Virus record (IMG/VR): IMGVR_UViG_3300023174_000104
Span: 32,689 to 96,688 of that record
Strand: one strand, 5' to 3'
Length of the DNA stretch: 64,000 nucleotides
Source of the DNA: a virus
The notes under the pieces were generated by a model, which was not told the origin of the DNA, made no database searches, and was given only the letters and a program-made list of their open reading frames with translations. Position numbers and translations under genes: made by a program. This document shows positions 1-64,000 of the stretch, in pieces. Numbering within the stretch: position 1 is the stretch's first letter; every line of letters begins with the position of its first letter.

Positions 1-2
1 CA

Positions 3-128
3 TTCGAACCAGTCGTATCATTTATGACTCGTTACGGGTACATAGAGCTTACTAATACTGCGTCATCTTTCGGTAACGCAGCCGATTATGTTGGTGAAAT
101 AGCCGTGCAAAATCTTACTTTCCAATAA
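3..128 (+). CDS. Major capsid protein (T4 gp23-like), C-terminal fragment
   Basis: Translates FEPVVSFMTRYGYIELTNTASSFGNAADYVGEIAVQNLTFQ*; FxPxxxFxTRYG is the conserved gp23 C-terminal motif. Confidence 0.85.
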   Translation, partial: FEPVVSFMTRYGYIELTNTASSFGNAADYVGEIAVQNLTFQ

Positions 129-154
129 AATTTGGTTTGTTTATTTTGTTAAAC

Positions 155-180
155 AAAAAGGGTACTTGGTACCCTTTTTT
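155..180 (+). terminator. Intrinsic terminator after capsid gene
   Basis: AAAAAGGGTAC-TTG-GTACCCTTTTTT hairpin with U-tract. Confidence 0.85.
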
Positions 181-237
181 GTTGGCTATAGTTAAGTAGT
201 AGTGTATTATATTGAATTAACAAACATAAATAATATT

Positions 238-984
238 ATGAACAAATATGAAAAATGGTACGCTGCCATAACAAAACGAGGTCAACATAGACATATTGAT
301 GATTATACTGAAATACATCATATACTTCCTGAATCATTAGGCGGACCAGACACTCCGGAAAACAAAACAACATTAACTGCAAGAGAACATTTCATATGTC
401 ATTGGTTATTAACAAAGATATACAAAGACGGTGAAGCACATTGGAAAATGTTGAATGCTATTCGTATTATGCGAGCCGAAAACAAAAATCAACAACGATA
501 TTTTACTAAAATAACCTCGAGGGTTTATTCTAATCTTAAAAAAGAATACTCACAGTTACAGAGTATTAAATTTTCAGGTTCTGGCAACGGTATGTATGGA
601 AAAAATCATACAAAAGAAACTAAAAAAACAATAGGAGATGCTAATAGAGGTCGTACTCAACCAATGGAGGAAAAAATAAAACAAAAGTTAGCAATTACCG
701 GAAGAAAACGAAATCCTTTTACTGATGAATGGAAAGAAAAAATGTCGTCGGCTAAACAAGGAGAAAAGAATAATATGTTTGGAAAAAACCACACTGATGA
801 AACTAAACAGAAACAGCGTGAGAAAGCAACAGGAAGAAAACAATCACCTGAAACAGTTGCTAAAAAATCAGAAGCTATCAGAGGATTAAAGCGTGAAAAG
901 AAACTATGTCCGCATTGTAATAACGAAGTAGCAGTCAATGGTTATGTAAGATGGCACGGTGACAATTGTAAGCAAAAAGCATAA
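238..984 (+). CDS. HNH homing endonuclease with NUMOD3 repeats
   Basis: EIHHILPESLGG...LTAREHFICHWLL; NGMYGKNHT and NNMFGKNHT motifs; start placed at the ATG 5 nt after TAAATA. Confidence 0.85.
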   Translation: MNKYEKWYAAITKRGQHRHIDDYTEIHHILPESLGGPDTPENKTTLTAREHFICHWLLTKIYKDGEAHWKMLNAIRIMRAENKNQQRYFTKITSRVYSNLKKEYSQLQSIKFSGSGNGMYGKNHTKETKKTIGDANRGRTQPMEEKIKQKLAITGRKRNPFTDEWKEKMSSAKQGEKNNMFGKNHTDETKQKQREKATGRKQSPETVAKKSEAIRGLKREKKLCPHCNNEVAVNGYVRWHGDNCKQKA

Positions 985-1018
985 ATACAATATCTCAACG
1001 GGATGGGAAGTTACAATC

Positions 1019-1042
1019 AAGCACTCTTCGGGGTGCTTTTTT
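1019..1042 (+). terminator. Intrinsic terminator
   Basis: AAGCACTC-TTCG-GGGTGCTT followed by T-tract. Confidence 0.85.
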
Positions 1043-1086
1043 GTTGGCTATGGTTATTTGATAAATAGAATAAAGGGTAAGATATT

Positions 1087-2037
1087 ATGAACTTAAGTGG
1101 TTTAACATTAACAGGTGGGTTTAGTTACACTGCACCCCCTCCTCCCGGCACACAGAAAGCTATATTTGGATATGGAACTACCGGTACAGTAACTTCAATA
1201 ACCAATCTAGTATCAAACACGGGTGTTGTAGCGACAGATACCACAGGAGTAGGTACTGTAAGGCGACAACTTGCAGCCACAGGGTATGGTACAACTGGTC
1301 AGGCAATGTTTGGATATGGTATATTATCCGACGGTACAACATTTACGGCAATAACTAATCTTGTAAGTAATACAGGCGTAGTAGCAACTGATACTACAGG
1401 AGTAGGTACTGCTAGATGGCAACTTGCAGCCGCAGTTTACGGTAGTACCGGACAAGCAATATTTGGATATGGTGGAGATGGCACCGGTTATCTTTCTATA
1501 ACTAATTTAGTATCAAATACCGGTGCTGTAGCAACTGATACTACAGGAGTAGGTACTCAAAGATCAGCACTTGCGGCATCAGGATATGGAAATGATAAAG
1601 CTATTTTTGGTTATGGTTTTGCTTCCGGAACAGCACAAGTATCAATGACCAACCTAGTAAGTAATACAGGCGTAGTAGCAACTGATACTACTGGAGTAGG
1701 TACTGCAAGAAGTCTTCTTGCGGCAGCAAGTTACGGTAATGATAAAGCTATATTTGGTTATGGTCAGGAATCCGGCGGGATCCGATCATCAATCACTAAT
1801 AAAGTATCAAACACCGGTGTCGTTGCTACTGATACTACAGGTGTCGGTACTACTAGGGGTAATCTTGCAGCCGCTGGTTATGGAGGGGACAAAGCCATAT
1901 TTGGATATGGGTATGATGGTGCGGCATTAGCCGCAGTAACTAATCTTGTGTCTAATACAGGTGTGGTTGCCACAGATACTGCAAGTGTCGGTACTGCGAG
2001 ACAGGGCCTTGCAGCCGCAGGGTATTCAACTAGTTAA
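1087..2037 (+). CDS. Tandem-repeat (beta-propeller-like) virion/receptor-binding protein
   Basis: Six ~48-aa repeats AIFGYG-x-TNLVSNTGVVATDTTGVGTAR-xxLAAxxYG. Confidence 0.55.
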   Translation: MNLSGLTLTGGFSYTAPPPPGTQKAIFGYGTTGTVTSITNLVSNTGVVATDTTGVGTVRRQLAATGYGTTGQAMFGYGILSDGTTFTAITNLVSNTGVVATDTTGVGTARWQLAAAVYGSTGQAIFGYGGDGTGYLSITNLVSNTGAVATDTTGVGTQRSALAASGYGNDKAIFGYGFASGTAQVSMTNLVSNTGVVATDTTGVGTARSLLAAASYGNDKAIFGYGQESGGIRSSITNKVSNTGVVATDTTGVGTTRGNLAAAGYGGDKAIFGYGYDGAALAAVTNLVSNTGVVATDTASVGTARQGLAAAGYSTS

Positions 2038-2085
2038 TAAAAATTTGTAATATAACACTACCTAAACTTATAAAATATTGATAAT

Positions 2086-3030
2086 TTATAAAGTATAGTC
2101 AGTATCAACCGTTATATCCAATATACTTCTACGTTTTTCTTTTAATTTTTTTTGATGCAATCTATTACAATTAGCACATAGTGTTTTTAAATTACTTTTT
2201 TCTTTATTCTTATTATCACCGTCTTTATACACTATATCAAGTTGACATTTATCTTCAGGTATAAAACTACATTTTTCACATTTGTTCTTTTTATGTAATA
2301 GATAACCATGTTTTGGATTGTATGCGGCTTTACTACATGTAACACAGTATTTGTGCCATTTAATAAACCCATGTTTACTTTTACCATTACTTTTTGATAA
2401 TGATACTTTGCAATGTTCACATAAAGGTCTAGTGGGCTGTTTAGTAATCACTATACCTGAAGTTCTTGCTAGTATTTTTTGCTTTTTAATTTTTTCTTTT
2501 TCGTCTATCTTTTTCTGTTTTTGTATAGCTTTATTTCGTATTTTTTCTTTTTTCTTTTCTTCCTGTCGTTGTAATGTTAATAATCTTCTTTCATTTTTCT
2601 TATCTAAAAAAACTTTATCCTTTTCAGTTAATAGTCCATTTTCAATGCGACTATTACGAAGTTTTATAGTATCTTTCATTTTTTCTACAGCTTCTGTAGT
2701 AAGTTTTTGTCCTTTTTTTCGTCCTGGACCTTTGTGACCACCTGGTGCAATATTCCATCCTATATCAATACTAGGTCTTAACTCTGCTTCACGTAGATAG
2801 CAAGTATTTTCTTTATCAGTTAGTATTACTTCTTTGATAATATTTTCCCAACCGTATTTTTTAATAGCATTTACTAAATGTATATTTTTATGCTTATTGG
2901 TTTGTACTTGAGTTATATGAGACCTCATTCGTACATTAAAGTTTTTTGTCACACCAATATAACCATCTGTAGATGGATCTGTGTGTTCTGGTAATCTTAT
3001 CCAGTATAATAGTGCAATATCTTTTTTCAT
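2086..3030 (-). CDS. GIY-YIG endonuclease fused to a Cys-rich degenerate HNH-like domain
   Basis: LLYWI...GYIGVTKNFNVRMRSH...GWNIAPGG at the N-terminus; C-terminal CEHC/CVTC/CEKC and NLKTLCANCN. Confidence 0.7.
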   Translation of the reverse strand: MKKDIALLYWIRLPEHTDPSTDGYIGVTKNFNVRMRSHITQVQTNKHKNIHLVNAIKKYGWENIIKEVILTDKENTCYLREAELRPSIDIGWNIAPGGHKGPGRKKGQKLTTEAVEKMKDTIKLRNSRIENGLLTEKDKVFLDKKNERRLLTLQRQEEKKKEKIRNKAIQKQKKIDEKEKIKKQKILARTSGIVITKQPTRPLCEHCKVSLSKSNGKSKHGFIKWHKYCVTCSKAAYNPKHGYLLHKKNKCEKCSFIPEDKCQLDIVYKDGDNKNKEKSNLKTLCANCNRLHQKKLKEKRRSILDITVDTDYTL

Positions 3031-3150
3031 GCATATATTTATAATAAAAAAGATTTTTTGAGTGCTTTTACTCAACATAAAATGGTGTTTTATGGAATAC
3101 TTCTTTTATTTTTTTGATAAATATATTATAACAATTTTTCAGGATATTAC

Positions 3151-6100
3151 ATGGCAGCAGATGAATTTAATTCGTTAGGTGGGTACTCGGTAAATATACC
3201 ACCTATTACCGTAATTGATGAAAACGGTAATGTAGTTACAAACGTATTAGCTCCTGCAGGTAATGTTGCTGTGGCAAGAATTTATGCCGCAAATTACTTT
3301 TATGCCAATGGTGTACCATTCAATGCAGGTGGTAATCCATACGGTCCAAACGATAGTGTTCAGTTTAATAGTAATGGTGCATTTGATGGTAGTGCAAATT
3401 TCACATTTAATAATATTACTCAATTATTAACTGTTCCTAGTATAAATGTCTCTGGTTTAAGTAATTTAGGTAATATAGGAAATATTACCATTACAGGTGG
3501 CACTGCAGGATATCTGTTAACCACTAGTGGCAATGGTGTGTTAAATTGGACACCTCCTAGTACTGGTTCTGCTATTAGTAATGGTACAAGTAATTTAAAT
3601 ATTACTACAGTTAACGGTAATATAGTTGCAGGTATTAATGGTGTAGCAAATGTATTTTCTATAACTAGTGAAGGTGCTATAACGTCCGGTAATGTAATTG
3701 CTGGTAATGTTAAAACTGACAACTTGTTGTATGCTAACGGTGATCCATATGTATTTACGACTAATGCTGCCGGTAGTAACACCCAAGTTCAATTCAATAA
3801 CAATAATGCATTTAGTGCTAGTGCTAATTTTACTTTTGATAATACTACTAATACATTATCAGTAACAAATATAATATCAAATGGTGCTGGTTTATCAAAT
3901 ATTACTGGTGCAAATGTTACTGGTCAAGTTGATTATGCAGCCATAGCTAATAGTGTAGATGTAGCCAATGTAGTAGGTATAGGTAATATAGCTACCATAA
4001 ATTTAGATGGTAACGTTAGTAACATTTTACGTGGTGACGGTACTTGGGGAGCAGAAGCCGGCAATTTAAATGCAAATTTTGCAAATTTTGCTGGCAATGT
4101 AACAGTAAGTTCTCAGCCAAATATCACAAGTCTTGGTACACTTGTTAGTTTAACTGTTGCAGGTAATGCAAATATAACTGGAAATTTAGCAACTCAAGGT
4201 ACTATAGTATCTAATGCTAATATAACCGGTGCTAATTTAATAACTAGTAATGGAATTTATGCGAACACCGCTACTATTACTGCTAATCTTACATCAGGTA
4301 ATGCTAATTTAGGTAACTTGGCTACTGCTAATTACATAAATGTATCACAACAGTTTAATGGTAATGTTGCCAACTTTAGCGGTAATGTAACATCATTAAA
4401 TGCTAATTTAGGTAACTTGGCTACTGCTAATTACATAAATGTATCACAACAGTTTAATGGTAATGTTGCCAACTTTAGCGGTAATATAACAGCATTAAAT
4501 GCTAATTTAGGTAATCTAGTTACTGCTAATTATGTAAACGTTTCAAGTAATACAATAACAAATAATTTAACTGTTAATTTAGCGTTAAGTGGTAATACAG
4601 CCAATTTCACTGGTAACATAACAGCATTAAATGCTAATTTAGGTAATCTAGTTACAGCCAATTATGTAAACGTATCACAACAACTTAATGGTAATACAGC
4701 CAACTTCACCGGCAACATAACAGCATTAAATGCTAATTTAGGTAACTTGGCTACTGCCAATTATGTAAACGTATCAAGTAATACAATAACAAATAATTTA
4801 ACTGTTAATTTAGCGTTAAGTGGTAATACGGCTAACTTTATTGGTAATTTAAATGCAGGTAATTTAAGCACAGCTGGCACTGGCAATATTACAATGTTTG
4901 GCGGAAATATCAATGGTGCTAATGTAATTACTGCTAATATTTTTAGTGGCAATCTATCAGCAACAACTGCCGAAATTTCTGGCAACACAACAACAAATAA
5001 TCTAACCGTTAATTCACACATTTCAGCTAATACTGCTAATTTCAGTGGTAACTTAACAGCATTAAATGCTAATTTGGGTAACTTAGCTACTGCTAATTAC
5101 ATAAACGTATCACAACAGCTTAATGGTAATGTTGCTAATTTCAGTGGTAACTTAACAGCATTAAATGCTAATTTGGGTAACTTAGCTACTGCTAATTATG
5201 TAAATGTATCAAGTAATCTAATTGTTAGTAATTTAACAGTTAATTTAGAGTTAAGTGGTAATACAGCCAACTTCACTGGTAACGTAACATCTTTAAATGC
5301 TAATTTGGGTAATCTAGTTACAGCCAATTATGTAAACGTTTCAAGTAATACAATAACGAATAACTTAACTGTTAATTTAGAGTTAAGTGGTAACACAGCT
5401 AACTTCAGTGGCAACATAACATCATTAAATGCTACCTTAGGTAATCTAGCTACTGCTAATTATGTAAATGTATCACAGCAACTTAATGGTAATGTTGCTA
5501 ATTTCAGTGGCAACGTAACATCATTAAATGCTAACTTAGGTAATCTAGCTACTGTTAATTTTATACAAACCAATGAGATATTTAATGGAAATAGTAATGT
5601 TAGAATAGCTCCAAATGGTAATGTAACAGTTTCTGTTACTGGCACAACAAATGTATATACTTTAAGTAATGTAGGTGCAAACATTGTTGGTTATGTGTCA
5701 GCGAACGGCAACGGAACATTTGGTGCATTATATTCAAATACGTTAACATCTCAGGCTGGCAATATAACAATATATGCCGCACCGGGAAATAACTATGTTG
5801 AACTACGTCCTTCTGGCAATGGTCATGTAGATGTTGCCAATTATAGAATTCAAAATTTAGGGACGCCTGTTACTAGTACAGATGCCGCAACAAAACAATA
5901 TGTTGATGATGTTGCTCAAGGTTTAAACATACATGATGCCTGTCAGGCAGCAACATCAACAACTTTGAATATAATTACTAGTGGTACTGTTGCATATAAT
6001 AATGGTGCTAGTGGAGTAGGTGCAAACTTAGTAACAACTGGATCATTTAATTTAATAGATGGAGTAAATGTACAAACTAGTGGAACACGTATTTTAGTTA

Positions 6101-8544
6101 AAAATGAAGCTAATGCAGTATGGAATGGTATCTATACTTGGGCAAATAGTACAACAATTGTTCGTGCAACTGATTTTAATAGTGTACCAGAAGTAGAAGC
6201 AGGTGATTTTACTTTCATAACCGGTGGCACACTTTATGATAATACGGGTTGGGTACAAACATCTGTTGTAGTTACTATTGGCACTGATCCAATTGAATTT
6301 ACACAATTCAGTGGTGCTGGTACTTATCAAGCAGGTAGTGGTTTAACGTTAACGGGTACAGTATTCAGTGTAAATGTTGATAATGTCACTACTGAAATTG
6401 CAGGAGGTAATGTAGTAGTTAAAGCAAATGCACAACTAACTACTCCTAATATTGGCGCCGCAACTGGTACTAGTATAAATTTAACTGGTAATGTATTAGC
6501 AAATAACATAAACGCCAATACCAAAATAACATCTTTTGATATAGGTGTTTCTAACAATATTGTTACATCTAATGCAACAATAAACCTTGAGTTGTCAGGT
6601 AATACTGCAAATTTTACCGGTAATATAAAATCATTAAATGCTAATCTTGGTAATTTGGCTATAGCTAATTACTTTCAAGGTGATGGTAGCTTACTTACAA
6701 ATGTTTCTGCTACTGGAAGTCTGTCAAACGGTACATCAAATGTTAGTATTCCGTCTGTTAATGGTAATGTAAATATAAGTGTTAATGGTAATGCGAATAT
6801 ATTAACTGTGACCGGTACAGGTGCAAATTTAACAGGAACATTGAATGTTACCGGATTAGTAACTATACCAAATACAGCAGGTGGCGCAACTGATATAGCA
6901 CTAGGTAATCCTACTCAAGGTAATCTAATTAGTAATGCTGTAACTTTAACAAACTCATCATCTGTGTCAAATGCAATAGCTCAATTAAATGTAGTATTAG
7001 GAAAATTAGTTCCTCCTTCTCCCCCAACGTTCCCCGCTAGTCAATCAATTGCTATCAGTACTTTGTCAACATATCGTATGGCAAACTTCACTCAAACTGA
7101 TAATACACCCGGAGCTAATAAATCAGTAGCCGGTGGTACAACAGTAACTAATGTTCGTAGAGCCAGTTCTTATGTCACTGGTAACATCACAGTAGCAGGT
7201 CCAGGAGACACTGGAACAATAACAGCATTTTTAAATGGTGCAGATGCAGGTAATAGAACACTTACAAGTAGTTTAAATGGTAACGGAACTTATAGTAATT
7301 TGGTTATATTTAATAACTATGATTATAATGTTGCTAATGCAAATATTGCAGCCGGCTTTTGGAGCGTATTCTCCTCAAGAGCCGCAGGCACTGTAACCGA
7401 GGGTTGGAATGAAGTTTATATTGCTGATAGTGCGGCAAGTAATACAAATACTGCAAATTGGTATTATGATTCTAGTGCACCGGGAACTCCTTCTTTTAGT
7501 TCATTAACTATATCTCCACCTGTATCACCAAGTTATACATATTCAAGTACAGTTCCTCATTATACCAACACAAACATATTCACGTTAACAGCTAATGTTA
7601 ATAAATTAAGTGGTAATATGTATCCAACAAGTGATACGTTTGTTACAGGTACATCAGGTGGAGCATTTGGTACACCAAGTAGTGTAACATACTCGGCAGC
7701 GGGAGTAACAACTCCATTAGCACAAAACTTATATGTAAGTTCTGGTAATGCTTCTATATCAACTACTGCAACTATTATATCTGGATTTGGTGCAAGTAGT
7801 ACTGGTCCTTCATTATCATCAAACAACAGCTATAACTCTGCTACACAAGCATTTACATCAACTTTGGCTGCAAATGTATTGTACAAAACAGGTACTGTTA
7901 GTTCTGCATCAACGATTGAAGAAGCAAATGTATTTGTTGGATCAACTATTGGTACTGGATCTGGTTTAGCATTTAGAATTATTAATCCAGGTAGTGCTGA
8001 CACTCCGGTATATACTGCAAGTGCAGCCGCTTTTAATAGTCAATCAAGTACATTACAAACATATGATTCAACTGTTGTTGCTAATATATTAAAGCATGAC
8101 CAAACAAATTATAGTACTGGATATTTACCGTTAGGACCTAATTTAAGTTCCGGACGTACTGGTTCACAGTATTTTACTTTTAAAATTATTAGAACATCTG
8201 TTTCTAAATTTGATATTAAGTGGACTGGTACTATTGCAGGATTATGGATAGCATTACCGGGAAGTGTTATTGATAGTACAAGTAGTGCAAATGGATGGAT
8301 TGATATGAGTATAGCATATGCCGGAGCAGGTATACCAGGGGTGAATAGCCCAGGTAATGGTAGTAATGGTTGTGCCTTGGGGGGAGTAGCCCCGTTAAAT
8401 AGTGCCCAAACTAATAAATCAGTAACAGCAACATTTGGTACAGTAAGTAGCTCTAGTACAGCAACTAGTGAAATTTACATACGTATTAAGTTAACAAGTG
8501 GGCAATCAGTGACCGCTCTTTCTTTACAGACTGCGAGTAACTAA
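3151..8544 (+). CDS. Giant tail fibre / virion structural protein
   Basis: 1797 aa; NANLGNLATAN repeats; DAATKQYVDDVAQGL fibre module. Confidence 0.7.
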   Translation: MAADEFNSLGGYSVNIPPITVIDENGNVVTNVLAPAGNVAVARIYAANYFYANGVPFNAGGNPYGPNDSVQFNSNGAFDGSANFTFNNITQLLTVPSINVSGLSNLGNIGNITITGGTAGYLLTTSGNGVLNWTPPSTGSAISNGTSNLNITTVNGNIVAGINGVANVFSITSEGAITSGNVIAGNVKTDNLLYANGDPYVFTTNAAGSNTQVQFNNNNAFSASANFTFDNTTNTLSVTNIISNGAGLSNITGANVTGQVDYAAIANSVDVANVVGIGNIATINLDGNVSNILRGDGTWGAEAGNLNANFANFAGNVTVSSQPNITSLGTLVSLTVAGNANITGNLATQGTIVSNANITGANLITSNGIYANTATITANLTSGNANLGNLATANYINVSQQFNGNVANFSGNVTSLNANLGNLATANYINVSQQFNGNVANFSGNITALNANLGNLVTANYVNVSSNTITNNLTVNLALSGNTANFTGNITALNANLGNLVTANYVNVSQQLNGNTANFTGNITALNANLGNLATANYVNVSSNTITNNLTVNLALSGNTANFIGNLNAGNLSTAGTGNITMFGGNINGANVITANIFSGNLSATTAEISGNTTTNNLTVNSHISANTANFSGNLTALNANLGNLATANYINVSQQLNGNVANFSGNLTALNANLGNLATANYVNVSSNLIVSNLTVNLELSGNTANFTGNVTSLNANLGNLVTANYVNVSSNTITNNLTVNLELSGNTANFSGNITSLNATLGNLATANYVNVSQQLNGNVANFSGNVTSLNANLGNLATVNFIQTNEIFNGNSNVRIAPNGNVTVSVTGTTNVYTLSNVGANIVGYVSANGNGTFGALYSNTLTSQAGNITIYAAPGNNYVELRPSGNGHVDVANYRIQNLGTPVTSTDAATKQYVDDVAQGLNIHDACQAATSTTLNIITSGTVAYNNGASGVGANLVTTGSFNLIDGVNVQTSGTRILVKNEANAVWNGIYTWANSTTIVRATDFNSVPEVEAGDFTFITGGTLYDNTGWVQTSVVVTIGTDPIEFTQFSGAGTYQAGSGLTLTGTVFSVNVDNVTTEIAGGNVVVKANAQLTTPNIGAATGTSINLTGNVLANNINANTKITSFDIGVSNNIVTSNATINLELSGNTANFTGNIKSLNANLGNLAIANYFQGDGSLLTNVSATGSLSNGTSNVSIPSVNGNVNISVNGNANILTVTGTGANLTGTLNVTGLVTIPNTAGGATDIALGNPTQGNLISNAVTLTNSSSVSNAIAQLNVVLGKLVPPSPPTFPASQSIAISTLSTYRMANFTQTDNTPGANKSVAGGTTVTNVRRASSYVTGNITVAGPGDTGTITAFLNGADAGNRTLTSSLNGNGTYSNLVIFNNYDYNVANANIAAGFWSVFSSRAAGTVTEGWNEVYIADSAASNTNTANWYYDSSAPGTPSFSSLTISPPVSPSYTYSSTVPHYTNTNIFTLTANVNKLSGNMYPTSDTFVTGTSGGAFGTPSSVTYSAAGVTTPLAQNLYVSSGNASISTTATIISGFGASSTGPSLSSNNSYNSATQAFTSTLAANVLYKTGTVSSASTIEEANVFVGSTIGTGSGLAFRIINPGSADTPVYTASAAAFNSQSSTLQTYDSTVVANILKHDQTNYSTGYLPLGPNLSSGRTGSQYFTFKIIRTSVSKFDIKWTGTIAGLWIALPGSVIDSTSSANGWIDMSIAYAGAGIPGVNSPGNGSNGCALGGVAPLNSAQTNKSVTATFGTVSSSSTATSEIYIRIKLTSGQSVTALSLQTASN

Positions 8545-8546
8545 TT

Positions 8547-10682
8547 ATGGCAGTATCACAATCACAAATTGTTGACTTATTATATAAACAGGCATTCGGT
8601 GTTACAAAAACCGATACGGCTACTAATAAGAGTCCTAGTAACGAAAATATTCCTAGTCCTCTTTTAATACGTGGTGATACAATTTGGACACAATCAGATC
8701 AAATCCCATCAACCGCAACAGCAACTGCAGGTATTGTTCAGGCATATACTGGCGCAAATGCAATAGAATGTATTGCAGATAATACAACTGTTCCAATTGG
8801 TGGAATATATCCAACATGGCTAACCGAATTAACATATTGGATTCCTTCAGAATTTGGCGCTACCTATACAGTACAAGTTTGGGTTGATAATCCAGGAGTT
8901 GCTAATCCAACTTTAACTGGTACACAGATTTTTGCAGCCGGCTCTGGTGGTACAGGACAATATTATTATAATTATCAATCAGGAGTATTAAACTTTATTG
9001 GTGAAACAATACCGGCGTCGTTGACTTCTGGTAAAGTATTATACATTGTTGGTTATAGATATATAGGCGAAGTTGGTGTAACAAACTTACCTAATAATAC
9101 TACTATAGGTAATTTGAATTTTACCGGTACTACGATAAGTAGTACAACTGCAAATGGCAATATTATTATTGCTCCAAATGGTACTGGAACAGTACAAATT
9201 AGTTCTGCAGTAACATCTAATGGTAATATTACTGCAACCTTTTTTATTGGAAACGGTAGTCAATTAACTGGAGTAGCGGCTAGCAATGCGGCAACTTCAG
9301 GTACAGTAACTGATAATGCACAACCAAACATCACATCAGTTGGCACATTAATTTCATTAAATGTTTCTAGTAATGTTACTGCTAGTAATTTTATAGGTGC
9401 ATTAGCTAATGGAAATAGTAATGTAAATATACCTAATATTAATGGCAATATTAATTTAACCGCAGTAGGCAATACTACTATGGTAGTTACAGGTACTGGT
9501 GTTAATGTAGAAGGTACTTTAACTACTACAGGAAGTCTTACTTTAATTGGTAGCAATGTAACTGGCGCTAATGTTGTTTTTGCTAACACTGTTTCTGCCA
9601 ATTTATTAGCAACAACATCAAATGTTTCAAGTAATAGTATTACAAATAATTTAACTGTTAATTTGGCACTTAGTGGTAATACTGCTAACTTCACTGGTAA
9701 TATAATAACATTAAATGCAAATTTAGGTAATGCAGCCTCTGCTAATTATTTTATTGGAAACGGTAGTTTATTAACAGGAGTAGCAGCCAGTAATGCAGTA
9801 AGTGCGGGTACGGTAACTAATAATTCTCAACCTAATATTACTAGTGTTGGTACATTAATTTCATTAGATATTTCTGGTAATCTTACTGCAGGCAATGCTA
9901 ATTTAGGTAACCTAATAACAGCTAACTTCTTCAGTGGGTCGGGCAATTTATTAAGCAATATTCAGGGAAGTAATGTTACCGGTAATGTAACTAGTGCAGT
10001 TACAGCTAATTTTGCTAACTACGCAGGTAATGTAACTTTAGCGGCCCAATCAAATATTACAAGTGTTGGAACATTAACAAGTTTATCAGTAACTGGTAAC
10101 ATCAGTACCGGGAATGCTAACTTAGGTAACCTTGCAACAGCTAACTTCTTTAGTGGATCCGGTAATAACTTAAGTAATATTCAAGGAAGTAATGTCACTG
10201 GTCAAGTAGGTAACGCATTAGTAGCTAGTACAGTGTATACAAATGCTCAACCAAACATTACAAGTACAGGTACATTAACAGGTTTAACTGTATCAGGACA
10301 TTTAACAGCAAACACATTCCAGATGGGATATGGAATATATGCATTTTATTCTACATCTGTATATTTTGCTACAACAGCTAGTACATCTGCTAATCAATTA
10401 TTATGGGATTATCCTGTGGCAGACTTGTCTGCTATTGATTTTACCATTATTGCAACAGATAATGTAGGTGCTTCTAGACAATCATGTAAGATATCAGCCG
10501 CCATATTAGGTACAACTGTTACATATAACGAATATGGTGGATTGTTTATAAACGGTGGGGTGGGCAGTTTTAGTGTAATATATAATGGAAGTGGGCCAAC
10601 ACCAACTTTAGAGTTGGTAGTAACTCCGGATTCTTCAAATCTAACAGAATATAATATGCTAATTTCTAAGTATTTGGTGTGA
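8547..10682 (+). CDS. Tail fibre-like structural protein
   Basis: 711 aa; AQPNITSVGTL repeats; closely spaced with neighbouring fibre genes. Confidence 0.65.
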   Translation: MAVSQSQIVDLLYKQAFGVTKTDTATNKSPSNENIPSPLLIRGDTIWTQSDQIPSTATATAGIVQAYTGANAIECIADNTTVPIGGIYPTWLTELTYWIPSEFGATYTVQVWVDNPGVANPTLTGTQIFAAGSGGTGQYYYNYQSGVLNFIGETIPASLTSGKVLYIVGYRYIGEVGVTNLPNNTTIGNLNFTGTTISSTTANGNIIIAPNGTGTVQISSAVTSNGNITATFFIGNGSQLTGVAASNAATSGTVTDNAQPNITSVGTLISLNVSSNVTASNFIGALANGNSNVNIPNINGNINLTAVGNTTMVVTGTGVNVEGTLTTTGSLTLIGSNVTGANVVFANTVSANLLATTSNVSSNSITNNLTVNLALSGNTANFTGNIITLNANLGNAASANYFIGNGSLLTGVAASNAVSAGTVTNNSQPNITSVGTLISLDISGNLTAGNANLGNLITANFFSGSGNLLSNIQGSNVTGNVTSAVTANFANYAGNVTLAAQSNITSVGTLTSLSVTGNISTGNANLGNLATANFFSGSGNNLSNIQGSNVTGQVGNALVASTVYTNAQPNITSTGTLTGLTVSGHLTANTFQMGYGIYAFYSTSVYFATTASTSANQLLWDYPVADLSAIDFTIIATDNVGASRQSCKISAAILGTTVTYNEYGGLFINGGVGSFSVIYNGSGPTPTLELVVTPDSSNLTEYNMLISKYLV

Positions 10683-10737
10683 TATACCAATACATAAATT
10701 ACGAAAAAGATAAATATAAATATAAGGACACAACAAA

Positions 10738-13700
10738 ATGGCAATTAAAGCACTAAACTCAGTAGCTGGCTTCTCAGTAGGTGAAGTACCAGCAAATATT
10801 ATATTAGCAAACGGTGACATAACATCTAATAATGGCACGTTTACGGCAAACATTTCGGCAGGAAATGTATTAACCAATAATCTCTTATATGCTAATGGTA
10901 ATCCATGGGATATTGGTGGTATTCCAGGTGGCTCAAATACCCAGATTCAGTTTAATGATGCTGGTGAATTTGGCGGTAGTGCTAACTTTACCTTTAATCA
11001 GTCAACTAATGTATTGACTGTTACTGGTAATATTGCCGGTACGAATGTCAATGCTGGTAACTTGTTAACTGCTAATTATGTAACAGGTACCTTAACAACA
11101 GCCGCACAGCCAAATATTACAAGTGTTGGAACTTTAACTGGTTTAACAGTTAGTGATGGTAACGTTAGTAATACCATAATTGCATATGGTAATGGTACTC
11201 TTGCTGTGTCCGGCAACATTACTGCTAATAACTTTGTTGGTAATATTAGTGGTAACATTTCAGGTAATATTGTCATTCCTGGTTCAAATACAGGTGTTGT
11301 GTTTAATGACAATGGTAATGCTAATACAAGCACCGCATTTACCTTTAACAAGGCAAGTAATTTAGTTACTATTACATCTAATGCTAACGTCGGTAATTTG
11401 ATATCAGGTGGAGTTGTGTCCGCAACTGGTAACGTGTCCGGTGCTAATTTAACAACAGGCGGTGTATTAAGTGTAACAGGTAATGCTAACGTTGGTAACT
11501 TAGGTACAGGTGGTTTGATAGTTGCAAGTGGCAACATTGATGGTGGAAATTTAAATACGGGCGGAGCACTAAGTGTAACAGGTAATGCTAACGTTGGTAA
11601 CTTAGGAACTGCAGGTTTAGTTACTGCAACCGGCAACGTAAGTGGTGGTAATTTAACTACCACTGGTTTAGTATCTGCAACCGGCAACGTAAGTGGTGGT
11701 AATTTAACTACAGGTGGCGTAGTACAAGCAACAGGCAATGTTAATGGTGCCAACTTTAATACACTTGGTACTGCTAATATAGGTGATCTAAAGATTTCAG
11801 GTAATGTTGAAGGTAATTTAATACCCAAAACATCTAACACATATAATTTAGGTAATAGTACATATTACTGGAAAGATTTGTTCTTATCCGGCACTACTAT
11901 TACGCTAGGTGATCAAACAATTTCTTCAAATGCAAATGGTGTTATCTTATCAAATACAACATTCATAAGTACATTAAATGCATCAGGTAATGCTAATGTT
12001 GGTAATTTAGGTACTGCAGGTTCGATTACTGCAACAGGCAATGTAAGTGGTGGTAATTTAACTACTACTGGTGTAGTATCTGCAACTGGTAATGTATCTG
12101 GTGGTAACTTAACAACAGCCGGTGTACTAAGTGTAACAGGTAATGCTAACGTTGGTAATTTAGGTACAGCTGGTCTAATAGTTGCAACTGGTAATATTGA
12201 TGGTGGTAACTTAAATACTGGTGGAATAGTATCCGCATCTGGCAACATAGTTTCTAATGCAAACGTTGTTACAGATTTGATTGTTGGTAGAACAAGTAGT
12301 GTAACAATTACCGCAACTGGTTCTAATCAAAATATTAATTTGACTCCAACAGGTACTGGTACAGTTAACGTTGGTAATTTTATTATATCTAACGTACAAA
12401 CTCCATTATCAGATTTTGATGCCGCAACAAAGAAATACGTAGATGACGTTGCTCAAGGTCTAAACGTACACGATGCAGCATTGGCAGCAACAACTAATAC
12501 ACTTGCTATATTGACTGGCGGTACTATCACATATAATAATGGTACAGCAGGCGTTGGTGCAACATTGACACTATCAGGTTCACCAACTAAGAATTTCACA
12601 AGTGCAAATACTTTTGATGGTAATGTCACCGCAGTGACAACTAGTCGTATTCTTGTTAAGAGCGAAACAAATGCGGCATATAACGGTGTTTACGTTGTTA
12701 CAAGTTCAACTGTTCTAACAAGAGCAAGTGATTACAATACTGTTCCGGAAGTTGAAGCAGGTGACTTCATATTCGTACAAGACGGTACTACATACAATGA
12801 CTCAGGTTGGGTACAGACATCATCAGTAACTACTATTGGTACTGATCCAATATTGTTCACTCAATTCTCAGGCGCCGGTACATATACAGCAGGCACCGGT
12901 TTAGCATTAAATGGTACTGAATTCAGTATTGCTAACACAACTGTTACTGCAGGTGCATATGGTAACGGTGATTATAATGCTACATTTACTGTTAATAGTC
13001 AAGGTCAATTAACAGCGGCTGCTAACGTAGCAATTACTGCTAACGCAGCCAACTTAACAGGTACCACCCTTGCTTCAACAATAGTAACTTCAAGTTTAAC
13101 AAGTGTTGGTACATTAGGCTCATTGGCAGTTACAGCAAATGTAACTGCTGGTAATGTATATGCTAATAGCGGAACAATTGGTGCAAGTTTATTAACTGGT
13201 ACACTAACTACTGCGGCTCAGCCAAATATTACAAGTGTTGGCTCATTAAGTTCATTAACAGTAGCAGGTACAAGTAACTTAGGTCCTGTTGGTAATGTAA
13301 CTATTACAGGTGGATCAAGTGGACAAGTTTTAAGTACAAATGGTTCAGGTGGTTTATCATTTATAACAATAAATTCATCTGGTATATCAAATGGTACAAG
13401 TAATGTAAGTATTCCAGTATCTAATGGCAATGTTAACATGTCTGTTGGCGGAAACGCTAATGTATTGGTTGTTACAGGTACCGGAGTTAACGTAGCAGGT
13501 AATTTAAATGCTACCGGAAATGTTAGTTTAGGTGGAGGTTCGGGTGGTAATTTAAGTGGTGCTAATAATATTAGTGCAAACACATTCACTGGTACACTTA
13601 CAACAAATGCTCAACCAAATATCACAAGTGTTGGTACATTAACAAGTTTAGCAGTAACAGGTAACATTAGTTCAGGTAATGCTAATTTAGGTAATTTAGT

Positions 13701-15807
13701 AACAGCTAATTTCTTTAGCGGTTCTGGTAATAACTTAAGTAATATTCAAGGTGGTAACGTTTCTGGCCAAGTAGGTAACGCACTAGTGGCAGGTACAGTA
13801 TATACAAATGCTCAACCAAATATTACAAGTGTTGGTACATTAGCTAATTTAACAGTAGGTGGTACAAGCAATTTAGGTCCAGTCGGTAATGTAACTATTA
13901 CCGGTGGTTCAAGTGGACAAGTTTTAAGTACAAATGGTTCAGGTGGATTATCATTTATTACTATCGGTACAGCCGGTGTATCAAATGGTAATAGTAATGT
14001 TAGTATTGCAACTGCCGGCGGTAATGTAACAACCAGTGTAGCTGGCAATGCTAACGTATTAGTTGTTACTGGCACAGGAATATTAGTTAACGGTAACGGA
14101 AATGTTACTGGTAATCTAACAGCAGGTAATATCATTGCAGGCGGAGGTTCTGGTGGTAATATTACTGGTGCAAACTTAGTTTCTGCTAACTTCTTCACTG
14201 GTACATTAACAACAGCCGCACAGCCAAATATCACAAGTGTCGGTACATTAACAAGTTTAGCAGTAACTGGCAATATCAGTTCAGGTAATGCTAATTTAGG
14301 TAACTTAGTTACAGCTAACTTCTTTAGTGGTTCTGGTAATAATTTAAGTAATATTCAAGGTGCTAACGTTACTGGCACAGTAGCAAGCGCATCAACTGCA
14401 GTAACAGTAACTGCAAATGCTCAACCTAATATTACAAGTACAGGTACACTAACAAGTTTAGGCGTATCAGGTGCAGTAACAGCAAGCACATTAGTTTCTA
14501 ACGTTGCAACCGGCACTGCTCCATTAACAGTAACAAGTACAACACGTGTTTCTAACTTAAACGTTGCATATGCTAACGTAGCAGATAATATTAATGTAGC
14601 AGCCGGAACAGGAAATAATTTCCTTATATTTGCAAATGCAGCAACAGGTAATGTATCAGAATTAACAAGTACAGGATTAACTGCTAACTTATCTAATAAT
14701 TCTATCACAGCAACTACATTTGTTGGTACATTGGCTGGTTCATTAGCTAATGGTAATAGTAATGTTAACATACCAAATGCAAATGGTAATATTAATCTAA
14801 CTGCTGTAGGAAATACAACATTAGTAGTTACAGGCACTGGCGCAAATATTGAAGGAACATTAAATGTAACCGGTAATGCAGTTGTTGGAAATCTAACAAC
14901 AGGTGGAGCTGGTGGTAACATTTCGGGTGCTAATAACATTAGTGCTAACACATTCACTGGTACATTAACAACAGCCGCACAGCCAAATATTACAAGTGTT
15001 GGTACATTAACAAGTTTGGCGGTAACAGGTAATGTTACTGCTGGTAATGCTAATGTAACTGGTCAATTAATTTCTACTGTTTCAACAGGTACTGCACCGT
15101 TTGTAGTTACATCAACTACAACTGTTGCTAACTTGTCAGTAGCTACCGCAACAACAGCCGGATCTGCAACAACAGCTGGCACAGTAACAACAAATGCTCA
15201 ACCTAACATCACTAGTGTTGGTACATTAACAAGTTTAGCTGTGACAGGTAATGTTACTGCTGGTAATTTAATAGGTGTGTTTGCTAATGGTAATAGTAGC
15301 ATTTCTATTCCATCAGCTAATGGTAATATTAATATTTCAGCAGGTGGAACACCGAATGAATTAGTAATCACTAGTACAGGAGTTAATGTAGCCGGTACAT
15401 TAAATGCTACAGGTAACATTAATGGTGGTAATGTAATTACAACCGGTGTTGCGGTCGCTAATTCGGGCGTCCAGATTAGTAACTCTGCTGTTTATTTTGC
15501 TAATGTTACTACATCTTCAACTACACCAAACCAAACAATTGCAACAATTGCATTAACTAGTTCTTATATAACAGGAGTAGAATATTTAGTTAAAGGGGTA
15601 GATGCTGCCGGTGCTAAATACAGTGTAGCTACAGTTGTATCAGTTACTAATGGAACCATATCAGATTATTCTACTTTTGCAACAGTCAATATAGGAGGAT
15701 CAACTGGGTCATTATCAGTTAACATATCAGGAAGTAATATTGCGTTGCAAGTTACCCCTGCAAGTAGTAACTCAACTGTATGGACTACCCAATTTAGAGT
15801 CATTTAA
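10738..15807 (+). CDS. Giant tail fibre / virion structural protein
   Basis: 1689 aa; GNVSGGNLTT and AQPNITSVGTL repeats; DAATKKYVDD module. Confidence 0.7.
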   Translation: MAIKALNSVAGFSVGEVPANIILANGDITSNNGTFTANISAGNVLTNNLLYANGNPWDIGGIPGGSNTQIQFNDAGEFGGSANFTFNQSTNVLTVTGNIAGTNVNAGNLLTANYVTGTLTTAAQPNITSVGTLTGLTVSDGNVSNTIIAYGNGTLAVSGNITANNFVGNISGNISGNIVIPGSNTGVVFNDNGNANTSTAFTFNKASNLVTITSNANVGNLISGGVVSATGNVSGANLTTGGVLSVTGNANVGNLGTGGLIVASGNIDGGNLNTGGALSVTGNANVGNLGTAGLVTATGNVSGGNLTTTGLVSATGNVSGGNLTTGGVVQATGNVNGANFNTLGTANIGDLKISGNVEGNLIPKTSNTYNLGNSTYYWKDLFLSGTTITLGDQTISSNANGVILSNTTFISTLNASGNANVGNLGTAGSITATGNVSGGNLTTTGVVSATGNVSGGNLTTAGVLSVTGNANVGNLGTAGLIVATGNIDGGNLNTGGIVSASGNIVSNANVVTDLIVGRTSSVTITATGSNQNINLTPTGTGTVNVGNFIISNVQTPLSDFDAATKKYVDDVAQGLNVHDAALAATTNTLAILTGGTITYNNGTAGVGATLTLSGSPTKNFTSANTFDGNVTAVTTSRILVKSETNAAYNGVYVVTSSTVLTRASDYNTVPEVEAGDFIFVQDGTTYNDSGWVQTSSVTTIGTDPILFTQFSGAGTYTAGTGLALNGTEFSIANTTVTAGAYGNGDYNATFTVNSQGQLTAAANVAITANAANLTGTTLASTIVTSSLTSVGTLGSLAVTANVTAGNVYANSGTIGASLLTGTLTTAAQPNITSVGSLSSLTVAGTSNLGPVGNVTITGGSSGQVLSTNGSGGLSFITINSSGISNGTSNVSIPVSNGNVNMSVGGNANVLVVTGTGVNVAGNLNATGNVSLGGGSGGNLSGANNISANTFTGTLTTNAQPNITSVGTLTSLAVTGNISSGNANLGNLVTANFFSGSGNNLSNIQGGNVSGQVGNALVAGTVYTNAQPNITSVGTLANLTVGGTSNLGPVGNVTITGGSSGQVLSTNGSGGLSFITIGTAGVSNGNSNVSIATAGGNVTTSVAGNANVLVVTGTGILVNGNGNVTGNLTAGNIIAGGGSGGNITGANLVSANFFTGTLTTAAQPNITSVGTLTSLAVTGNISSGNANLGNLVTANFFSGSGNNLSNIQGANVTGTVASASTAVTVTANAQPNITSTGTLTSLGVSGAVTASTLVSNVATGTAPLTVTSTTRVSNLNVAYANVADNINVAAGTGNNFLIFANAATGNVSELTSTGLTANLSNNSITATTFVGTLAGSLANGNSNVNIPNANGNINLTAVGNTTLVVTGTGANIEGTLNVTGNAVVGNLTTGGAGGNISGANNISANTFTGTLTTAAQPNITSVGTLTSLAVTGNVTAGNANVTGQLISTVSTGTAPFVVTSTTTVANLSVATATTAGSATTAGTVTTNAQPNITSVGTLTSLAVTGNVTAGNLIGVFANGNSSISIPSANGNINISAGGTPNELVITSTGVNVAGTLNATGNINGGNVITTGVAVANSGVQISNSAVYFANVTTSSTTPNQTIATIALTSSYITGVEYLVKGVDAAGAKYSVATVVSVTNGTISDYSTFATVNIGGSTGSLSVNISGSNIALQVTPASSNSTVWTTQFRVI

Positions 15808-15823
15808 GGATATACACAAAGAG

Positions 15824-16516
15824 ATGCAACATTATAGAAAAATTTGGGAAAGTATTAATGGTCCTATACCAATTGATGAGTTTGGTAGAACATACGAAAT
15901 TCATCATATTGACGGTAACCATAAAAATAATTCCGTTGACAACTTACAGTGTATTTCAATAAAAGAGCACTATGATATTCATTATTCTCAAGGAGATTTA
16001 GGTGCATGTTACCTAATAGGTGTTAGAATGCAAATGACCACATCAGAACTATCAACTTTGTCGTCTTTGGTTCAACAAGAAAAAATAAAGAATAAAACTC
16101 ATGCTTTTTTACGAAAAGATTTTCAAAAAAATATGCAAAATAAACGTGTTGCAGATGGTGTACATCCGTGGCAAAATTCAGAATTGCAAAAAAAGAAAGC
16201 ATTAATGAGGGTTAAAAATGGAACGCATCCTTGGTTGGGATCAGAGTTTGCTAAAAAAAATAATTTAAAAAGAATAAAAGATAACACTCATAATTTTTTA
16301 GGAGATACTAATCCAGGAAAACTGAATTTTGAAGCAGGCACTAGTCATATCAATAATAAAGAATGGCAAAAGGAAAAAGCAAAAAAACAAATTGAGAAGG
16401 GTACACATAACTCACAAGTTAAGTGGGTTTGTTCTAAATGTAATAAAGAAGGTAAAGGCTCAGGTGCTTTTTCTAGATTTCACGGTAATAACTGTAAATC
16501 TCTAGTGGTAGCGTAA
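15824..16516 (+). CDS. HNH homing endonuclease
   Basis: YEIHHIDGNHKNNSVDNLQCISIKEHYDIH; repeated GxHP/NF motifs; free-standing between fibre genes. Confidence 0.85.
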   Translation: MQHYRKIWESINGPIPIDEFGRTYEIHHIDGNHKNNSVDNLQCISIKEHYDIHYSQGDLGACYLIGVRMQMTTSELSTLSSLVQQEKIKNKTHAFLRKDFQKNMQNKRVADGVHPWQNSELQKKKALMRVKNGTHPWLGSEFAKKNNLKRIKDNTHNFLGDTNPGKLNFEAGTSHINNKEWQKEKAKKQIEKGTHNSQVKWVCSKCNKEGKGSGAFSRFHGNNCKSLVVA

Positions 16517-16530
16517 GCAGAAAGTAAAGA

Positions 16531-19500
16531 ATGGCAAAGAAACCCTTCATTTCGGTTGATGGTATCACCGTAGGTGAAGCCAACGCACTAGTGAACGTTA
16601 TTTTATCCAATGGTGATATTACCACAAGTAATATTACTATTGGTAATAACGCTAACTTAGGCAATGTCGGTAATATTATTATTACCGGCGGTTCTTCCGG
16701 CTATGTATTAAGCACAAATGGATCAGGGAATCTTTCTTGGATAGCACAATCCGGTGGAGGTAGCACCAGCAATATTAGTAATGGCAATAGTAATGTAAAT
16801 ATTGCTACAGAAAATGGCAACATCACCATGAGTGCTGTTGGCAATGCTAATATCGTAGTAGTTACCGGTACTGGAGCAAATATTACAGGAACATTAAATG
16901 TAACCGGTAATGCTACTGTTGGTAACATTATTACAGGTGCTGGATCAGGTGGTAATATCACCGGTGCAAATGTAATCTCTGCTAATACAGTTACAGCTAG
17001 CGGTAATATTACTGCTGGTAATGCTAATTTAGGCAATGCAGTAACAGCTAATTTCTTTATTGGTAGTGGTGCTAATTTAACAAGTATAGCCGGAGCCAAT
17101 GTTTCTGGTCAAGTAGGTAATGCATTAGTAGCAAGTACTGTATATACAAATGCACAACCTAATATTACTTCAGTTGGTACATTAACTAGTTTAAGTGTTT
17201 CTGGTACAGGATCATTTGGTGCTAATGTTAATTTAAACAGTTTTAATATAACAAATCTTGCAACTCCAGTAGCAAGCACAGATGCCGCAACAAAACAATA
17301 TGTTGATGATGTTGCTCAAGGCTTGAACGTACATGATAGTGTACAAGCCGCAACGCCAACAACACTAGCATCTATTACCGGTGGAACAATAACATATAAT
17401 AACGGCTCTAGTGGAGTAGGTGCAAATCTAACTACTACTGGATCATTTAATTTAATAGATGGTGTAAATGTACAAACATCAGGTACACGTATTCTAGTCA
17501 AGAACGAAGCAAACGCAGTATTCAATGGTATATATACTTGGAGTAACGCAACGGTAATTACACGTGCGGTTGACTATAATACTGTACCTGAAGTAGAAGC
17601 AGGTGATTTTGTATTCTGCACAGGTGGCACACTATATGATAATACCGGTTGGGTACAAACAAGTACTGTTACTGCAATTGGTACTACTGGTAATAACATT
17701 GAATTCACTCAGTTTTCAGGAGCTGGTACATATCAAGCTGGTACGGGTTTAACATTAACAGGTAGTACCTTTAGTGTAAATGCTAGTCAAACTCAAGTTA
17801 CTAGTGTAGGTACATTGGGTAATTTAACTGTTAGCGGTAATGCAACAGTCGGTAATTTAGTTACTAGTGGTAGTGGTGGTACATTATCTAACATCAATGT
17901 TGTTTCAGCTAATACATTTACTGCAAGTGGAAATATTACTGCTGGTAATGCTAATTTAGGTAACTCAGTAACAGCTAACTTTTTTACTGGTAATCTTTAC
18001 GGAACAGCAAATTTAGCAACATTTGCAACCACTGCAAATGCGGTAGCAGGATCTAATGTATCCGGTCAAGTAGGTAATGCATTAGTAGCGGGGACAGTTT
18101 ATACTGCGGCACAACCAAATATAACAAGTGTTGGTACATTAACTGGTTTAACAAGCACAGGTACAGTTAACTTAACTGGTGCAAGTAATGTTAGTTTAGG
18201 ACCAGTTGGTAATGTAAAAATCACAGGTGGTAGTAATGGACAGTACTTACAGACAGATGGAACCGGAACACTAAACTGGGTAAGTATTAGCTCAAGTGCT
18301 ACATTAGCAAATGGCAATAGTAATGTAAATATACCAGCCGCAAATGGCAATATCAACTTAACAGCAGTTGGTAATACAGTTATGGTAGTTACTGGTACTG
18401 GTGTTAATGTGGCCGGTACATTAAATATATCTGGCAATACAACAGTAAGTAATCTAATATCATCAGGTACCGGAGGTAATATTAGTAATGCTAATGTTAT
18501 CTCAGCAAATACATTTATTGCTAGTGGTAATATCACTGCAACTAATATCAATACAACCGGTAGTGGTGGTAATATTGGTAATGCAAATGTTATCAGTGCA
18601 AATACGTTTATTGCGAGTGGTAATATCACAGCCGGTAATGCAAACTTAGGTAATGCAACTACTGCTAATTATTTCATTGGTAACTTTTATGGTACAGCCA
18701 ACTCAGCTACAACAGCGGGTACTGTAACAACAGCCGCACAACCAAATATTACTTCAGTTGGAACATTAAGTAGTTTATCAGTTACTGGTAACATCAGTTC
18801 AGGTAATGCTAATTTAGGTAACTTAGTAACAGCTAACTTCTTTAGTGGTAATGGTAGTCTATTAACTGGTATTACAGTAAGTGCCGGTAATTCAATTGTA
18901 AATGGTAATAGCAATGTAAGTATTCCAGTCGCAAATGGAAATGTTAATATTAGTGCTGTAGGAAATGCAAACGTTTTAGTTATTACAGGCACTGGGGCAA
19001 ACATTACAGGTACAGCTAACATCAGCGGTAACTTAAGTGTAGGGAACATAGTAACTAGTGGCAGTGGTGGTAATATTACCGGTGGTAATGTTATTTCCGC
19101 TAATACATTTATAGCTAGCGGTAATATAACAGCTAGTAATGCTAATTTAGGTAATGCGGTAACAGCTAACTATTTTATTGGTAACTTATATGGCACAGCT
19201 AATTTAGCTACATTTGCAACTACTGCTAATAGTGTAGCAGGTGGTAATGTTTCTGGTCAAGTGGGTAATGCATTAGTAGCAAGTACTGTATATACAAATG
19301 CACAGCCAAACATAACAAGTGTTGGTACATTAACTAGTTTAAGTGTATCCGGTACAGGATTATTTGGTGCTAATGTTAATTTAAATAGTTTTAACATCAC
19401 TAATTTAGCTACACCGGTTGCAAGCACAGATGCCGCAACAAAACAATATGTTGATGACGTTGCTCAAGGACTAAACATACATGATGCAGTAGCAGCCGCG

Positions 19501-21762
19501 ACACCAACAACACTAGCATCTATTACCGGTGGAACAATAACATATAATAACGGCTCTAGTGGAGTAGGTGCAAACTTGACAACTACTGGCACTTTTAACT
19601 TAATAGACGGTGTAAATGTACAAACATCAGGTACACGTATTTTAGTTAAGAACGAGGCAAATGCAGTATTTAATGGTATATATACTTGGAGTAACGCAAC
19701 CGTTATTACACGTGCAACTGATTATAATACTGTACCTGAAGTAGAAGCAGGTGATTTTGTATTCTGCACAGGTGGTACACTATATGATAATACCGGTTGG
19801 GTACAAACCAGTACTGTTACGGCAATTGGTACTGCTGGTAATAACATTGAATTCACCCAGTTTAGTGGTGCAGGTACATATACAGCAGGTACTGGTTTAA
19901 CATTAACTGGCAGTGTATTCAGTATTTCTAATACAACTGTAACAGCCGGCAGTTATGGCAATGGCGATAGAGTTGCAACGTTTACGGTTAATAGTCAAGG
20001 TCAATTAACAGCAGCAGCTAATACAGCAATAACAGCTAATGCCGCTAACTTAACAGGAACAACTCTTGCTACTGGTATTGTTACTAGTTCATTAACCAGT
20101 GTTGGTAATTTAATTGGATTAACAGTAAGTAATTCTTCTAGTACAGTTAACTTCTCAAATACAGCTAACGTTACTTTGGGTACTGTATCTAACTTACATA
20201 TTAGTGGTGGTACAAACGCATATGTATTAAGTACTGATGGTGCAGGTAATTTAAGTTGGGTAGCTCAAACAGCCGGTGGCGGATCTAATATCAGTAATGG
20301 CAATAGTAATGTAAGTATTGCTACTGCAAATGGCAATATAACATTCAGTGCAGTTGGTAATGCTAATGTAATGACTATTACCGGTACTGGTGCAAACATT
20401 ACTGGATATACTACTATTACAGGTAATCTATCCGCTGGTAATATCACTACAGGTGCTGGCACAGGTGGTAACATCAGTGGTGCTAATGTAATATCTGCTA
20501 ATATAGTAAATGCTACACTTAGTGCTAACTTAGGTAACAGTGTTACTGCTAATTACTTTATTGGTAACTTTTATGGTACTGCTAATAGTGCTACAACAGC
20601 AGGTACAGTAACAACTGCGGCTCAACCAAATATCACTTCAGTTGGTACATTGACTAGTTTAGCAGTAACAGGTAATGCTTCGGCAGGTAACCTGAATACA
20701 GCAGGTGCAGTTGTAGCAAGCACCTTAACTTCAAATGTAGCTACTGGTACTGCTCCAATAACAGTAACTTCAACTACACGTGTTAGTAACTTAAACGTTG
20801 CTTATGCTAACGTGGCTGACAATATTAATGTATCAGCCGGAACAGGAAATAACTTCCTTATCTTTGCAAATGCGGCAACAGGCAATATAGCAGAATTAAC
20901 AAGCACAGGCCTCACTGCTAACTTGTCAAATAACTCTATTACTGCAACAACATTCGTTGGCACATTAAGTGGTGCCGCAACAAGCGCAACAACAGCAGGT
21001 ACAGTAACAACTAATGCACAACCAAATATCACAAGTGTTGGTACATTAACCGGACTAACAAGTACAGGTACTATTAACTTAACTAGTGCAAGCAATGTAT
21101 CACTCGGACCAGTTGGTAACGTAAAAATTACTGGCGGTAGTAATGGTCAATATCTACAAACAGACGGATCAGGTACATTGACTTGGGCTACTGTAAGTTC
21201 TGGTTCTACTAGTAATATCAGTAATGGCAATAGTAATGTAAATATTGCATCAGCTAATGGTAACATTACAATGAGTGCAGTAGGTAATGCTAATATTGTT
21301 ACCGTAACAGGAACTGGCATTAACGTAGCAGGTACATTAAATACAACAGGAAATGTAACATTAAGTGGATCAAATGTTAGTTTGGGTGCAGTAGGTAATG
21401 TAAAAATCACGGGTGGTTCAAACACATATGTATTAAGTACAGATGGTGCAGGTAACTTAAGTTGGGTAGCACCACCAGCCGGTGCAAATGTAACAGTAGA
21501 TAACTTTACAGGTAATGGTGTACAGACAGTATTTACTTTAAGTACCACGCCTACAGGCATAAATCAAACTAGTGTTAACTATAATGGAGCTACCGTATTA
21601 CGTACAGATTACACACTAGCTAACGCTAACATTACATTTAGTAGTGCTCCTGCAAATGGCAGTTATATAGAAGTAACAACAATCAATTTAACCACTAGTG
21701 GTGGAGGTGGTGGAGCATCATCGGCTGCCGCAGTAGGCTATTCATTAATATTCGGAGGATAA
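16531..21762 (+). CDS. Giant tail fibre protein with internal duplication
   Basis: 1743 aa; two near-identical DAATKQYVDD...FTQFSGAG modules; TDGAGNLSW motifs. Confidence 0.7.
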   Translation: MAKKPFISVDGITVGEANALVNVILSNGDITTSNITIGNNANLGNVGNIIITGGSSGYVLSTNGSGNLSWIAQSGGGSTSNISNGNSNVNIATENGNITMSAVGNANIVVVTGTGANITGTLNVTGNATVGNIITGAGSGGNITGANVISANTVTASGNITAGNANLGNAVTANFFIGSGANLTSIAGANVSGQVGNALVASTVYTNAQPNITSVGTLTSLSVSGTGSFGANVNLNSFNITNLATPVASTDAATKQYVDDVAQGLNVHDSVQAATPTTLASITGGTITYNNGSSGVGANLTTTGSFNLIDGVNVQTSGTRILVKNEANAVFNGIYTWSNATVITRAVDYNTVPEVEAGDFVFCTGGTLYDNTGWVQTSTVTAIGTTGNNIEFTQFSGAGTYQAGTGLTLTGSTFSVNASQTQVTSVGTLGNLTVSGNATVGNLVTSGSGGTLSNINVVSANTFTASGNITAGNANLGNSVTANFFTGNLYGTANLATFATTANAVAGSNVSGQVGNALVAGTVYTAAQPNITSVGTLTGLTSTGTVNLTGASNVSLGPVGNVKITGGSNGQYLQTDGTGTLNWVSISSSATLANGNSNVNIPAANGNINLTAVGNTVMVVTGTGVNVAGTLNISGNTTVSNLISSGTGGNISNANVISANTFIASGNITATNINTTGSGGNIGNANVISANTFIASGNITAGNANLGNATTANYFIGNFYGTANSATTAGTVTTAAQPNITSVGTLSSLSVTGNISSGNANLGNLVTANFFSGNGSLLTGITVSAGNSIVNGNSNVSIPVANGNVNISAVGNANVLVITGTGANITGTANISGNLSVGNIVTSGSGGNITGGNVISANTFIASGNITASNANLGNAVTANYFIGNLYGTANLATFATTANSVAGGNVSGQVGNALVASTVYTNAQPNITSVGTLTSLSVSGTGLFGANVNLNSFNITNLATPVASTDAATKQYVDDVAQGLNIHDAVAAATPTTLASITGGTITYNNGSSGVGANLTTTGTFNLIDGVNVQTSGTRILVKNEANAVFNGIYTWSNATVITRATDYNTVPEVEAGDFVFCTGGTLYDNTGWVQTSTVTAIGTAGNNIEFTQFSGAGTYTAGTGLTLTGSVFSISNTTVTAGSYGNGDRVATFTVNSQGQLTAAANTAITANAANLTGTTLATGIVTSSLTSVGNLIGLTVSNSSSTVNFSNTANVTLGTVSNLHISGGTNAYVLSTDGAGNLSWVAQTAGGGSNISNGNSNVSIATANGNITFSAVGNANVMTITGTGANITGYTTITGNLSAGNITTGAGTGGNISGANVISANIVNATLSANLGNSVTANYFIGNFYGTANSATTAGTVTTAAQPNITSVGTLTSLAVTGNASAGNLNTAGAVVASTLTSNVATGTAPITVTSTTRVSNLNVAYANVADNINVSAGTGNNFLIFANAATGNIAELTSTGLTANLSNNSITATTFVGTLSGAATSATTAGTVTTNAQPNITSVGTLTGLTSTGTINLTSASNVSLGPVGNVKITGGSNGQYLQTDGSGTLTWATVSSGSTSNISNGNSNVNIASANGNITMSAVGNANIVTVTGTGINVAGTLNTTGNVTLSGSNVSLGAVGNVKITGGSNTYVLSTDGAGNLSWVAPPAGANVTVDNFTGNGVQTVFTLSTTPTGINQTSVNYNGATVLRTDYTLANANITFSSAPANGSYIEVTTINLTTSGGGGGASSAAAVGYSLIFGG

Positions 21763-21763
21763 C

Positions 21764-22135
21764 ATGGCAGCACCAAACATAATCAGTGCAACAACAATCA
21801 ATGGTAAAACAACGGGTGCGAACCTAACAACTACAAGTGCAACTACAGTATTAAACAATGCTGTTGGTAGTGGTAAGTGTTTAAAAGTAAATACACTCAA
21901 TGTAGCTAATTACGGTGCTAGTACAGCTAATGTGACCGTTGCTTGGTATAATGCAGCCAACGTTGGTGGTACAGCATTTGCGATTGCAGGTAACGTTACA
22001 GTTCCTTCTGGCGGCACAGTAACAGTTATACAAAAGAACACGCAATACTATTTGGAAGAAAATAATAGTTTGGGAGCAACTGCAGGTACTGCAAATACTC
22101 TTATTGTCACTTGTAGCTATGAGGATATAAGTTAA
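21764..22135 (+). CDS. Small virion structural protein
   Basis: 123 aa, beta-strand-like, RBS GGAGG, inside fibre operon. Confidence 0.5.
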   Translation: MAAPNIISATTINGKTTGANLTTTSATTVLNNAVGSGKCLKVNTLNVANYGASTANVTVAWYNAANVGGTAFAIAGNVTVPSGGTVTVIQKNTQYYLEENNSLGATAGTANTLIVTCSYEDIS

Positions 22136-22136
22136 A

Positions 22137-23030
22137 ATGGCTCAATTTCCATCTTCTACTAGTGCTAGTGGCCTATGGTCATTAACAGATGTACGTAATA
22201 ATTTAATGGGATCAAACTGGCCATTAATGACTGTTTCATTAGTTGAATATTTAGTAGTAGCCGGCGGCGGCGGCGGAGCCGGTGGCGGCGGCGGAGCCGG
22301 TGGATATAGAACGGCAACTGGTTTTTCAGTATCCCCGGGCGTAGCATTAACTGTTACAGTAGGTGCAGGTGGAAGTGCTGGAGTAAACACTACAGGTAAC
22401 GGAACTTCGGGAAATGATTCAGCATTCAGTTCTATTACGTCCACCGGTGGAGGATATGGTGCAGGTGGTACATCCGGCACTAATCCACAAGGTGGTACAG
22501 GCGGTAGCGGCGGCGGTTCTTGGACTTATGCAGCCGCACTAAAAGCCGGAGGCGCCGGTAATACCCCATCAACCAGCCCGGCTCAGGGATATAATGGTGG
22601 GGCAACATATGCTACTAGCCCGGGAGCTAACGCCGGCGGAGGTGGTGGTTCATCTAGTCTTGGTTTGGGTCCTAATGGCAATGCAGGATCCGGTGGAGAT
22701 TCAGGTAGTGGCAATTACGGTGGTGTCGGTGGTTCGGGTACCACTTCAACTATTTCAGGTTCTTCAGTAACATATGCCGCGGGTGGCGGAGGTTATGTAT
22801 TACTTACTAATGCCGCCGGCGCCGCAAATACAGGTACCGGTGGAGGTGGTTCATCTAGTTCTGGTGGCGGCGCCGGCTTATCAGGGTACGCCGGCGGGTC
22901 TGGTGTCGTCATTGTACGTTATGCAGATAATTATCCAGCCGCAACATCTACCACTGGTTCACCAACAATAACAGTTGCCGGTGGGTACAGGGTATATAAA
23001 TGGACTACTAGTGGGTCAATAACATTTTAA
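22137..23030 (+). CDS. Glycine-rich tail-associated protein
   Basis: VEYLVVAGGGGG...GGSGVVIVRY glycine-rich phage domain. Confidence 0.65.
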   Translation: MAQFPSSTSASGLWSLTDVRNNLMGSNWPLMTVSLVEYLVVAGGGGGAGGGGGAGGYRTATGFSVSPGVALTVTVGAGGSAGVNTTGNGTSGNDSAFSSITSTGGGYGAGGTSGTNPQGGTGGSGGGSWTYAAALKAGGAGNTPSTSPAQGYNGGATYATSPGANAGGGGGSSSLGLGPNGNAGSGGDSGSGNYGGVGGSGTTSTISGSSVTYAAGGGGYVLLTNAAGAANTGTGGGGSSSSGGGAGLSGYAGGSGVVIVRYADNYPAATSTTGSPTITVAGGYRVYKWTTSGSITF

Positions 23031-23042
23031 ATAGGAAATTAA

Positions 23043-23399
23043 ATGAGTCATTTTGCAAAAATAGATGAAAACAACACAGTAACACAAGTTATTGTAATAG
23101 AACAAGATGTAGTAGATACAGGTCTATTTGGAGAGCCAAGCTCTTGGATTCAAACAAGTTATAACACCAGTGGCGGCGTACACAAATTAGGCGGTACACC
23201 ATTACGTAAAAATTATGCTGGTATAGGATATACATATGATGTAACAAGAGATGCATTTATACCACCTAAACCATTCAATTCATGGACATTAAATGAAGAT
23301 ACATGCTTGTATGAAGCCCCTACAATAATGCCAGATGATGGTAAAATCTATAATTGGGATGAAGAAACAACAAGTTGGGTTGAAGTAGTACAACCGTAA
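23043..23399 (+). CDS. Conserved phage protein (tail fibre accessory-like)
   Basis: MSHFAKID...WIQTSYN...RKNYAGIGYTYD...DAFIPPKPFNSW; follows the glycine-rich gene. Confidence 0.55.
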   Translation: MSHFAKIDENNTVTQVIVIEQDVVDTGLFGEPSSWIQTSYNTSGGVHKLGGTPLRKNYAGIGYTYDVTRDAFIPPKPFNSWTLNEDTCLYEAPTIMPDDGKIYNWDEETTSWVEVVQP

Positions 23400-23465
23400 A
23401 GATTAAATTGGATTAAATATATAGATGGGCTACACAAGTAGACCAATATAAAAAGAGAAATATAC

Positions 23466-25799
23466 ATGGCAATTACAAAGTTACAACCGTTCAATTTAGA
23501 CACAACCGCGAACTATACCTTTGCCAATGTAACCGCAAGTAATGTTAATGGTGCTAATTTAGTTAGCGCAAACTATGTTACTGGCACACTAACAACTGCC
23601 GCACAGCCAAATATAACAAGTACAGGAACATTGGTTAATCTAACTGTTTCTGGTAATACTTCTTTCACTGGCGCTAATGTGTCATTAGGTGCAGTTGGTA
23701 ATCTAAAAATTACCGGAGGTACTGCTAACTATGTACTACAAACAGATGGTGCAGGTAACTTATCTTGGGTCGCTGTAAGCTCTGGATCTACTAGTAACAT
23801 TAGTAATGGTAATAGTAACGTTAATATCCCATCAAGTAATGGCAACATCAACTTAACCGCTGTTGGTAATACTACAATGGTTGTTACTGGTACAGGCGTT
23901 AACGTAGCCGGTACATTAAACGTTACGGGAAATGCTACAGTTGGTAATTTAGTTACTTCGGGCTCTGGTGGCACATTATCTAATATCAATGTTATCTCAG
24001 CTAATACATTCACTGCGTCAGGTAATATTACTGCTGGTAATGCAAACCTCGGTAATGCAGTAAGAGCTAATTTCTTTATTGGTAGTGGTGCTAACTTAAC
24101 AAGCTTACCCGGTAGTAATGTTTCTGGACAAGTAGGTAATGCATTAGTAGCGGGAACAGTTTATACTGCGGCACAACCAAATATTACAAGTGTTGGTACA
24201 CTAACTGGTTTAACAAGTACAGGTACAGCTAATTTAATTGGTGCAAGCAATGTATCACTCGGACCAGTTGGTAATGTAAAAATTACAGGTGGTAGTAACG
24301 GTCAATACTTGCAAACAGACGGATCCGGAACACTAACTTGGTCTACCGTAAGTTCTGGATCAACAAGTAATATAAGTAATGGTAATAGTAATGTAAGTAT
24401 TGCATCAGCTAATGGCAATATTACTATGAGTAGTGCAGGCAATGCAAATATAGTAGTAGTAACAGGCACTGGTGTTAACGTAGCCGGTACATTAAACGTT
24501 ACGGGAAATGCCACTGTCGGTAATATTGTAACTTCTGGCTCAGGTGGTAATGTATCTAATGTTAATGTAATCAGTGCTAACACATTTATTGCAAGTGGTA
24601 ATATCTCAGCAAATAATATCAATACCACTGGTTCAGGTGGCAATATTGGTAATGCAAATGTTATTTCTGCTAATACATTCATTGCAAGTGGTAATATCAC
24701 AGCCGGTAATGCTAATTTAGGTAATCTAGTTACCGCTAATTTCTTTACAGGTAATGGTAGTCTATTAACTGGTATTTCAACGTCTAGCATATCAAACGGT
24801 AATAGTAATATTTCTATTCCAACAGCTAATGGTAATATTAACATCTCGGCAGGTGGAACACCAAATGAATTAGTAATTACTAGTACCGGTATTAATGTAG
24901 CCGGTACATTAAATGCTACAGGTAATGCTAATGTAGGTAATTTAGGTGCAACTGGAGTCATAGCAACTACATTAACCGGTTCGTTAACAACAGCCGCACA
25001 ACCAAATATAACTTCAGTTGGTACATTAACTAGTTTAACAGTTACTGGTAATATAACATCCGGCAATGCTAATTTAGGTAACTTAGTAACAGCTAACTTC
25101 TTTAGTGGTAATGGTAGTCTATTAACTGGTATTACAGTAAGCGCAGGTAATACTATTGTAAACGGAAATAGTAACGTAACTGTAACTGCAAACGGAAATG
25201 TCAATACAAGTGTATCCGGTAACGCAAACATTTTAGTAGTAACAGGTACAGGTGCAAATATTACTGGTACATTAAATGTATCTGGCAATACAACAGTCAG
25301 TAATTTAATATCATCAGGTACCGGAGGTAATATTAGTAATGCTAATGTTATAAGTGCAAATACATTTACTGCAAGTGGTAATATCACAGCTGGTAATCTG
25401 ATAACTAGTGGTAGTGGTGGTAATATTACCGGCGGCAATGTTATTTCCGCTAATACATTAATTGCATCTAATGTTAATCTTACCGCATATAAAGAAACTG
25501 TAGTTGCAGGTGGTAATACAGGTGCAGCTACATTAACTCCAAACGTAGCTACCGGAACTATATTTAACTACACTTTGACTGGCAATATTACTATTAATGC
25601 ATTGGGTAACGCCGTGGCTGGATCTAGTGCAGTATTGATATTAACACAAGACGGTACAGGTAACAGACTATTATCTAGTACGATGAAATTTGCTAGTGCA
25701 TCAAAAACATTGTCAACTGCGGCATCTAGTGTTGATATTATATCAGTTTTTTATGATGGTACCACATATTACGCAACATTGAGTAAAGGCTACGCATAA
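23466..25799 (+). CDS. Tail fibre-like protein
   Basis: 777 aa with the same repeats as upstream fibres; C-terminal LILTQDGTGNR...DIISVFYDGTTYY domain. Confidence 0.65.
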   Translation: MAITKLQPFNLDTTANYTFANVTASNVNGANLVSANYVTGTLTTAAQPNITSTGTLVNLTVSGNTSFTGANVSLGAVGNLKITGGTANYVLQTDGAGNLSWVAVSSGSTSNISNGNSNVNIPSSNGNINLTAVGNTTMVVTGTGVNVAGTLNVTGNATVGNLVTSGSGGTLSNINVISANTFTASGNITAGNANLGNAVRANFFIGSGANLTSLPGSNVSGQVGNALVAGTVYTAAQPNITSVGTLTGLTSTGTANLIGASNVSLGPVGNVKITGGSNGQYLQTDGSGTLTWSTVSSGSTSNISNGNSNVSIASANGNITMSSAGNANIVVVTGTGVNVAGTLNVTGNATVGNIVTSGSGGNVSNVNVISANTFIASGNISANNINTTGSGGNIGNANVISANTFIASGNITAGNANLGNLVTANFFTGNGSLLTGISTSSISNGNSNISIPTANGNINISAGGTPNELVITSTGINVAGTLNATGNANVGNLGATGVIATTLTGSLTTAAQPNITSVGTLTSLTVTGNITSGNANLGNLVTANFFSGNGSLLTGITVSAGNTIVNGNSNVTVTANGNVNTSVSGNANILVVTGTGANITGTLNVSGNTTVSNLISSGTGGNISNANVISANTFTASGNITAGNLITSGSGGNITGGNVISANTLIASNVNLTAYKETVVAGGNTGAATLTPNVATGTIFNYTLTGNITINALGNAVAGSSAVLILTQDGTGNRLLSSTMKFASASKTLSTAASSVDIISVFYDGTTYYATLSKGYA

Positions 25800-26782
25800 T
25801 GTTTAGTGCGGCAGTTGGTGGGTTTACATTTGGTGTACCCTCTCCGGCCCCCTCGCCCGCCCCTACTGCAACTGCAGGATGGAATGCAGGTGGCGGTTCT
25901 TCAGGGCAGATTTCTACCATAGATAGAATAACATTTGCAACTGATACAGCAACAGCTACTGCTAGAGGACCACTAGCAACTAATCAAAGTAATGCAGGTG
26001 GAGTAGGTACAACAACTGATGGATGGTTTGGAGGCGGATATTCCAATTCCCCGGCCCCTGGTACAAAAGTTTCAACCGTGCAACGTATTACATATGCCAC
26101 CGATACTACTACTGCTAGTACTAGAGGTTCTTTATCAATATCTAGCTTTGGTTTAGCATCATCAAGTGATAATACAACATATGGATGGTTTGGTGGAGGA
26201 TATACCCCATCAGCTCCCTATTATCTTTCTATTGTAAATAGAATAACATATGCATCTGACACCAATACGTCAAGTGTACGCGGCCCTTTAAGTATTATAG
26301 TATATTTACAAGCAGCAACAGGTGATCAAAATTATGGATGGTTCACCGGCGGAACAACGACCGGCGGGCCTAGTTCTACAACTTATATAGATCGTATTAC
26401 ATATGCCACCGATACTGCTACGGCCACAAATCGTGGAGCATTGTCATTAGCAACAAGAATGCATATGGCAGTAACTGACGGCACAACCTATGGATGGTTT
26501 GCAGGTGGTAGTCCAGGTATCAGTCTATCAACAGTACAGCGTATCACATTTGCAAATGATACTGCAACAGCAAGTAGTCGTGGTCCGTTAAACGCTACAA
26601 GATACTTAGCCTCAGGTACTTGTGACAATACATACGGATGGTTTGGTGGTGGATTTGTACCAGCTGGTACTTCTTCAACGACAACACGCATAACATATGC
26701 AACAGATACTGCTACATCAACAGATAGAGGTAACTTGTCTCAAGCTAGAACACGTGTAGCCGGCACCTCAGGTGTACAATAA
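25799..26782 (+). CDS. Tandem-repeat (beta-propeller-like) protein
   Basis: Six repeats GWFGGG-x-RITYATDTATAxxRGxL. Confidence 0.55.
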   Translation: MFSAAVGGFTFGVPSPAPSPAPTATAGWNAGGGSSGQISTIDRITFATDTATATARGPLATNQSNAGGVGTTTDGWFGGGYSNSPAPGTKVSTVQRITYATDTTTASTRGSLSISSFGLASSSDNTTYGWFGGGYTPSAPYYLSIVNRITYASDTNTSSVRGPLSIIVYLQAATGDQNYGWFTGGTTTGGPSSTTYIDRITYATDTATATNRGALSLATRMHMAVTDGTTYGWFAGGSPGISLSTVQRITFANDTATASSRGPLNATRYLASGTCDNTYGWFGGGFVPAGTSSTTTRITYATDTATSTDRGNLSQARTRVAGTSGVQ

Positions 26783-26793
26783 AAGGAATAATA

Positions 26794-26925
26794 ATGAGTA
26801 TAACAATAACAGGTGGAATATCATTAGGTGAAGGTTTAGGAATAACTGCCTCATTGCTATATACTTCTATAACATATGGTCATAATGTTGGTTATAAGAT
26901 TGAACAAGAAACTTTTAACAAATAA
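26794..26925 (+). CDS. Short ORF, possible gene remnant
   Basis: RBS AAGGA; MSITITGGISLGEGLGITASLL...NK* (43 aa). Confidence 0.35.
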   Translation: MSITITGGISLGEGLGITASLLYTSITYGHNVGYKIEQETFNK

Positions 26926-26994
26926 GTGCTACTAACATTCATAAAGCACTAGGTTTATAAACCAATCTTTTCAATTTAGATAAGTAGTTATCTA

Positions 26995-27432
26995 ATGAAT
27001 ACATTTCAATCATCTTACGACAATAGATTACAATCTTGGTATAACTTACGCAACCAAATCAAAAACTACGATTTAGGTCAACAATGCATAGAAATAGATA
27101 AATGGTGGCAAAAAGCCCCATTAGTTAACCACTATCTTCATCCAATTGATTTACCCACTTGGCCCGGTCCTTGGGAACTTTTGGTAGAAAACACCTATTG
27201 TACTCTTGCAAGAGGTCTAGGAATGTGCTATACTCTACTATTAATGGATATTACTAATATAGAATTCGTACTAGCTACTGATATTCAAGGAAATGACACA
27301 TCATTAGTCTTAGTAGATAACGCAAAATATGTGCTTAATTACTGGCCAAATACGGTGATAAGTAATAATCTAAAAGATTTTAAAATAGTAAGCAAGTTAG
27401 ATATAACAACAATTAATAATAAAATAGGGTAA
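26995..27432 (+). CDS. Hypothetical protein (possibly transglutaminase-like cysteine protease fold)
   Basis: WPGPWELLVENTYCTLARGLGMCYTL loosely resembles the BTLCP motif. Confidence 0.4.
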   Translation: MNTFQSSYDNRLQSWYNLRNQIKNYDLGQQCIEIDKWWQKAPLVNHYLHPIDLPTWPGPWELLVENTYCTLARGLGMCYTLLLMDITNIEFVLATDIQGNDTSLVLVDNAKYVLNYWPNTVISNNLKDFKIVSKLDITTINNKIG

Positions 27433-27435
27433 AAC

Positions 27436-29757
27436 ATGAAAATATACGTCACCAAAAGAGATGGGACAAAAGAGCCATTAATGTTAGAAAAATGGCAAGC
27501 ACAAGTAGCAAAAATATGTGTAGGGATAGCAGATGTTAGCCCTTCAATGGTAGAGATTAAATCACAACTACACTTCTATGATGGAATTTCAACTAAAGAA
27601 ATTGATGGAATTACATTACGTGCAGTAGTTGATTTGATTGATGTAGAAAACAATCCAGATATAGGACATACAAACTATCAATATGTAGCCGGTAAACAAC
27701 GTCTATCTATGCTTAGGAAAGATGTATATGGATCATACGAAGTTCCTCACCTCTACGAAATTGTAAAAACTAATGTAGCTACAGGATTATATACTAGCGA
27801 ACTACTAGAGTGGTATACTGAAGAAGATTGGAACAAGATGAATGACATACTTGACCATTCTAAAGACGAACAATATAGTTATGCCGCCATTGAGCAATTG
27901 ATTGAAAAATACTTAGTAAAGAATAGAAGCACAAAGGAAATATATGAAACTCCACAAATTAGATACATGGTTGCAGCCGCTACTGTCTTCCACAAAGAAG
28001 AGCCTAACAGTGCTAGAATGCGTTACATTAAAGAGTATTACAACGCTGCCAGCGATGGTCTTTTTACTCTTGCTACTCCTGTTCTCGCTGGTCTTGGGAC
28101 TCCTACTAAACAGTTTAGTAGTTGCGTACTTATCCGCAGTGATGATGACTTGGACAGTATTTTTGCTTCTGGAGAAATGATGGCTAAATATGCTAGCAAA
28201 CGTGCTGGCATTGGCTTAGAGATTGGCAGATTACGCCCATTAGGATCACCTATTCGTGGTGGTGAGATTATGCACACAGGCATGATACCTTTTTTAAAGA
28301 AATGGTTTGGCGACTTAAGAAGTTGCAGTCAAGGAGGTATTCGCAATGCTAGTGCTACAGTTTTTTATCCAATTTGGCATCATCAGTTTGATGATCTTAT
28401 TGTCCTTAAGAACAATCAAGGGACAGACGAAACACGTGTTAGGTTCATGGACTATGGGGTTGTTCTTAGTGCTTTCTTCTGGAGAAGATTTAAAAACAAA
28501 GAACAAATAACCTTCTTTGATCCTAATGAAGTTCCTGATCTTTATCAAGCATTCTATAGTAATACAGAATTGTTTGAAGAACTATATGTTAAATATGAAA
28601 AACGTAAAGACTTAAGAAAGAAAACAATGAATGCAGAAGATGTATTCAAAGGTGGAATTCTTAAAGAACGAACAGATACAGGACGTATCTATCTAGTGTT
28701 CGTTGACAATGTTATGAATCAAGGACCTTTTGATCCTGAATATCATACAATTTACCAGAGTAACTTATGCTGTGAAATTCTTTTACCTACTAAATCCTTT
28801 AAACGTTTGGATGACAGCGATGGTCGTATCGCTCTTTGCACATTGGGCAGTATCAATTGGGGTGCGTTCCGTAACCCAGAAGATATGCGCCGTGCTTGTC
28901 GCATATTGCATCGTAGCCTCAATAACATTCTTGACTATCAAGACTTTTTATCCATTCAATCTAAATTATCAAACGATGAAATCAGACCTCTTGGAATTGG
29001 AATCACTAATCTTGCCTACTGGCACGCCAAGCGAAGTTTCAAGTACGGAGAAAAAGACTCCTTGGCTGAAGTCAAGACGTGGATGGAACATCTATCCTTC
29101 TACTTAACTGAAGCAAGTGTGGAACTAGCACAAGAACGTGGACGCTGTGAACATAGTGATAAAACACGTTATGGTCAAGGTATCTTCCCCTGGGAATTAC
29201 GTGCTAAAGGTGTTAACGAATTAGCTAACTTTGAACCAGAACTTAATTGGGAAGCACTACGTGCTATGATGCGTAGTTATGGTGTCCGTAATGCTACACA
29301 AATGGCTGTAGCTCCTGTAGAATCTAGTTCTGTAGTTATTAACTCAACAAATGGTATTGAAATGCCAATGAGTTTAATCTCTGTAAAAGAAAGTAAAGCA
29401 GGAAGTTTTGTACAAGTTGTTCCAGAATATCATAGATTGAAAAATAAATATCAATTGATGTGGGAACAAAAAGATTGTGATGGTTACTTAAAGACAGCGG
29501 CAGTTATCGCAGCCTATGTAGATCAAAGTATAAGTACTAATACTTTCTATAACCCTGCACATTTCCCTGAACGTAAAGTTCCAACAACATTGATTGCTAA
29601 GAACTTAATGAACTTTTGGTATTGGGGCGGAAAAACCCTATACTATTCACTCATAAATAAAGCAGGTAGTAAAAGTCAAGACGAGACTGTATTGGATTTA
29701 CCAAGTGGATTTAACGACATTGATGATGAATCTGATTGTGAGTCATGTAAGCTTTAA
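27436..29757 (+). CDS. nrdA: Ribonucleotide reductase class Ia alpha subunit
   Basis: ATP cone VTKRDG; QFSSCVL, SNLCCEI, KTLYY and C-terminal CESC. Confidence 0.97.
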   Translation: MKIYVTKRDGTKEPLMLEKWQAQVAKICVGIADVSPSMVEIKSQLHFYDGISTKEIDGITLRAVVDLIDVENNPDIGHTNYQYVAGKQRLSMLRKDVYGSYEVPHLYEIVKTNVATGLYTSELLEWYTEEDWNKMNDILDHSKDEQYSYAAIEQLIEKYLVKNRSTKEIYETPQIRYMVAAATVFHKEEPNSARMRYIKEYYNAASDGLFTLATPVLAGLGTPTKQFSSCVLIRSDDDLDSIFASGEMMAKYASKRAGIGLEIGRLRPLGSPIRGGEIMHTGMIPFLKKWFGDLRSCSQGGIRNASATVFYPIWHHQFDDLIVLKNNQGTDETRVRFMDYGVVLSAFFWRRFKNKEQITFFDPNEVPDLYQAFYSNTELFEELYVKYEKRKDLRKKTMNAEDVFKGGILKERTDTGRIYLVFVDNVMNQGPFDPEYHTIYQSNLCCEILLPTKSFKRLDDSDGRIALCTLGSINWGAFRNPEDMRRACRILHRSLNNILDYQDFLSIQSKLSNDEIRPLGIGITNLAYWHAKRSFKYGEKDSLAEVKTWMEHLSFYLTEASVELAQERGRCEHSDKTRYGQGIFPWELRAKGVNELANFEPELNWEALRAMMRSYGVRNATQMAVAPVESSSVVINSTNGIEMPMSLISVKESKAGSFVQVVPEYHRLKNKYQLMWEQKDCDGYLKTAAVIAAYVDQSISTNTFYNPAHFPERKVPTTLIAKNLMNFWYWGGKTLYYSLINKAGSKSQDETVLDLPSGFNDIDDESDCESCKL

Positions 29758-29801
29758 TTAACTACTAATATTATTAGTCTTTGATTAAGATAAATAATAA
29801 T

Positions 29802-30566
29802 ATGAATTATAAAAAACACTACGATATGTTAATTGAACGGAGTAACAACCGAATACTTGAAGGCTATGTTGAAAAACATCACATAGTTCCCAAGTGTTTA
29901 GGCGGGACTGATGAAAAAAGCAACATATCAATATTAACACCTGAAGAACATTTTTTAGCACATCAGTTATTAATTAAAATGTATCCTGGTAATAGGGATT
30001 TAATATATGCTACTCAATTAATGACAGCTCACCAAACATCTGCTAGAGTGAACAATAAACTGTTTGGTTGGTTAAGAAAACAATGTGCGTTAGCAATGTC
30101 AACTCAGACTAAAAATTGGATATCAAAAAACGGTCATCCGCGAGGTATGTTAGGTAAAAAACATGATGTTAACAACATTGATGCTATAACAGCTGGCATA
30201 AAAAAGACAGCATTGGAAAAAAGGATTGAAGTACACACATATAACTTAGATGGATCTTTTTATAAAACATATAACTCGTTGATTGAATGTGCCAAAGATT
30301 TAGAAACAAATCCCTCAAATGTTAAGTACACCGCAGATGGTAACTTTGGGCATTGTAAGAATAAACAAATACGATATGACTATGTTGAATCTATGGCTGC
30401 GTATACTAAACCTTCTCCTCTAAGAGGAAAACAAAAATCAGAAGAACACATACTAAACTTGAAGAAAGCAAGAGAACAAAGATATACTTGTGTACACTGT
30501 GGATTTATTTCAGGCAAATCTACAATAACAAGATTTCACAACAACAACTGTAAAACAAAATTATGA
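29802..30566 (+). CDS. HNH homing endonuclease between nrdA and nrdB
   Basis: EKHHIVPKCLGG...LTPEEHFLAHQLL; mobE-like position. Confidence 0.85.
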   Translation: MNYKKHYDMLIERSNNRILEGYVEKHHIVPKCLGGTDEKSNISILTPEEHFLAHQLLIKMYPGNRDLIYATQLMTAHQTSARVNNKLFGWLRKQCALAMSTQTKNWISKNGHPRGMLGKKHDVNNIDAITAGIKKTALEKRIEVHTYNLDGSFYKTYNSLIECAKDLETNPSNVKYTADGNFGHCKNKQIRYDYVESMAAYTKPSPLRGKQKSEEHILNLKKAREQRYTCVHCGFISGKSTITRFHNNNCKTKL

Positions 30567-31663
30567 GTAAACAACAATACAACCTACACACTAAGACAGA
30601 TTATTTGAATAGAAAAATGTTTTTGGACCCGGAAGGTCCCGTAACCATTCAAAGGTTTGAAGAAGTAAAATATAAGAAGATTGCAGACTTTGAAACAACT
30701 GCACGTGGATTCTTTTGGGTTCCAGAAGAAGTATCATTAACAAAAGATGCTAATGATTTCAAAGAAGCAAGTGATGCAGTAAGACACATCTTTACTAGTA
30801 ACCTATTGCGCCAAACTGCATTAGACAGTTTGCAAGGTCGTGCACCAAGTCAAGTGTTTACTCCGGTAGTATCCTTGCCTGAATTAGAAGCATTGATTTA
30901 CAATTGGTCATTCTTTGAAACAAACATTCATAGCCGTTCATATAGTCATATCATTCGTAACATTTACAATGTGCCTAAAGAAGTATTCAATACTATCCAT
31001 GATACAAAAGAGATAGTTGATATGGCAAGTAGTGTTGGAAGATACTATGACGAACTACATAAAGTAAATTGCCGCAAAGAGTTAGGTGAAGATGTAAATG
31101 AAAAAGAACACATCAAAGCAATTTATATGGCACTACATGCTAGCTACGCATTGGAAGCATTTAGATTTATGGTATCATTCGCTACAAGTTTAGCAATGGT
31201 TGAGAACAAAATCTTTATTGGTAATGGTAACATTATCAGTTTAATTCTACAAGATGAATTGTTACATAAAGGCTGGACTGCCTACCTTATCAATCAAGTA
31301 GTAAAAGAAGATAGTCGTTTCGCACAAGTTAAATCAGAATGTGAAAGTGAAGTCTATCAGCTTTACATGGATGTTATACGTGAAGAAAAAGATTGGGCAG
31401 ACTATTTGTTTAAGATGGGTCCGGTTATTGGATTAAATGCCGCAGTGTTAAAAGACTTTGTTGATTATACTGCTATGGGTGCATTAAAAGATATCGGGAT
31501 TAGATATAATAATCCTGCGCCAAAGAGTACTCCTATTCCCTGGTTTACTAAACATAGTGATACTAGCAAGAAACAATCTGCACTTCAAGAAACTGAAAGT
31601 ACAAACTACGTTATAGGAATCATGTCAGAATCACTAGAGTATGATGACTTACCAAATATTTAA
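30563..31663 (+). CDS. nrdB: Ribonucleotide reductase class Ia beta subunit
   Basis: FFWVPEE, LDSLQ, ETNIHSRSY, EAFRF and DELLH di-iron motifs. Confidence 0.97.
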   Translation: MSKQQYNLHTKTDYLNRKMFLDPEGPVTIQRFEEVKYKKIADFETTARGFFWVPEEVSLTKDANDFKEASDAVRHIFTSNLLRQTALDSLQGRAPSQVFTPVVSLPELEALIYNWSFFETNIHSRSYSHIIRNIYNVPKEVFNTIHDTKEIVDMASSVGRYYDELHKVNCRKELGEDVNEKEHIKAIYMALHASYALEAFRFMVSFATSLAMVENKIFIGNGNIISLILQDELLHKGWTAYLINQVVKEDSRFAQVKSECESEVYQLYMDVIREEKDWADYLFKMGPVIGLNAAVLKDFVDYTAMGALKDIGIRYNNPAPKSTPIPWFTKHSDTSKKQSALQETESTNYVIGIMSESLEYDDLPNI

Positions 31664-31674
31664 AAGGAAATAAT

Positions 31675-31905
31675 ATGACAGCAATTATATGGTCAAAGTA
31701 CCATTGCCCTTACTGCGATCAAGCAAAGGCATTAATGACTCAAAAAGGTATCCAATTTGAAGAACGTAAAATTGGAGATGGATATACAAAAGAAGAATTG
31801 TTAGAAGCAATCCCAACAGCGAGAACAGTACCCCAAATTATTTTAGATGGGGTACTAATTGGTGGATTCACCGAACTTAAACAAAAATTAACAGAAAGTA
31901 TCTAA
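31675..31905 (+). CDS. Glutaredoxin
   Basis: CPYC, TVPQI, IGGF. Confidence 0.95.
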   Translation: MTAIIWSKYHCPYCDQAKALMTQKGIQFEERKIGDGYTKEELLEAIPTARTVPQIILDGVLIGGFTELKQKLTESI

Positions 31906-32210
31906 TGCAACTAGTATTAAAACAAAATAATGTGTATACATTTAAGCTCAGTTCCGGGGAGGAATTAATTGCTAAAGTAATTCAATCTGGTAGTGAGTTT
32001 ATTCAGATTGAAGAACCAGTATCCATTGCACCCTCACAACAGGGTATGCAAATGATTCCTAGCGTATTTACTGCAGATCCAAAGGGTGAATTTAGACTAA
32101 ATAGTAATAGTATTGTAATGTATGCAGAAACGGATGACAATATTAAAGACAAGTACCTAGAAGCAACAACTGGAATTAAGGTACCTAGTAAAAAAATCGT
32201 ATTGGGATAA
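31905..32210 (+). CDS. Conserved phage protein (Sm-like fold possible)
   Basis: TFKLSSGEELIAKV; resembles small T4-like phage proteins. Confidence 0.5.
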   Translation: MQLVLKQNNVYTFKLSSGEELIAKVIQSGSEFIQIEEPVSIAPSQQGMQMIPSVFTADPKGEFRLNSNSIVMYAETDDNIKDKYLEATTGIKVPSKKIVLG

Positions 32211-32211
32211 A

Positions 32212-32496
32212 ATGGCAAAACTAAGTCGTGTGGGTGATACAAATCAAGAAGGCGGTGCGATTCTGCGCGGCGCCGATACTGTATTTGCTAATGGAATTAA
32301 AGTAGGACTACATGTTAGTCAGATTACACCACACTCACCTTGGAGTAAGCGTAGCCATCCCCCGCATAAAGCAGCCACAACTACAGAGGGTAGTCCAACT
32401 GTGTTTTGTGAGGGCGTACCAGTACTCAGAGTAGGGTCAGGAAACAGTTGCGGTCATAGTATCGTACAAGGTAGTCCCGACGTTTATGTGCCATGA
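32212..32496 (+). CDS. PAAR-like spike tip protein (T4 gp5.4-like)
   Basis: RVGD...GSPTVFCEGVPVLRVGSGNSCGH...GSPDVYV. Confidence 0.85.
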   Translation: MAKLSRVGDTNQEGGAILRGADTVFANGIKVGLHVSQITPHSPWSKRSHPPHKAATTTEGSPTVFCEGVPVLRVGSGNSCGHSIVQGSPDVYVP

Positions 32497-33758
32497 GTGA
32501 TACAGGAAAACAAAGTCCACTAGGTGTTAATACATTAAGCTCATTATTGCAAAATATTGGGTTTAATATTAATCCCATTATGGTAAACTTTGTTGGATCT
32601 AGTACTAGTACATCATCTGCTACTCAGTTGGGTAATATTGTTAACAATACTTGTTTACGATTACTTACATATGCTATTAATGATGCTTATAGTAGAGGTG
32701 CACCTCATGTTACTGTTGTTGCAGGAAACTTTACTGTTGGATCCAGTTACACCATTACATATGTAGGTACTACTGACTTTGTAGCTATTGGCGCATCTAG
32801 TAATACAGTGGGAGTAACATTTACCGCATCTGGAATAGGGTCTGGTACAGGCACAGCAACTACCACTACGTCATACACGGTTAATAGCACGACATACAAT
32901 AATTTAATATCAATAGGATCTACAAGTATTCCTGCATTAGGTAATAGTCCTCCGTCAACATTTAATTGGACTGGCTATCCAAATTGGGCAAGTAACTACA
33001 ATTATACTAATGAAGTAACACGTTGGGGTTATGTAAGATTGTTTGCATTGCAAGGTTATAACGAATTTAATTACAATAGTGGACTATCAGCAGATAACGG
33101 AGCATATAAAGACTTCTTATCAGGATTTATGTCATCTTATAGTTTTATTGAATATAGCAATGAATCTATATTAGCTATAAATAACTCACAAGAATTTTTA
33201 GATGGTACATATAGTAATATGGACGATTTAATAACGGCTGATATTACTGGAGTAAGTGTAGCAACTACTGTATTTGGACAAGATTTAATTACTAGTGGTA
33301 AAGCAATAAATTTACAATCTATAGCGACCTTTGGTTTGCCCAGTACACTGTTATCAACATTACAAAAAAATAATGCTATCACCAAATCAGTAAGTCTTGC
33401 ATTAATTGCTAGTGGAATAACTGTAACAGAATTAGAACAGATATTGGGTAATATATCAGTAGTAACTAAAGAACAAGAACGTAAGATATACGGAGCATTT
33501 GGTATTATATTAGGACAAGATTTAAAAGATGTACTAGTATCATTAAATTGTAAAACAGCAGGTTTAGAGTCATTGGCTGACTTATTGAATCCAATAAAGT
33601 TATTTCCTAATAGTTATTCAACATTAACAGTTCCAATATATAACGCTACTGGCGGTACTGCAAATAGTAAAATATATTATCCCGTATATGTTAATGAAGG
33701 ATTAAACAGTCAATTAATATCACCTACATCAGTACAACAAACTGGAGCAGTAAATTAA
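32493..33758 (+). CDS. Hypothetical virion protein
   Basis: 421-aa ORF coupled to the PAAR gene; includes a VAGNFTVGSSYTITYVGTTDF module. Confidence 0.5.
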   Translation: MSDTGKQSPLGVNTLSSLLQNIGFNINPIMVNFVGSSTSTSSATQLGNIVNNTCLRLLTYAINDAYSRGAPHVTVVAGNFTVGSSYTITYVGTTDFVAIGASSNTVGVTFTASGIGSGTGTATTTTSYTVNSTTYNNLISIGSTSIPALGNSPPSTFNWTGYPNWASNYNYTNEVTRWGYVRLFALQGYNEFNYNSGLSADNGAYKDFLSGFMSSYSFIEYSNESILAINNSQEFLDGTYSNMDDLITADITGVSVATTVFGQDLITSGKAINLQSIATFGLPSTLLSTLQKNNAITKSVSLALIASGITVTELEQILGNISVVTKEQERKIYGAFGIILGQDLKDVLVSLNCKTAGLESLADLLNPIKLFPNSYSTLTVPIYNATGGTANSKIYYPVYVNEGLNSQLISPTSVQQTGAVN

Positions 33759-35285
33759 ATGGCTGGCTTTTTTAAAAATATCAGTTTGACCTCATCTGAG
33801 CGCAAAAATATAGATGGTCCAACTAGCAATGCATATGCAACTAATACATCAAGTGTTACACAATCTATCACAGAACAGATAACACCTGAAAATACACAAT
33901 CTGATATATTAAATATACAAGCTATACCTCAAGGGTTTGGTGCATATTTAGATGGTATATTACCTCCCGATATTGCTACAGCAGCCGGCACATTTAGTGC
34001 GGCAATGCAACAAATTAAAAACATTTCTAGTGTACCAATTGAAAAATTTGCACAAGTGGTTAGTAGTTTAGAAACAACTAAAAATTTAAATGTTAATGGC
34101 ACTAGTGTTCCAACTGATGTATCATTAGCGGCACAAGGATCAGCATTAATTTCATTGGGTAATGGTCCTTACGGTACATATACTATGAGTAATTTCTTAG
34201 GATGTATGAGTGGATTGCCTTATGTTGGTATAGATATTGATGGATTGATACAGAATTTACAAACAAGCACATTACTTAACATTTATAAACAATTATACTT
34301 AGCAGTAACATGGGAACAGGCAACTGCTACGTATAATGGTACATCTTTTACATACACTAATAGAGGTGGCGGATATACAACTGCGCCTGCAGTAACTGTA
34401 GATGGTAATACTGCAACTGCTATAATAGGCACTGATCCATCAAATATAACTACTTATGGTAGAATTACATCTATAACTTACTCTGGTGCAGCCGGTGCAG
34501 TTGTAATAGCTCCTCCTCCCGGTGGTGGATGGCCAACAATGAATTCAGTTGTACAGAGTTATATTGATGCAGCCAACATAGAAATATTATCAATTAAAAA
34601 TAATAACCCAACAACATCACAGCAATTAATTACTAATTGGGAATTGACTGGGACATTATTATCAGTAGAACAACGTGCAATTGCTACAGGTATGGCAATT
34701 GGTGTACCTAACAGTTCACCAAATAATTTAAGAGAACCAACAATAGCGGCATTTCCCTTAACACAATATGCTTTTGTAGATAGTATTCCAAGATATGCAA
34801 TGTTTACTCAACCCCATATGTATTCACAAACATTAGAAGCTATTTCTAATTATAATACAGTTGGTGGAAGAAGTCTTGTAGCAATGTTGCGTGAAGCACG
34901 TAATCAAGCTAGGTTGCAAGAAGCCGGCATCCCATTAGATAACAATATAGATAACAAATTAACTAAACAACAAGAAACAGAGTTAATTGCTAACGGAACA
35001 TTAGGTGGTAGTGTTCCATCAACATTAGCAACTGAAATTGGATCACCTGAACCGTTTGGATATTATAATCCAGTTGACGACCGTTATTATAGTAATGGTG
35101 TAGCAATAGATACTGGTGAAGCAGTTGAGCCGGGTAGTTTTGCAGGCTCAAGATATCGTAATGTAGTGCCACCTCAACTGTCAGTAATTTATGCATCTGA
35201 CATTTTATTACCATCAACTTATTCTGTACAAGAAGCAATAGACGAAGTAATTCGTTGTAATTGCGATTGTTGGGATAACATCTAA
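33759..35285 (+). CDS. Hypothetical virion protein
   Basis: 508-aa ORF; GGGYTTAPAVT fibre-like motif; C-terminal CNCDCW. Confidence 0.5.
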   Translation: MAGFFKNISLTSSERKNIDGPTSNAYATNTSSVTQSITEQITPENTQSDILNIQAIPQGFGAYLDGILPPDIATAAGTFSAAMQQIKNISSVPIEKFAQVVSSLETTKNLNVNGTSVPTDVSLAAQGSALISLGNGPYGTYTMSNFLGCMSGLPYVGIDIDGLIQNLQTSTLLNIYKQLYLAVTWEQATATYNGTSFTYTNRGGGYTTAPAVTVDGNTATAIIGTDPSNITTYGRITSITYSGAAGAVVIAPPPGGGWPTMNSVVQSYIDAANIEILSIKNNNPTTSQQLITNWELTGTLLSVEQRAIATGMAIGVPNSSPNNLREPTIAAFPLTQYAFVDSIPRYAMFTQPHMYSQTLEAISNYNTVGGRSLVAMLREARNQARLQEAGIPLDNNIDNKLTKQQETELIANGTLGGSVPSTLATEIGSPEPFGYYNPVDDRYYSNGVAIDTGEAVEPGSFAGSRYRNVVPPQLSVIYASDILLPSTYSVQEAIDEVIRCNCDCWDNI

Positions 35286-35310
35286 AATTCTCATAGCTTA
35301 AGGATATATT

Positions 35311-35907
35311 ATGAATTTAAGCCAACCTATTAAAATTTTAATATCTTTATTATTTGTAACATTAGTTCTACTATTAGGACCTAATAAGCCAGTAGAAACA
35401 ACATATGTAGAAGAACCTAAAATAGCAAAAATAGTAGATACAAAACAATTAAAATGTTTAGCTAAAAATATATTCTATGAGGCTAGTAGTGAACCATTTA
35501 ATGGTCAAGCCGCAGTAGCACGTGTTGTAATGAATAGAATAGCATATGGTTTTGGAAATGACCCCTGTGCAGTTATATATCAAACACATATGATAGATAA
35601 ACTAGTAGATGATGAAATACAAAAAGTAAAACTATGTCAGTTTAGTTGGGTATGTGAAGGTAAAGCTGAACCCAATCAGAATAATCCAAAATATAAACAA
35701 GCTGAACTTATTGCATATAATGTATTAGCATATGACGCATATACAGATGTAGTACCCAATACTACATTGTTTTTTCATAATCTAAGTGTAGATCCGTTAT
35801 GGCCTTATAAACAGGTGGCAAAGATCGGTAATCATATATTCTATAGTAAACAGAAAAAGTCAAAGAATACCCAAAAAACTGTTGTAGCAGATGAAAGTAA
35901 TATATAA
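35311..35907 (+). CDS. SleB-like cell wall hydrolase (Hydrolase_2)
   Basis: CLAKNIFYEA...GQAAVARVVMNR...CQFSW...IGNHIFY; N-terminal hydrophobic anchor. Confidence 0.9.
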   Translation: MNLSQPIKILISLLFVTLVLLLGPNKPVETTYVEEPKIAKIVDTKQLKCLAKNIFYEASSEPFNGQAAVARVVMNRIAYGFGNDPCAVIYQTHMIDKLVDDEIQKVKLCQFSWVCEGKAEPNQNNPKYKQAELIAYNVLAYDAYTDVVPNTTLFFHNLSVDPLWPYKQVAKIGNHIFYSKQKKSKNTQKTVVADESNI

Positions 35908-35913
35908 TATATT

Positions 35914-36390
35914 ATGAACGATAAACCAAATTCTGCAAATGGTGTCAGTAGTTATGATTCTACTGGTACTGGTTCATTGATTCATTTTATCAATCGCAAT
36001 GTGACACCCTATGCAACAGAAAGTTCAGGACCCAAATTTGATTTAGTCCCCGTTGAAAAGCATAAAGACATTATGCTTAACGTTGCAAGGTTGCATGCCA
36101 AACAAGAATATGATAGAATCATGGAACTAGTAACTGTATTACAGAAACAAGCAGAACAGATTAAACATAGACTTGATTTAACTGATATGGTTCATGCCGC
36201 TAAATATGATTTTCAGTTAGCAAATGGTAATATCTATTGGTTGTTATATGACCACAGAAAACAATTTACTAGATTAAGTATTCATGGTCCTAATGATTGG
36301 TCTAGTAGAGCACCAGAAGAATATGAATACTTAGCAAGAGTTAAATGGTTAGGAGATCACACATGGATAGAGGTAGAAGATGATAAGTAG
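35914..36390 (+). CDS. Hypothetical protein (DUF2452-like)
   Basis: AKYDFQLANGNIYWL...LSIHGPNDW...DHTW. Confidence 0.5.
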   Translation: MNDKPNSANGVSSYDSTGTGSLIHFINRNVTPYATESSGPKFDLVPVEKHKDIMLNVARLHAKQEYDRIMELVTVLQKQAEQIKHRLDLTDMVHAAKYDFQLANGNIYWLLYDHRKQFTRLSIHGPNDWSSRAPEEYEYLARVKWLGDHTWIEVEDDK

Positions 36391-36946
36391 TAGTCCAGAT
36401 AGAAATACCTTCCAGAAAGAAGGTTATCTTAAACGTTGTGAAGAACAAGGTAAATTGCCTAATGCCGCCTATATTCAAATGTATACAACTTGGCAACAAC
36501 AAAAACTTGAACTTGAAGAAACTGATGAGTGGAAAATAGATAACATGGAATATGACCTTCGTTCTACTCAATGGATTGTTGATAAAGTAAAAGGTGATGA
36601 TGTGTATGCACAACATCTTTATGCCGCTATGTGTAATAATGACTTTACTAAAAATGATGTATGGCCTATATTAACTGAAAAACGTTGGAGTGCTAGCTGG
36701 AGACATGCCGGTGGTATCATTGCTGATATGCAAGAGAAGGGTGATTACATTGATTGGTATTGTAGTGGTATTAGAGATGCTAAAGAATTAGATGATACTG
36801 AATTTCAAGCACTTACTAAAGAACAGCAAGAAGGATATATTCAGAGTAAAAAGTTTGTCTCTGAGAGTGTTGTAACTGATGAGATACGAGAAGATTTGTT
36901 AAAATTAGGCTGGATAGTAATAGATGATCCTAATGACAACTTTTAA
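36380..36946 (+). CDS. Conserved hypothetical phage protein
   Basis: YAQHLYAAMCNN...SWRHAGGIIAD...YIDWYCSG. Confidence 0.55.
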   Translation: MISSSPDRNTFQKEGYLKRCEEQGKLPNAAYIQMYTTWQQQKLELEETDEWKIDNMEYDLRSTQWIVDKVKGDDVYAQHLYAAMCNNDFTKNDVWPILTEKRWSASWRHAGGIIADMQEKGDYIDWYCSGIRDAKELDDTEFQALTKEQQEGYIQSKKFVSESVVTDEIREDLLKLGWIVIDDPNDNF

Positions 36947-36975
36947 ACATACTAAATACACTATAGGAGAACTCT

Positions 36976-37362
36976 ATGGCTTACAGTAAGGAAGTATTAG
37001 ATCATTACAACAATCCCCGTAATGTGGGTTCATACAAAAAAACTGATGAAGATGTTGGGATAGGACTTGTAGGAGCCCCTGCGTGTGGGGATGTCCTTCA
37101 GTTAAGTATTAAAGTAGATAAACTAACAGGAATAATAACAGATGCAAAATTTAAAACATATGGGTGCGGGTCGGCAATTGCTTCTTCAAGTCTTATCACA
37201 GACTGGGTCAGGGGTAAAACATTGGATGAAGCGTCATCCATTAAAAACTCCCATATTGCCGACGAACTCAGCCTCCCACCAGTCAAAATCCACTGCAGTA
37301 TCCTCGCCGAAGACGCCATCAAAGCCGCAGTAGAAGATTATAGAAAGAAATATAATGGCTAA
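36976..37362 (+). CDS. iscU: Fe-S cluster scaffold IscU
   Basis: MAYSKEVLDHYNNPRNVG, APACGD, GCGSAIASS, LPPVKIHCS. Confidence 0.95.
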   Translation: MAYSKEVLDHYNNPRNVGSYKKTDEDVGIGLVGAPACGDVLQLSIKVDKLTGIITDAKFKTYGCGSAIASSSLITDWVRGKTLDEASSIKNSHIADELSLPPVKIHCSILAEDAIKAAVEDYRKKYNG

Positions 37363-37657
37363 CGAATTAGCAAAATTTTTAAACTCACAACGCAGACACC
37401 GTGATGAATCTGCTGTTAAGAAACAAGTTAAGATTGCTAAATTAAATGGACTTACTCATAAAGATAAAGCAATAAAAGAACCGCATCGTTTAGCTAAACA
37501 TCATGCTATGGATTGCGGCATCCCGAGTTGCCCTCTATGCAGTAACCCACGCAGGACGCATAAAAACACATTAACTGCACAAGAAAAAAGAATGTATCAA
37601 GATACCGAAAAAACTACTGATAAACACAGTAATGGATTAAAACCTAAAGAAGAATAA
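37355..37657 (+). CDS. Hypothetical Cys/His protein
   Basis: KHHAMDCGIPSCPLCSNPR. Confidence 0.5.
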   Translation: MANELAKFLNSQRRHRDESAVKKQVKIAKLNGLTHKDKAIKEPHRLAKHHAMDCGIPSCPLCSNPRRTHKNTLTAQEKRMYQDTEKTTDKHSNGLKPKEE

Positions 37658-37727
37658 TTTACCCTTTTTGTTGTATAAATATTACTGAGTATGTTATACT
37701 CACAGAGACTACACACAAGGAGAAATT

Positions 37728-38267
37728 ATGAAAACAGTCGGTGATAAATTAGAATCGTTTGTTGTTACTGGTGTTAAACCGGGACAACCGGAAGATGCAT
37801 TCTTCCCAATTACAGAAGAAAGCTTTGCAGGTAAATGGAAGATTATCGTTTACTATCCAAAAGACTTTACATTTGTATGCCCAACAGAAATCGTAGCATA
37901 TGACAAATTACGTGTTGACTTTGAAGACCGTGATGCTGTTCTACTAACAGGTAGCACAGACAATGAGTTCTGCAAGTTGGCATGGCAAAAAGCACATCCA
38001 GATTTAGCAAAGATTAGTCATAGTCAATTTGCTGATACAGCCCGTGATGAGCGTAGTTTGATTAATCAATTAGGAGTATTCTATGCTCCAGCTGGTGCGG
38101 CATTACGTGCAACGTTCATTGTTGATCCACAAAATGTTATCCAACATATCACAGTTAATAACTTAGATGTTGGTCGTAGCCCAGAAGAAACATTGCGTGT
38201 TTTAGATGCATTGCAAACTGGTGAACTATGCCCATGTAATCGTGCTATCGGTGGAGACACACTATAA
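37728..38267 (+). CDS. ahpC: Peroxiredoxin AhpC
   Basis: YPKDFTFVCPTEI, GRSPEE, GELCPCN. Confidence 0.95.
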   Translation: MKTVGDKLESFVVTGVKPGQPEDAFFPITEESFAGKWKIIVYYPKDFTFVCPTEIVAYDKLRVDFEDRDAVLLTGSTDNEFCKLAWQKAHPDLAKISHSQFADTARDERSLINQLGVFYAPAGAALRATFIVDPQNVIQHITVNNLDVGRSPEETLRVLDALQTGELCPCNRAIGGDTL

Positions 38268-38812
38268 TGCAACCGCCACCAATCACAATTAATGGTGATT
38301 GGGTGCAATCTGTAAAAGATAGTATCCCAGATCACTCTAAAGATATCAAATTAAACATTGATGCGGTTATCAATCGTTCAGGATTAGATCCAGTTGATAC
38401 ACATGCTATTGCATATGTATCAGCATTAGCCGCAGGAAATGGTGGTTTAGCATTTGAGATTGAACATAACAGTCCATTATTCAGTAATGAACTAGAACGT
38501 GAAGCGGCAAAAACTGCGGCTTCATTGATGGCTCAAAACAATATTTGGTATCCATTTACTGAGATGGCTAATGATGAATCTATGAAGGGTTTACCTGCAG
38601 GATTGCGTATGAATGCCTATGCTACTCATGGTGGTGTATCTAAGAAGAAATTTGAAATGTATTCATTAGCCGCAAGTATTATTGGCAAATGTCATTTCTG
38701 TGTGAAAGCACATTATGATACATTGAAGAAAGAAGGCATGACTACTCAGGAACTTATGGCTATTGGTCGTATTGCTGCCGTAGTTAATGCTATAGGAAAA
38801 GTATCACTCTAA
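38267..38812 (+). CDS. ahpD: Alkyl hydroperoxide reductase AhpD
   Basis: IPDHSKDIKLN, AASLMAQNNIWY, FEMYSLAASIIGKCHFCVKAH. Confidence 0.9.
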   Translation: MQPPPITINGDWVQSVKDSIPDHSKDIKLNIDAVINRSGLDPVDTHAIAYVSALAAGNGGLAFEIEHNSPLFSNELEREAAKTAASLMAQNNIWYPFTEMANDESMKGLPAGLRMNAYATHGGVSKKKFEMYSLAASIIGKCHFCVKAHYDTLKKEGMTTQELMAIGRIAAVVNAIGKVSL

Positions 38813-38934
38813 AATGGGTAAACAAAAGGTTGACTAATATTCAAAATAATGCTATACTTCAGCATGAATTGAAAAAAGGTGTAAAAAACATACGTTGTTT
38901 ACACTAATTGACAACCAGGACTAAATAAAAGACT

Positions 38935-39072
38935 ATGATGAATAAAACTTGTAACATGTTGAAGCATACCGGACAATGGCAGTCAATAGCCACTGTATCC
39001 TTTGCACCAGCATATCCAACAAGTATTCGTGGCTATAATGATTCACAGGAACATGGCCCGGGGACTAGGTAA
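38935..39072 (+). CDS. Putative attenuator leader peptide (45 aa, all 20 amino acids)
   Basis: MMNKTCNMLKHTGQWQSIATVSFAPAYPTSIRGYNDSQEHGPGTR*; 7 nt after TAAATA; 3' end overlaps the antiterminator arm. Confidence 0.6.
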   Translation: MMNKTCNMLKHTGQWQSIATVSFAPAYPTSIRGYNDSQEHGPGTR

Positions 39073-39109
39073 CAAGTTACATCATAACTACATTTATCAA
39101 GACCCTGGG
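39057..39109 (+). promoter_or_regulatory. Putative antiterminator helix
   Basis: CCCGGGG-A-CT-A-GGTAA (39057-39072) pairs with TTATC-A-AG-A-CCCTGGG (39094-39109), sequestering the terminator 5' arm. Confidence 0.6.
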
Positions 39110-39134
39110 AATCGCAAGACTCTCAGGGTTTTTT
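39099..39134 (+). terminator. Intrinsic terminator (attenuator) upstream of the tRNA region
   Basis: GACCCTGGGAATC-GCAA-GACTCTCAGGGTT stem, GNRA loop, U-tract. Confidence 0.85.
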
Positions 39135-39159
39135 GTTTACACAGAGGATTTGACAATAA

Positions 39160-39327
39160 ATGGATGAACAGATAGAATACACAACTTCTAAAGATAAGAC
39201 AGATTGGTTTAGCAATTATGTTTTGACTAAGGAACAAGTAGTACAGTTGATACAAAATAAGATTGACCGTGCTAAAGTCTATCATGAGGCTATTAAGAAA
39301 GTTAACCAACTAACTTATACCGATTGA
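39160..39327 (+). CDS. Small hypothetical protein
   Basis: MDEQIEYTTSKDKTDWFSNYVLTKEQVVQLIQNKIDRAKVYHEAIKKVNQLTYTD*; GAGGA upstream. Confidence 0.45.
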   Translation: MDEQIEYTTSKDKTDWFSNYVLTKEQVVQLIQNKIDRAKVYHEAIKKVNQLTYTD

Positions 39328-39332
39328 TAGAT

Positions 39333-39536
39333 AGCGTGAATAGGCAACGAGAGCCGTAATACAGCGCAAAATGTATAGAATGGGCGGACAGTATACATAA
39401 AATCTATGGTGATAACATAGAAAGTAAGACTACTGGTTAGGGTATCAACCCTATCATGTCGTGTAGCAATACACGGCATTCTAAAACACACTAAGTTGAT
39501 ATGGGCTGAGATGCCGCAAATAGTGTGTTTTAGAAT
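39333..39536 (+). ncRNA. Unidentified structured RNA region
   Basis: Consecutive hairpins (ATGTATA/TATACAT, TCTATG/CATAGA, TAGGG/CCCTA, ATGTCGTGT/ACACGGCAT) and a perfect 16-bp stem at 39478-39536; no ORF. Confidence 0.5.
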
Positions 39537-39577
39537 GCGACCGTAACTCAGATGGATAGAGCACCAGGCTACGAACT
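39537..39577 (+). pseudogene. 5' half of a canonical tRNA-Arg(ACG), truncated
   Basis: GCGACCG TA ACTC AGATGGATA GAGC A CCAGG CTACGAA, then no T arm; followed by an HNH gene. Confidence 0.7.
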
Positions 39578-39610
39578 TACGTTATTTGTTCGCAAATGAT
39601 AAATAAGTGT

Positions 39611-40324
39611 ATGAATTATGAAAATCATTACAATACACTCATTGCCCGAGCAAAAAACAGAATACTGAATCAAGATTATGAAACTCATCATATTGTTCCT
39701 AGATGTATCGGTGGTACTGATGAATTTAGCAATCTCGTCAGATTAACTCCGGAAGAACATTATACCGCCCATTTACTATTAGTAAAAATACATAATCATC
39801 CAAAGTTGATTTATGCCGCCCAAATGATGACGGTTGGTAACAAATATACTCGGCGTAATAACAAAATGTACGGTTGGTTAAAACGCCAATACATTGAATT
39901 ATGTCGTCAACGGACTGGTAAAAATAATGGAAGTTTTGGTAAGAGCTGGTATAATAATCCAGTGACTATGGAAAATGGAAAATTTGCTAATGACGCTATA
40001 CCTGAGGGATGGATTAAAGGTCGTAAAATTAAGAAAGAATTAAAACCAAGAAAAACTACTAAATGTGTAGATTGTAGTAAAGATACCAACTCATATAAAG
40101 CTAACTGGTGTAAAAATTGTAGGCATACAGGACCAGTAAGACAAGAAAAACAAAAAATGTATTTTTCTGATGAAGAAAAGATAAATGCGTTAAAACTGTT
40201 TGATGGTAAAATACGTCCGGCTTTATTTCACTTGGGACTCAATGATAGTGGTACTCATTACAGATACATGAAAAAATTAAAAGCGTCTTTATACCCTCTG
40301 GCTACGAACCAGTTGAAAGGTTAA
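39611..40324 (+). CDS. HNH homing endonuclease
   Basis: ETHHIVPRCIGG...LTPEEHYTAHLLL; GKSWYNN...IPEGWIKGR. Confidence 0.85.
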   Translation: MNYENHYNTLIARAKNRILNQDYETHHIVPRCIGGTDEFSNLVRLTPEEHYTAHLLLVKIHNHPKLIYAAQMMTVGNKYTRRNNKMYGWLKRQYIELCRQRTGKNNGSFGKSWYNNPVTMENGKFANDAIPEGWIKGRKIKKELKPRKTTKCVDCSKDTNSYKANWCKNCRHTGPVRQEKQKMYFSDEEKINALKLFDGKIRPALFHLGLNDSGTHYRYMKKLKASLYPLATNQLKG

Positions 40325-40362
40325 TTGGATACATAGAGGTTCAACTCCTCTAGGACGCACCA
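40283..40362 (+). tRNA. Non-canonical tRNA-Arg(ACG)-like gene lacking a D-arm
   Basis: Acceptor GCGTCTT/AGGACGC+ACCA; anticodon arm CTGG-CTACGAA-CCAG; T arm AGAGG-TTCAACT-CCTCT; only 8 nt between acceptor and anticodon arms. Confidence 0.7.
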
Positions 40363-40498
40363 AAATTTGACAATAATTAAATTGTCTGTTACAATACATT
40401 TTTAACAAAGGAAACGACATGAAGCATAGTAAGCGATAGTGTCATCATAGGCTTCCATAGGTCTATGATTGGCACGTAAAATCAAACATACGACTTAT

Positions 40499-40572
40499 GG
40501 GAGTGAAACTTTAAGGTGAAGTAACCGGCTTTTAACCGGTAAAATTCGGATCGTTCCCGAACACTCCTACCA
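40499..40572 (+). tRNA. tRNA-Lys(TTT)
   Basis: ACCGG-CTTTTAA-CCGGT; atypical T loop ATCGTTC; CCA. Confidence 0.85.
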
Positions 40573-40660
40573 TATAAAAACACATTACCGAGGACCGAAC
40601 TCTTTACTATGGGCTCCGACCATAAAGAGAGGTAGTGTGTTTCTATATGGTATAATAAAA

Positions 40661-40752
40661 GGAAACGTGGCAGAGCCCGGTTTATTGCACCTGACTTGAA
40701 ATCAGACGGATTAGAAATAGTCCCGTGAGTTCGAATCTCACCGTTTCCACCA
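40661..40752 (+). tRNA. tRNA-Ser(TGA)
   Basis: CTGA-CTTGAAA-TCAG, long variable arm, TTCGAAT, CCA. Confidence 0.92.
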
Positions 40753-40754
40753 AT

Positions 40755-40831
40755 GGTGCTTGTCGTCAAGCGGTTAAGACCTCGGATTGTGATTCCGATA
40801 TGCGTGGGTTCAAATCCCATCAAGCACCCCA
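40755..40831 (+). tRNA. tRNA-His(GTG)
   Basis: TCGGA-TTGTGAT-TCCGA; G-1:C73; CCA. Confidence 0.92.
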
Positions 40832-40834
40832 AAC

Positions 40835-40910
40835 GGTTGAATAGCATAGCGGCCAATGCACCACCTTCATACGGTGTTTATCGTCGGTTCGAGTCCGACT
40901 TCAACTACCA
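40835..40910 (+). tRNA. tRNA(CAT), Met or Ile2
   Basis: CACC-TTCATAC-GGTG; TTCGAGT; CCA. Confidence 0.8.
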
Positions 40911-40918
40911 ATCATTAT

Positions 40919-40992
40919 TCCCGGTTAGCTCAAAAGTAGAGCACACGACTGATAATCGTGCGACAGAGGAGCGTTACCTCTACTGGGAACCA
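40919..40992 (+). tRNA. tRNA-Ile(GAT)
   Basis: CACGA-CTGATAA-TCGTG; atypical T loop AGCGTTA; CCA. Confidence 0.85.
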
Positions 40993-41076
40993 AGTTGTGT
41001 TGCAACTAATTTCAGGGAGTGTACGTTAGCCTGAATTAAAATGAAAAAAATCGGCGCCATATTTTAGGAGACTCAC

Positions 41077-41166
41077 ATGAGTTGGAATCAATCATTAGAA
41101 AAACATAAACAAGAAATTGAAGCATGGACACATTTATGTAATGTGTACAAGGAGTCTCTTTATTAA
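41077..41166 (+). CDS. Small ORF (29 aa)
   Basis: RBS AGGAG; MSWNQSLEKHKQEIEAWTHLCNVYKESLY*. Confidence 0.35.
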   Translation: MSWNQSLEKHKQEIEAWTHLCNVYKESLY

Positions 41167-41175
41167 AGATAAAAT

Positions 41176-41250
41176 ACCCTCTTTGCCAAGCGGTAAGGCC
41201 TCGGATTTTGATTCCGACATTCGGTGGTTCGAATCCATCAGGGGGTGCCA
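41176..41250 (+). tRNA. tRNA-Gln(TTG)
   Basis: TCGGA-TTTTGAT-TCCGA; TTCGAAT; CCA. Confidence 0.9.
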
Positions 41251-41254
41251 GTTA

Positions 41255-41403
41255 TGGGATAGACGATAGGTTTGAGTCCCTGTCAATCTAATCACAGTGG
41301 GGTTAACTGTGATGACACTATAGTATGATTGATAGGTGTATAAACTTGCCTATACGAGACAATCTAATGAGGCTTATTAACAATAAGATAGTTAGGCTCC
41401 CGC
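41255..41403 (+). ncRNA. Unidentified structured RNA between tRNAs
   Basis: CCTGTCAATC/GATTGATAGG, ATCACAGT/ACTGTGAT and GTATA/TATAC stems. Confidence 0.4.
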
Positions 41404-41411
41404 CTTTATAA

Positions 41412-41487
41412 ACCAAGATAGCTCATCAGGTAGAGCACTAGTTTGAAGCACTAGGTGTGGTTGGTTCAAGTCCAACTCTTGGTACCA
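41412..41487 (+). tRNA. tRNA-Phe(GAA)
   Basis: CTAGT-TTGAAGC-ACTAG; TTCAAGT; CCA. Confidence 0.85.
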
Positions 41488-41489
41488 AT

Positions 41490-41564
41490 GGGTCCTTAGT
41501 TCAATGGATAGAATACGATGCTTCGAACTTCGGGATGTGGGTTCAATTCCTACAGGACCCTCCA
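41490..41564 (+). tRNA. tRNA-Arg(TCG)
   Basis: Loop CTTCGAA; acceptor GGGTCCT/AGGACCC; CCA. Confidence 0.85.
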
Positions 41565-41612
41565 GTACATGATTAAATACAATTAGTGACTAAAAGCGAA
41601 AAGGAGTAAATT

Positions 41613-42173
41613 ATGGCTGTTCTAGCACTAGATATCAGTGGAGTTCCCCGGCAGTGGATCTCAAATGATGACGCAATTACCTATCAAGCAAAAGATGCCA
41701 TCGCATGGAGTATGGGCAATATTGTGGCTAGATATCGTGGTGGTATACAAAATGACGGTACATTAAGTTACTTAGAAGCTAGTAGCATTATCGCTATCAA
41801 AGGTCATGGATTCAATCCATACAAACATTCATGTGTAGCACTAACTAATAAAACATTGTTTGGTCGTGATAGACATGTATGCGCTTATTGTGGAAATCAT
41901 TTTCCAAACTTTCATGTATTAAGTCGTGATCATATTCATCCAAAAAGTAAAGGTGGTGAAAACACCTGGATGAATGTGGTTACAGCATGTCGTGATTGCA
42001 ATAGTAAAAAAGGTCATAAGACATTGAAAGAAGCAAAGATGGAACTATTATATACTCCATATGTACCAAACCACTACGAAAATATGATATTACAACATAG
42101 AACAATTCTTGCCGATCAAATGGAATATTTGTTAGCAGGAGTTCCAAAACATAGCAGAATTTTATTATCATAG
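41613..42173 (+). CDS. HNH endonuclease (McrA/HNH_5-like)
   Basis: RDRHVCAYCG...SRDHIHPKSKGGENTWMNVVTACRDCNSKKG. Confidence 0.9.
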   Translation: MAVLALDISGVPRQWISNDDAITYQAKDAIAWSMGNIVARYRGGIQNDGTLSYLEASSIIAIKGHGFNPYKHSCVALTNKTLFGRDRHVCAYCGNHFPNFHVLSRDHIHPKSKGGENTWMNVVTACRDCNSKKGHKTLKEAKMELLYTPYVPNHYENMILQHRTILADQMEYLLAGVPKHSRILLS

Positions 42174-42200
42174 TGTATAATACTGTTAAATAAACATATT

Positions 42201-42276
42201 GCCCCCTTAGCTCATCTGGTAGAGCAACTGATTTGTAATCAGTAGGTGGTCTGTTCGAGTCGGACAGGGGGCACCA
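42201..42276 (+). tRNA. tRNA-Thr(TGT)
   Basis: ACTGA-TTTGTAA-TCAGT; CCA. Confidence 0.93.
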
Positions 42277-42283
42277 AAATTAT

Positions 42284-42364
42284 TCCACGGGAGCCGCCGG
42301 GTGTGGCAGCAGACTGTTAATCTGTGCGAAAGCTAGCTAGGTTCGAGTCCTAGCCGTGGAGCCA
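42284..42364 (+). tRNA. tRNA-Asn(GTT)
   Basis: GCAGA-CTGTTAA-TCTGT; extra GC-GAAA-GC variable hairpin; CCA. Confidence 0.85.
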
Positions 42365-42379
42365 AACATAAATAACTAT

Positions 42380-42998
42380 ATGTATGAATGTATAGAGTGT
42401 AATAAATTGTTTGCTAGTATTATGGCCTTAACCGGGCATAAACGAATGCATGGCCAATCTAATGGTAAATCTAAAAAAATAGTATGTTCTTGTTTGATAA
42501 CTCGTAAAGTAATGCCTTATCAAAATTTAGAACAATATCAAAAAACATTAATTGGATGCAAACAATGTAATAAAATATTTCATCCTACTACGGAAAGAAA
42601 AACTTTTTGTAGTCAATCATGTTTGTTCTGCAACATATAATAATAAAATTTACGTAAAAAGACAGAAAAAAGAAAAACCACCAAAAACACCTAGAGCTAA
42701 AAAAATATACTCAGAGGCAGAGATTAGAGCAAGAAATGTATCATCGGTGCAGGCATATAGACAACGAAAATATAGTGCTACCCCAATAGATGTTGACCGT
42801 AAACTAATACAAATCATTTACGAAAATTGTCCTGTAGGCTATGAAGTAGACCATATTATAGCAATTAGTGAAGGTGGTCCGCATCATCAAGACAATCTAC
42901 AATACCTTCCTGCTATAGTAAACAGGAAGAAAAACCGCTATCAAAATTATGATAAAGACTCAGTTTTGCGATGGCAAGATATTATTGTCAAAGGTTGA
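42380..42998 (+). pseudogene. Frameshifted zinc-finger/HNH endonuclease
   Basis: C2H2-like finger in one frame and VDHIIAISEGGPHHQDNLQ HNH in another, joined across a TGTT duplication at 42620-42627. Confidence 0.7.
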
Positions 42999-43044
42999 CA
43001 ATAAATCAAATCTCTGCTACAATAAAGGAAAGTTAGAAATTTAG

Positions 43045-43119
43045 CTGGCGTTAGTATAATGGATAATACAGTAGCCTTCTAAGCTATCAATAGAGGTTCG
43101 ATTCCTCTACGCCGGACCA
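43045..43119 (+). tRNA. tRNA-Arg(TCT)
   Basis: GTAGC-CTTCTAA-GCTAT; TTCGATT; CCA. Confidence 0.9.
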
Positions 43120-43703
43120 TCAAAATTTTCTAGTAGTAATCGCCATTCATCATTACTAAAGTGATAATCTTCTAATACTTCTAACATTCTAGCAAAAACT
43201 ATTAAACCTCTTTTATGGTGAATTAATTCAGTATGTAGTCCTAATATTTTTTTATCAATTACAGACTTTAATACATTCTCACCTTCTTTTTTTAATTTAA
43301 TTTTTTTAGAAATAATGTTCATTTTATTTATTAGATTGTTACATTCTACAATGGCATTATTTGTTAGTTGTTGTAATGCACGAATTTCAATTCGCATTTT
43401 TAATATTAAATCATCAATCTCCGGATTGATATGTTGAACAAATTGTGAAATCATAATAGCTAGTCTAGCCATTACCTCACTATCAAGATTAATATCATCA
43501 TATTGATCGCCGGTACTATCATAGTGTTCACGTTTAATTGGATCACTTAATACTTCATATGCCAATTTCATTCGTTTAAACTTTTCTACATCTCCTCCCT
43601 TATCAGGATGATGTAATTGTGCTAAGATTCTGTATTTTTGTTTGATTTCTTCAGATGTGCAATTTTTTGGTAATTCTAAATCATCATATAGGGAGGTTGT
43701 CAT
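43107..43703 (-). CDS. DnaJ (J-domain) protein
   Basis: LYDDLEL...EEIKQKYRILAQLHHPDKGGD...AYEVLSDPIKREHYD. Confidence 0.9.
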   Translation of the reverse strand: MTTSLYDDLELPKNCTSEEIKQKYRILAQLHHPDKGGDVEKFKRMKLAYEVLSDPIKREHYDSTGDQYDDINLDSEVMARLAIMISQFVQHINPEIDDLILKMRIEIRALQQLTNNAIVECNNLINKMNIISKKIKLKKEGENVLKSVIDKKILGLHTELIHHKRGLIVFARMLEVLEDYHFSNDEWRLLLENFDGPA

Positions 43704-43758
43704 AACAATATTTATCATCATGCATTTTATGTAGTATTAAGTACTACAATGATAAAAT

Positions 43759-43925
43759 TTGACAATAAATCCTCAATCTGCTATACTCTAGTTATAGATT
43801 GATTGAACAAGTTCTTGGGAAACAGAGAAACGAAAGAATTTGACAATAAATGGTAGTTATGATACAATCATAGCATGAGTTGAGAAAAGTCATCGTACTA
43901 CTCAACAAAGTTCTTTAAAATTTAG
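43759..43925 (+). promoter_or_regulatory. Tandem sigma70 promoters plus boxA-like element
   Basis: TTGACA(43759)..TGcTATACT, TTGACA(43840)..TGaTACAAT, then GTTCTTTAAAA at 43910. Confidence 0.65.
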
Positions 43926-43955
43926 AATTCATATAGCCCTGTTTAAGTTACAGGG

Positions 43956-44175
43956 ACTATATGTAAACATATTAAGGGTTACCTGATCCGTTAGGTACTC
44001 TATGGAAGCATAACCAGTTGACGGACTGGCTTCGCATAGAGTACAAGAAGCGTACCGACAATAGCAATATTGTTTAACGTGACGGGCAGTTAGGCAGTAA
44101 TGACGAATGACATTGCATCAGTAGACGGTACTGATTATTTGTTTAATAGTTCCCATAGTGTGTTTTCATATAGTG
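43956..44175 (+). ncRNA. Structured RNA enclosed by a long stem
   Basis: ACTATATGTAAACATATTA pairs with TAGTGTGTTTTCATATAGT; internal hairpins GTACTCTATG/CATAGAGTAC and ATCAGTA/TACTGAT. Confidence 0.55.
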
Positions 44176-44176
44176 T

Positions 44177-44303
44177 GTTATTAGTTTTGCTGATGTAAGC
44201 CATTGAGTAAACGTCAACTCTAAGTAACTATGTATATAAACGGTACGTCCAGCTGGCAATTCCGTTGAGCATAGCAAATAGTGCGTCAGCAAAACTAATA
44301 ACA
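44177..44303 (+). ncRNA. Structured RNA enclosed by a ~22-bp stem
   Basis: TGTTATTAGTTTTGCTGATGTA / TGCGTCAGCAAAACTAATAACA. Confidence 0.5.
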
Positions 44304-44304
44304 T

Positions 44305-44379
44305 GTCGCATTAGACTTCTGGTGAGGTCATCACCCTTTCAAGGTGACTAGACGGGATCGTAACCCGTATGCGACTCCA
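44305..44379 (+). tRNA. tRNA-Glu(TTC)
   Basis: TCACC-CTTTCAA-GGTGA; atypical T loop ATCGTAA; CCA. Confidence 0.87.
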
Positions 44380-44386
44380 ATTTTTT

Positions 44387-44730
44387 GTAGTTAGGTGAGA
44401 GGCGTGGGCAATTGTTGGAGATCAACTAACAGCTACATTTTTAATTTCGCATAGTTTAATACTAGAACAAAATGACACTAGGGTACCTTAGTGTAGATAT
44501 CGGCGGAGTACTGTTCCGATTGCGTCAAGAATCCCGTTACTATTTTCGTTAAAATAGCGTTTGATTAATGATAGAGATCCGGTGGCAGAAAACCGTTAGC
44601 GTGAGGATTAAAAATACCCTTGCAGGCTCTGATAGGCAGAATCTCACTGCACACAGACTTTGAATAAATGAGATGGACAGAGTAACCGCTCAATTAAGGG
44701 CTTGTGTGGAAACAAGTAGCTTATACTAAT
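44387..44730 (+). ncRNA. Large unidentified ncRNA (3' domain shared with 51196-51406)
   Basis: ORF-free, multiple stems; ends GACAGAGTA..CTCA.TT.AGGGCT..TGTGG..AGTAGCT..ACTAAT. Confidence 0.55.
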
Positions 44731-44857
44731 ACATAACATAGATGTATACAACAACCCTAATATTGTACACATCTATGTTATACTAATTTTTGAGTTACAT
44801 CGCCCTGATACTTCTCTCAGTAATGAGACACTAGGTCTTGCAACCGTAACTCATCTT

Positions 44858-44943
44858 GGAGATGTAGGAAAATTGGTAACCCCAGGAGACTGTAAATCTT
44901 CCGCCTTATGGCACTACTGGTTCAACTCCAGTTGTCTCCACCA
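44858..44943 (+). tRNA. tRNA-Tyr(GTA)
   Basis: GGAGA-CTGTAAA-TCTTC, long variable arm, CCA. Confidence 0.9.
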
Positions 44944-44950
44944 AGAATAT

Positions 44951-45027
44951 GCACCGTTAGATCAGTTGGTTAGATCGCATGCCTGTCACGCATGAGGCCA
45001 GGGGTTCAAGTCCCCTACGGTGCGCCA
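44951..45027 (+). tRNA. tRNA-Asp(GTC)
   Basis: CATGC-CTGTCAC-GCATG; CCA. Confidence 0.93.
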
Positions 45028-45075
45028 AAATATTTGACTACAATCATTGTATGATATATAATAGTAACAAGATTT

Positions 45076-45373
45076 GCGACTGTGGTGAAATAGGTAGACA
45101 CAAGAGACTTGAGAGTAAAATTTGAGTGCCTTGAGGGAAATCTCAGGAGTAGAACCCGTCAAATTCGGTGAAGGCTGTAAAATGCTAATACCGAGCCAAG
45201 CTTAGTGAGAAATCACTTTGAAGGTGTAGAGACTAGACGGCGGGCATCTAAGGTAGTAATACTATGATGAAGGTATAGTCCAGACCATCAAACTGTATAG
45301 GTAGTGAAAACTATAGTGGTAAGAAAATCTCTCGCTTAACAGCATCCCGGTTCGATTCCGGGCAGTCGCACCA
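45076..45373 (+). tRNA. tRNA-Leu(TAA) interrupted by a group I intron
   Basis: Exon 1 45076-45110 ends AGAGACTT; exon 2 45324-45373 starts AAAATCTCT; spliced loop CTTAAAA. Confidence 0.9.
45111..45323 (+). mobile_element. Group I self-splicing intron (213 nt, no ORF)
   Basis: Inserted after a U, ends in G; core elements AAATTCGGTGAA, AATACCGAGC, GTAGAGACTAGA, GAAGGTATAGTCC. Confidence 0.9.
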
Positions 45374-45382
45374 AAGAATGAT

Positions 45383-45460
45383 GCCTCTATAGCACAATTG
45401 GTTAGTTGCAAGCGACTCATAATCGCTAGGTTCCTGGTTCGAGTCCAGGTGGAGGCACCA
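45383..45460 (+). tRNA. tRNA(CAT), probably Ile2 (lysidine type)
   Basis: AGCGA-CTCATAA-TCGCT resembles the ileX anticodon arm; CCA. Confidence 0.85.
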
Positions 45461-45465
45461 ATTAA

Positions 45466-45553
45466 GGATAGTTGCCCGAGTGGTTAAGGGAGCGGTTTGC
45501 TAAACCGTCGCTGTGAAAACGGCGCATAGGTTCGAATCCTATACTATCCGCCA
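45466..45553 (+). tRNA. tRNA-Ser(GCT)
   Basis: GCGGT-TTGCTAA-ACCGT, long variable arm, CCA. Confidence 0.92.
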
Positions 45554-45735
45554 GATTTCTTTTTTGTTCGGTCTATGATTTCATGGCGAAACATAGGATT
45601 TTCAATCATCATCCGAGCAAGCATACCAGTTAGATAACCCCGTTCATATAATAATTGTTCGTGGCTATCTTTGTAATTATGGTTGTTTTGACGCAACAAC
45701 TTTTCAACAATATCAATACAGTCTTGGATATCCAT
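45544..45735 (-). CDS. Hypothetical protein
   Basis: 63-aa ORF starting 4 nt after TAAATA. Confidence 0.5.
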   Translation of the reverse strand: MDIQDCIDIVEKLLRQNNHNYKDSHEQLLYERGYLTGMLARMMIENPMFRHEIIDRTKKKSGG

Positions 45736-45754
45736 ACTGTATTTATAAAAGAAC

Positions 45755-46030
45755 GTGCCGGGTGTCGCTGGCTACTCTGACCCAGAGGACGAGAAGTGGC
45801 GTGACAGCTACGGGTGGTTCTGAAACGTAATAGTTTCACACAGAGGACATGGAAACATGTGCGTGTATGTGCGGTCTAACCTAACCGGCGCTAGCAATGC
45901 GATAACGGTCCCTGTCGGGAAGCGGGTGGAAGGTATGTGTGATGCATAGAATCGCTAACCTTAGTTGAGTTAGATTCCGGATTAATCTATGTTGATGTAC
46001 TATAATTACCGCCGGGGGATGCCAGAGCAA
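45755..46030 (+). ncRNA. GC-rich unidentified structured RNA
   Basis: GC well above background; CTGGC at the 5' end pairs with GCCAG at the 3' end; internal hairpins; no credible ORF. Confidence 0.55.
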
Positions 46031-46033
46031 TAT

Positions 46034-46110
46034 GTAGGTGTGTCGCTGAATGGTCAGGCCGCGGATTGCAAATCCGTTTTATGCAGGTTCGATCCCTGTC
46101 ACCTACTCCA
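46034..46110 (+). tRNA. tRNA-Cys(GCA)
   Basis: GCGGA-TTGCAAA-TCCGT; U73; CCA. Confidence 0.9.
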
Positions 46111-46121
46111 AAGATATATTT

Positions 46122-46376
46122 TTATTCGGCAGCAGGCGCCTTAGGCCATTTCTTTAATGGGCATTCCTGATTTGGCATCCAAGTTTTTACCTTCATAAAA
46201 CAGCCGCACATTTTACAAGTGTCAGTAGGTTTGTAAAGTTTTTCACAACTGTGACACGTATTATAACGGTATTCTTGAACTTCTATGCTTACTTTGTTTG
46301 AAAGCATACTTGCAGCCGCATTTTCGGCTGCATCACGAACTTGTTCCATTTTTTCTTTGAGTTTGTTTATAATCAT
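46122..46376 (-). CDS. Small Cys-rich protein
   Basis: RYNTCHSCE...CKMCGCFMKVKTW...CPLKKW. Confidence 0.65.
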   Translation of the reverse strand: MIINKLKEKMEQVRDAAENAAASMLSNKVSIEVQEYRYNTCHSCEKLYKPTDTCKMCGCFMKVKTWMPNQECPLKKWPKAPAAE

Positions 46377-47275
46377 AGTAAAATATATTTATACTTAAAA
46401 AATTTAGCTTCATATTTATTTCTGTACAACAAATCAAAATTTCTATTACTCAATTGACTTTCTAATCTTGAGATTTTATCTTGAGCAGTGGGCTGTCTAG
46501 GAGGATTAGTGTCATAAAGATTTTTCAATTTTTCAAACCCATTAAGTTTAGATTTGATTTCTGTGTATCCAGTAAGTTTATCAAGTTGTCCTATCACAGG
46601 AAATCCATAATATTGAAAAGCCTTTACTTTTTCTCCGTAACTTCCAGGTGTATGAAATTTTTGTAGTTCCGGTAACATCACGTCAAAAGCGTATGCTACT
46701 TCACGTGTTTCTAGAAAAAAGAATGGTACTATGTTTTTATTAGATTTGATGCCGTAGTGATATAGGCTCCAATTGTTTCTATCCGGAATTCCTAGATTCC
46801 CATGATTTTTTTGATACATAATATATTGACCAGCAAATATAACAGTACCGGTCTCAGTCATGTCTGCCATTTTCATAAATGTAGTGACTTGTGGACTACC
46901 GCAATAATATTCATTTGCATAATAATCATGTTCATTTTCTAAAAAAGAAATTACATCTAGATCATGGTAATTAATGGTTAAATCATGTTGTGCTGAGAAT
47001 TCTCTAAGAGTGCATAAATCATGCTCATTTAATGTCTGATTATAAACTGCTGAAAAAGTCTCATAAGGGACTCCTGACTTATGCCATGCATATAACATAG
47101 CCTGACTATCAACCCCACCGCTTAAATATAATGTATATGGTGCTGGATAGTTTTTTGTTATGTATTCTATTGTATGAAACGCAGCCTCAAGAGGAGGTAG
47201 TTTTTTATTATCGTTATCTCTAAATTTAAAATAATAATCATCTCCTACTTTATTAGGATTAGCCCATTTTAGCAT
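46373..47275 (-). CDS. PP-loop (adenine nucleotide alpha-hydrolase) protein
   Basis: LYLSGGVDSQAM motif. Confidence 0.65.
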   Translation of the reverse strand: MLKWANPNKVGDDYYFKFRDNDNKKLPPLEAAFHTIEYITKNYPAPYTLYLSGGVDSQAMLYAWHKSGVPYETFSAVYNQTLNEHDLCTLREFSAQHDLTINYHDLDVISFLENEHDYYANEYYCGSPQVTTFMKMADMTETGTVIFAGQYIMYQKNHGNLGIPDRNNWSLYHYGIKSNKNIVPFFFLETREVAYAFDVMLPELQKFHTPGSYGEKVKAFQYYGFPVIGQLDKLTGYTEIKSKLNGFEKLKNLYDTNPPRQPTAQDKISRLESQLSNRNFDLLYRNKYEAKFFKYKYILL

Positions 47276-47286
47276 ATTTGATCCTA

Positions 47287-48963
47287 TCAAGCACCACAGT
47301 AGCAAGCGTTAGAATCTTTACCCGTGCCATCACTACAACAGTATATATTGCAAAGATTACCACAGACTTGAAAACCACCATTTTGTATACAAGGTTGGGG
47401 TAGACTTTGACAGTTAAATAATAATGTTATATGTAGAAGATCATCTGAAGGCACTGTTTCGGGCTGAAAATTTTGAGGTAATACGTAAATAATAAGTGTT
47501 ATGATTTCTGTTGAATCATCTGTGTTTGTTCTCATAAAACTAGATGTATATATTTTATAAGCCTCTCCTTCTGAAGGGCCCTGTGATTCAACCGGATCCC
47601 CGTATACTCTACCATCTGGTACAATCATAAAGTTTTCTGGTAAAGGAACTATCCATTCTATAGATTTGGTAAATATAGGTTCATATACTCGTAAACGAAT
47701 TTTTTCATTGATATCAGTATTTCCTACTCTAAAAGACATTCTGTGTTCATCTGATGATTGAACTAAGGGATAACTATCTCTATCTGTCATAGTTGCAATC
47801 ATATTAACACTATTTTGATATTTAGGGTCAGTTAAATCTAAAAGATCGGGCTTACTGAAAAGTACAGTGTTAGAACCAATAACCGCTGTGCTAAAAAAAT
47901 CATTTTGAAAAACTTCATGTCGTCTGCCATTTTCATATGAGCGTGACGCTAAGTTACATGCTAAAATTGCACTTCCGGTGGCTGCCGCAATAGATGTTCC
48001 GGCAACATAACCATATGTACCGTTTAGTCCAGCCGCCCATATTTCTTCGCCTGGTGCCCAACCATCTAATTCACCGTGATTAGTTTGTCCACCTGTTACT
48101 GATATTGTACTGCCACCGGTATAGTTGCTAAAGTCGCATGGTTTTAAATCTTTGTTATATGCACCGACAGTTATTACATCTATCATACCTGCAGGAGTTA
48201 CATCTTCTATAGATGTACCATTATTTCCTGCGGCCGCAATGATGAACACACCTTCATCTTCTAACACACGTAGTTTATTTTCTACCCATGCATTTTTTGG
48301 AATAGACCAACTTGCATTTAATACACTATATGTACCGTCAACATGGTCGTTTATGATAGCCTCTAATGCATCTAAGAATTCATGTTCGGTGGTAGCATGA
48401 TTAGGGTCAAATATTTTTACAATTTTTAGTTTTGCTTCAGTAATACCGCAGGTTTTGCCAACAATTACGCTAGCAATCGCAGTACCGTGACCTTTGTTAT
48501 CACTAAAATCACCGGGGGTCACACTATAGATATTTGTAATATTAGCGTCAATAAACTCAGGGTGTGAGGCTTCTATACCACTATCCATGACATACACACT
48601 TATAGATTGACCTAATCTTTTAATAATTGCGGTAGGTGACGTAAACTCCGGTTGATTACGAGAATAGTTTTTCCACCAGTCTTTGGTATCGTTAACATCA
48701 ATATTAATTGATTCTTTATTAGGATCCCTATGTGTTCCAAAATAAGGATTAAGAGGAATTACATCTAGTGGACGTATAGCTAAGTGATTTTCTTCAGTAA
48801 CACGATCAATTATGGCTGATTCTGGAGGCATTTGATCAGCTTCAACTAAAAAGATTTTATCAAAATTATCCCACTCCTTTAAAACTGTGCATCCGTGCTG
48901 TTGTAGGTATGCACTTATATCAGCATCTAATGTATCTGCTTTAAAATCAATTAAAAATTTCAT
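47287..48963 (-). CDS. Subtilisin-like S8 serine protease with Cys-rich tail
   Basis: VMDSGI, GHGTAIAS, AAAGN, GTSIA catalytic motifs; N-terminal prodomain; 8-Cys C-terminus. Confidence 0.9.
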   Translation of the reverse strand: MKFLIDFKADTLDADISAYLQQHGCTVLKEWDNFDKIFLVEADQMPPESAIIDRVTEENHLAIRPLDVIPLNPYFGTHRDPNKESINIDVNDTKDWWKNYSRNQPEFTSPTAIIKRLGQSISVYVMDSGIEASHPEFIDANITNIYSVTPGDFSDNKGHGTAIASVIVGKTCGITEAKLKIVKIFDPNHATTEHEFLDALEAIINDHVDGTYSVLNASWSIPKNAWVENKLRVLEDEGVFIIAAAGNNGTSIEDVTPAGMIDVITVGAYNKDLKPCDFSNYTGGSTISVTGGQTNHGELDGWAPGEEIWAAGLNGTYGYVAGTSIAAATGSAILACNLASRSYENGRRHEVFQNDFFSTAVIGSNTVLFSKPDLLDLTDPKYQNSVNMIATMTDRDSYPLVQSSDEHRMSFRVGNTDINEKIRLRVYEPIFTKSIEWIVPLPENFMIVPDGRVYGDPVESQGPSEGEAYKIYTSSFMRTNTDDSTEIITLIIYVLPQNFQPETVPSDDLLHITLLFNCQSLPQPCIQNGGFQVCGNLCNIYCCSDGTGKDSNACYCGA

Positions 48964-49141
48964 ATTTCGGAACCCCTGTTAGTTATAGCAGTATTTATCT
49001 TTTTTATCATGGTTCATTAAATTTAATGTTTTTGGTCAATACAATACTCAATTATTGTTGACATATTGCTATATTTGCTGTTATACTAAAGACTTCGTAA
49101 AAACCAAGTTTTTACAAAAAACAATTTAAATTAAAATAAAC

Positions 49142-49780
49142 ATGAAACAAATAGATGCATTAGCGGTTCCTTTCTACGAATTCCGGTGTGATGAAAAATT
49201 GATTGATGAAATCCTACCCTTAATTAAAAATCTTGATTACAAAAAGAATACAGATTCTGCTGAACTCTCAACTCAGTATTTTTATCATAAAGAACTGTTT
49301 AAATGGTTTGATGAATGTTTGGAAGAAGTACGGCAACTATATTTTGATTCAACTTTAAAAATGGTAATTACTACCTGCTGGTCAACTAAAACTATGCCTT
49401 TTAAAAGGCATATAACTCATAATCATCAACAAACGCTAATAGGTGGTATTTTATACCTTGATGACTTTCAAAGCGGAGAGACTGTTTTTACTACACCTAA
49501 TCCATGGTTGAGATATCAAAATGAACATATTATGAATGTTTCTACCCAACAGTTGAGTCAATCAAAACTTACAACAAAGATTGTACCTGAGAAAGGTAAA
49601 CTTGTTTTATATCCTCCACATATATTTCATGGTACTATGCCAAACAAAGATAAAAAAATAAGACATACATTGGCATTTGATGCATTCTTTTCTGGTAAAA
49701 TTTATGAAAATTCTAATTGGCCGTATGTTGAAATAAATTCTAGTAGCCTGCAAGAAATAGTTGAAAATAAAGATTCTTAA
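49142..49780 (+). CDS. 2OG-Fe(II) oxygenase-like protein
   Basis: HITHNH...GILYL...PEKGKLVLYPPHIFHGT...RHTLAFD. Confidence 0.8.
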   Translation: MKQIDALAVPFYEFRCDEKLIDEILPLIKNLDYKKNTDSAELSTQYFYHKELFKWFDECLEEVRQLYFDSTLKMVITTCWSTKTMPFKRHITHNHQQTLIGGILYLDDFQSGETVFTTPNPWLRYQNEHIMNVSTQQLSQSKLTTKIVPEKGKLVLYPPHIFHGTMPNKDKKIRHTLAFDAFFSGKIYENSNWPYVEINSSSLQEIVENKDS

Positions 49781-49798
49781 TTAAGCTTCACCAAATTA

Positions 49799-49963
49799 TT
49801 ATAGTGATTGAATGAACTGTTTTGCAGGTTCAACACTACTGAAAAACTTCATTGTCATTGTGAAGTTTACAAGATCATGTACCATAATATAAAAGGATTC
49901 GTCTTCCATCATTGAAAGATGGATATGTAATCCGGTTTTTGTAACAGTATCGTATATGTACAT
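49799..49963 (-). CDS. Small hypothetical protein (54 aa)
   Basis: MYIYDTVTKTGLHIHLSMMEDESFYIMVHDLVNFTMTMKFFSSVEPAKQFIQSL*; 5 nt after TAAATA. Confidence 0.5.
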   Translation of the reverse strand: MYIYDTVTKTGLHIHLSMMEDESFYIMVHDLVNFTMTMKFFSSVEPAKQFIQSL

Positions 49964-49975
49964 AAATATATTTAT

Positions 49976-50050
49976 GCGGGATTAACTCAGGGGTAGAGTG
50001 TCAGCCTTCCAAGCTGTTCGTCAGCGGTTCGAATCCGCTATCCCGCTCCA
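49976..50050 (+). tRNA. tRNA-Gly(TCC)
   Basis: CAGC-CTTCCAA-GCTG; CCA. Confidence 0.93.
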
Positions 50051-50052
50051 AC

Positions 50053-50682
50053 TTATTTTAAAATGATTCTATCACTATATATGAATCTATCATTAAACAT
50101 AGAAGCACAAATATGTTTATATTCCTCATAATTTGAAATTATGTCTTTATACTCAATATTGGATGCTTGTATCCCCTGCAGGCTTACATTAAAGTAATCA
50201 AGTAAATTTTCATACCAATAGTATTGATAAGGTATATTATTCTGCTCTAAATAGATTTGTATTTTGCAAAAGTTAGATATATCATTTATGATAGATTCTA
50301 CAGTTGACATACTAAGTTCATATTGTAATTTTTTTATTTTATCAAATGCGTTGTTATTTCTATTATGCCATATCCCACTGCTTATACTAACTTGTAAACT
50401 ACAGCATTGGTCTAAATAGTTTTTACGATTGATTAAATAGATTTTATCAAATGATTCAAGCCTAAGTTTTGAAATATCTTCTTCTAATTTAATATTGTGA
50501 CCTAATATTTTCAAAATAAATTGCTCACTTCTATGAATTAAATTAGTATTAAATTCTATAGAATTTGTACTATTGTATGTATAAAATTCATATAAGCATT
50601 TTAATTTAGGATATTGCCTACGTATAATTTCAACTAATAGAGTTGATCTGGTTCTAGCAGATCCTATCACAAGAATTTTCAT
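50053..50682 (-). CDS. Sulfotransferase-like (Stf0/P-loop) protein
   Basis: KILVIGSARTRSTLL PAPS-loop-like motif; LINRKNYLDQCCSL; YWYENL. Confidence 0.7.
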   Translation of the reverse strand: MKILVIGSARTRSTLLVEIIRRQYPKLKCLYEFYTYNSTNSIEFNTNLIHRSEQFILKILGHNIKLEEDISKLRLESFDKIYLINRKNYLDQCCSLQVSISSGIWHNRNNNAFDKIKKLQYELSMSTVESIINDISNFCKIQIYLEQNNIPYQYYWYENLLDYFNVSLQGIQASNIEYKDIISNYEEYKHICASMFNDRFIYSDRIILK

Positions 50683-50957
50683 ATTGATCCAAGTCTACTT
50701 AAAATGTTCATTGCTCTGGTTCTTAATCTTTCAGTAAATTCTGATTCAGTTAATACACCTTTAGCAAGATTACATTTTCTACAAGTTACTTGAAGATTGT
50801 TGTATGTAGTTTGTCCGCCCTTACTTTCAGGAATAACATGATCCATGTGTATTTCTTTATCGGACAAGTCTTCATCACAATATACACAATGCAAACCATC
50901 TCTATCCATAACTCTACGGCGTAGGTTAAGAGGAATGTGTTGTTTCTTTTGTAACAT
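50679..50957 (-). CDS. Small HNH endonuclease
   Basis: RDGLHCVYC...MDHVIPESKGGQTTYNNLQVTCRKCNLAKG. Confidence 0.9.
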   Translation of the reverse strand: MLQKKQHIPLNLRRRVMDRDGLHCVYCDEDLSDKEIHMDHVIPESKGGQTTYNNLQVTCRKCNLAKGVLTESEFTERLRTRAMNILSRLGSI

Positions 50958-51029
50958 AAGTTTATTTAGTTACCCAAATATAGTAGACAGATAAATAGTT
51001 TTCTGTTAAACTATAGTTTGTTCTTTAAA

Positions 51030-51114
51030 GCGGACGTGGCGTAATTGGCAGCCGCACCAGATTTAGGTTCTGGCGTCGTAAGATGTGTGAGTTCGAGTCT
51101 CACCGTCCGCACCA
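51030..51114 (+). tRNA. tRNA-Leu(TAG)
   Basis: CCAGA-TTTAGGT-TCTGG, variable arm, CCA. Confidence 0.92.
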
Positions 51115-51119
51115 AATTG

Positions 51120-51193
51120 GGGGGATTGATGTAATGGGAGCCTGGGACCTTTGCAAGGTCTTCGTAACAGTTCGATTCTGTTATCCTCCACCA
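51120..51193 (+). tRNA. tRNA-Ala(TGC)
   Basis: GGACC-TTTGCAA-GGTCT; G3:U70; CCA. Confidence 0.88.
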
Positions 51194-51195
51194 AG

Positions 51196-51406
51196 AAACC
51201 CGTTTACACTTTTACGTTATAAAGTGGGTGGGGCAGTCACCAAAGAAAGTGCTAGGTATGTAGTGCATTGACCATCCGTACTCTGTGGTGGAGTGGCGGG
51301 AACGCATTAGGTGAGGAACGCTAACCTTTTCCAAAAGTAAAAATACGTAGACAGAGTAGTTCCACTCAGTTTAGGGCTCATGTGGTGTGAGTAGCTAGAC
51401 ACTAAT
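51196..51406 (+). ncRNA. Unidentified ncRNA (3' domain shared with 44387-44730)
   Basis: TACTCTGT/ACAGAGTA long-range pairing; shared 3' motif. Confidence 0.55.
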
Positions 51407-51409
51407 TAC

Positions 51410-51484
51410 CGCGGGGTGGAGAAGTAGTAACTCATCAGGCTCATAACCTGAAGATCGGCGGTGCGAATCCGTCCCCCGCATCCA
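51410..51484 (+). tRNA. Initiator tRNA-fMet(CAT)
   Basis: CGCGGGG start with C1:A72 mismatch; TCAGG-CTCATAA-CCTGA; CCA. Confidence 0.88.
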
Positions 51485-51498
51485 AATAGGAATATTAT

Positions 51499-51648
51499 AT
51501 GCCAATGTATGAAACAACAGTTCGCACACCAGAAGGTGATAAGAAAGATAAAGTCTATGCACCTAATGTACAAGAAGCTAAAAAGCTTTTTGAACAACGC
51601 CATGGTCCTAGAAATGTTCCATACATACCGCATGTAATACCAAGTTAA
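51499..51648 (+). CDS. Small hypothetical protein
   Basis: RBS AGGA; MPMYETTVRTPEGDKKDKVYAPNVQEAKKLFEQRHG... Confidence 0.55.
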   Translation: MPMYETTVRTPEGDKKDKVYAPNVQEAKKLFEQRHGPRNVPYIPHVIPS

Positions 51649-51654
51649 TTTTAC

Positions 51655-51731
51655 CTCGGTGTAGTATAGCCTGGTTAGTACTCGTGGTTTGGGACCATGA
51701 AACGGGAGTTCGAATCTCTCCACCGAGACCA
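51655..51731 (+). tRNA. tRNA-Pro(TGG)
   Basis: CGTGG-TTTGGGA-CCATG; CCA. Confidence 0.92.
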
Positions 51732-51752
51732 AGTTTTTAAAAAGGAAATAGT

Positions 51753-51917
51753 ATGACATGTAGAGGATATGATGCGAAAGCAGTGAAAGTTTCAAAGACA
51801 GTTAAACGTGCCGCGGCATTGATTAGTGATGCACATAAACGTGGAAGTTTTATTCGTAGTTATGTTGAGATTGAAAGAAGCAATTCTCGTACCGCATCTC
51901 GTAAGGATAGCAAATAA
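51753..51917 (+). CDS. Small basic hypothetical protein
   Basis: RBS AAGGA; MTCRGYDAKAVKVSKTVKRAAALISDAHKRGSFIRSY... Confidence 0.55.
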   Translation: MTCRGYDAKAVKVSKTVKRAAALISDAHKRGSFIRSYVEIERSNSRTASRKDSK

Positions 51918-51944
51918 CTAGTATAGAGATTAATTTCATATAAT

Positions 51945-52643
51945 ATGAAATACTTATTGGGTCCTTCTAATCTACAAACTGAGTTTGAATTTGAAATTTT
52001 TAAAAAATTTGGAAAATTGACTATTGTTGATAATATCATTTTTCCTAAAATTGATAAAATAGGATTATTCCTGTCAGGTGGATTAGATTCAGCGGCATTA
52101 TTATGTTTAATTCTTACCGAGTTAAAAAACATCAATAAGTTAAATGAACTCCCCGTAGTATGCTTTACTGTTGCTAAAGAAAATATACCAACACATTATG
52201 CTACGGATGTTTTAAACTATGCCCAAAATAAGTTTAATGTTAGTCTCACTCATATAAACGACATACCTAATACTCCTCAAGCTGATAAGATAGGGATATT
52301 GGGTAGTACTACAATGAAGTTTGCACGTGAGTATTCTTCAAACATGATAATATATCTAGGTCAAAATAAAATGGCTCCTAGTGATATTAGACCATTCAGT
52401 CAACAATTAAATGTTGATTATGGAAATAAAAAAACTGTTAATAAGATTACATCACCTTTCTTATTTCTGCATAAACCACAGATAGTTGATTTAATATATC
52501 AATTGGGATGTGAAGAAGTAATACCTTTAACAAAATCATGTTCAGCACAACCAATTGAAAATTGCGGAATATGTTATGCATGTGCTGAAAGAAAATGGGG
52601 TTTTGATGCATTAGGAAAAATTGATACTGGAATTGTTAGTTAA
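51945..52643 (+). CDS. QueC-like PP-loop ATPase
   Basis: LSGGLDSA; PFLFLHK; TKSC..CGICYACAER. Confidence 0.75.
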   Translation: MKYLLGPSNLQTEFEFEIFKKFGKLTIVDNIIFPKIDKIGLFLSGGLDSAALLCLILTELKNINKLNELPVVCFTVAKENIPTHYATDVLNYAQNKFNVSLTHINDIPNTPQADKIGILGSTTMKFAREYSSNMIIYLGQNKMAPSDIRPFSQQLNVDYGNKKTVNKITSPFLFLHKPQIVDLIYQLGCEEVIPLTKSCSAQPIENCGICYACAERKWGFDALGKIDTGIVS

Positions 52644-53079
52644 CAACATGTTTGCAATATGCATTTGTTCCAGTTTCACTTTTTTCCCAATCTGATGCTA
52701 ATTCAAATCCAGCAGAGTTATAAGTTTTCCAACTAGTATTTTTTGGGTAACTCCAAATATAATTTGCACCCTCACTTATTCCCTGTTGAATTGTTGCAAT
52801 CAGTATTTGTTTACCTATTTGATTACCACGATATTCTGGAAATACCCATAATCCTCTAGAGCGATATGAATTGTCTTGGCACATATGACCACTGTTTACA
52901 CCTATTATATTGTTATCTATTCTATACGCAAAAAAGGTAGAAATAGAATCCATATTTTGTAAACTGTATCCCCCTTTGAAATTCATTGCACTATTACTGT
53001 CAATGCTACTAGTTCTATTGGGCCACAAGAAGTTGCGCCAAATAGGTAGTATTTCTTCAAAGGATATATGTGTAATCAT
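52636..53079 (-). CDS. GNAT family acetyltransferase
   Basis: RGLWVFPEYRGNQIGK motif A; YNSAGF. Confidence 0.85.
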   Translation of the reverse strand: MITHISFEEILPIWRNFLWPNRTSSIDSNSAMNFKGGYSLQNMDSISTFFAYRIDNNIIGVNSGHMCQDNSYRSRGLWVFPEYRGNQIGKQILIATIQQGISEGANYIWSYPKNTSWKTYNSAGFELASDWEKSETGTNAYCKHVVN

Positions 53080-53197
53080 AACTTTGTTATTTATGAAACC
53101 CGACGTGTATAAATAAAATATAATACAGTCACCCAAATTAACTTGTGTAAAAATACATTATTTGATATAATAATTAAATTGAAAAAAGGAAATATAA

Positions 53198-53377
53198 ATG
53201 AGCAAAGGTAGCTTACCAAGACCTTATAGCGTTGATTTAAAAACGTTTAATAACAATTGGGATAATATTTTTCGTAAACCAGATCCAAAAACTATTGAGG
53301 ATCAACAAATAGAAGATGAGGCGTTTGATAGTATTGCTAATCAAACAGAAGTTAAAGATAGTAACCAGGGTGGTTAA
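53198..53377 (+). CDS. Small hypothetical protein
   Basis: RBS AAGGA; MSKGSLPRPYSVDLKTFNNNWDNIFRK... Confidence 0.6.
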   Translation: MSKGSLPRPYSVDLKTFNNNWDNIFRKPDPKTIEDQQIEDEAFDSIANQTEVKDSNQGG

Positions 53378-53387
53378 ATAGAATTAT

Positions 53388-53462
53388 GCATCGTTAACTC
53401 AGTGGTAGAGTAGCGCCTTTACACGGCGAATGTCGGGAGTTCGACCCTCTCACGATGCACCA
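53388..53462 (+). tRNA. tRNA-Val(TAC)
   Basis: CGCC-TTTACAC-GGCG; CCA. Confidence 0.92.
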
Positions 53463-53476
53463 AACAAAGGAAAAAT

Positions 53477-53698
53477 ATGTCACAAAGCAGAGCAAGATAT
53501 ACAAGTGAAGATGCCGTCAATATGGTCGGTAATCGTTTTGATTTAGTTCTTATAGCCTCACAGCGTGTAAGAGAATTAAAGCGAGGACATCGTTCACTAC
53601 TTACTACTAAATCAGGACCAATGGTTACTGCTTTAGAAGAAATTGAAAAGGGATTAGTAGGACGAGAATATCTTAAACGTATTAGAAAGAATTTGTAA
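53477..53698 (+). CDS. rpoZ: RNA polymerase omega subunit
   Basis: [29 protein letters not shown]...[10 protein letters not shown]. Confidence 0.9.
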
Positions 53699-53703
53699 AC
53701 AAT

Positions 53704-53780
53704 ATCTCCGTAGCTCAATTAGGCAGAGCAGTGAGCTCCAAACTCAAAGGTTGGCCGTTCAATTCGGTCCGGGGATGCCA
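53704..53780 (+). tRNA. tRNA-Trp(CCA)
   Basis: TGAG-CTCCAAA-CTCA; G73; CCA. Confidence 0.88.
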
Positions 53781-53864
53781 AGTAAAGGTGTAAGAAAACT
53801 TACACCTTTAACCATTTGACAATTAATCCGTTTTGTTGTATAATAACTCATTAAGGAACCAATC

Positions 53865-54062
53865 ATGTGGGAAGTAAAAGATAGTGATGGTAATGTCAGG
53901 GGCAAAAACAAAGACCTGACTATCGCAATGGAGATGGCAAAACTTGTTGATGAGTTTGTGACAATCACAGATGGCACAACAGAGATTGTAGGTCACTTCG
54001 GTGTTGATGAAGTGACTGATCCCAGTTATAATGGTTGGATATCTAGAGGAAAAGGAATATAA
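53865..54062 (+). CDS. Hypothetical protein
   Basis: RBS AAGGA, downstream of TTGACA promoter at 53816. Confidence 0.55.
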   Translation: MWEVKDSDGNVRGKNKDLTIAMEMAKLVDEFVTITDGTTEIVGHFGVDEVTDPSYNGWISRGKGI

Positions 54063-54063
54063 A

Positions 54064-54645
54064 ATGCCAGCAGTATTTTTAGTTAGTGATACCCACTTCG
54101 GACACACCGGAGTGTGTCACTTTACAAACAAAGATGGTTCAAAAATGCGACCATGGACTGATCCAGACGAGATGGATGAAGAAATGGTTAAGCGTTGGAA
54201 CGAAACTGTACGACCAAACGATAAAGTATATCACTTAGGTGATGTTGTCATTAACCGTAAAGCATTGAAAATCATGTCTAGGTTAAACGGTGACAAAGTG
54301 TTGATTCGCGGTAACCATGATATTTTTCGTGATGATGAGTATAGAGAATATTTCCGTGAATTACGTGCGTATCATGTAATGAATGGTATGATCTTAAGTC
54401 ATATACCTATTCATACTGAATCGTTAGGACGTTTCGGAACTAACATTCATGGCCACTTACATGCGAATAGAGTAATGATGGAACCAATCGGTAAATATGG
54501 TATCCCTGTTATTGATACTCGCTATCATTGCGTATGTGTTGAGCATACTGATTACAGACCTATATTGTTTGAGGATGTTATTAAACGCATTAACGCAGAA
54601 GGTGGTAGTGTAGGATTCAAAAACGGGAACGGACCTGTAATGTAA
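54064..54645 (+). CDS. Calcineurin-like metallophosphoesterase
   Basis: SDTHFGH, HLGD, RGNHD, SHIP, HGHLH. Confidence 0.92.
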   Translation: MPAVFLVSDTHFGHTGVCHFTNKDGSKMRPWTDPDEMDEEMVKRWNETVRPNDKVYHLGDVVINRKALKIMSRLNGDKVLIRGNHDIFRDDEYREYFRELRAYHVMNGMILSHIPIHTESLGRFGTNIHGHLHANRVMMEPIGKYGIPVIDTRYHCVCVEHTDYRPILFEDVIKRINAEGGSVGFKNGNGPVM

Positions 54646-54672
54646 AAATAGACCCTTCGGGGTCTATTTTTT
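54644..54672. terminator. Bidirectional intrinsic terminator
   Basis: AAAAATAGACCC-TTCG-GGGTCTATTTTT between convergent genes. Confidence 0.9.
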
Positions 54673-54678
54673 TGGCTA

Positions 54679-55902
54679 TCATCTGACTATTTGATTGTTA
54701 GAATAATCTTGCAGATACATACGACCTCTAGGTATTCTATTCTTTACGGCATATTTTTCTAGTTCTTGCATAGCTTGTTCTTGTGTTTTATTTACTGCTG
54801 TAGCGACTTGTCGTCCTGCATTATATATTCTCCAATCACTTATACGTGGACCTGCAGGCTCAGTAGGCTGAGTTGTTGCTTGAGTTGGTTCCGGTTGTAC
54901 TGGTTGATTTACAAATTCATCATCATCAGGTGGTAGATTTTTTCCTGGTGCACCGGGTGTTGATTTATAACTTTCAGGGAATTTTGCAATTATTTGTTTA
55001 ATTGATTCTCTAATATCATATCCATCGGGCGGACTAATTTCTTTACTACCTTGTTTTATTTCACTTGCCTTTTCAGCCATAGCTCTAACAATATTTTTCA
55101 TTAGCCCAGGAAATCTTTTAGAAAATTCAGTATCAGCGCCAGTTCTATTATATCTTTGATCCTGTGTACTGTTTACAAGTTGACTAGTTGGTGCATGTAA
55201 TTGCCATTTGCCGTTCTTGCTATCAATATTTTGTTTATCAACGATACTAATGATAGGACCATCGGGTGCATAGTTATTAAACCAATTCAATCCACTAGAA
55301 CCACCTGTACAGAAATTACTCATGTGTCCGGTTTGATTATTAAAGGTATAGCAAGCGCCATAGTTTAATGGCATAATAACATGAAATCTATCATTATCTA
55401 GTAATACAATTTCTTTTCTAGTGCGTTTATGTTTTTCTAAGGCTTCAGCATCTTTAATTCTTCTTAGAGTATCACGATATTCATCTCTCTCCATTGCTTG
55501 TTGTAATGCACGTAGACTAGTAAATTTATTAAAATCTTGGTCCGGTTTCTTTAATAAACCACGGGTATTTAATGCCTGCCACGCACCTAATGCGTCGCCA
55601 CCCTCACCATTTAAATCTTCATAATCTATAGCATGGTTTATATATAGTTTTAACAACCAATTATCAAACTTGCCACCTTTACTTAAATCACCATATTGGT
55701 TATTGGCTAGAGTTTGATTAACTAATTTACTCCAAGATTGAACATAATCAGCCACAGTAGGTCTTGGACCCATATCTGCTATTTCATTTTTTGGATATGT
55801 TCTATCATGTCTAATAGCAATAGCTAACATTTTTGCTAGCTTTGGGTCCTTCATTATATTGGTACCAATATCAGCTTCTGATAAAAAGTGTGTTGCTCTC
55901 AT
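54679..55902 (-). CDS. Hypothetical protein
   Basis: 407-aa ORF, coupled to the upstream gene. Confidence 0.6.
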   Translation of the reverse strand: MRATHFLSEADIGTNIMKDPKLAKMLAIAIRHDRTYPKNEIADMGPRPTVADYVQSWSKLVNQTLANNQYGDLSKGGKFDNWLLKLYINHAIDYEDLNGEGGDALGAWQALNTRGLLKKPDQDFNKFTSLRALQQAMERDEYRDTLRRIKDAEALEKHKRTRKEIVLLDNDRFHVIMPLNYGACYTFNNQTGHMSNFCTGGSSGLNWFNNYAPDGPIISIVDKQNIDSKNGKWQLHAPTSQLVNSTQDQRYNRTGADTEFSKRFPGLMKNIVRAMAEKASEIKQGSKEISPPDGYDIRESIKQIIAKFPESYKSTPGAPGKNLPPDDDEFVNQPVQPEPTQATTQPTEPAGPRISDWRIYNAGRQVATAVNKTQEQAMQELEKYAVKNRIPRGRMYLQDYSNNQIVR

Positions 55903-56792
55903 TATACTAAACTCCTTTTTAGATAAGCGAGAACAGCACTTAATTTCTCTCTATCACCATTGGATATATCTGCTAATACTCTAGTAACACCGTCATTCTT
56001 TTCTGCCATTAGATTACTATCACGATATCTATATCCGGTACTTACATTACCTGTCTGATCTGGATAGTAATATCTTGCTGTTAATACTAAACTATTGTTT
56101 ACTGCACTGACAAGTAAGTCAGACATTTGACCATTATCTAAACTTTGAATTGCTTGGTCAATTAATTTTACACGTTCAATTTTACTTTCTACTTTATGGT
56201 GAGCGTCATTTTTTGCCATATTAGCAATAACACCATTAATATCAGCTCTGGAAGCAACTAGTATTTTTCTAAAAAGTGGTTTAAATCGTTGAGTTAATTT
56301 AGTAGTAGTAGCAAAGTTGCTTGTGTCTGGTTTTTCGCTAGCACGACTAGTACGTAATTGACTAGAGTATTCACTATCCACAGTATAAAATTTTCTAGCA
56401 TCACCAATAATATTTTTCAAAAAACTATTAGCATTAGCAACATTATACTCAGTAGTAGAGTATACCATATTACCTTCTTGTGGATCAGGTTTACCATTAC
56501 TAGCAACTATCTGATATTGACCACTACTTTTTCTATAACCCGATTGCACAAACTTTACTGCCCCAAACCCTTTATTGCCTGCTATTAGCAACCATGTTCC
56601 CGGTTTATCTTTAAGATCAGTCCATTTAGGTCTAGCTACAGTATCAATTTCAACATCATGTCCTAATGCTTCTTTAGAATGTAATTGTTTTAATATTTCC
56701 TGTGCTCCCGGCCCAGTAAATTGAGCCATTGTAGTACTGGCTTCTGAAACCATGCTTTCGCATAATTGTGAAAAATACTTATAATTATCCAT
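55902..56792 (-). CDS. Hypothetical protein
   Basis: 296-aa ORF starting 5 nt after TAAATA. Confidence 0.6.
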   Translation of the reverse strand: MDNYKYFSQLCESMVSEASTTMAQFTGPGAQEILKQLHSKEALGHDVEIDTVARPKWTDLKDKPGTWLLIAGNKGFGAVKFVQSGYRKSSGQYQIVASNGKPDPQEGNMVYSTTEYNVANANSFLKNIIGDARKFYTVDSEYSSQLRTSRASEKPDTSNFATTTKLTQRFKPLFRKILVASRADINGVIANMAKNDAHHKVESKIERVKLIDQAIQSLDNGQMSDLLVSAVNNSLVLTARYYYPDQTGNVSTGYRYRDSNLMAEKNDGVTRVLADISNGDREKLSAVLAYLKRSLV

Positions 56793-56814
56793 ATATGTAT
56801 TTATTCTTTATTAT

Positions 56815-57399
56815 TTATTTGGTTCCAATAATCATATAGCGTTTATATCCGTATGATTCATATTGTATGTTTTTGACGCCAGAATATAACAAATTACTCA
56901 TTTTAAACCGTTCAACTAATTCATCTAAACTATCGGTTGTTTGTTTAATAAACCATGGAAAAGCTGGATCTTTCATATTAGTAGTTTGAATACATACTAA
57001 ACTACCTTTTGGAACTGAATTATACCAATTATTACTATCCATTTGGTCTATACTACAGTTAATGAAAATACTATTAGTATGTATGCTGTAATCATACTCA
57101 TTTACATCTTGTACATAATTATATACTTTAGGAGATTCATATTTCCACATATCACATATTTTATCAGCATTTCTTATTGCTTCTGGATTTATATCATAAC
57201 CATATACAACGCTATAGAATGTAGGTTTACGTGTAAGTAACATGAATGACAATAAATTATCCCAACATCCTAATATATGTAATGCTGGGTTATGTAAAGA
57301 TTCACGGTATATAGCTGTTTCTAGTTCCTCACATAACCATAATTTACTTTTAACTAATCCATGGTAAAAAGATTCATGTGTATCAAATGTATTTTCCAT
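56815..57399 (-). CDS. SAM-dependent methyltransferase-like protein
   Basis: SKLWLCEEL; HILGCWDNLL (motif I-like); GYDIN; INCSIDQM. Confidence 0.55.
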   Translation of the reverse strand: MENTFDTHESFYHGLVKSKLWLCEELETAIYRESLHNPALHILGCWDNLLSFMLLTRKPTFYSVVYGYDINPEAIRNADKICDMWKYESPKVYNYVQDVNEYDYSIHTNSIFINCSIDQMDSNNWYNSVPKGSLVCIQTTNMKDPAFPWFIKQTTDSLDELVERFKMSNLLYSGVKNIQYESYGYKRYMIIGTK

Positions 57400-57488
57400 A
57401 TTAATATTTAGTGACTTATAAAATGTCGCTAAATAATAGCATATTTTAAATTTGTGCTAAATACGATTAACACTACGCCGAGGTTAAA

Positions 57489-57986
57489 ATGTTACACTTT
57501 ATTAAAGACATCACACACAAACTTTTAGAATTTATTAAAGACGATCCAGTAAGACCTGAAATTTCTACTGATTTCAGAGTTAGTAATGGACGATTAGTTG
57601 CCGCATTAACAGACGAATCCCAAGATAATCCAGACGCAATGGTATGTGTTAGTTTCCATGATTTTATTCCAGAAAATGTAAAAGATTTAGATAATACAAC
57701 TCAAGTACCGACCACAGCCGTATTTTATACAATATGGAGTTATAAAGCTGGTAAAGGTGCTGAATTATTATATCAAGCAGTTAAGGGTATTCAAGAACAA
57801 TATCCTAGTGTTACTAGATTTGTAACATTAAGTCCTAAAACTAATATGGCAAGAAGATTTCATTTACGTAATGGTGCTATTGTTTTTAGAGAGAATATAG
57901 AAACTATTAATTATGAATATACACTAGCATTAAATACAGATAACTCGGAGAATAATGATGAGCAAAGAGAATCTATTAATAGTTAA
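57489..57986 (+). CDS. Conserved phage protein (GNAT-like possible)
   Basis: DDPVRP...AVFYTIWSYKAGKG...FVTLSPKTNMARRFHLRNGA. Confidence 0.55.
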   Translation: MLHFIKDITHKLLEFIKDDPVRPEISTDFRVSNGRLVAALTDESQDNPDAMVCVSFHDFIPENVKDLDNTTQVPTTAVFYTIWSYKAGKGAELLYQAVKGIQEQYPSVTRFVTLSPKTNMARRFHLRNGAIVFRENIETINYEYTLALNTDNSENNDEQRESINS

Positions 57987-58251
57987 AGAATTAGAAGATG
58001 AAGATCCCGAAATGTGGCAATATGAACATAGTGCTATTATTGCATCAGAATTTATTAATGATGTATTATTGGATCAATTAGATAAATTTGAACTTGATAA
58101 TGATGACGATGAATATATATATGGTGTCGCCAGTCATGGATTATTTGTTTCATTAATAGCACGTTTAGGAGAAATGGGTTATACTGAAAAAGAATTACGT
58201 AAAGAAATTAAAACGTGGCTTAATACTAGTGTCGGACAAGTAATACATTAG
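57955..58251 (+). CDS. Acidic hypothetical protein
   Basis: 98-aa ORF, RBS GGAG. Confidence 0.55.
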   Translation: MMSKENLLIVKELEDEDPEMWQYEHSAIIASEFINDVLLDQLDKFELDNDDDEYIYGVASHGLFVSLIARLGEMGYTEKELRKEIKTWLNTSVGQVIH

Positions 58252-58397
58252 TATTACATTTTTAAGAAACAAAAGTACTCATTTTTGCCCCTCAGGGGCT
58301 TCAAAATCGCTAGAATATTCAGGAATAGACTCTGATACACTTCTAGCGGTTTTTACCAATATTTGACAATAAATGGGTTTTACTGTACAATTCATCT

Positions 58398-58736
58398 ATG
58401 AACTCAAAAATCGCCCGTAAACGTAGAACAGACCGCAATCAAGTGATATACTATATCCGTGATACAGTAACACTTGAGTACTATATTGGTTTAACTGCAC
58501 TTTGCTTTAATGGCAATGTTCGTAAGACATTGACCCGTCGTATGCAAAAACATATGCAACGTGCCCTTGCAGAAAACAAAAACTGGGGTCTAAGCCGTGC
58601 ATTGCGTGAACGAGGTGCCGAACGTTTTGTGTTTGGTACCCTAGAAGTTGTGCGTGGTAAGCGTCCTGCTCATGCACGTGAGACAGAATTAATCAATACA
58701 ATGCAACCAGCATTGAACACATTTGGAGTAAAATGA
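58398..58736 (+). CDS. GIY-YIG-like nuclease
   Basis: VIYYI...YYIGLT...RRMQKH...ETELI...PALN. Confidence 0.6.
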   Translation: MNSKIARKRRTDRNQVIYYIRDTVTLEYYIGLTALCFNGNVRKTLTRRMQKHMQRALAENKNWGLSRALRERGAERFVFGTLEVVRGKRPAHARETELINTMQPALNTFGVK

Positions 58737-58960
58737 AATTAAACGACATATTGCAATGGATTGGTGCAATATTTATTATTATTGGACATGTATGTAACTC
58801 TATTGGTCCTAGTGTTTATCCCTATAATATTGTAGCATTCACATTAGGTACAATTATGTTTTTGACATGGACAATACGTGTAAAGAATAATCCGCAATTG
58901 GTAGTAAATGTGGTAGCAATAGTCACCTGTTTAATAGGTTTAGTTAATGCATGGAGATAA
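58733..58960 (+). CDS. Small membrane protein
   Basis: Three hydrophobic segments. Confidence 0.55.
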   Translation: MKLNDILQWIGAIFIIIGHVCNSIGPSVYPYNIVAFTLGTIMFLTWTIRVKNNPQLVVNVVAIVTCLIGLVNAWR

Positions 58961-58961
58961 T

Positions 58962-59270
58962 ATGAACAAATTAGTTAGAGATGGAATGGTTGCTGTATTG
59001 TATAGTCCTGACTATGGTGCAGGCTGGTATACATGGAATAGCGACCATCCTGAATTATTATTTGATCCTGGAATCGTTCAGTTGGTAGAAGAAAACAAAT
59101 GGGATGAATTGAAAACATATGTTACATTAAAGTATCCTAAGTTATATACCGGTGGAATGGACAATTTGAAAGTAGCATTGATACCTGAAGGTGCAATGTT
59201 CAGAGTAAATGAATATGACGGTGACGAATCTATTGAATTGAAAGATGATATAGATTGGTTTACGGCATAA
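58962..59270 (+). CDS. Conserved phage protein
   Basis: VAVLYSPDYGAGW...FRVNEYDGDESI. Confidence 0.6.
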   Translation: MNKLVRDGMVAVLYSPDYGAGWYTWNSDHPELLFDPGIVQLVEENKWDELKTYVTLKYPKLYTGGMDNLKVALIPEGAMFRVNEYDGDESIELKDDIDWFTA

Positions 59271-59293
59271 GTAAATATTAGAGAGGCTGATTT

Positions 59294-59530
59294 ATGAATA
59301 AAAAGATTAAAGACCTTGTTAAACAGGCTGGCTTTGTTACTTGGGCTAACGAACCACATAGTCCGGGCCCAGGTAACATTGATTGGTCTAGTTCATATGA
59401 TAAAGAACTAGAAAAGTTTTATGAATTGATTGTACGTGAATGTGCCAAAGAAGTTAATGATGTATACAAACAGGGTGGCGGCACCTATGCTGAAACTATT
59501 TTAAAGAAAATGAATATTAAAATAAAATGA
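59294..59530 (+). CDS. Hypothetical protein
   Basis: LEKFYELIVRECA motif; RBS GAGG. Confidence 0.6.
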   Translation: MNKKIKDLVKQAGFVTWANEPHSPGPGNIDWSSSYDKELEKFYELIVRECAKEVNDVYKQGGGTYAETILKKMNIKIK

Positions 59531-59549
59531 TATTTTATGCATCCTAAAT

Positions 59550-59747
59550 ATGAAAAATAAAGAACAAATTATAACCGAAATGTGTTACACATATCGTCAT
59601 GACTATGGATTAGATAAAGATCCTAATAGTCCATCATGGTGTGCAGGAATGACACCAGAAGAACGTAAAGGATTATATAATACTATGCTTCAAATTTATG
59701 AGAATAATATTGAACCATTACTTAAACAGCAAGGAGCACAGAAATGA
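59550..59747 (+). CDS. Hypothetical protein
   Basis: 65-aa ORF, MCYTYRHDYGL. Confidence 0.55.
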   Translation: MKNKEQIITEMCYTYRHDYGLDKDPNSPSWCAGMTPEERKGLYNTMLQIYENNIEPLLKQQGAQK

Positions 59748-59908
59748 CAAATGATAACCGTGTAGAAATTGAATTAGATTTAAATGAACATGAGATATAT
59801 TTGTTGGCTATGGAAGCACATAAGCGAGATATCACACTAAATAAGATGATAGAGAATATTTTGCAAGAAGTTATTGATAAACACAAAGTCAACGGAACAC
59901 TTGGGTAA
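59744..59908 (+). CDS. Small hypothetical protein
   Basis: RBS AAGGAG; MTNDNRVEIELDL...AMEAHKRDITLNKMIENIL. Confidence 0.55.
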   Translation: MTNDNRVEIELDLNEHEIYLLAMEAHKRDITLNKMIENILQEVIDKHKVNGTLG

Positions 59909-59935
59909 AACGTTATATTAGTATAGGAGATAGTT

Positions 59936-60250
59936 ATGAAAAAAATTCTAGTAGCATTATCACTTTTAGCCTTAACAGGCACAGCAATGGCTCAACATTA
60001 TCATGGTCACGGATTTCGTCATCATGGGCATCACTATAATCATCATCGTGGTTCAAATTTTGGTTGGTGGGTAGCACCAGTTGTAGTCGGTGCTATTGGA
60101 TATGAACTTGGTCGTCAGCAAGTCATTGTACAGCAACCGCCGATTGTAATTCAACAACAAACTGTACCTCCTAGTATAACCTGTACTGATTGGAAAGAAA
60201 TTCAAGGATCTGATGGTAAAATATATAGAGAACGTACTTGTACTCAGTGA
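59936..60250 (+). CDS. Secreted His-rich protein
   Basis: Signal peptide MKKILVALSLLALTGTAMA, His-rich tract, C-terminal Cys pair. Confidence 0.65.
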   Translation: MKKILVALSLLALTGTAMAQHYHGHGFRHHGHHYNHHRGSNFGWWVAPVVVGAIGYELGRQQVIVQQPPIVIQQQTVPPSITCTDWKEIQGSDGKIYRERTCTQ

Positions 60251-60295
60251 CCATAACAGCTTGTGTGATATTGTTCAATATGCTACAATTTGTAG

Positions 60296-60583
60296 ATGAA
60301 CAATATTTTTTATGGAATTTTTAATTGGATCAAAGATGATTATCACACTCATCCTTTTAGGTTTGTCATTGAGTTGCTTGCTTGGGGTATTTCAATTGGG
60401 TGTTCGATTGCCATGGCTGTCACAGTCCCCAATCCTCCCTTACTTACTCTTTACCCTATATGGATCTTCGGTTGTGGTCTCTATGCTTGGGCTAGTTTTA
60501 CTAGGAAATCTTTTGGGATGTTGGCTAACTACATGCTACTTGTAACAATTGATAGTGTTGGATTAATAAGGATGTTAATGTGA
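60296..60583 (+). CDS. Membrane protein
   Basis: Three hydrophobic segments. Confidence 0.6.
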   Translation: MNNIFYGIFNWIKDDYHTHPFRFVIELLAWGISIGCSIAMAVTVPNPPLLTLYPIWIFGCGLYAWASFTRKSFGMLANYMLLVTIDSVGLIRMLM

Positions 60584-60915
60584 TAAACAAAATAGAAAAA
60601 TACTTTTTCTTTACCGGAAATGCTACACGCAGTGAATATTGGGGTGTTAATATTATCTCATATTTGCTATTAGTACCTATATTAATAGTAGGTATAATAT
60701 TTACTTTTGGTGGACTACTAGGATCAGTAGTAGGTGGATTATTGATTTTAGTCGGGGTAGTAGCATTGTCATGGGCTGTACTTGCAACTACAGCAAGACG
60801 GTGCCGAGATGCGGGTATCAATCCCTGGTTCGCAGGAACCATATTGATACCATGGCTAGCTATTATACCTTTTATTGTTTTTGGATGTTTAAAATCAAAT
60901 CTATCTGATAAATAA
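60580..60915 (+). CDS. DUF805-like membrane protein
   Basis: FTGNATRSEYW...LATTARRCRDAG. Confidence 0.75.
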   Translation: MINKIEKYFFFTGNATRSEYWGVNIISYLLLVPILIVGIIFTFGGLLGSVVGGLLILVGVVALSWAVLATTARRCRDAGINPWFAGTILIPWLAIIPFIVFGCLKSNLSDK

Positions 60916-60918
60916 TAG

Positions 60919-62016
60919 ATGCGTATTGATGAAGTGATTGACAAACAAGACCAAAAAATCTTAAAAGCTGAATGGAACATGCTTCAACAAAGCGATCCAT
61001 TAGGCAACAAATATATGGATGCTAGAGGTCCTGCAAAATATAACCCAAGTAGGTTAGCCTCTATTGCAGGAATAAATAATCCACAGAACTATCCATCTAC
61101 TACAAACAGTAAGCCTGAAGTTAAAGCAATGGTAGCAGATAAGGCAAATAGTAGCTTAAAACTATTATTTTATATTATGGCTTGGGGAGGCATGGTTAAT
61201 CGTGCTAACAATCCTAAACTGTTATATAGGAAATTAAAAACAGATAAAGAAGCTAGACGCACAGTCAATGATGCATTAAATGAAATTCGTTTTGGAAATA
61301 TATCAAATGCTCAAGCCTTTGATTTAATGCAAAGTTTACGTAAACAAGGTATATTGCCTGGATTAGGTGTAAGTTTTTTCACAAAGGTATTATACTTTTT
61401 ACGTCCGGGTAAAAACGCATTCATATTGGATCAATTCACCGCCAAAGGAATGAATTACCTACATAGTAAAGATCCACAAAATTATCCACAGATTGATATG
61501 GATAATGATTTCCCTGCTAATAATTTAACTGGCGCAGATTATGATGCATACAATAAAGGATTACGCCAACTATCAATAGACTTGAAAAAGACTGTGGGTA
61601 ATCTTAGTGATGAAGATGCAGAGTTTTTATTGTTCAATCCATTTGGTGGGCAATTTAGACCGGTAGCTGATAAGTATCATGCTAGTCGTACCGATTTGAA
61701 GAAGAAAGATCCGGGTCGTTTTAAATATATTCAACGTGCTATGCAAGCTAAACAAGAAAAAGAATTAGCGCAACAGCAACAGCAACAACAAAGTCAACTT
61801 TCACAAAGTAGTGGGCAAGCACAAGATTTGTGGAATAAACATATGACCGCTAATAGTGCTGTAGCCGCAAAATTCCGTAGTTTAAGCCCAGATACAAAAC
61901 AAGATTTCCAAACAGAATTCATTGATGATGTAGCAGAAGCATTACGCAATGGGTCCGATGCTAATTTAGCAATACAACAACTATTAAAGAACTACCAGGG
62001 TATTTCCGAAAGTTGA
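60919..62016 (+). CDS. HhH/OGG-like DNA glycosylase-domain protein
   Basis: IMAWGG...LPGLGVSFFTKVLYF...FILDQF; Gln-rich C-terminal region. Confidence 0.55.
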   Translation: MRIDEVIDKQDQKILKAEWNMLQQSDPLGNKYMDARGPAKYNPSRLASIAGINNPQNYPSTTNSKPEVKAMVADKANSSLKLLFYIMAWGGMVNRANNPKLLYRKLKTDKEARRTVNDALNEIRFGNISNAQAFDLMQSLRKQGILPGLGVSFFTKVLYFLRPGKNAFILDQFTAKGMNYLHSKDPQNYPQIDMDNDFPANNLTGADYDAYNKGLRQLSIDLKKTVGNLSDEDAEFLLFNPFGGQFRPVADKYHASRTDLKKKDPGRFKYIQRAMQAKQEKELAQQQQQQQSQLSQSSGQAQDLWNKHMTANSAVAAKFRSLSPDTKQDFQTEFIDDVAEALRNGSDANLAIQQLLKNYQGISES

Positions 62017-62049
62017 CATAAATACGTTTCCTATGCTATAATATGCATT

Positions 62050-62208
62050 ATGAAACGAAAAATCTTATCATTCACTATTGAACAGCCCAAACATCGGGCT
62101 CATAGAGTGTTGTTTTCTTGCAACACTCCGTTCAAACCTAAGGTTGTGCAATCCAAAAAAGGTGAGTACATTCGTAAATTCAAGCATCCAAATCGCACCG
62201 AAATTTGA
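62050..62208 (+). CDS. ArfA-like ribosome rescue peptide
   Basis: MKRKILSFTIEQPKHRAHRVLFSCNTPFKPKVVQSKKGEYIRKFKHPNRTEI*; resembles ArfA F-x3-V-x3-KKGKGSY-x-RK-x-KH. Confidence 0.5.
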   Translation: MKRKILSFTIEQPKHRAHRVLFSCNTPFKPKVVQSKKGEYIRKFKHPNRTEI

Positions 62209-62265
62209 CAATAAATGATTTTGGTGCTACAATACTTGTATTGAATCATTAAAAGGAAACAAAAA

Positions 62266-62490
62266 ATGACACTTAAACAAAAAGCATTACTTCAAACAGT
62301 GGGAATCATTACTACAACTACAGCAGGATCATTCCTGTTAACATATCTAGTTTCTGTGATTAGCAAAGATATGTTGGTATACATTGTTAGTTTTGGATTG
62401 TTCGGATTATTGTTCTATGCTATTTATGGGCTTATTTTAAGCAGGCTTGAGTCTAATGAAACTTTGGATAAATTGTCATCCAAAATTTGA
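62266..62490 (+). CDS. Small membrane protein
   Basis: Two TM segments; RBS AAGGA; early promoter at 62205. Confidence 0.55.
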   Translation: MTLKQKALLQTVGIITTTTAGSFLLTYLVSVISKDMLVYIVSFGLFGLLFYAIYGLILSRLESNETLDKLSSKI

Positions 62491-62544
62491 CAATAAATGG
62501 TTTTAGTGCTATAATAGAGTCTTATTCAGTCAAAAGGAGTTCTT

Positions 62545-62820
62545 ATGAACATTAAACAAGTTAATACAGCTATCATGCAAGGTGACTTCACTAATGAAGA
62601 ATTGAATAGCATCGGTGATGCAATTCGTTTTGCCCGTGCCCAACTAGTGGTGCGTAACAAATCGGTATTGACGATCGGATCCAATGTTAAATTCACTAGT
62701 TCAACTCGTGGTACAATCTCCGGTGTTGTAAAGAAAATCAATCGTAAATTTATTATTGTGGATCAACCGGGTCAGTTCCGTAGTTGGAAAGTGCCCGCTA
62801 GCATGTTGGAGGTTTTATGA
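62545..62820 (+). CDS. SH3/KOW-like small protein
   Basis: LTIGSNVKF...GVVKKINRKFIIV...WKVPASML. Confidence 0.55.
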   Translation: MNIKQVNTAIMQGDFTNEELNSIGDAIRFARAQLVVRNKSVLTIGSNVKFTSSTRGTISGVVKKINRKFIIVDQPGQFRSWKVPASMLEVL

Positions 62821-62990
62821 ATTATTTTATTGGAATTGTGATTGTTGTTGCCCTTGTTGCGCTTGGGCCACTATTGACTATTTGGTCATTGAATGTGTTG
62901 TTCCCGTTGTTAGCTATTAAGTACTCATTAGAGTCCTGGTTAGCTGTAGTAATTTTAGGTGGATTGTTTAATATTAGGAATACAAAATGA
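62817..62990 (+). CDS. Small membrane protein
   Basis: MNYFIGIVIVVALVALGPLLTIWSLNVLFP...; RBS GGAGG. Confidence 0.55.
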   Translation: MNYFIGIVIVVALVALGPLLTIWSLNVLFPLLAIKYSLESWLAVVILGGLFNIRNTK

Positions 62991-63148
62991 GTGAATTAGA
63001 AATTGATATTGTTGAAATGTTAGTTCAAGGTACCCATCCTGCAACTATCGCCGCTGTACTTGATGTACCTGTAACATGGGTATATGAAATGTCCGATTCC
63101 TTACAGGCTAAGGAAGTGTTTAGCCCGTTTAGAACGGTAAACTCCTAA
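62987..63148 (+). CDS. Small HTH-like protein
   Basis: EMLVQGTHPATIAAVLDVPVTWV. Confidence 0.5.
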   Translation: MSELEIDIVEMLVQGTHPATIAAVLDVPVTWVYEMSDSLQAKEVFSPFRTVNS

Positions 63149-63212
63149 ATTTGACAATAAATGGATAGTGTGATACAATAGAATCTTAGACAGTTAAATA
63201 AAGGACTAACAA

Positions 63213-63629
63213 ATGGCTTACATGAATCAGGAACGCAAACAGAAAATTGCTCAAGCTCTCAAGCCAATCTTGGCTAAGTACAAAGTTAAAGGTTCACTAA
63301 GTGTCCGGAATCACATGACCATTGTGTTGACCCTCAAATCTGGTATTATTGATTTTATTGGCAACAGCAATCGTGTTTGTGGTAACGACCACTATCAAGT
63401 GGCTCGTGGTTTCAAACCCAACACAAACAGTTACGATCAGGTAAATCAATATTGGTTTCAGGATCATTATGATGGCGTTGCTAAGGAATTCTTGACCGAG
63501 GCATTTCAGGCATTAAAAGCCGCTGATTGGTATGATGAATCGGATGCAATGACAGATTATTTTAATACAGCATATTATGTTGATGTTAACATCGGCAATT
63601 GGAACAAACCTTACGTTTTGGAGAAATAA
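63213..63629 (+). CDS. Conserved hypothetical phage protein
   Basis: WYDESDAMTDYFNTAYYVDVNIGNWNKPY. Confidence 0.65.
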   Translation: MAYMNQERKQKIAQALKPILAKYKVKGSLSVRNHMTIVLTLKSGIIDFIGNSNRVCGNDHYQVARGFKPNTNSYDQVNQYWFQDHYDGVAKEFLTEAFQALKAADWYDESDAMTDYFNTAYYVDVNIGNWNKPYVLEK

Positions 63630-63630
63630 A

Positions 63631-63786
63631 ATGAACAGTTATTGGGTAATGGTAAAATATAAAGATGAACCGGGCGCAGGATTTTCCCGGGCATATATTA
63701 ACGCAGACAATCCTTTCCAAGCAATTGCAATGGCAAGGTCAATGTATGGCAGGTTACTGATTAGTGAATCAGCTAACCCGGCTTAA
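63631..63786 (+). CDS. Small hypothetical protein
   Basis: MNSYWVMVKYKD...ADNPFQAIAMARSMYG; RBS GGAG. Confidence 0.55.
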   Translation: MNSYWVMVKYKDEPGAGFSRAYINADNPFQAIAMARSMYGRLLISESANPA

Positions 63787-63902
63787 TCAAATAATGGGTA
63801 ACACAATATTTGACAATAATGTCCAGTTGTGTTATCATTATAACAGTGCTGAGTGATATCAGTACATTTTTTAAACTTAGCTTTTTATTTAAAGGAAACA
63901 CA

Positions 63903-64000
63903 ATGGCTAATTCTAATCAAACTTTCAAAGTCGCTGGTATTACTATTCACAATGGTAACGCTAAAGTTCGTTTCACAGATGACATGGTCCGTCGTATTAA
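63903..64000 (+). CDS. Hypothetical protein, 5' partial
   Basis: RBS AAGGA; MANSNQTFKVAGITIHNGNAKVRFTDDMVRRI... Confidence 0.55.
   Translation, partial: MANSNQTFKVAGITIHNGNAKVRFTDDMVRRI

Follow-up and report, generated by a model that had tools for sequence, protein, structure and literature searches.

The DNA analysed here (the window) is a stretch of 64,000 nucleotides, positions 32,689 to 96,688 of IMG/VR record IMGVR_UViG_3300023174_000104, from an uncultured freshwater giant phage. A sigma70-type promoter (38830-38858), a 45-codon ORF (38935-39072) and a strong terminator (39100-39134) form one unit, and a tRNA array lies downstream. The features of the unit and of the DNA that follows it are:

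38830..38858, + strand: promoter P1, TTGACT and TATACT with a 17 nt spacer that contains TG
38878..38905, + strand: 5' hairpin, predicted in the window just past the predicted transcript start
38916..38929, + strand: near-invariant 5'UTR motif CAGGACTAAATAAA, with AGGA 13-14 nt before the ATG
38935..39072, + strand: leader ORF, 45 codons, all 20 amino acids, 33 distinct codons, stop TAA
39022..39034, + strand: region 1 (codons Ser-Ile-Arg-Gly-Tyr), a potential partner of region 2
39055..39072, + strand: region 2, the antiterminator 5' arm (last codons Gly-Pro-Gly-Thr-Arg and the stop)
39073..39093, + strand: spacer, either the apical hairpin of the antiterminator or a partner for the first seven ORF codons (38934-38955)
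39094..39110, + strand: region 3, a TTATC toehold and the terminator 5' arm (CCCTGGGA), with region 2 or region 4 as partner
39100..39134, + strand: intrinsic terminator, with about 12 bp of stem, a GCAA loop and then T6
39150..39178, + strand: promoter P2, TTGACA-17-TAGAAT, near-consensus and directly 3' of the terminator
39160..39327, + strand: conserved 55-aa ORF with its ATG inside the P2 spacer
39340..39536, + strand: conserved structured non-coding stretch, from an alignment of the regions 5' of the first tRNA
39527..53780, + strand: tRNA array, a split tRNA-Arg(ACG) near 39527 and then 24 tRNAs, the presumed target of read-through

Transcription from P1 is predicted to start near 38865. 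Among 69 distinct homologous loci, 54 have a strict form of this promoter (TTGACW-17-TAnnnT) 57-107 nt 5' of the leader ATG, and the site of the 5' hairpin is occupied in homologues by hairpins of differing sequence, in a part where the alignment is poor (53% paired). The TAAATA at 38922-38927, 7 nt before the ATG at 38935, belongs to the most conserved motif of the 5'UTR, CAGGACTAAATAAA, which is similar in sequence to region 2. A role for TAAATA as a promoter -10 box was rejected, as no conserved -35 is suitably spaced from it and the motif lies within the transcribed 5'UTR. The original prediction had drawn attention to TAAATA, the ORF, a pairing of its last codons with the 5' side of the terminator and the terminator itself, and each of these was found exactly where it had been placed. 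The tRNAs were likewise said to cover all 20 amino acids; ARAGORN identified 24 at 40499-53780 that do so, in addition to the split tRNA-Arg(ACG).

The unit is present in at least 119 related viral contigs. The leader peptide is too little conserved for an alignment search and the 119 loci were retrieved by a DNA pattern built from the 5'UTR motif; the same motif is present in 13 of 17 loci found independently via ahpD, an upstream gene. In every locus with at least about 1.3 kb of downstream DNA, a + strand tRNA array begins 260-1262 nt after the leader stop, and with a single exception no tRNA gene lies 5' of the element. The element stands constantly at the 5' edge of the array even where the upstream genes differ, and where ahpD is not beside the array the element adjoins the array instead. 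Judged by this gene order, the element goes with the tRNA array and not with ahpD. Beyond these contigs little was recovered: a search of 185,579 species genomes of bacteria gave one pattern match, in which a stop follows six codons and which is attributed to chance, and in cultured phages there was no blastn or tblastn match for the region, the leader or the 508-aa neighbouring protein, the sole match being to a tail-fibre domain (best in a Limnohabitans phage, 56% identity over 11% of the protein). No Rfam family reached the gathering or E-value threshold, the structured stretch at 39340..39536 included. Pfam and PHROGs held no family for the leader peptide or the 55-aa ORF, with only weak PHROGs matches of unknown function, and the ESM Atlas returned nothing for the 55-aa ORF.

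The leader ORF is open in 118 loci, with no premature stop in any homologue and every length a multiple of three. Single-base codon differences are synonymous in 45% of cases in this frame as opposed to 19-20% in the other frames, and purifying selection acts on the frame. We take the leader ORF to be translated on this evolutionary evidence alone, translation itself not having been observed. All 20 amino acids are present in 72 of the 80 distinct leader peptides (40-58 aa) and 19 in the remaining eight. For comparison, a complete set is found in only 1.0% of 45-aa windows in the long ORFs of this phage and in 1.8% of other 40-58 aa ORFs of the related loci, and would be expected in 1.7% or 8.7% of peptides drawn from the family's own or a uniform composition respectively. 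Shuffling within alignment columns left 6.4 of 36 peptides complete, with a maximum of 14 in 5000 shuffles, compared with an observed 32 of 36. An internal Met occurs in 80/80 peptides, and each of them has at least one Trp and one His. Cys at codon 6, His at codon 11 and Trp at codon 15 are each single-copy in about 90% of peptides, and where one of these is lost from its usual N-terminal place it reappears elsewhere in the peptide. The columns that hold Cys, Trp, His, Phe, Tyr, Asp and Lys differ between clades and the residues are still retained. Runs of regulatory codons are absent, and the leader has every amino acid, with a single copy of each rare one. From these comparisons we conclude that the presence of all 20 amino acids is itself under selection.

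The same cannot be said of codons. The original prediction had seen meaning in the spread of synonymous codons, and the relatives do have the conserved ORF and the covariation in both helices that it expected, but the 33 distinct codons in the window do not differ significantly from the 31.1 +/- 2.0 expected (P = 0.23). Codon diversity across 14 clade representatives (mean z +1.8) was discarded as a signal, being confounded by the GC-rich codons of the helices. A comparison of singleton with multi-copy residue conservation (Mantel-Haenszel odds ratio 3.2) was also dropped, as it was confounded by positional conservation. No correlation was found between the amino acid missing from a leader and a tRNA missing from its array, the arrays being cut short in most loci; one leader without Asp (L167) is followed by an array with tRNA-Asp, and one without Cys (L168) by an array with tRNA-Cys.

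The end of the ORF can enter two competing structures. When 39057-39072 is set against 39094-39109, 14 of the 16 facing positions pair (12 Watson-Crick and 2 G-U), and the scores in the window are -19.5 kcal/mol for the antiterminator (2:3), -19.1 kcal/mol for the terminator (3:4, 39094-39134) and -12.4 kcal/mol for the 1:2 helix. The antiterminator, whose absence from homologues would have spoken against the original prediction, is predicted in 83/83 distinct sequences, with covariation. Its alignment cells are 80% paired, compared with 35-60% for registers offset by 1-2 columns, and 42 cells are changed on both sides, with 17 in shuffles. When region 3 is added, the upstream RNA gains a mean of -15.2 kcal/mol, and only -3.8 kcal/mol if the end of the ORF is shuffled (mean z of the gain -4.9 over the 83 sequences). 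In the long-ORF clade the pair of arms has been replaced as a whole, GTTTCATA with TATGAAAC; the short clade has an arm that overlaps the stop codon, the long clade one that lies 22 nt before it. The terminator hairpin (39100-39131, followed by T6 ending at 39134) has 88-89% of its cells paired across homologues, with compensatory changes. Helices between the start region and the spacer are 73-84% paired in alignment A4.

The position of the codons relative to these helices matches what an attenuator model requires. The full amino-acid set lies at least 5 nt 5' of the antiterminator arm in 74 of 75 complete ORFs with a located arm, a count drawn from the 83 distinct sequences, and in 14/14 clade representatives compared with 4.9 expected when residue order is shuffled. 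In most cases 8-10 nt separate the arm from the last codon needed for the full set, approximately the reach of the leading edge of a ribosome.

We propose that the element is a ribosome-mediated transcription attenuator that heads the phage tRNA array and that its leader peptide gauges overall decoding capacity. The anatomy of the element, its conservation, the covariation of its helices, the coding signature, the selection for all 20 amino acids, the position of the codons and the linkage to tRNA arrays are established. There are no expression or read-through data, and we regard the proposal as probable rather than secure: it is an inference that translation governs termination, in which direction it does so, and that tRNA output changes. 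The core of the original prediction, a translated all-amino-acid leader whose end forms an antiterminator in competition with a terminator at the head of the array, has thus gained comparative support, with the response remaining an inference. Some observations count against the attenuator reading, among them the leaders without Cys or Asp whose arrays still contain the corresponding tRNA. The AGGA-to-ATG distance of 13-14 nt compares with a Shine-Dalgarno spacing of 6-10 nt for other genes in the window, and in a minority of lineages only 2-4 U follow the terminator hairpin.

According to the proposed mechanism, host RNA polymerase would start at P1 and transcribe the 45-codon ORF, in which each amino acid is encoded at least once. 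Region 2, the last codons, would pair with region 3 (TTATC and the terminator 5' arm) to give the antiterminator, predicted to be the most stable fold as long as the terminator 3' arm does not exist. A lead ribosome that kept pace with the polymerase would reach the end of the ORF and cover region 2 or, in the long-ORF clades, come to sit between regions 2 and 3. With region 2 occupied, region 3 would pair with region 4 and transcription would stop at 39134. Delay of the ribosome at any codon 5' of region 2, whether for want of any one charged tRNA or through general translation stress, would allow the antiterminator to persist, and read-through would then reach, in order, the 55-aa ORF, which would be expressed only by this transcript, the structured RNA and the tRNA genes. 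Region 1 and the 1:2 hairpin are candidates for a pause hairpin or an anti-antiterminator, although pausing has not been demonstrated. A more specific possibility, tentative and in our view doubtful, is that the device acts as a counter-defence sensor: depletion of any one tRNA by a host anticodon nuclease, or by phage-induced decay of host tRNAs, would stall the leader and switch on the phage's own replacement tRNAs together with a small effector protein made only by read-through. All 20 amino acids would be needed because any tRNA might be the one attacked, and the phage has no way of knowing which in advance. The link to anticodon nucleases had been made in the original prediction and is speculation.

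The general attenuator proposal has to accommodate what lies past the terminator. No strong + strand intrinsic terminator was detected between 39135 and about 45.5 kb, nor does any separate the leader element from the first 17 tRNAs. A sigma70-type P2 follows the terminator by 10-46 nt in 48 of 69 distinct loci and more promoters precede tRNA-Lys, in agreement with the earlier caveat that sigma70 promoters downstream also feed the array. Read-through is therefore not the sole source of array transcripts and, with P2 conserved at this place, the switch can do no more than supplement transcription of the array. Related sequence is present in four RNA runs from metatranscriptomes, as assembled contigs only and with DNA carry-over possible. 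One contig of 174 nt (X18) ends at 39133, at the U tract, and another (X17) spans from ahpD into the leader; contigs cannot reveal transcript ends or levels, and we give these no weight in either direction.

These downstream features allow an explanation in which the attenuator is real but its regulated product is the conserved protein of 48-55 aa, or the leader RNA acting in trans, with the tRNAs served mainly by P2 and later promoters and the place at the array head no more than inherited gene order. The small ORF was found in 32 lineages (about 45-55 aa, with one 87-aa form), and its ATG lies inside the P2 spacer in 32/32 lineages that have both, which means that it can be expressed only from P1 read-through transcripts; the conserved small ORF is thus the only exclusive output of the switch. 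The near-consensus sequence of P2 points the same way, and released attenuator RNAs and leader peptides of Sinorhizobium can act in trans (PMC6614838, PMC7298713). However, lineages that lack P2 or the small ORF (such as L074, L079, L101 and L168) keep the leader directly before the structured RNA and tRNAs, with gaps of 200-280 nt; the element never leaves the array edge whatever the upstream genes, and nothing like a strong terminator cuts off the first 17 tRNAs. We consider this explanation unlikely.

The folding energies bear on a different question, namely how much of the leader is sensed. The 1:2 helix is kept in 80.5% of A4 cells, with five pairs changed on both sides, and the full-length RNA reaches its energy minimum with 1:2 and 3:4 both formed (-34.1 kcal/mol, compared with -25.5 kcal/mol when the antiterminator is forced). 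A ribosome stalled early might therefore still allow termination, as in an untranslated trp leader, in which case not every codon would be sensed. This is the basis for a trp-like attenuator that senses only codons near region 1 (about codons 26-39), in which 1:2 would synchronize polymerase and ribosome and an early stall or a lack of translation would lead to termination. We think it quite improbable: selection retains residues that are found only N-terminally (Cys 6, His 11, Trp 15), which would be pointless if they were not sensed, and as long as region 4 has not been transcribed 2:3 is favoured over 1:2 by about 7 kcal/mol (-19.5 and -12.4 kcal/mol) and has a free toehold, GGTAA with TTATC. 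It is also conceivable that the ORF simply encodes an ordinary small protein, with a promoter and a terminator of its own, and that pairing between the end of the ORF and the terminator merely shapes the 3' end of the mRNA. Purifying selection on the frame would be expected of such a gene, as would the conserved Trp, Thr-Ser-Ile-Arg-Gly and Gly positions, and the conservation of Ser-Ile-Arg-Gly at the amino-acid level hints at a peptide-level role that is unexplained. Most leader positions are nevertheless poorly conserved (mean column identity 45%), yet the full 20 are kept by relocation of residues, and a micro-protein has no reason to hold exactly one Cys, Trp and His at free positions. The lack of a Pfam or PHROGs family, the covarying helices, the arm pair swapped as a whole in the long clade and the confinement of the complete set to the 5' side of the arm all argue further against it, and we judge it very unlikely.

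The attenuator that we propose shares its logic with several known systems. The leader-peptide attenuators of enterobacteria (trpL, hisL, leuL and pheL, and the multivalent thrL and ilvGMEDA leaders) have 14-32 codons with runs of one to three cognate amino acids in region 1. The phage element resembles them in having four regions with 1:2, 2:3 and 3:4 helices, a stop in or beside region 2, an intrinsic terminator after it, and the same coupling of ribosome and polymerase. It differs in the length of the leader (40-58 codons), in the absence of runs, with each amino acid represented once or a few times across the whole ORF, and in the genes regulated, which are tRNAs and not the biosynthetic enzymes of the enterobacterial operons. 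The pyrBI leader of Escherichia coli has a 44-codon ORF and responds to UTP-dependent pausing of the polymerase. Like the phage leader it is long and has no runs of regulatory codons, and termination depends on how far the ribosome is behind the polymerase; however, a close-following ribosome prevents the terminator hairpin there, which is the opposite sign, and the signal is not tRNA supply.

The physiological logic of the proposal is also that of the trn operon of Anabaena sp. PCC 7120, in which translational stress induces a long array of tRNA genes (PMC8421152, PMC10272220). There too an accessory, horizontally mobile tRNA array is turned on when translation is impaired, but the array is bacterial and plasmid-borne and control is exerted at the promoter by the repressor TrcR, which acts on direct repeats. 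The main text of the 2021 paper does not contain 'leader', 'attenuat...' or 'terminator'. The original prediction compared the leader with the classical trp and his attenuators, whose geometry it does share, but omitted the whiB7 (wblC) uORF of mycobacteria and other actinobacteria, which is already known as a broad sensor of amino-acid supply and translation stress (PMC10274678). Efficient translation of that uORF leads to termination and any translational stall to read-through, its residue content decides which amino-acid starvations are sensed, and in Mycobacterium smegmatis it contains 19 of the 20 amino acids (PMC10274678). In its anatomy the phage element fits this type, with a longish uORF of mixed composition before a Rho-independent terminator and a competing antiterminator; a like response to stalling is inferred. 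The resemblance is one of mechanism and not of family membership, as the two are unrelated in sequence. The whiB7 uORF is rich in Ala, differs from species to species and is often without several amino acids, whereas Ala makes up 6% of residues in the phage family and completeness is itself conserved by selection. The output also differs, being a WhiB-family transcription factor of a bacterial stress regulon in one case and a tRNA array, a small protein and a structured RNA in the other. Our literature search found no publication that describes such control for tRNA genes.

To our knowledge, the regulation of large phage tRNA arrays is essentially undescribed. In the leader family there is evidence from evolution, clearer than usual, that selection can maintain 'one of each amino acid' as a feature of a peptide in its own right, and the sensing role of leader ORFs of mixed composition, such as that of whiB7, thereby becomes directly testable. 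It also suggests a compact synthetic reporter for general translation stress or tRNA damage. The conserved small protein and the structured RNA are indicated as further parts of the phage response. If the proposal is correct, these phages would carry a self-contained RNA device of about 270 nt that gauges decoding capacity for all 20 amino acids and feeds back on the supply of tRNA.

The 45-codon leader ORF contains all 20 amino acids, written in 33 distinct codons, as the original prediction had described, and, judged from its homologues, this completeness is itself under selection. The ORF and its surroundings are laid out as follows.

36976-38812, genes for NifU-like, AhpC/peroxiredoxin-like and AhpD/CMD-like proteins, just 5' of the leader
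38830-38858, promoter P1
38935-39072, + strand, leader ORF
39022-39034, region 1
39055-39072, region 2, the end of the ORF
39094-39110, region 3, TTATC and then the 5' arm of the intrinsic terminator, whose 3' arm is region 4 and which ends at 39134
39150-39178, promoter P2
39160-39327, small ORF of 55 aa, followed by an interrupted tRNA-Arg(ACG) and then 24 tRNA genes
39340-39536, conserved hairpin-rich non-coding stretch that separates the small ORF from the first tRNA
39527-40362, tRNA-Arg(ACG), split 3' of the anticodon by an HNH homing-endonuclease gene (39596-40324, PHROG 655)
40367-40395, near-consensus promoter with an extended -10 (TTGACA-17-TACAAT with TG), directly 5' of tRNA-Lys

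All 20 amino acids were present in 72 of 80 distinct leader peptides and 19 in the other 8; even highly divergent leaders, some with as few as 40 residues, were complete. The background rate of a full set was 1.0% for 45-aa windows within the long ORFs of the window phage and 1.8% for the remaining ORFs of 40-58 aa at these loci, and a full set is expected in 1.7% of random peptides of leader-family composition, or 8.7% if the composition were perfectly uniform. One explanation would be conservation of each residue at its position. However, shuffling residues within alignment columns left 6.4 +/- 2.1 of 36 representatives complete (maximum 14 in 5000 shuffles) against 32 observed, and 1.9 of 15 deeper clusters against 12 observed. 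As these values are far under the observed completeness, positional conservation is not the explanation. The columns that hold Cys, Trp, His, Phe, Tyr, Asp and Lys differ between clades; an internal Met occurs in 80/80 peptides, and Cys, Trp and His each occur exactly once in about 90%. The high codon diversity that had also been proposed was not borne out for the window (z = 0.96), and at the family level there is only a confounded trend.

Translation of the ORF is inferred from its open frame and coding signature. No locus has an interrupted frame; the ORFs run to 40-58 codons, each length is divisible by three, gaps in the alignment comprise whole codons, and 70/76 stop at TAA. When related pairs are compared, synonymous changes account for 45% of the single-base codon differences in the leader frame and for 19-20% in either other frame. 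The TAAATA noted at 38922 is present; it was rejected as a promoter, the fitting one being P1 (TTGACT-17-TATACT). The 5'UTR motif CAGGACTAAATAAA (38916-38929) is more conserved than the peptide, and its AGGA lies unusually far from the ATG, at 13-14 nt. As this motif resembles region 2 (CCGGGGACTAGGTAA), it could also pair with region 3.

The predicted antiterminator, a pairing of 39057-39072 with 39094-39109, was recovered at 14/16 positions, as was the terminator hairpin with its T6 run ending at 39134. This hairpin escaped a simple terminator scan solely through its loop of more than 8 nt; in a more flexible scan no + strand terminator from 38.8 to 47 kb was stronger. RNA starting at the ATG and ending with the terminator 5' arm was folded for the distinct sequences, and in 83/83 the minimum-energy structure had the arm paired to the 3' portion of the ORF. 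Clades with 40-48 codons use the final 4-5 codons plus the stop for this pairing; those with 52-58 codons use a segment 25-36 nt ahead of the last stop-codon base and have a different arm pair (CCGGGGAGTTTCATA / TATGAAACCCCTGG). Covariation supports both helices: in a 61-sequence alignment the antiterminator had 80% of cells paired against 35-60% with the register slid by 1-2 columns, and 42 double-change cells against 17 in shuffles (0/500 reached 42), with exchanges such as C-G/U-A and G-C/A-U, while the terminator helix had 88-89% of cells paired, with compensatory pairs. The RNA 5' of region 3 gained 15.2 kcal/mol of stability when region 3 was appended, and 3.8 when the ORF end had been shuffled (z = -4.9). 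The whole leader folds at -70.1 kcal/mol, more stable than shuffles (z = -3.6), and its helices persist across 34 diverse homologues, in which 74.9% of their cells are paired, compared with 36-45% when the register is slid. Region 1, the Ser-Ile-Arg-Gly codons, which are conserved at the amino-acid level too, also forms a conserved helix with region 2, and the first seven codons pair with the spacer past the stop; the layout is therefore the classical four-region one plus an extra long-range helix. In the window, 1:2, 2:3 and 3:4 have energies of -12.4, -19.5 and -19.1 kcal/mol. Pairing 2:3, with a free toehold GGTAA / TTATC, is the best fold before region 4 exists, and 1:2 + 3:4 is that of the full-length RNA.

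If region 2 is to stay free when a ribosome stalls, the codons that matter must lie 5' of it. In 74/75 complete ORFs with a located arm, the full set of 20 is held in codons starting at least 5 nt 5' of the arm, and the last codon required is usually 8-10 nt before it. Ribosome footprints and the mRNA helicase site put the leading edge of the ribosome about that far from the A site. The zone 5' of the arm was complete in 14/14 clade representatives, with 4.9 expected when residue order was shuffled (product of individual probabilities, 3e-7). Long-clade ORFs have 11-13 codons at and after the arm, none of which contributes to completeness.

The source contig (96.7 kb, IMG/VR viral) is 28% complete by CheckV, which implies a phage genome of roughly 350 kb. 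Neither the region nor its neighbouring proteins matched cultured phages; a tail-fibre domain alone found relatives, the best a Limnohabitans phage. The sequencing runs in which the sequence occurs are lake, drinking-water, estuary and other aquatic metagenomes. The ahpD homologue is kept in 72 related viral contigs, and one related phage contig (L014) carries a permuted tmRNA-like gene 5' of ahpD (1800-2245, ARAGORN), with a tag ending LAA.

About 21 of the 72 related loci found with the AhpD protein retain 38862-39142, exactly promoter to terminator, at roughly 70% DNA identity. All of these with enough flank have a tRNA array just 3', whereas the flank of AhpD loci without the element has no tRNAs. 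A pattern combining conserved 5'UTR and start sequence, CAGGAMTAAATAAA-N(1-4)-ACTATGA, found at least 119 further stretches, some on contigs with ahpD elsewhere. Among the matches listed, every locus with at least about 1.3 kb of 3' DNA has a + strand array beginning 260-1262 nt past the ORF stop and, with one exception, none has a tRNA 5' of the element. The element is thus a marker of the array's 5' boundary and travels along with the array. It was not found in 185,579 bacterial species genomes, where the single match was due to chance. Two distant leaders lie 5' of arrays in the same layout (L067, 5387-5491, 34 codons, 19 amino acids; L073, 5434-5553, 39 codons, 18 amino acids). Both have a similar A-rich motif 5', a terminator and TTGACT box 3', and a lipoprotein-like ORF before the leader.

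P2 (TTGACA-17-TAnnAT, near-consensus) lies 10-46 nt past the terminator in 48/69 distinct lineages, and a conserved ORF of 48-55 aa has its start exactly 10 nt past the first -35 base of P2; transcripts made from P2 would thus lack the start codon, leaving P1 read-through as the only source of expression. In lineages without P2 and the small ORF, the leader directly precedes the conserved structured RNA and tRNAs, often with a weaker U tract. This hairpin-rich stretch occurs in many lineages, in some right after the leader terminator; it has recurring blocks (GGCAACGAG, GGGCGGAC, GATAAC, GTAAGACT), a long closing stem adjoining the tRNA and no family in Rfam. The 24 window tRNA genes together cover all 20 amino acids. 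No further strong + strand terminator was found in the window before about 45.5 kb, so read-through could reach 17 tRNA genes, although the share of P1 is uncertain where P2 is present; the promoter before tRNA-Lys means that the array has several internal promoters. A close relative (L002) has the same tRNA-Arg(ACG) uninterrupted (5280-5356). In the spacer between tRNA-Asp and tRNA-Met, outside every called gene, a group I intron Rfam match (45101-45300) scores 57.5 bits, over the gathering score.

Sequence comparison shows how the element is built, that it is conserved, that its helices covary, that its ORF has a coding signature and a selected composition, and that it is linked to the arrays; the best-supported reading is that the leader is a ribosome-mediated attenuator, the response itself being inferred. 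We propose that antitermination would occur by default, when the ribosome is slow or absent, and that a ribosome keeping up with the polymerase and reaching the ORF end would cause termination. As every amino acid is represented 5' of region 2, shortage of any charged tRNA would raise read-through, although early-ORF stalls may give 2:3, or 1:2 + 3:4; general translation stress would act likewise. What the original prediction observed is confirmed, and its interpretation is supported in its core.

The closest mechanism is the whiB7 uORF attenuator, in which transcription terminates when the uORF is translated efficiently and reads through when ribosomes stall, the amino acids of the uORF, 19/20 in M. 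smegmatis, setting the starvations sensed (PMC10274678). That uORF, however, has no homology to the phage leader, is Ala-rich and variable, and targets a transcription factor. The classical trp, his, leu and thr leaders have the four-region layout in common with the phage leader but use codon runs. In Anabaena, the accessory trn tRNA array is induced by translational stress, but control is at the promoter by the repressor TrcR (PMC8421152, PMC10272220). Full-text literature searches brought up no leader-peptide attenuator ahead of tRNA genes. The kind of regulator is already known, and what is new in the phage leader is the form of the proposed attenuator as well as its biological place.

Follow-up and report, generated by a model that had tools for sequence, protein, structure and literature searches.

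We identified two genes for structured RNAs of a single uncatalogued family within the tRNA array of a phage, in a 64,000-nucleotide stretch of IMG/VR record IMGVR_UViG_3300023174_000104 (the window). The original prediction had pointed to two short segments, 44676-44730 and 51350-51406, as paralogous structured ncRNAs embedded in the tRNA array with a covarying 3' domain in common. Both segments read as written, and the family alignment bears the prediction out; by comparative sequence analysis, they correspond to the conserved 3' ends of two predicted RNA genes, here called RNA A and RNA B, of about 205-215 nt each. The roughly 55 nt that had been flagged are thus a conserved 3' domain but not the whole RNA, which continues upstream as a chain of pseudoknots. 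That this is a real structured RNA gene family we regard as practically certain. The features of the two genes are as follows.

44529-44730 (start approximate), plus strand: RNA A, the whole A-type gene, delimited by conservation across 41 distinct A-type relatives
44535-44557, plus strand: PK1 of RNA A, with S1 44535-44536/44547-44548 and S2 44540-44546/44551-44557
44558-44579, plus strand: hairpin H2 of RNA A, 44563-44566/44576-44579, with U-A, A-U and C-G at one pair
44580-44631, plus strand: putative PK2 analogue of RNA A, by analogy with RNA B, with S1 44580-44583/44592-44595 and H3 (44601-44623) in between
44636-44674, plus strand: PK3 of RNA A, with S1 44636-44639/44647-44650 and loop 44641-44646 pairing with 44669-44674
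44675-44730, plus strand: common 3' domain of RNA A, with core strand 44675-44686 and P4a 44680-44682/44689-44691
44695-44698/44720-44723, plus strand: P5 of RNA A, with P6 at 44700-44704/44713-44717, then the tail
51194-51409, plus strand: RNA B, the whole B-type gene, delimited by tRNA positions, covariance model R1 and a cassette variant
51200-51226, plus strand: PK1 of RNA B, with S1 51200-51202/51214-51216 and S2 51207-51212/51221-51226
51227-51253, plus strand: PKa of RNA B, with hairpin H2 51232-51235/51250-51253 and 51227-51228 pairing with loop 51240-51241
51254-51309, plus strand: PK2 of RNA B, with S1 51254-51257/51271-51274 and loop 51261-51265 pairing with 51305-51309
51310-51348, plus strand: PK3 of RNA B, with S1 51310-51316/51325-51331 and loop 51318-51323 pairing with 51343-51348
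51349-51406, plus strand: common 3' domain of RNA B, with core strand 51349-51360 and P4a 51354-51357/51364-51367
51369-51374/51395-51400, plus strand: P5 of RNA B in the 3' domain, enclosing P6 51376-51380/51388-51392

RNA B fills the spacer between tRNA-Ala (51120-51193) and tRNA-Met (51410-51484) exactly, and covariance model R1 matches it at 51178-51408 with 166 bits. The same model matches RNA A at 44511-44732 (67 bits, E ~1e-16). The 41 distinct A-type relatives are conserved from the position matching about 44529 to roughly 30 nt past the AGGGCT motif. RNA A is set off from tRNA-Glu (44305-44379) by a 149-nt spacer, which is unusual within the family, and its 3' tail is broken by a 56-nt insertion after 44730. 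Homology of A and B over the whole fold is proposed from the same order of elements and from short motifs, not from score; a B-type model of the 5' part alone left the 5' part of RNA A undetected (3-5 bits).

The fold is a linear chain of abutting H-type pseudoknots. From the 5' end come PK1, PKa with H2, PK2 with its variable hairpin H3, and PK3. A near-invariant single strand, GGACAGAGUAAC, comes next, PK3 ending 1 nt 5' of it, and is followed by two hairpins, one short and one long; the long one has conserved internal and apical loops. In RNA B the two PKa flank nucleotides lie 5' of H2, whose loop has the consensus A.C(G/C)AUAGA. The 3' partner of the PK2 loop lies 3' of H3 (approximately 51276-51299), and the partner of the PK3 loop lies just 5' of the conserved core, with an A-rich loop 3 in between. 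P5 and P6 are separated by a GG/UAG internal loop and capped by the apical loop UGUGGUG (51381-51387), and the sequence then runs into ACU and an A/U-rich tail. The equivalent apical loop of RNA A contains GUGGAA, and its PK3 loop 3 is a conserved A-type-specific sequence, ACACAGAC. By analogy with B, PKa of RNA A would pair 44558-44559 with loop 44569-44570.

Covariation among homologues, a check that accompanied the original prediction, is very strong. Compensatory changes occur at 40 of the 53 B-type pairs, which are 89.1% paired, against 34-48% in slid controls, with 0/500 shuffles doing as well on any measure; the three pseudoknot stems had been left out of the aligning model for this test. 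The self-versus-cross tests on PK1, PK2 and PK3, which are free of any alignment, gave 0/2000 each. Within the B type, compensatory changes are present at two S1 pairs and six S2 pairs of PK1, at all four pairs of H2, at three, five and three pairs in the three helices of the PK2 region, and at five pairs in each of the two PK3 helices; the helices of the 3' domain are 100% and 99% paired, with seven covarying pairs. The pairs with the highest mutual information were the proposed pairs, plus PKa, which was found in this way (columns 56/74, G-C in 29 and C-G in 18; columns 57/73 are G-C in 57/57). The A type is 97.2% paired (34-40% when slid), with 12 compensatory pairs. Its PK1 has an S1 pair that changes from C-G to A-U once and to G-C once, together with two covarying pairs in S2; its H3 covaries, and the loop stem of PK3 has four pairs with compensatory changes. 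PK3-S1 of the A type never varies and therefore has no covariation support of its own. Throughout the family it is the helices that covary, the invariant positions lying in joining strands and loops. Single-sequence folding energies of A and B are no better than those of shuffles (z = 0.12 and 0.34), as expected for pseudoknots.

The two hairpins on which the original prediction was based hold up at the family level. The GAGT/GCTC hairpin, P4a, changes from U-G to U-A in five sequences and from A-U to G-C in one, and the apical hairpin, now P6 within a longer P5, has four pair types at one position and a P5 stem that is wholly changed in some members. The prediction had also proposed that an upstream CTCTG pairs with CAGAG as an alternative or long-range helix. 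The pentamer is present in both RNAs (44627-44631 and 51281-51285) and the literal pairing is possible, but a conserved helix is unsupported. CTCTG occurs in only 6/58 B-type relatives, and in RNA B it falls within the variable hairpin H3. Among the A-type relatives four of the pairs are invariant, and 11/41 have lost the fifth without compensation; the helix would also clash with P4a. By analogy with B, it appears more likely that the UCUG within this pentamer (44628-44631) pairs with the PK2 loop CAGA (44586-44589), although neither S1 nor S2 of the A-type PK2 ever varies, so that covariation is silent on both either way.

The likeness of the two segments goes far beyond chance. A 19-base pattern from the common 3' domain, GACAGAGTA..CTCA..AGGGCT, matched at least 119 loci in IMG/VR phages, and 117 of the 119 matches listed are family members with the same flanking architecture, the other two being chance matches. 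The members fall into two subtypes, corresponding to A and B, which occur together in at least seven loci; the complete jumbo phages (345-524 kb) have the A type only. Contigs that carry the family measure about 97 kb at the short end, and the longest are complete genomes of 525 kb. A scan of 596 Gb of prokaryote genomes gave 28 pattern matches with scattered spacing; by covariance model one of them is a member, located on a 3-kb MAG contig. The 50,697 GenBank phages yielded no family member and no blastn match. Members were found only on contigs of uncultured phages, that one short MAG-binned contig excepted. DNA nearly identical to the stretch in the window is present in public lake, drinking-water, freshwater and estuary metagenome runs from nine studies.

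Family members typically fill whole inter-tRNA spacers, as though they were extra genes of the array; in the window this holds exactly for B and not for A. The next tRNA begins 29-32 nt past AGGGCT in 39/51 A-type loci, and the preceding tRNA ends 134-151 nt before the core in 33/50; in the B type 149-165 nt separate the end of the upstream tRNA from the core in 26/40. Conserved sequence sets in 1-6 nt past the CCA of the upstream tRNA, after a linker of variable length, and 0-3 nt lie between the end of the RNA and the next tRNA. RNA B (1 nt after tRNA-Ala) and most of the family start within about 5 nt of a tRNA 3' end; RNA A, with its 149-nt gap, and about one third of the members with an upstream tRNA in the locus start farther away. 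The identities of the flanking tRNAs vary, and no conserved protein gene accompanies the RNA, its neighbors being tRNAs and homing-endonuclease genes. A DNA variant from a lake metagenome joins 51196 to 51410 with three other letters between, so that B is missing as a unit; RNA B can thus be present or absent between the same tRNAs. Contigs from two metatranscriptome runs of one estuary study, which are contigs only and may contain DNA, cover 44592-44724 and 51184-51349, giving a weak hint that A and B are expressed.

The original prediction could not assign the RNAs to a known family, and neither could we. Rfam 15 (4227 models, including GOLLD, ROOL, manA, tmRNA, RNase P, HDV-like, glmS, T-box and YrlA) gave only tRNAs and one group I intron in the whole window at the gathering threshold, no match to A or B in 40000-54500 at E up to 5, and only noise (11-16 bits against thresholds of 47-70) for A and B alone at E up to 10. 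Full-text literature searches on the core motifs returned only unrelated primers, and topic searches returned nothing matching. Prior description outside Rfam, for instance as fragments among the 8,495 unnamed candidate structured RNAs of 29-151 nt mined from the same IMG/VR collection, many of them tRNA-adjacent, is quite improbable; as described in the main text of that survey, its models do not exceed 151 nt, have no function attached and go unnamed for a tRNA-spacer context (PMC10690425).

Several known RNAs resemble the family in part. In phage T4, rnaC (139 nt) and rnaD (119 nt), the species 1 and 2 RNAs, are likewise non-tRNA genes flush in a phage tRNA cluster, and they are freed together with the tRNAs from one precursor; we know of no function for them. 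They are about half the size of A and B, and rnaC ends in a tRNA-like T-arm, whereas A and B are pseudoknot chains whose conserved core is different; models R1 (E up to 1) and R2 did not match rnaC or rnaD in the T4 locus. The manA RNA motif is pseudoknotted, occurs in cyanophages and gamma-proteobacteria, sometimes near tRNAs, and is aquatic and similar in size to A and B, but no threshold used gave a match to its Rfam model, and it differs in conserved sequence and in junction architecture. In tmRNA, which has been reported in large phages beside tRNA genes, consecutive H-type pseudoknots likewise form a chain. A and B share this chain but have neither a tRNA-like acceptor/T-arm domain nor a tag reading frame, an in-frame mini-ORF (tag-peptide) reading fails, and ARAGORN and the Rfam tmRNA models found nothing. 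RNase P RNA, with its P4 helix of CR-I and CR-V and its P1-P3 and P15 core, was rejected in the same way, no model matching at E up to 10: the ACAGAG strand of A and B is only superficially like the CR-V ACAGAA, and what might pass for CR-I, AAAGU, belongs to PK1-S2 as its 3' strand and covaries with a partner upstream. GOLLD and ROOL are likewise large, intricately folded, phage-borne and often tRNA-adjacent, but they are about 2-4 times longer than A and B, with multi-stem junctions and homo-oligomeric assemblies (PMC12286853), and their Rfam models matched neither RNA. Double T-loop elbow binders carry paired AGNNA...UGNNA motifs in conserved loops (PMC3664808). Short T-loop-like matches here include UGGAA in the A-type apical loop, which the B type lacks, and AGAGUA, which overlaps P4a; at 1/64 per site such matches are at chance level, and there was no T-box match in Rfam. 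The UGG of the apical loop is itself not invariant (UAG in 3/41 A-type and AGG in 3/58 B-type sequences), which makes a simple pairing with the tRNA CCA end doubtful.

The explanation that we favor on balance is a stable trans-acting RNA released by tRNA processing. On the model of the T4 species 1 and 2 RNAs, RNA A or B would be transcribed within a polycistronic tRNA precursor, and the enzymes trimming the flanking tRNAs would set it free as a discrete, nuclease-resistant molecule, RNase P cutting its 3' border and the 3'-trailer nucleases of the upstream tRNA its 5' border. Release by this route is likely. The released RNA would then act in trans. Its pseudoknot chain would serve as a rigid scaffold, and the 3' domain would use its invariant strand and loops to bind a conserved macromolecular partner; this partner might belong to the tRNA or translation machinery, or be a host nuclease or defense factor aimed at such machinery. 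The type-specific parts of A and B may give two specificities. That the RNA binds a partner or serves as a decoy in trans, and is neither a catalyst nor a spacer, we put forward tentatively, at a little short of an even chance.

Pseudoknot chains are mechanically and nucleolytically robust, and the RNAs could instead be passive modules of the precursor, compact exonuclease-resistant spacers that prevent misfolding of the neighboring tRNAs, or protect these tRNAs until RNase P cleavage and 3' trimming are done, and have no function after release. The exact filling of spacers and the presence or absence of B between the same tRNAs agree with such a role. It would not, however, call for an invariant 12-nt single strand, conserved loops or two conserved paralogous types side by side in many phages, nor for the conservation of the family among phages as unlike as those here, whose contigs span 97 to 525 kb. 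Spacers in these arrays are mostly 0-25 nt, so that tRNAs can evidently mature with no module of this kind; we consider a passive role unlikely. The ribozyme-like character suggested originally would mean an RNA that cuts at or near its own 5' end, freeing the CCA of the upstream tRNA, or that acts in trans on tRNA precursors. A precedent is the theta ribozymes, minimal HDV-like ribozymes of gut phages, for which freeing of the CCA has been proposed and which self-cleave in vitro no more than 5 nt from the 3' ends of phage tRNAs (PMC10879173). Like RNA B and most of the present family, these are pseudoknotted RNAs starting a few nucleotides from a phage tRNA 3' end, a position that makes a tie to tRNA maturation plausible, and conservation of the kind seen here, with invariant strands joining several pseudoknots, is typical of ribozymes. 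The theta ribozymes, however, each form a small nested double pseudoknot, and the aquatic family is a 210-nt linear H-type chain; an HDV-like fold (P1, P1.1, P2, P3, P4 and the catalytic C) is contradicted by this covariation-supported topology and by the lack of an HDV-family match. No ribozyme model in Rfam (HDV-like, glmS, hammerhead, twister, pistol, hatchet, RNase P) matched at E up to 10, the linker from CCA to the first conserved base is variable in length, many B-type members and RNA A are not flush with a tRNA, and conservation is strongest at the 3' end, well away from the 5' junction. A ribozyme that processes the array is accordingly quite unlikely.

The switch-like idea of the original prediction is unlikely as well, because the RNA abuts the next tRNA and lacks an expression platform. 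A complex fold of the ligand-binding kind and a position inside an operon would suit a cis-regulatory element governing transcription of the downstream tRNAs (a riboswitch, T-box-like element or attenuator), but there is no terminator/antiterminator alternative in an RNA that ends 0-3 nt before the next gene, the CTCTG/CAGAG alternative is not conserved, Rfam gave no T-box or riboswitch match, and folding energies like those of shuffles show no sign of two competing stable folds. Cis-regulation of this kind is very improbable.

Few large RNAs combine several pseudoknots with invariant joining strands, and those that do have historically turned out to be ribozymes, riboswitches or the cores of RNA-protein machines. 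The present family is abundant, with well over 100 loci, and essentially absent from cellular genomes, and its two conserved paralogues often stand side by side in the tRNA array, the locus with which phages commandeer translation and resist host defenses directed at tRNAs. It is unlikely, though of consequence if so, that the two paralogues are two target specificities of a new class of large functional RNA acting directly on tRNAs or the translation apparatus; its members would be phage-encoded ribozymes or RNA chaperones for the maturation, repair or shielding of tRNAs, or decoys that disarm a host defense nuclease targeting tRNAs. The covariation-supported fold gives a basis for probing, cryo-EM, pull-down and cleavage assays, and the family could account for the long "spacers" in some phage tRNA arrays.

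RNA A and RNA B, two structured-RNA genes of the tRNA array in the window, are members of a conserved, intricately folded RNA gene family that sits in tRNA slots. The window makes up the 3' 64 kb of a virus record 96.7 kb long, and ARAGORN places 24 tRNA genes on its + strand between 40.5 and 53.8 kb. Besides tRNAs, the array carries homing-endonuclease genes (HNH, three) and a few other ORFs, encoding a DnaJ-domain protein, a QueC-like protein, a GNAT protein, a metallophosphatase, a subtilase and a 2OG-Fe(II) oxygenase. Comparison of the window with PHROGs gave no clear lineage signal. DNA near-identical to the window is present in metagenome runs labelled as lake, drinking-water, freshwater and estuary, from nine studies.

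Features of the tRNA array (window coordinates)
44380-44528: spacer of 149 nt from tRNA-Glu to RNA A; in most relatives the RNA lies straight behind the tRNA
~44529-44730: RNA A, atypical in lying 149 nt beyond tRNA-Glu and in having an interrupted A/U tail
44731-44786: palindromic insertion of 56 nt, a perfect stem, in the A/U tail of RNA A
44787-44857: conserved element of ~70 nt between RNA A and tRNA-Tyr, with a 7-bp closing stem and an inner hairpin
45076-45373: split tRNA gene with a group I intron inside (Rfam Intron_gpI, 57.5 bits, 45101-45300)
45750-46033: GC-rich spacer of ~280 nt, 5' of tRNA-Cys
51194-51409: RNA B, exactly filling the spacer between tRNA-Ala and tRNA-Met

The original prediction described segments 44676-44730 and 51350-51406 as a paralogous pair within the array, and both sequences were confirmed as given. 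The likeness of A to B inside the window is modest (a shared 9-mer and scattered identities) and was not reported by blastn; we therefore scanned IMG/VR with a 19-base pattern taken from the part common to both. At least 119 loci matched, almost all with a 27-nt spacing, and on inspection 117 proved to be family members (52 A-like, 65 B-like) and two to be chance matches. The family falls into two sharply separated subtypes, the A-type and the B-type, which occur together in single loci at least seven times (the window and collected loci L013, L051, L063, L070, L106 and L089/L114). Four complete jumbo-phage genomes (345-525 kb) and one 286-kb record (82% complete) have the A-type only, in one or two copies. 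A scan of prokaryote genomes (596 Gb) with the pattern gave 28 matches with scattered spacing, of which a covariance model accepts one, on a 3-kb contig (L123) from a MAG labelled uncultured cyanobacterium. This member, truncated at the contig end, is the sole one from the prokaryote genome collection, and either represents phage DNA binned in error or hints faintly at a cyanobacterial host. Neither A nor B had a blastn match among 50,697 GenBank phage records.

Both RNAs fell below every gathering threshold of Rfam 15, and nothing was returned for either at E up to 5 across the array or at E up to 10 when they were searched singly, in line with the original prediction, which could not assign them to a known family. 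ARAGORN found no tmRNA in the window, and R1, a covariance model built from B-type members, did not match the T4 rnaC/rnaD locus. No account of the family turned up in the literature when it was searched by motif and topic. A survey of IMG/VR predicted 8,495 unnamed structured-RNA candidates, each of at most 151 nt (PMC10690425), and this set could contain fragments of the family.

The proposed fold runs from a series of pseudoknots (PK1, PKa/H2, PK2 with hairpin H3, and PK3) to the 3'-domain hairpins P4a, P5 and P6.

Elements of the proposed fold, 5' to 3'
PK1: 5'-most H-type pseudoknot; S1 of 2-5 bp, S2 of 5-7 bp
PKa: 2-3 nt just 3' of PK1, paired with the H2 hairpin loop; conserved loop A.C(G/C)AUAGA
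PK2: 4-bp stem abutting H2, whose loop pairs with a segment 3' of the variable hairpin H3
PK3: hairpin loop paired with six nt ending one base 5' of the core; A-rich loop 3 between
Core strand: near-invariant GGACAGAGUAAC, a portion of which closes the P4a hairpin (3-4 bp)
P5/P6: long hairpin with a GG/UAG internal loop; apical loop UGUGGUG in the B-type, GUGGAA-containing in the A-type
3' tail: ACU, A/U-rich

Covariation supports this fold in both subtypes. Across 41 distinct A-type sequences, 97.2% of the cells in 46 pairs are paired, against 34-40% with the partners slid; across 57 distinct B-type sequences, whose alignment used the model's nested part, the figure is 89.1% for 53 pairs, against 34-48%. 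Compensatory changes occur at 12 A-type pairs, equalled by none of 500 shuffles on four of five measures, and at 40 B-type pairs (492 cells), equalled by none of 500 on any measure; these shuffle counts are not probabilities because the family members are related. All ten B-type helices covary, including three pseudoknot stems that lie outside the aligning model, and the column pairs with the highest mutual information are the proposed pairs. Mutual information also revealed PKa (G-C in 29 sequences, C-G in 18, the adjacent pair being G-C in 57 of 57) and one additional covarying pair, between 51231 and 51276. In an alignment-free test, in which the complementarity of each member's own partner segments was compared with that to other members' segments, none of 2000 permutations equalled the observed value for PK1-S1, PK2-S2 or PK3-S2. 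In members that the model picked up without use of the search pattern, the core hairpin carries A-U to G-C and U-G to U-A changes, and a wholly rewritten P5 stays paired; the covarying 3'-domain hairpins of the original prediction keep their pairing in relatives. PK2 and PK3-S1 are invariant in the A-type and were assigned by analogy with the B-type. Single-sequence folding z-scores (0.12 and 0.34) were set aside as uninformative for pseudoknotted RNAs.

A long-range or alternative CTCTG/CAGAG helix, also predicted, was not supported. In the A-type four of its pairs are invariant, 11 of 41 sequences break the fifth with no compensation, and just 6 of 58 B-type members have CTCTG. The helix shows no covariation and would compete with P4a. 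In RNA B the CTCTG sits within the variable hairpin H3; by analogy to B-type PK2-S2, the A-type UCUG more likely pairs with CAGA of the PK2 loop. Other candidate pairings were also rejected. GUUAC of PK1 loop 1 could pair with GUAAC of the core in the A-type, where both are invariant, but UUAC is missing from many B-type members though GUAAC is kept. Pairing of UGGAC with the P5 5' strand (GUCUA) suits most B-type members and fails in the A-type and in members whose P5 has changed. Readings of the ACAGAG region as an RNase P-like P4 or a group I-like P7/P3/P8 were negative by topology and by Rfam.

The paralogy of the pair is borne out, A and B being two subtypes of one family with a homologous 3' domain. 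R1 matches RNA A end to end (67 bits, E ~1e-16), aligning its PK1-S2, H2 loop and CGGU/ACCG stem with their B counterparts, with most of the score coming from the common 3' domain. R2, which models just the 5' two-thirds of the B-type RNA, gives the 5' part of A 3-5 bits, a weak negative given its 12 base pairs and poor MAFFT alignment. Homology is therefore demonstrable for the 3' domain; element order, topology and short motifs are what suggest a common upstream fold. A metagenome contig fuses the 3' domain of A to that of B (44692 to 51374), so these domains are long and similar enough for assembly cross-over, or have truly recombined. The B-type copies of L063 and L070 have differing 5' classes and one unusual 3' domain in common, which also suggests domain exchange.

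Conservation extends past the 55 nt of the original prediction. In the A-type it starts right behind the upstream tRNA, which ends 134-151 nt ahead of the core in 33 of 50 cases, and stops at the next tRNA, which in 39 of 51 cases begins 29-32 nt past the AGGGCT motif. B-type RNAs start directly behind a tRNA, 149-165 nt ahead of the core, in 26 of 40. The flanking tRNAs differ in identity (Glu, Tyr, Cys, Thr, Asn, Gly and others). In a DNA variant from a lake metagenome, 51196 is followed by three other letters and then by 51410, and B therefore behaves as a cassette.

The insertion at 44731-44786 is flanked on both sides by an ACTAAT hexamer and looks like a miniature mobile hairpin. It is absent from relatives (e.g. 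L079, L083, L084, L105) and from a lake variant that runs from 44730 to 44787; L093 has a similar insertion. The element at 44787-44857 recurs with the same sequence behind the A-type RNAs of L070, L079, L083, L084 and L105; no Rfam family fits it, and it received no tRNA call. Upstream of RNA A, DNA variants substitute 44301-44527, and the 3' part of 44380-44528 faintly resembles the T-arm and acceptor end of a decayed tRNA. The intron-split tRNA gene has no ARAGORN call; related introns were matched in Agrobacterium phage Atu_ph07 and a Pelagibacter phage. The GC-rich, structured spacer at 45750-46033 has no Rfam match and was rejected as a third family member, both R1 and R2 being silent; it probably represents one more RNA gene yet to be catalogued. 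Just 5' of the array, 39543-39671 holds a PK1-like module with weak R1 and R2 matches (8.5 and 10.5 bits, E 0.03-0.11), which may reflect a highly diverged relative or chance.

A single estuary study provides two metatranscriptome runs with contigs over 44592-44724 and 51184-51349, a weak hint of expression, as these are assembled and may include DNA. Contig depth in RNA runs was rejected as unusable for measuring expression. The bin 45869-46135, overlapping the GC-rich spacer, had the top summed contig depth of the stretch in a metatranscriptome run.

The RNAs would be co-transcribed with the tRNAs, and RNase P together with 3'-trailer nucleases would release them, as happens with T4 species 1 and 2. 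A serious rival to the scaffold reading favored below is that they are ribozymes aiding maturation of the array, for which theta ribozymes at phage tRNA 3' ends are a precedent (PMC10879173). No known ribozyme fold or model fits them. A coding reading, AUG NNN UGG ACA GAG UAA, was dismissed: AUG is missing from many B-type members, RNA B has UAG where UGG is expected, and conservation does not differ between codon positions. Binding of the tRNA CCA end by the apical-loop UGG, in the style of RNase P L15 or the T-box, was unsupported, with UGG lost in a few members of each type and the discriminator bases of the upstream tRNAs mixed. Matches to a double T-loop elbow-docking module were at chance level only.

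Cassette-like presence and absence and variable tRNA neighbours speak against a spacer bound to a particular tRNA, as does the retention of two paralogous types. The helices covary, whereas one strand of 12 nt and several loops are near-invariant, a pattern of conservation that speaks for a specific molecular role in trans. We favor the reading that the RNA would be a scaffold and binding surface engaging a conserved partner from the tRNA or translation sphere; in an attractive version, it would act as a decoy for a host nuclease or defence factor.
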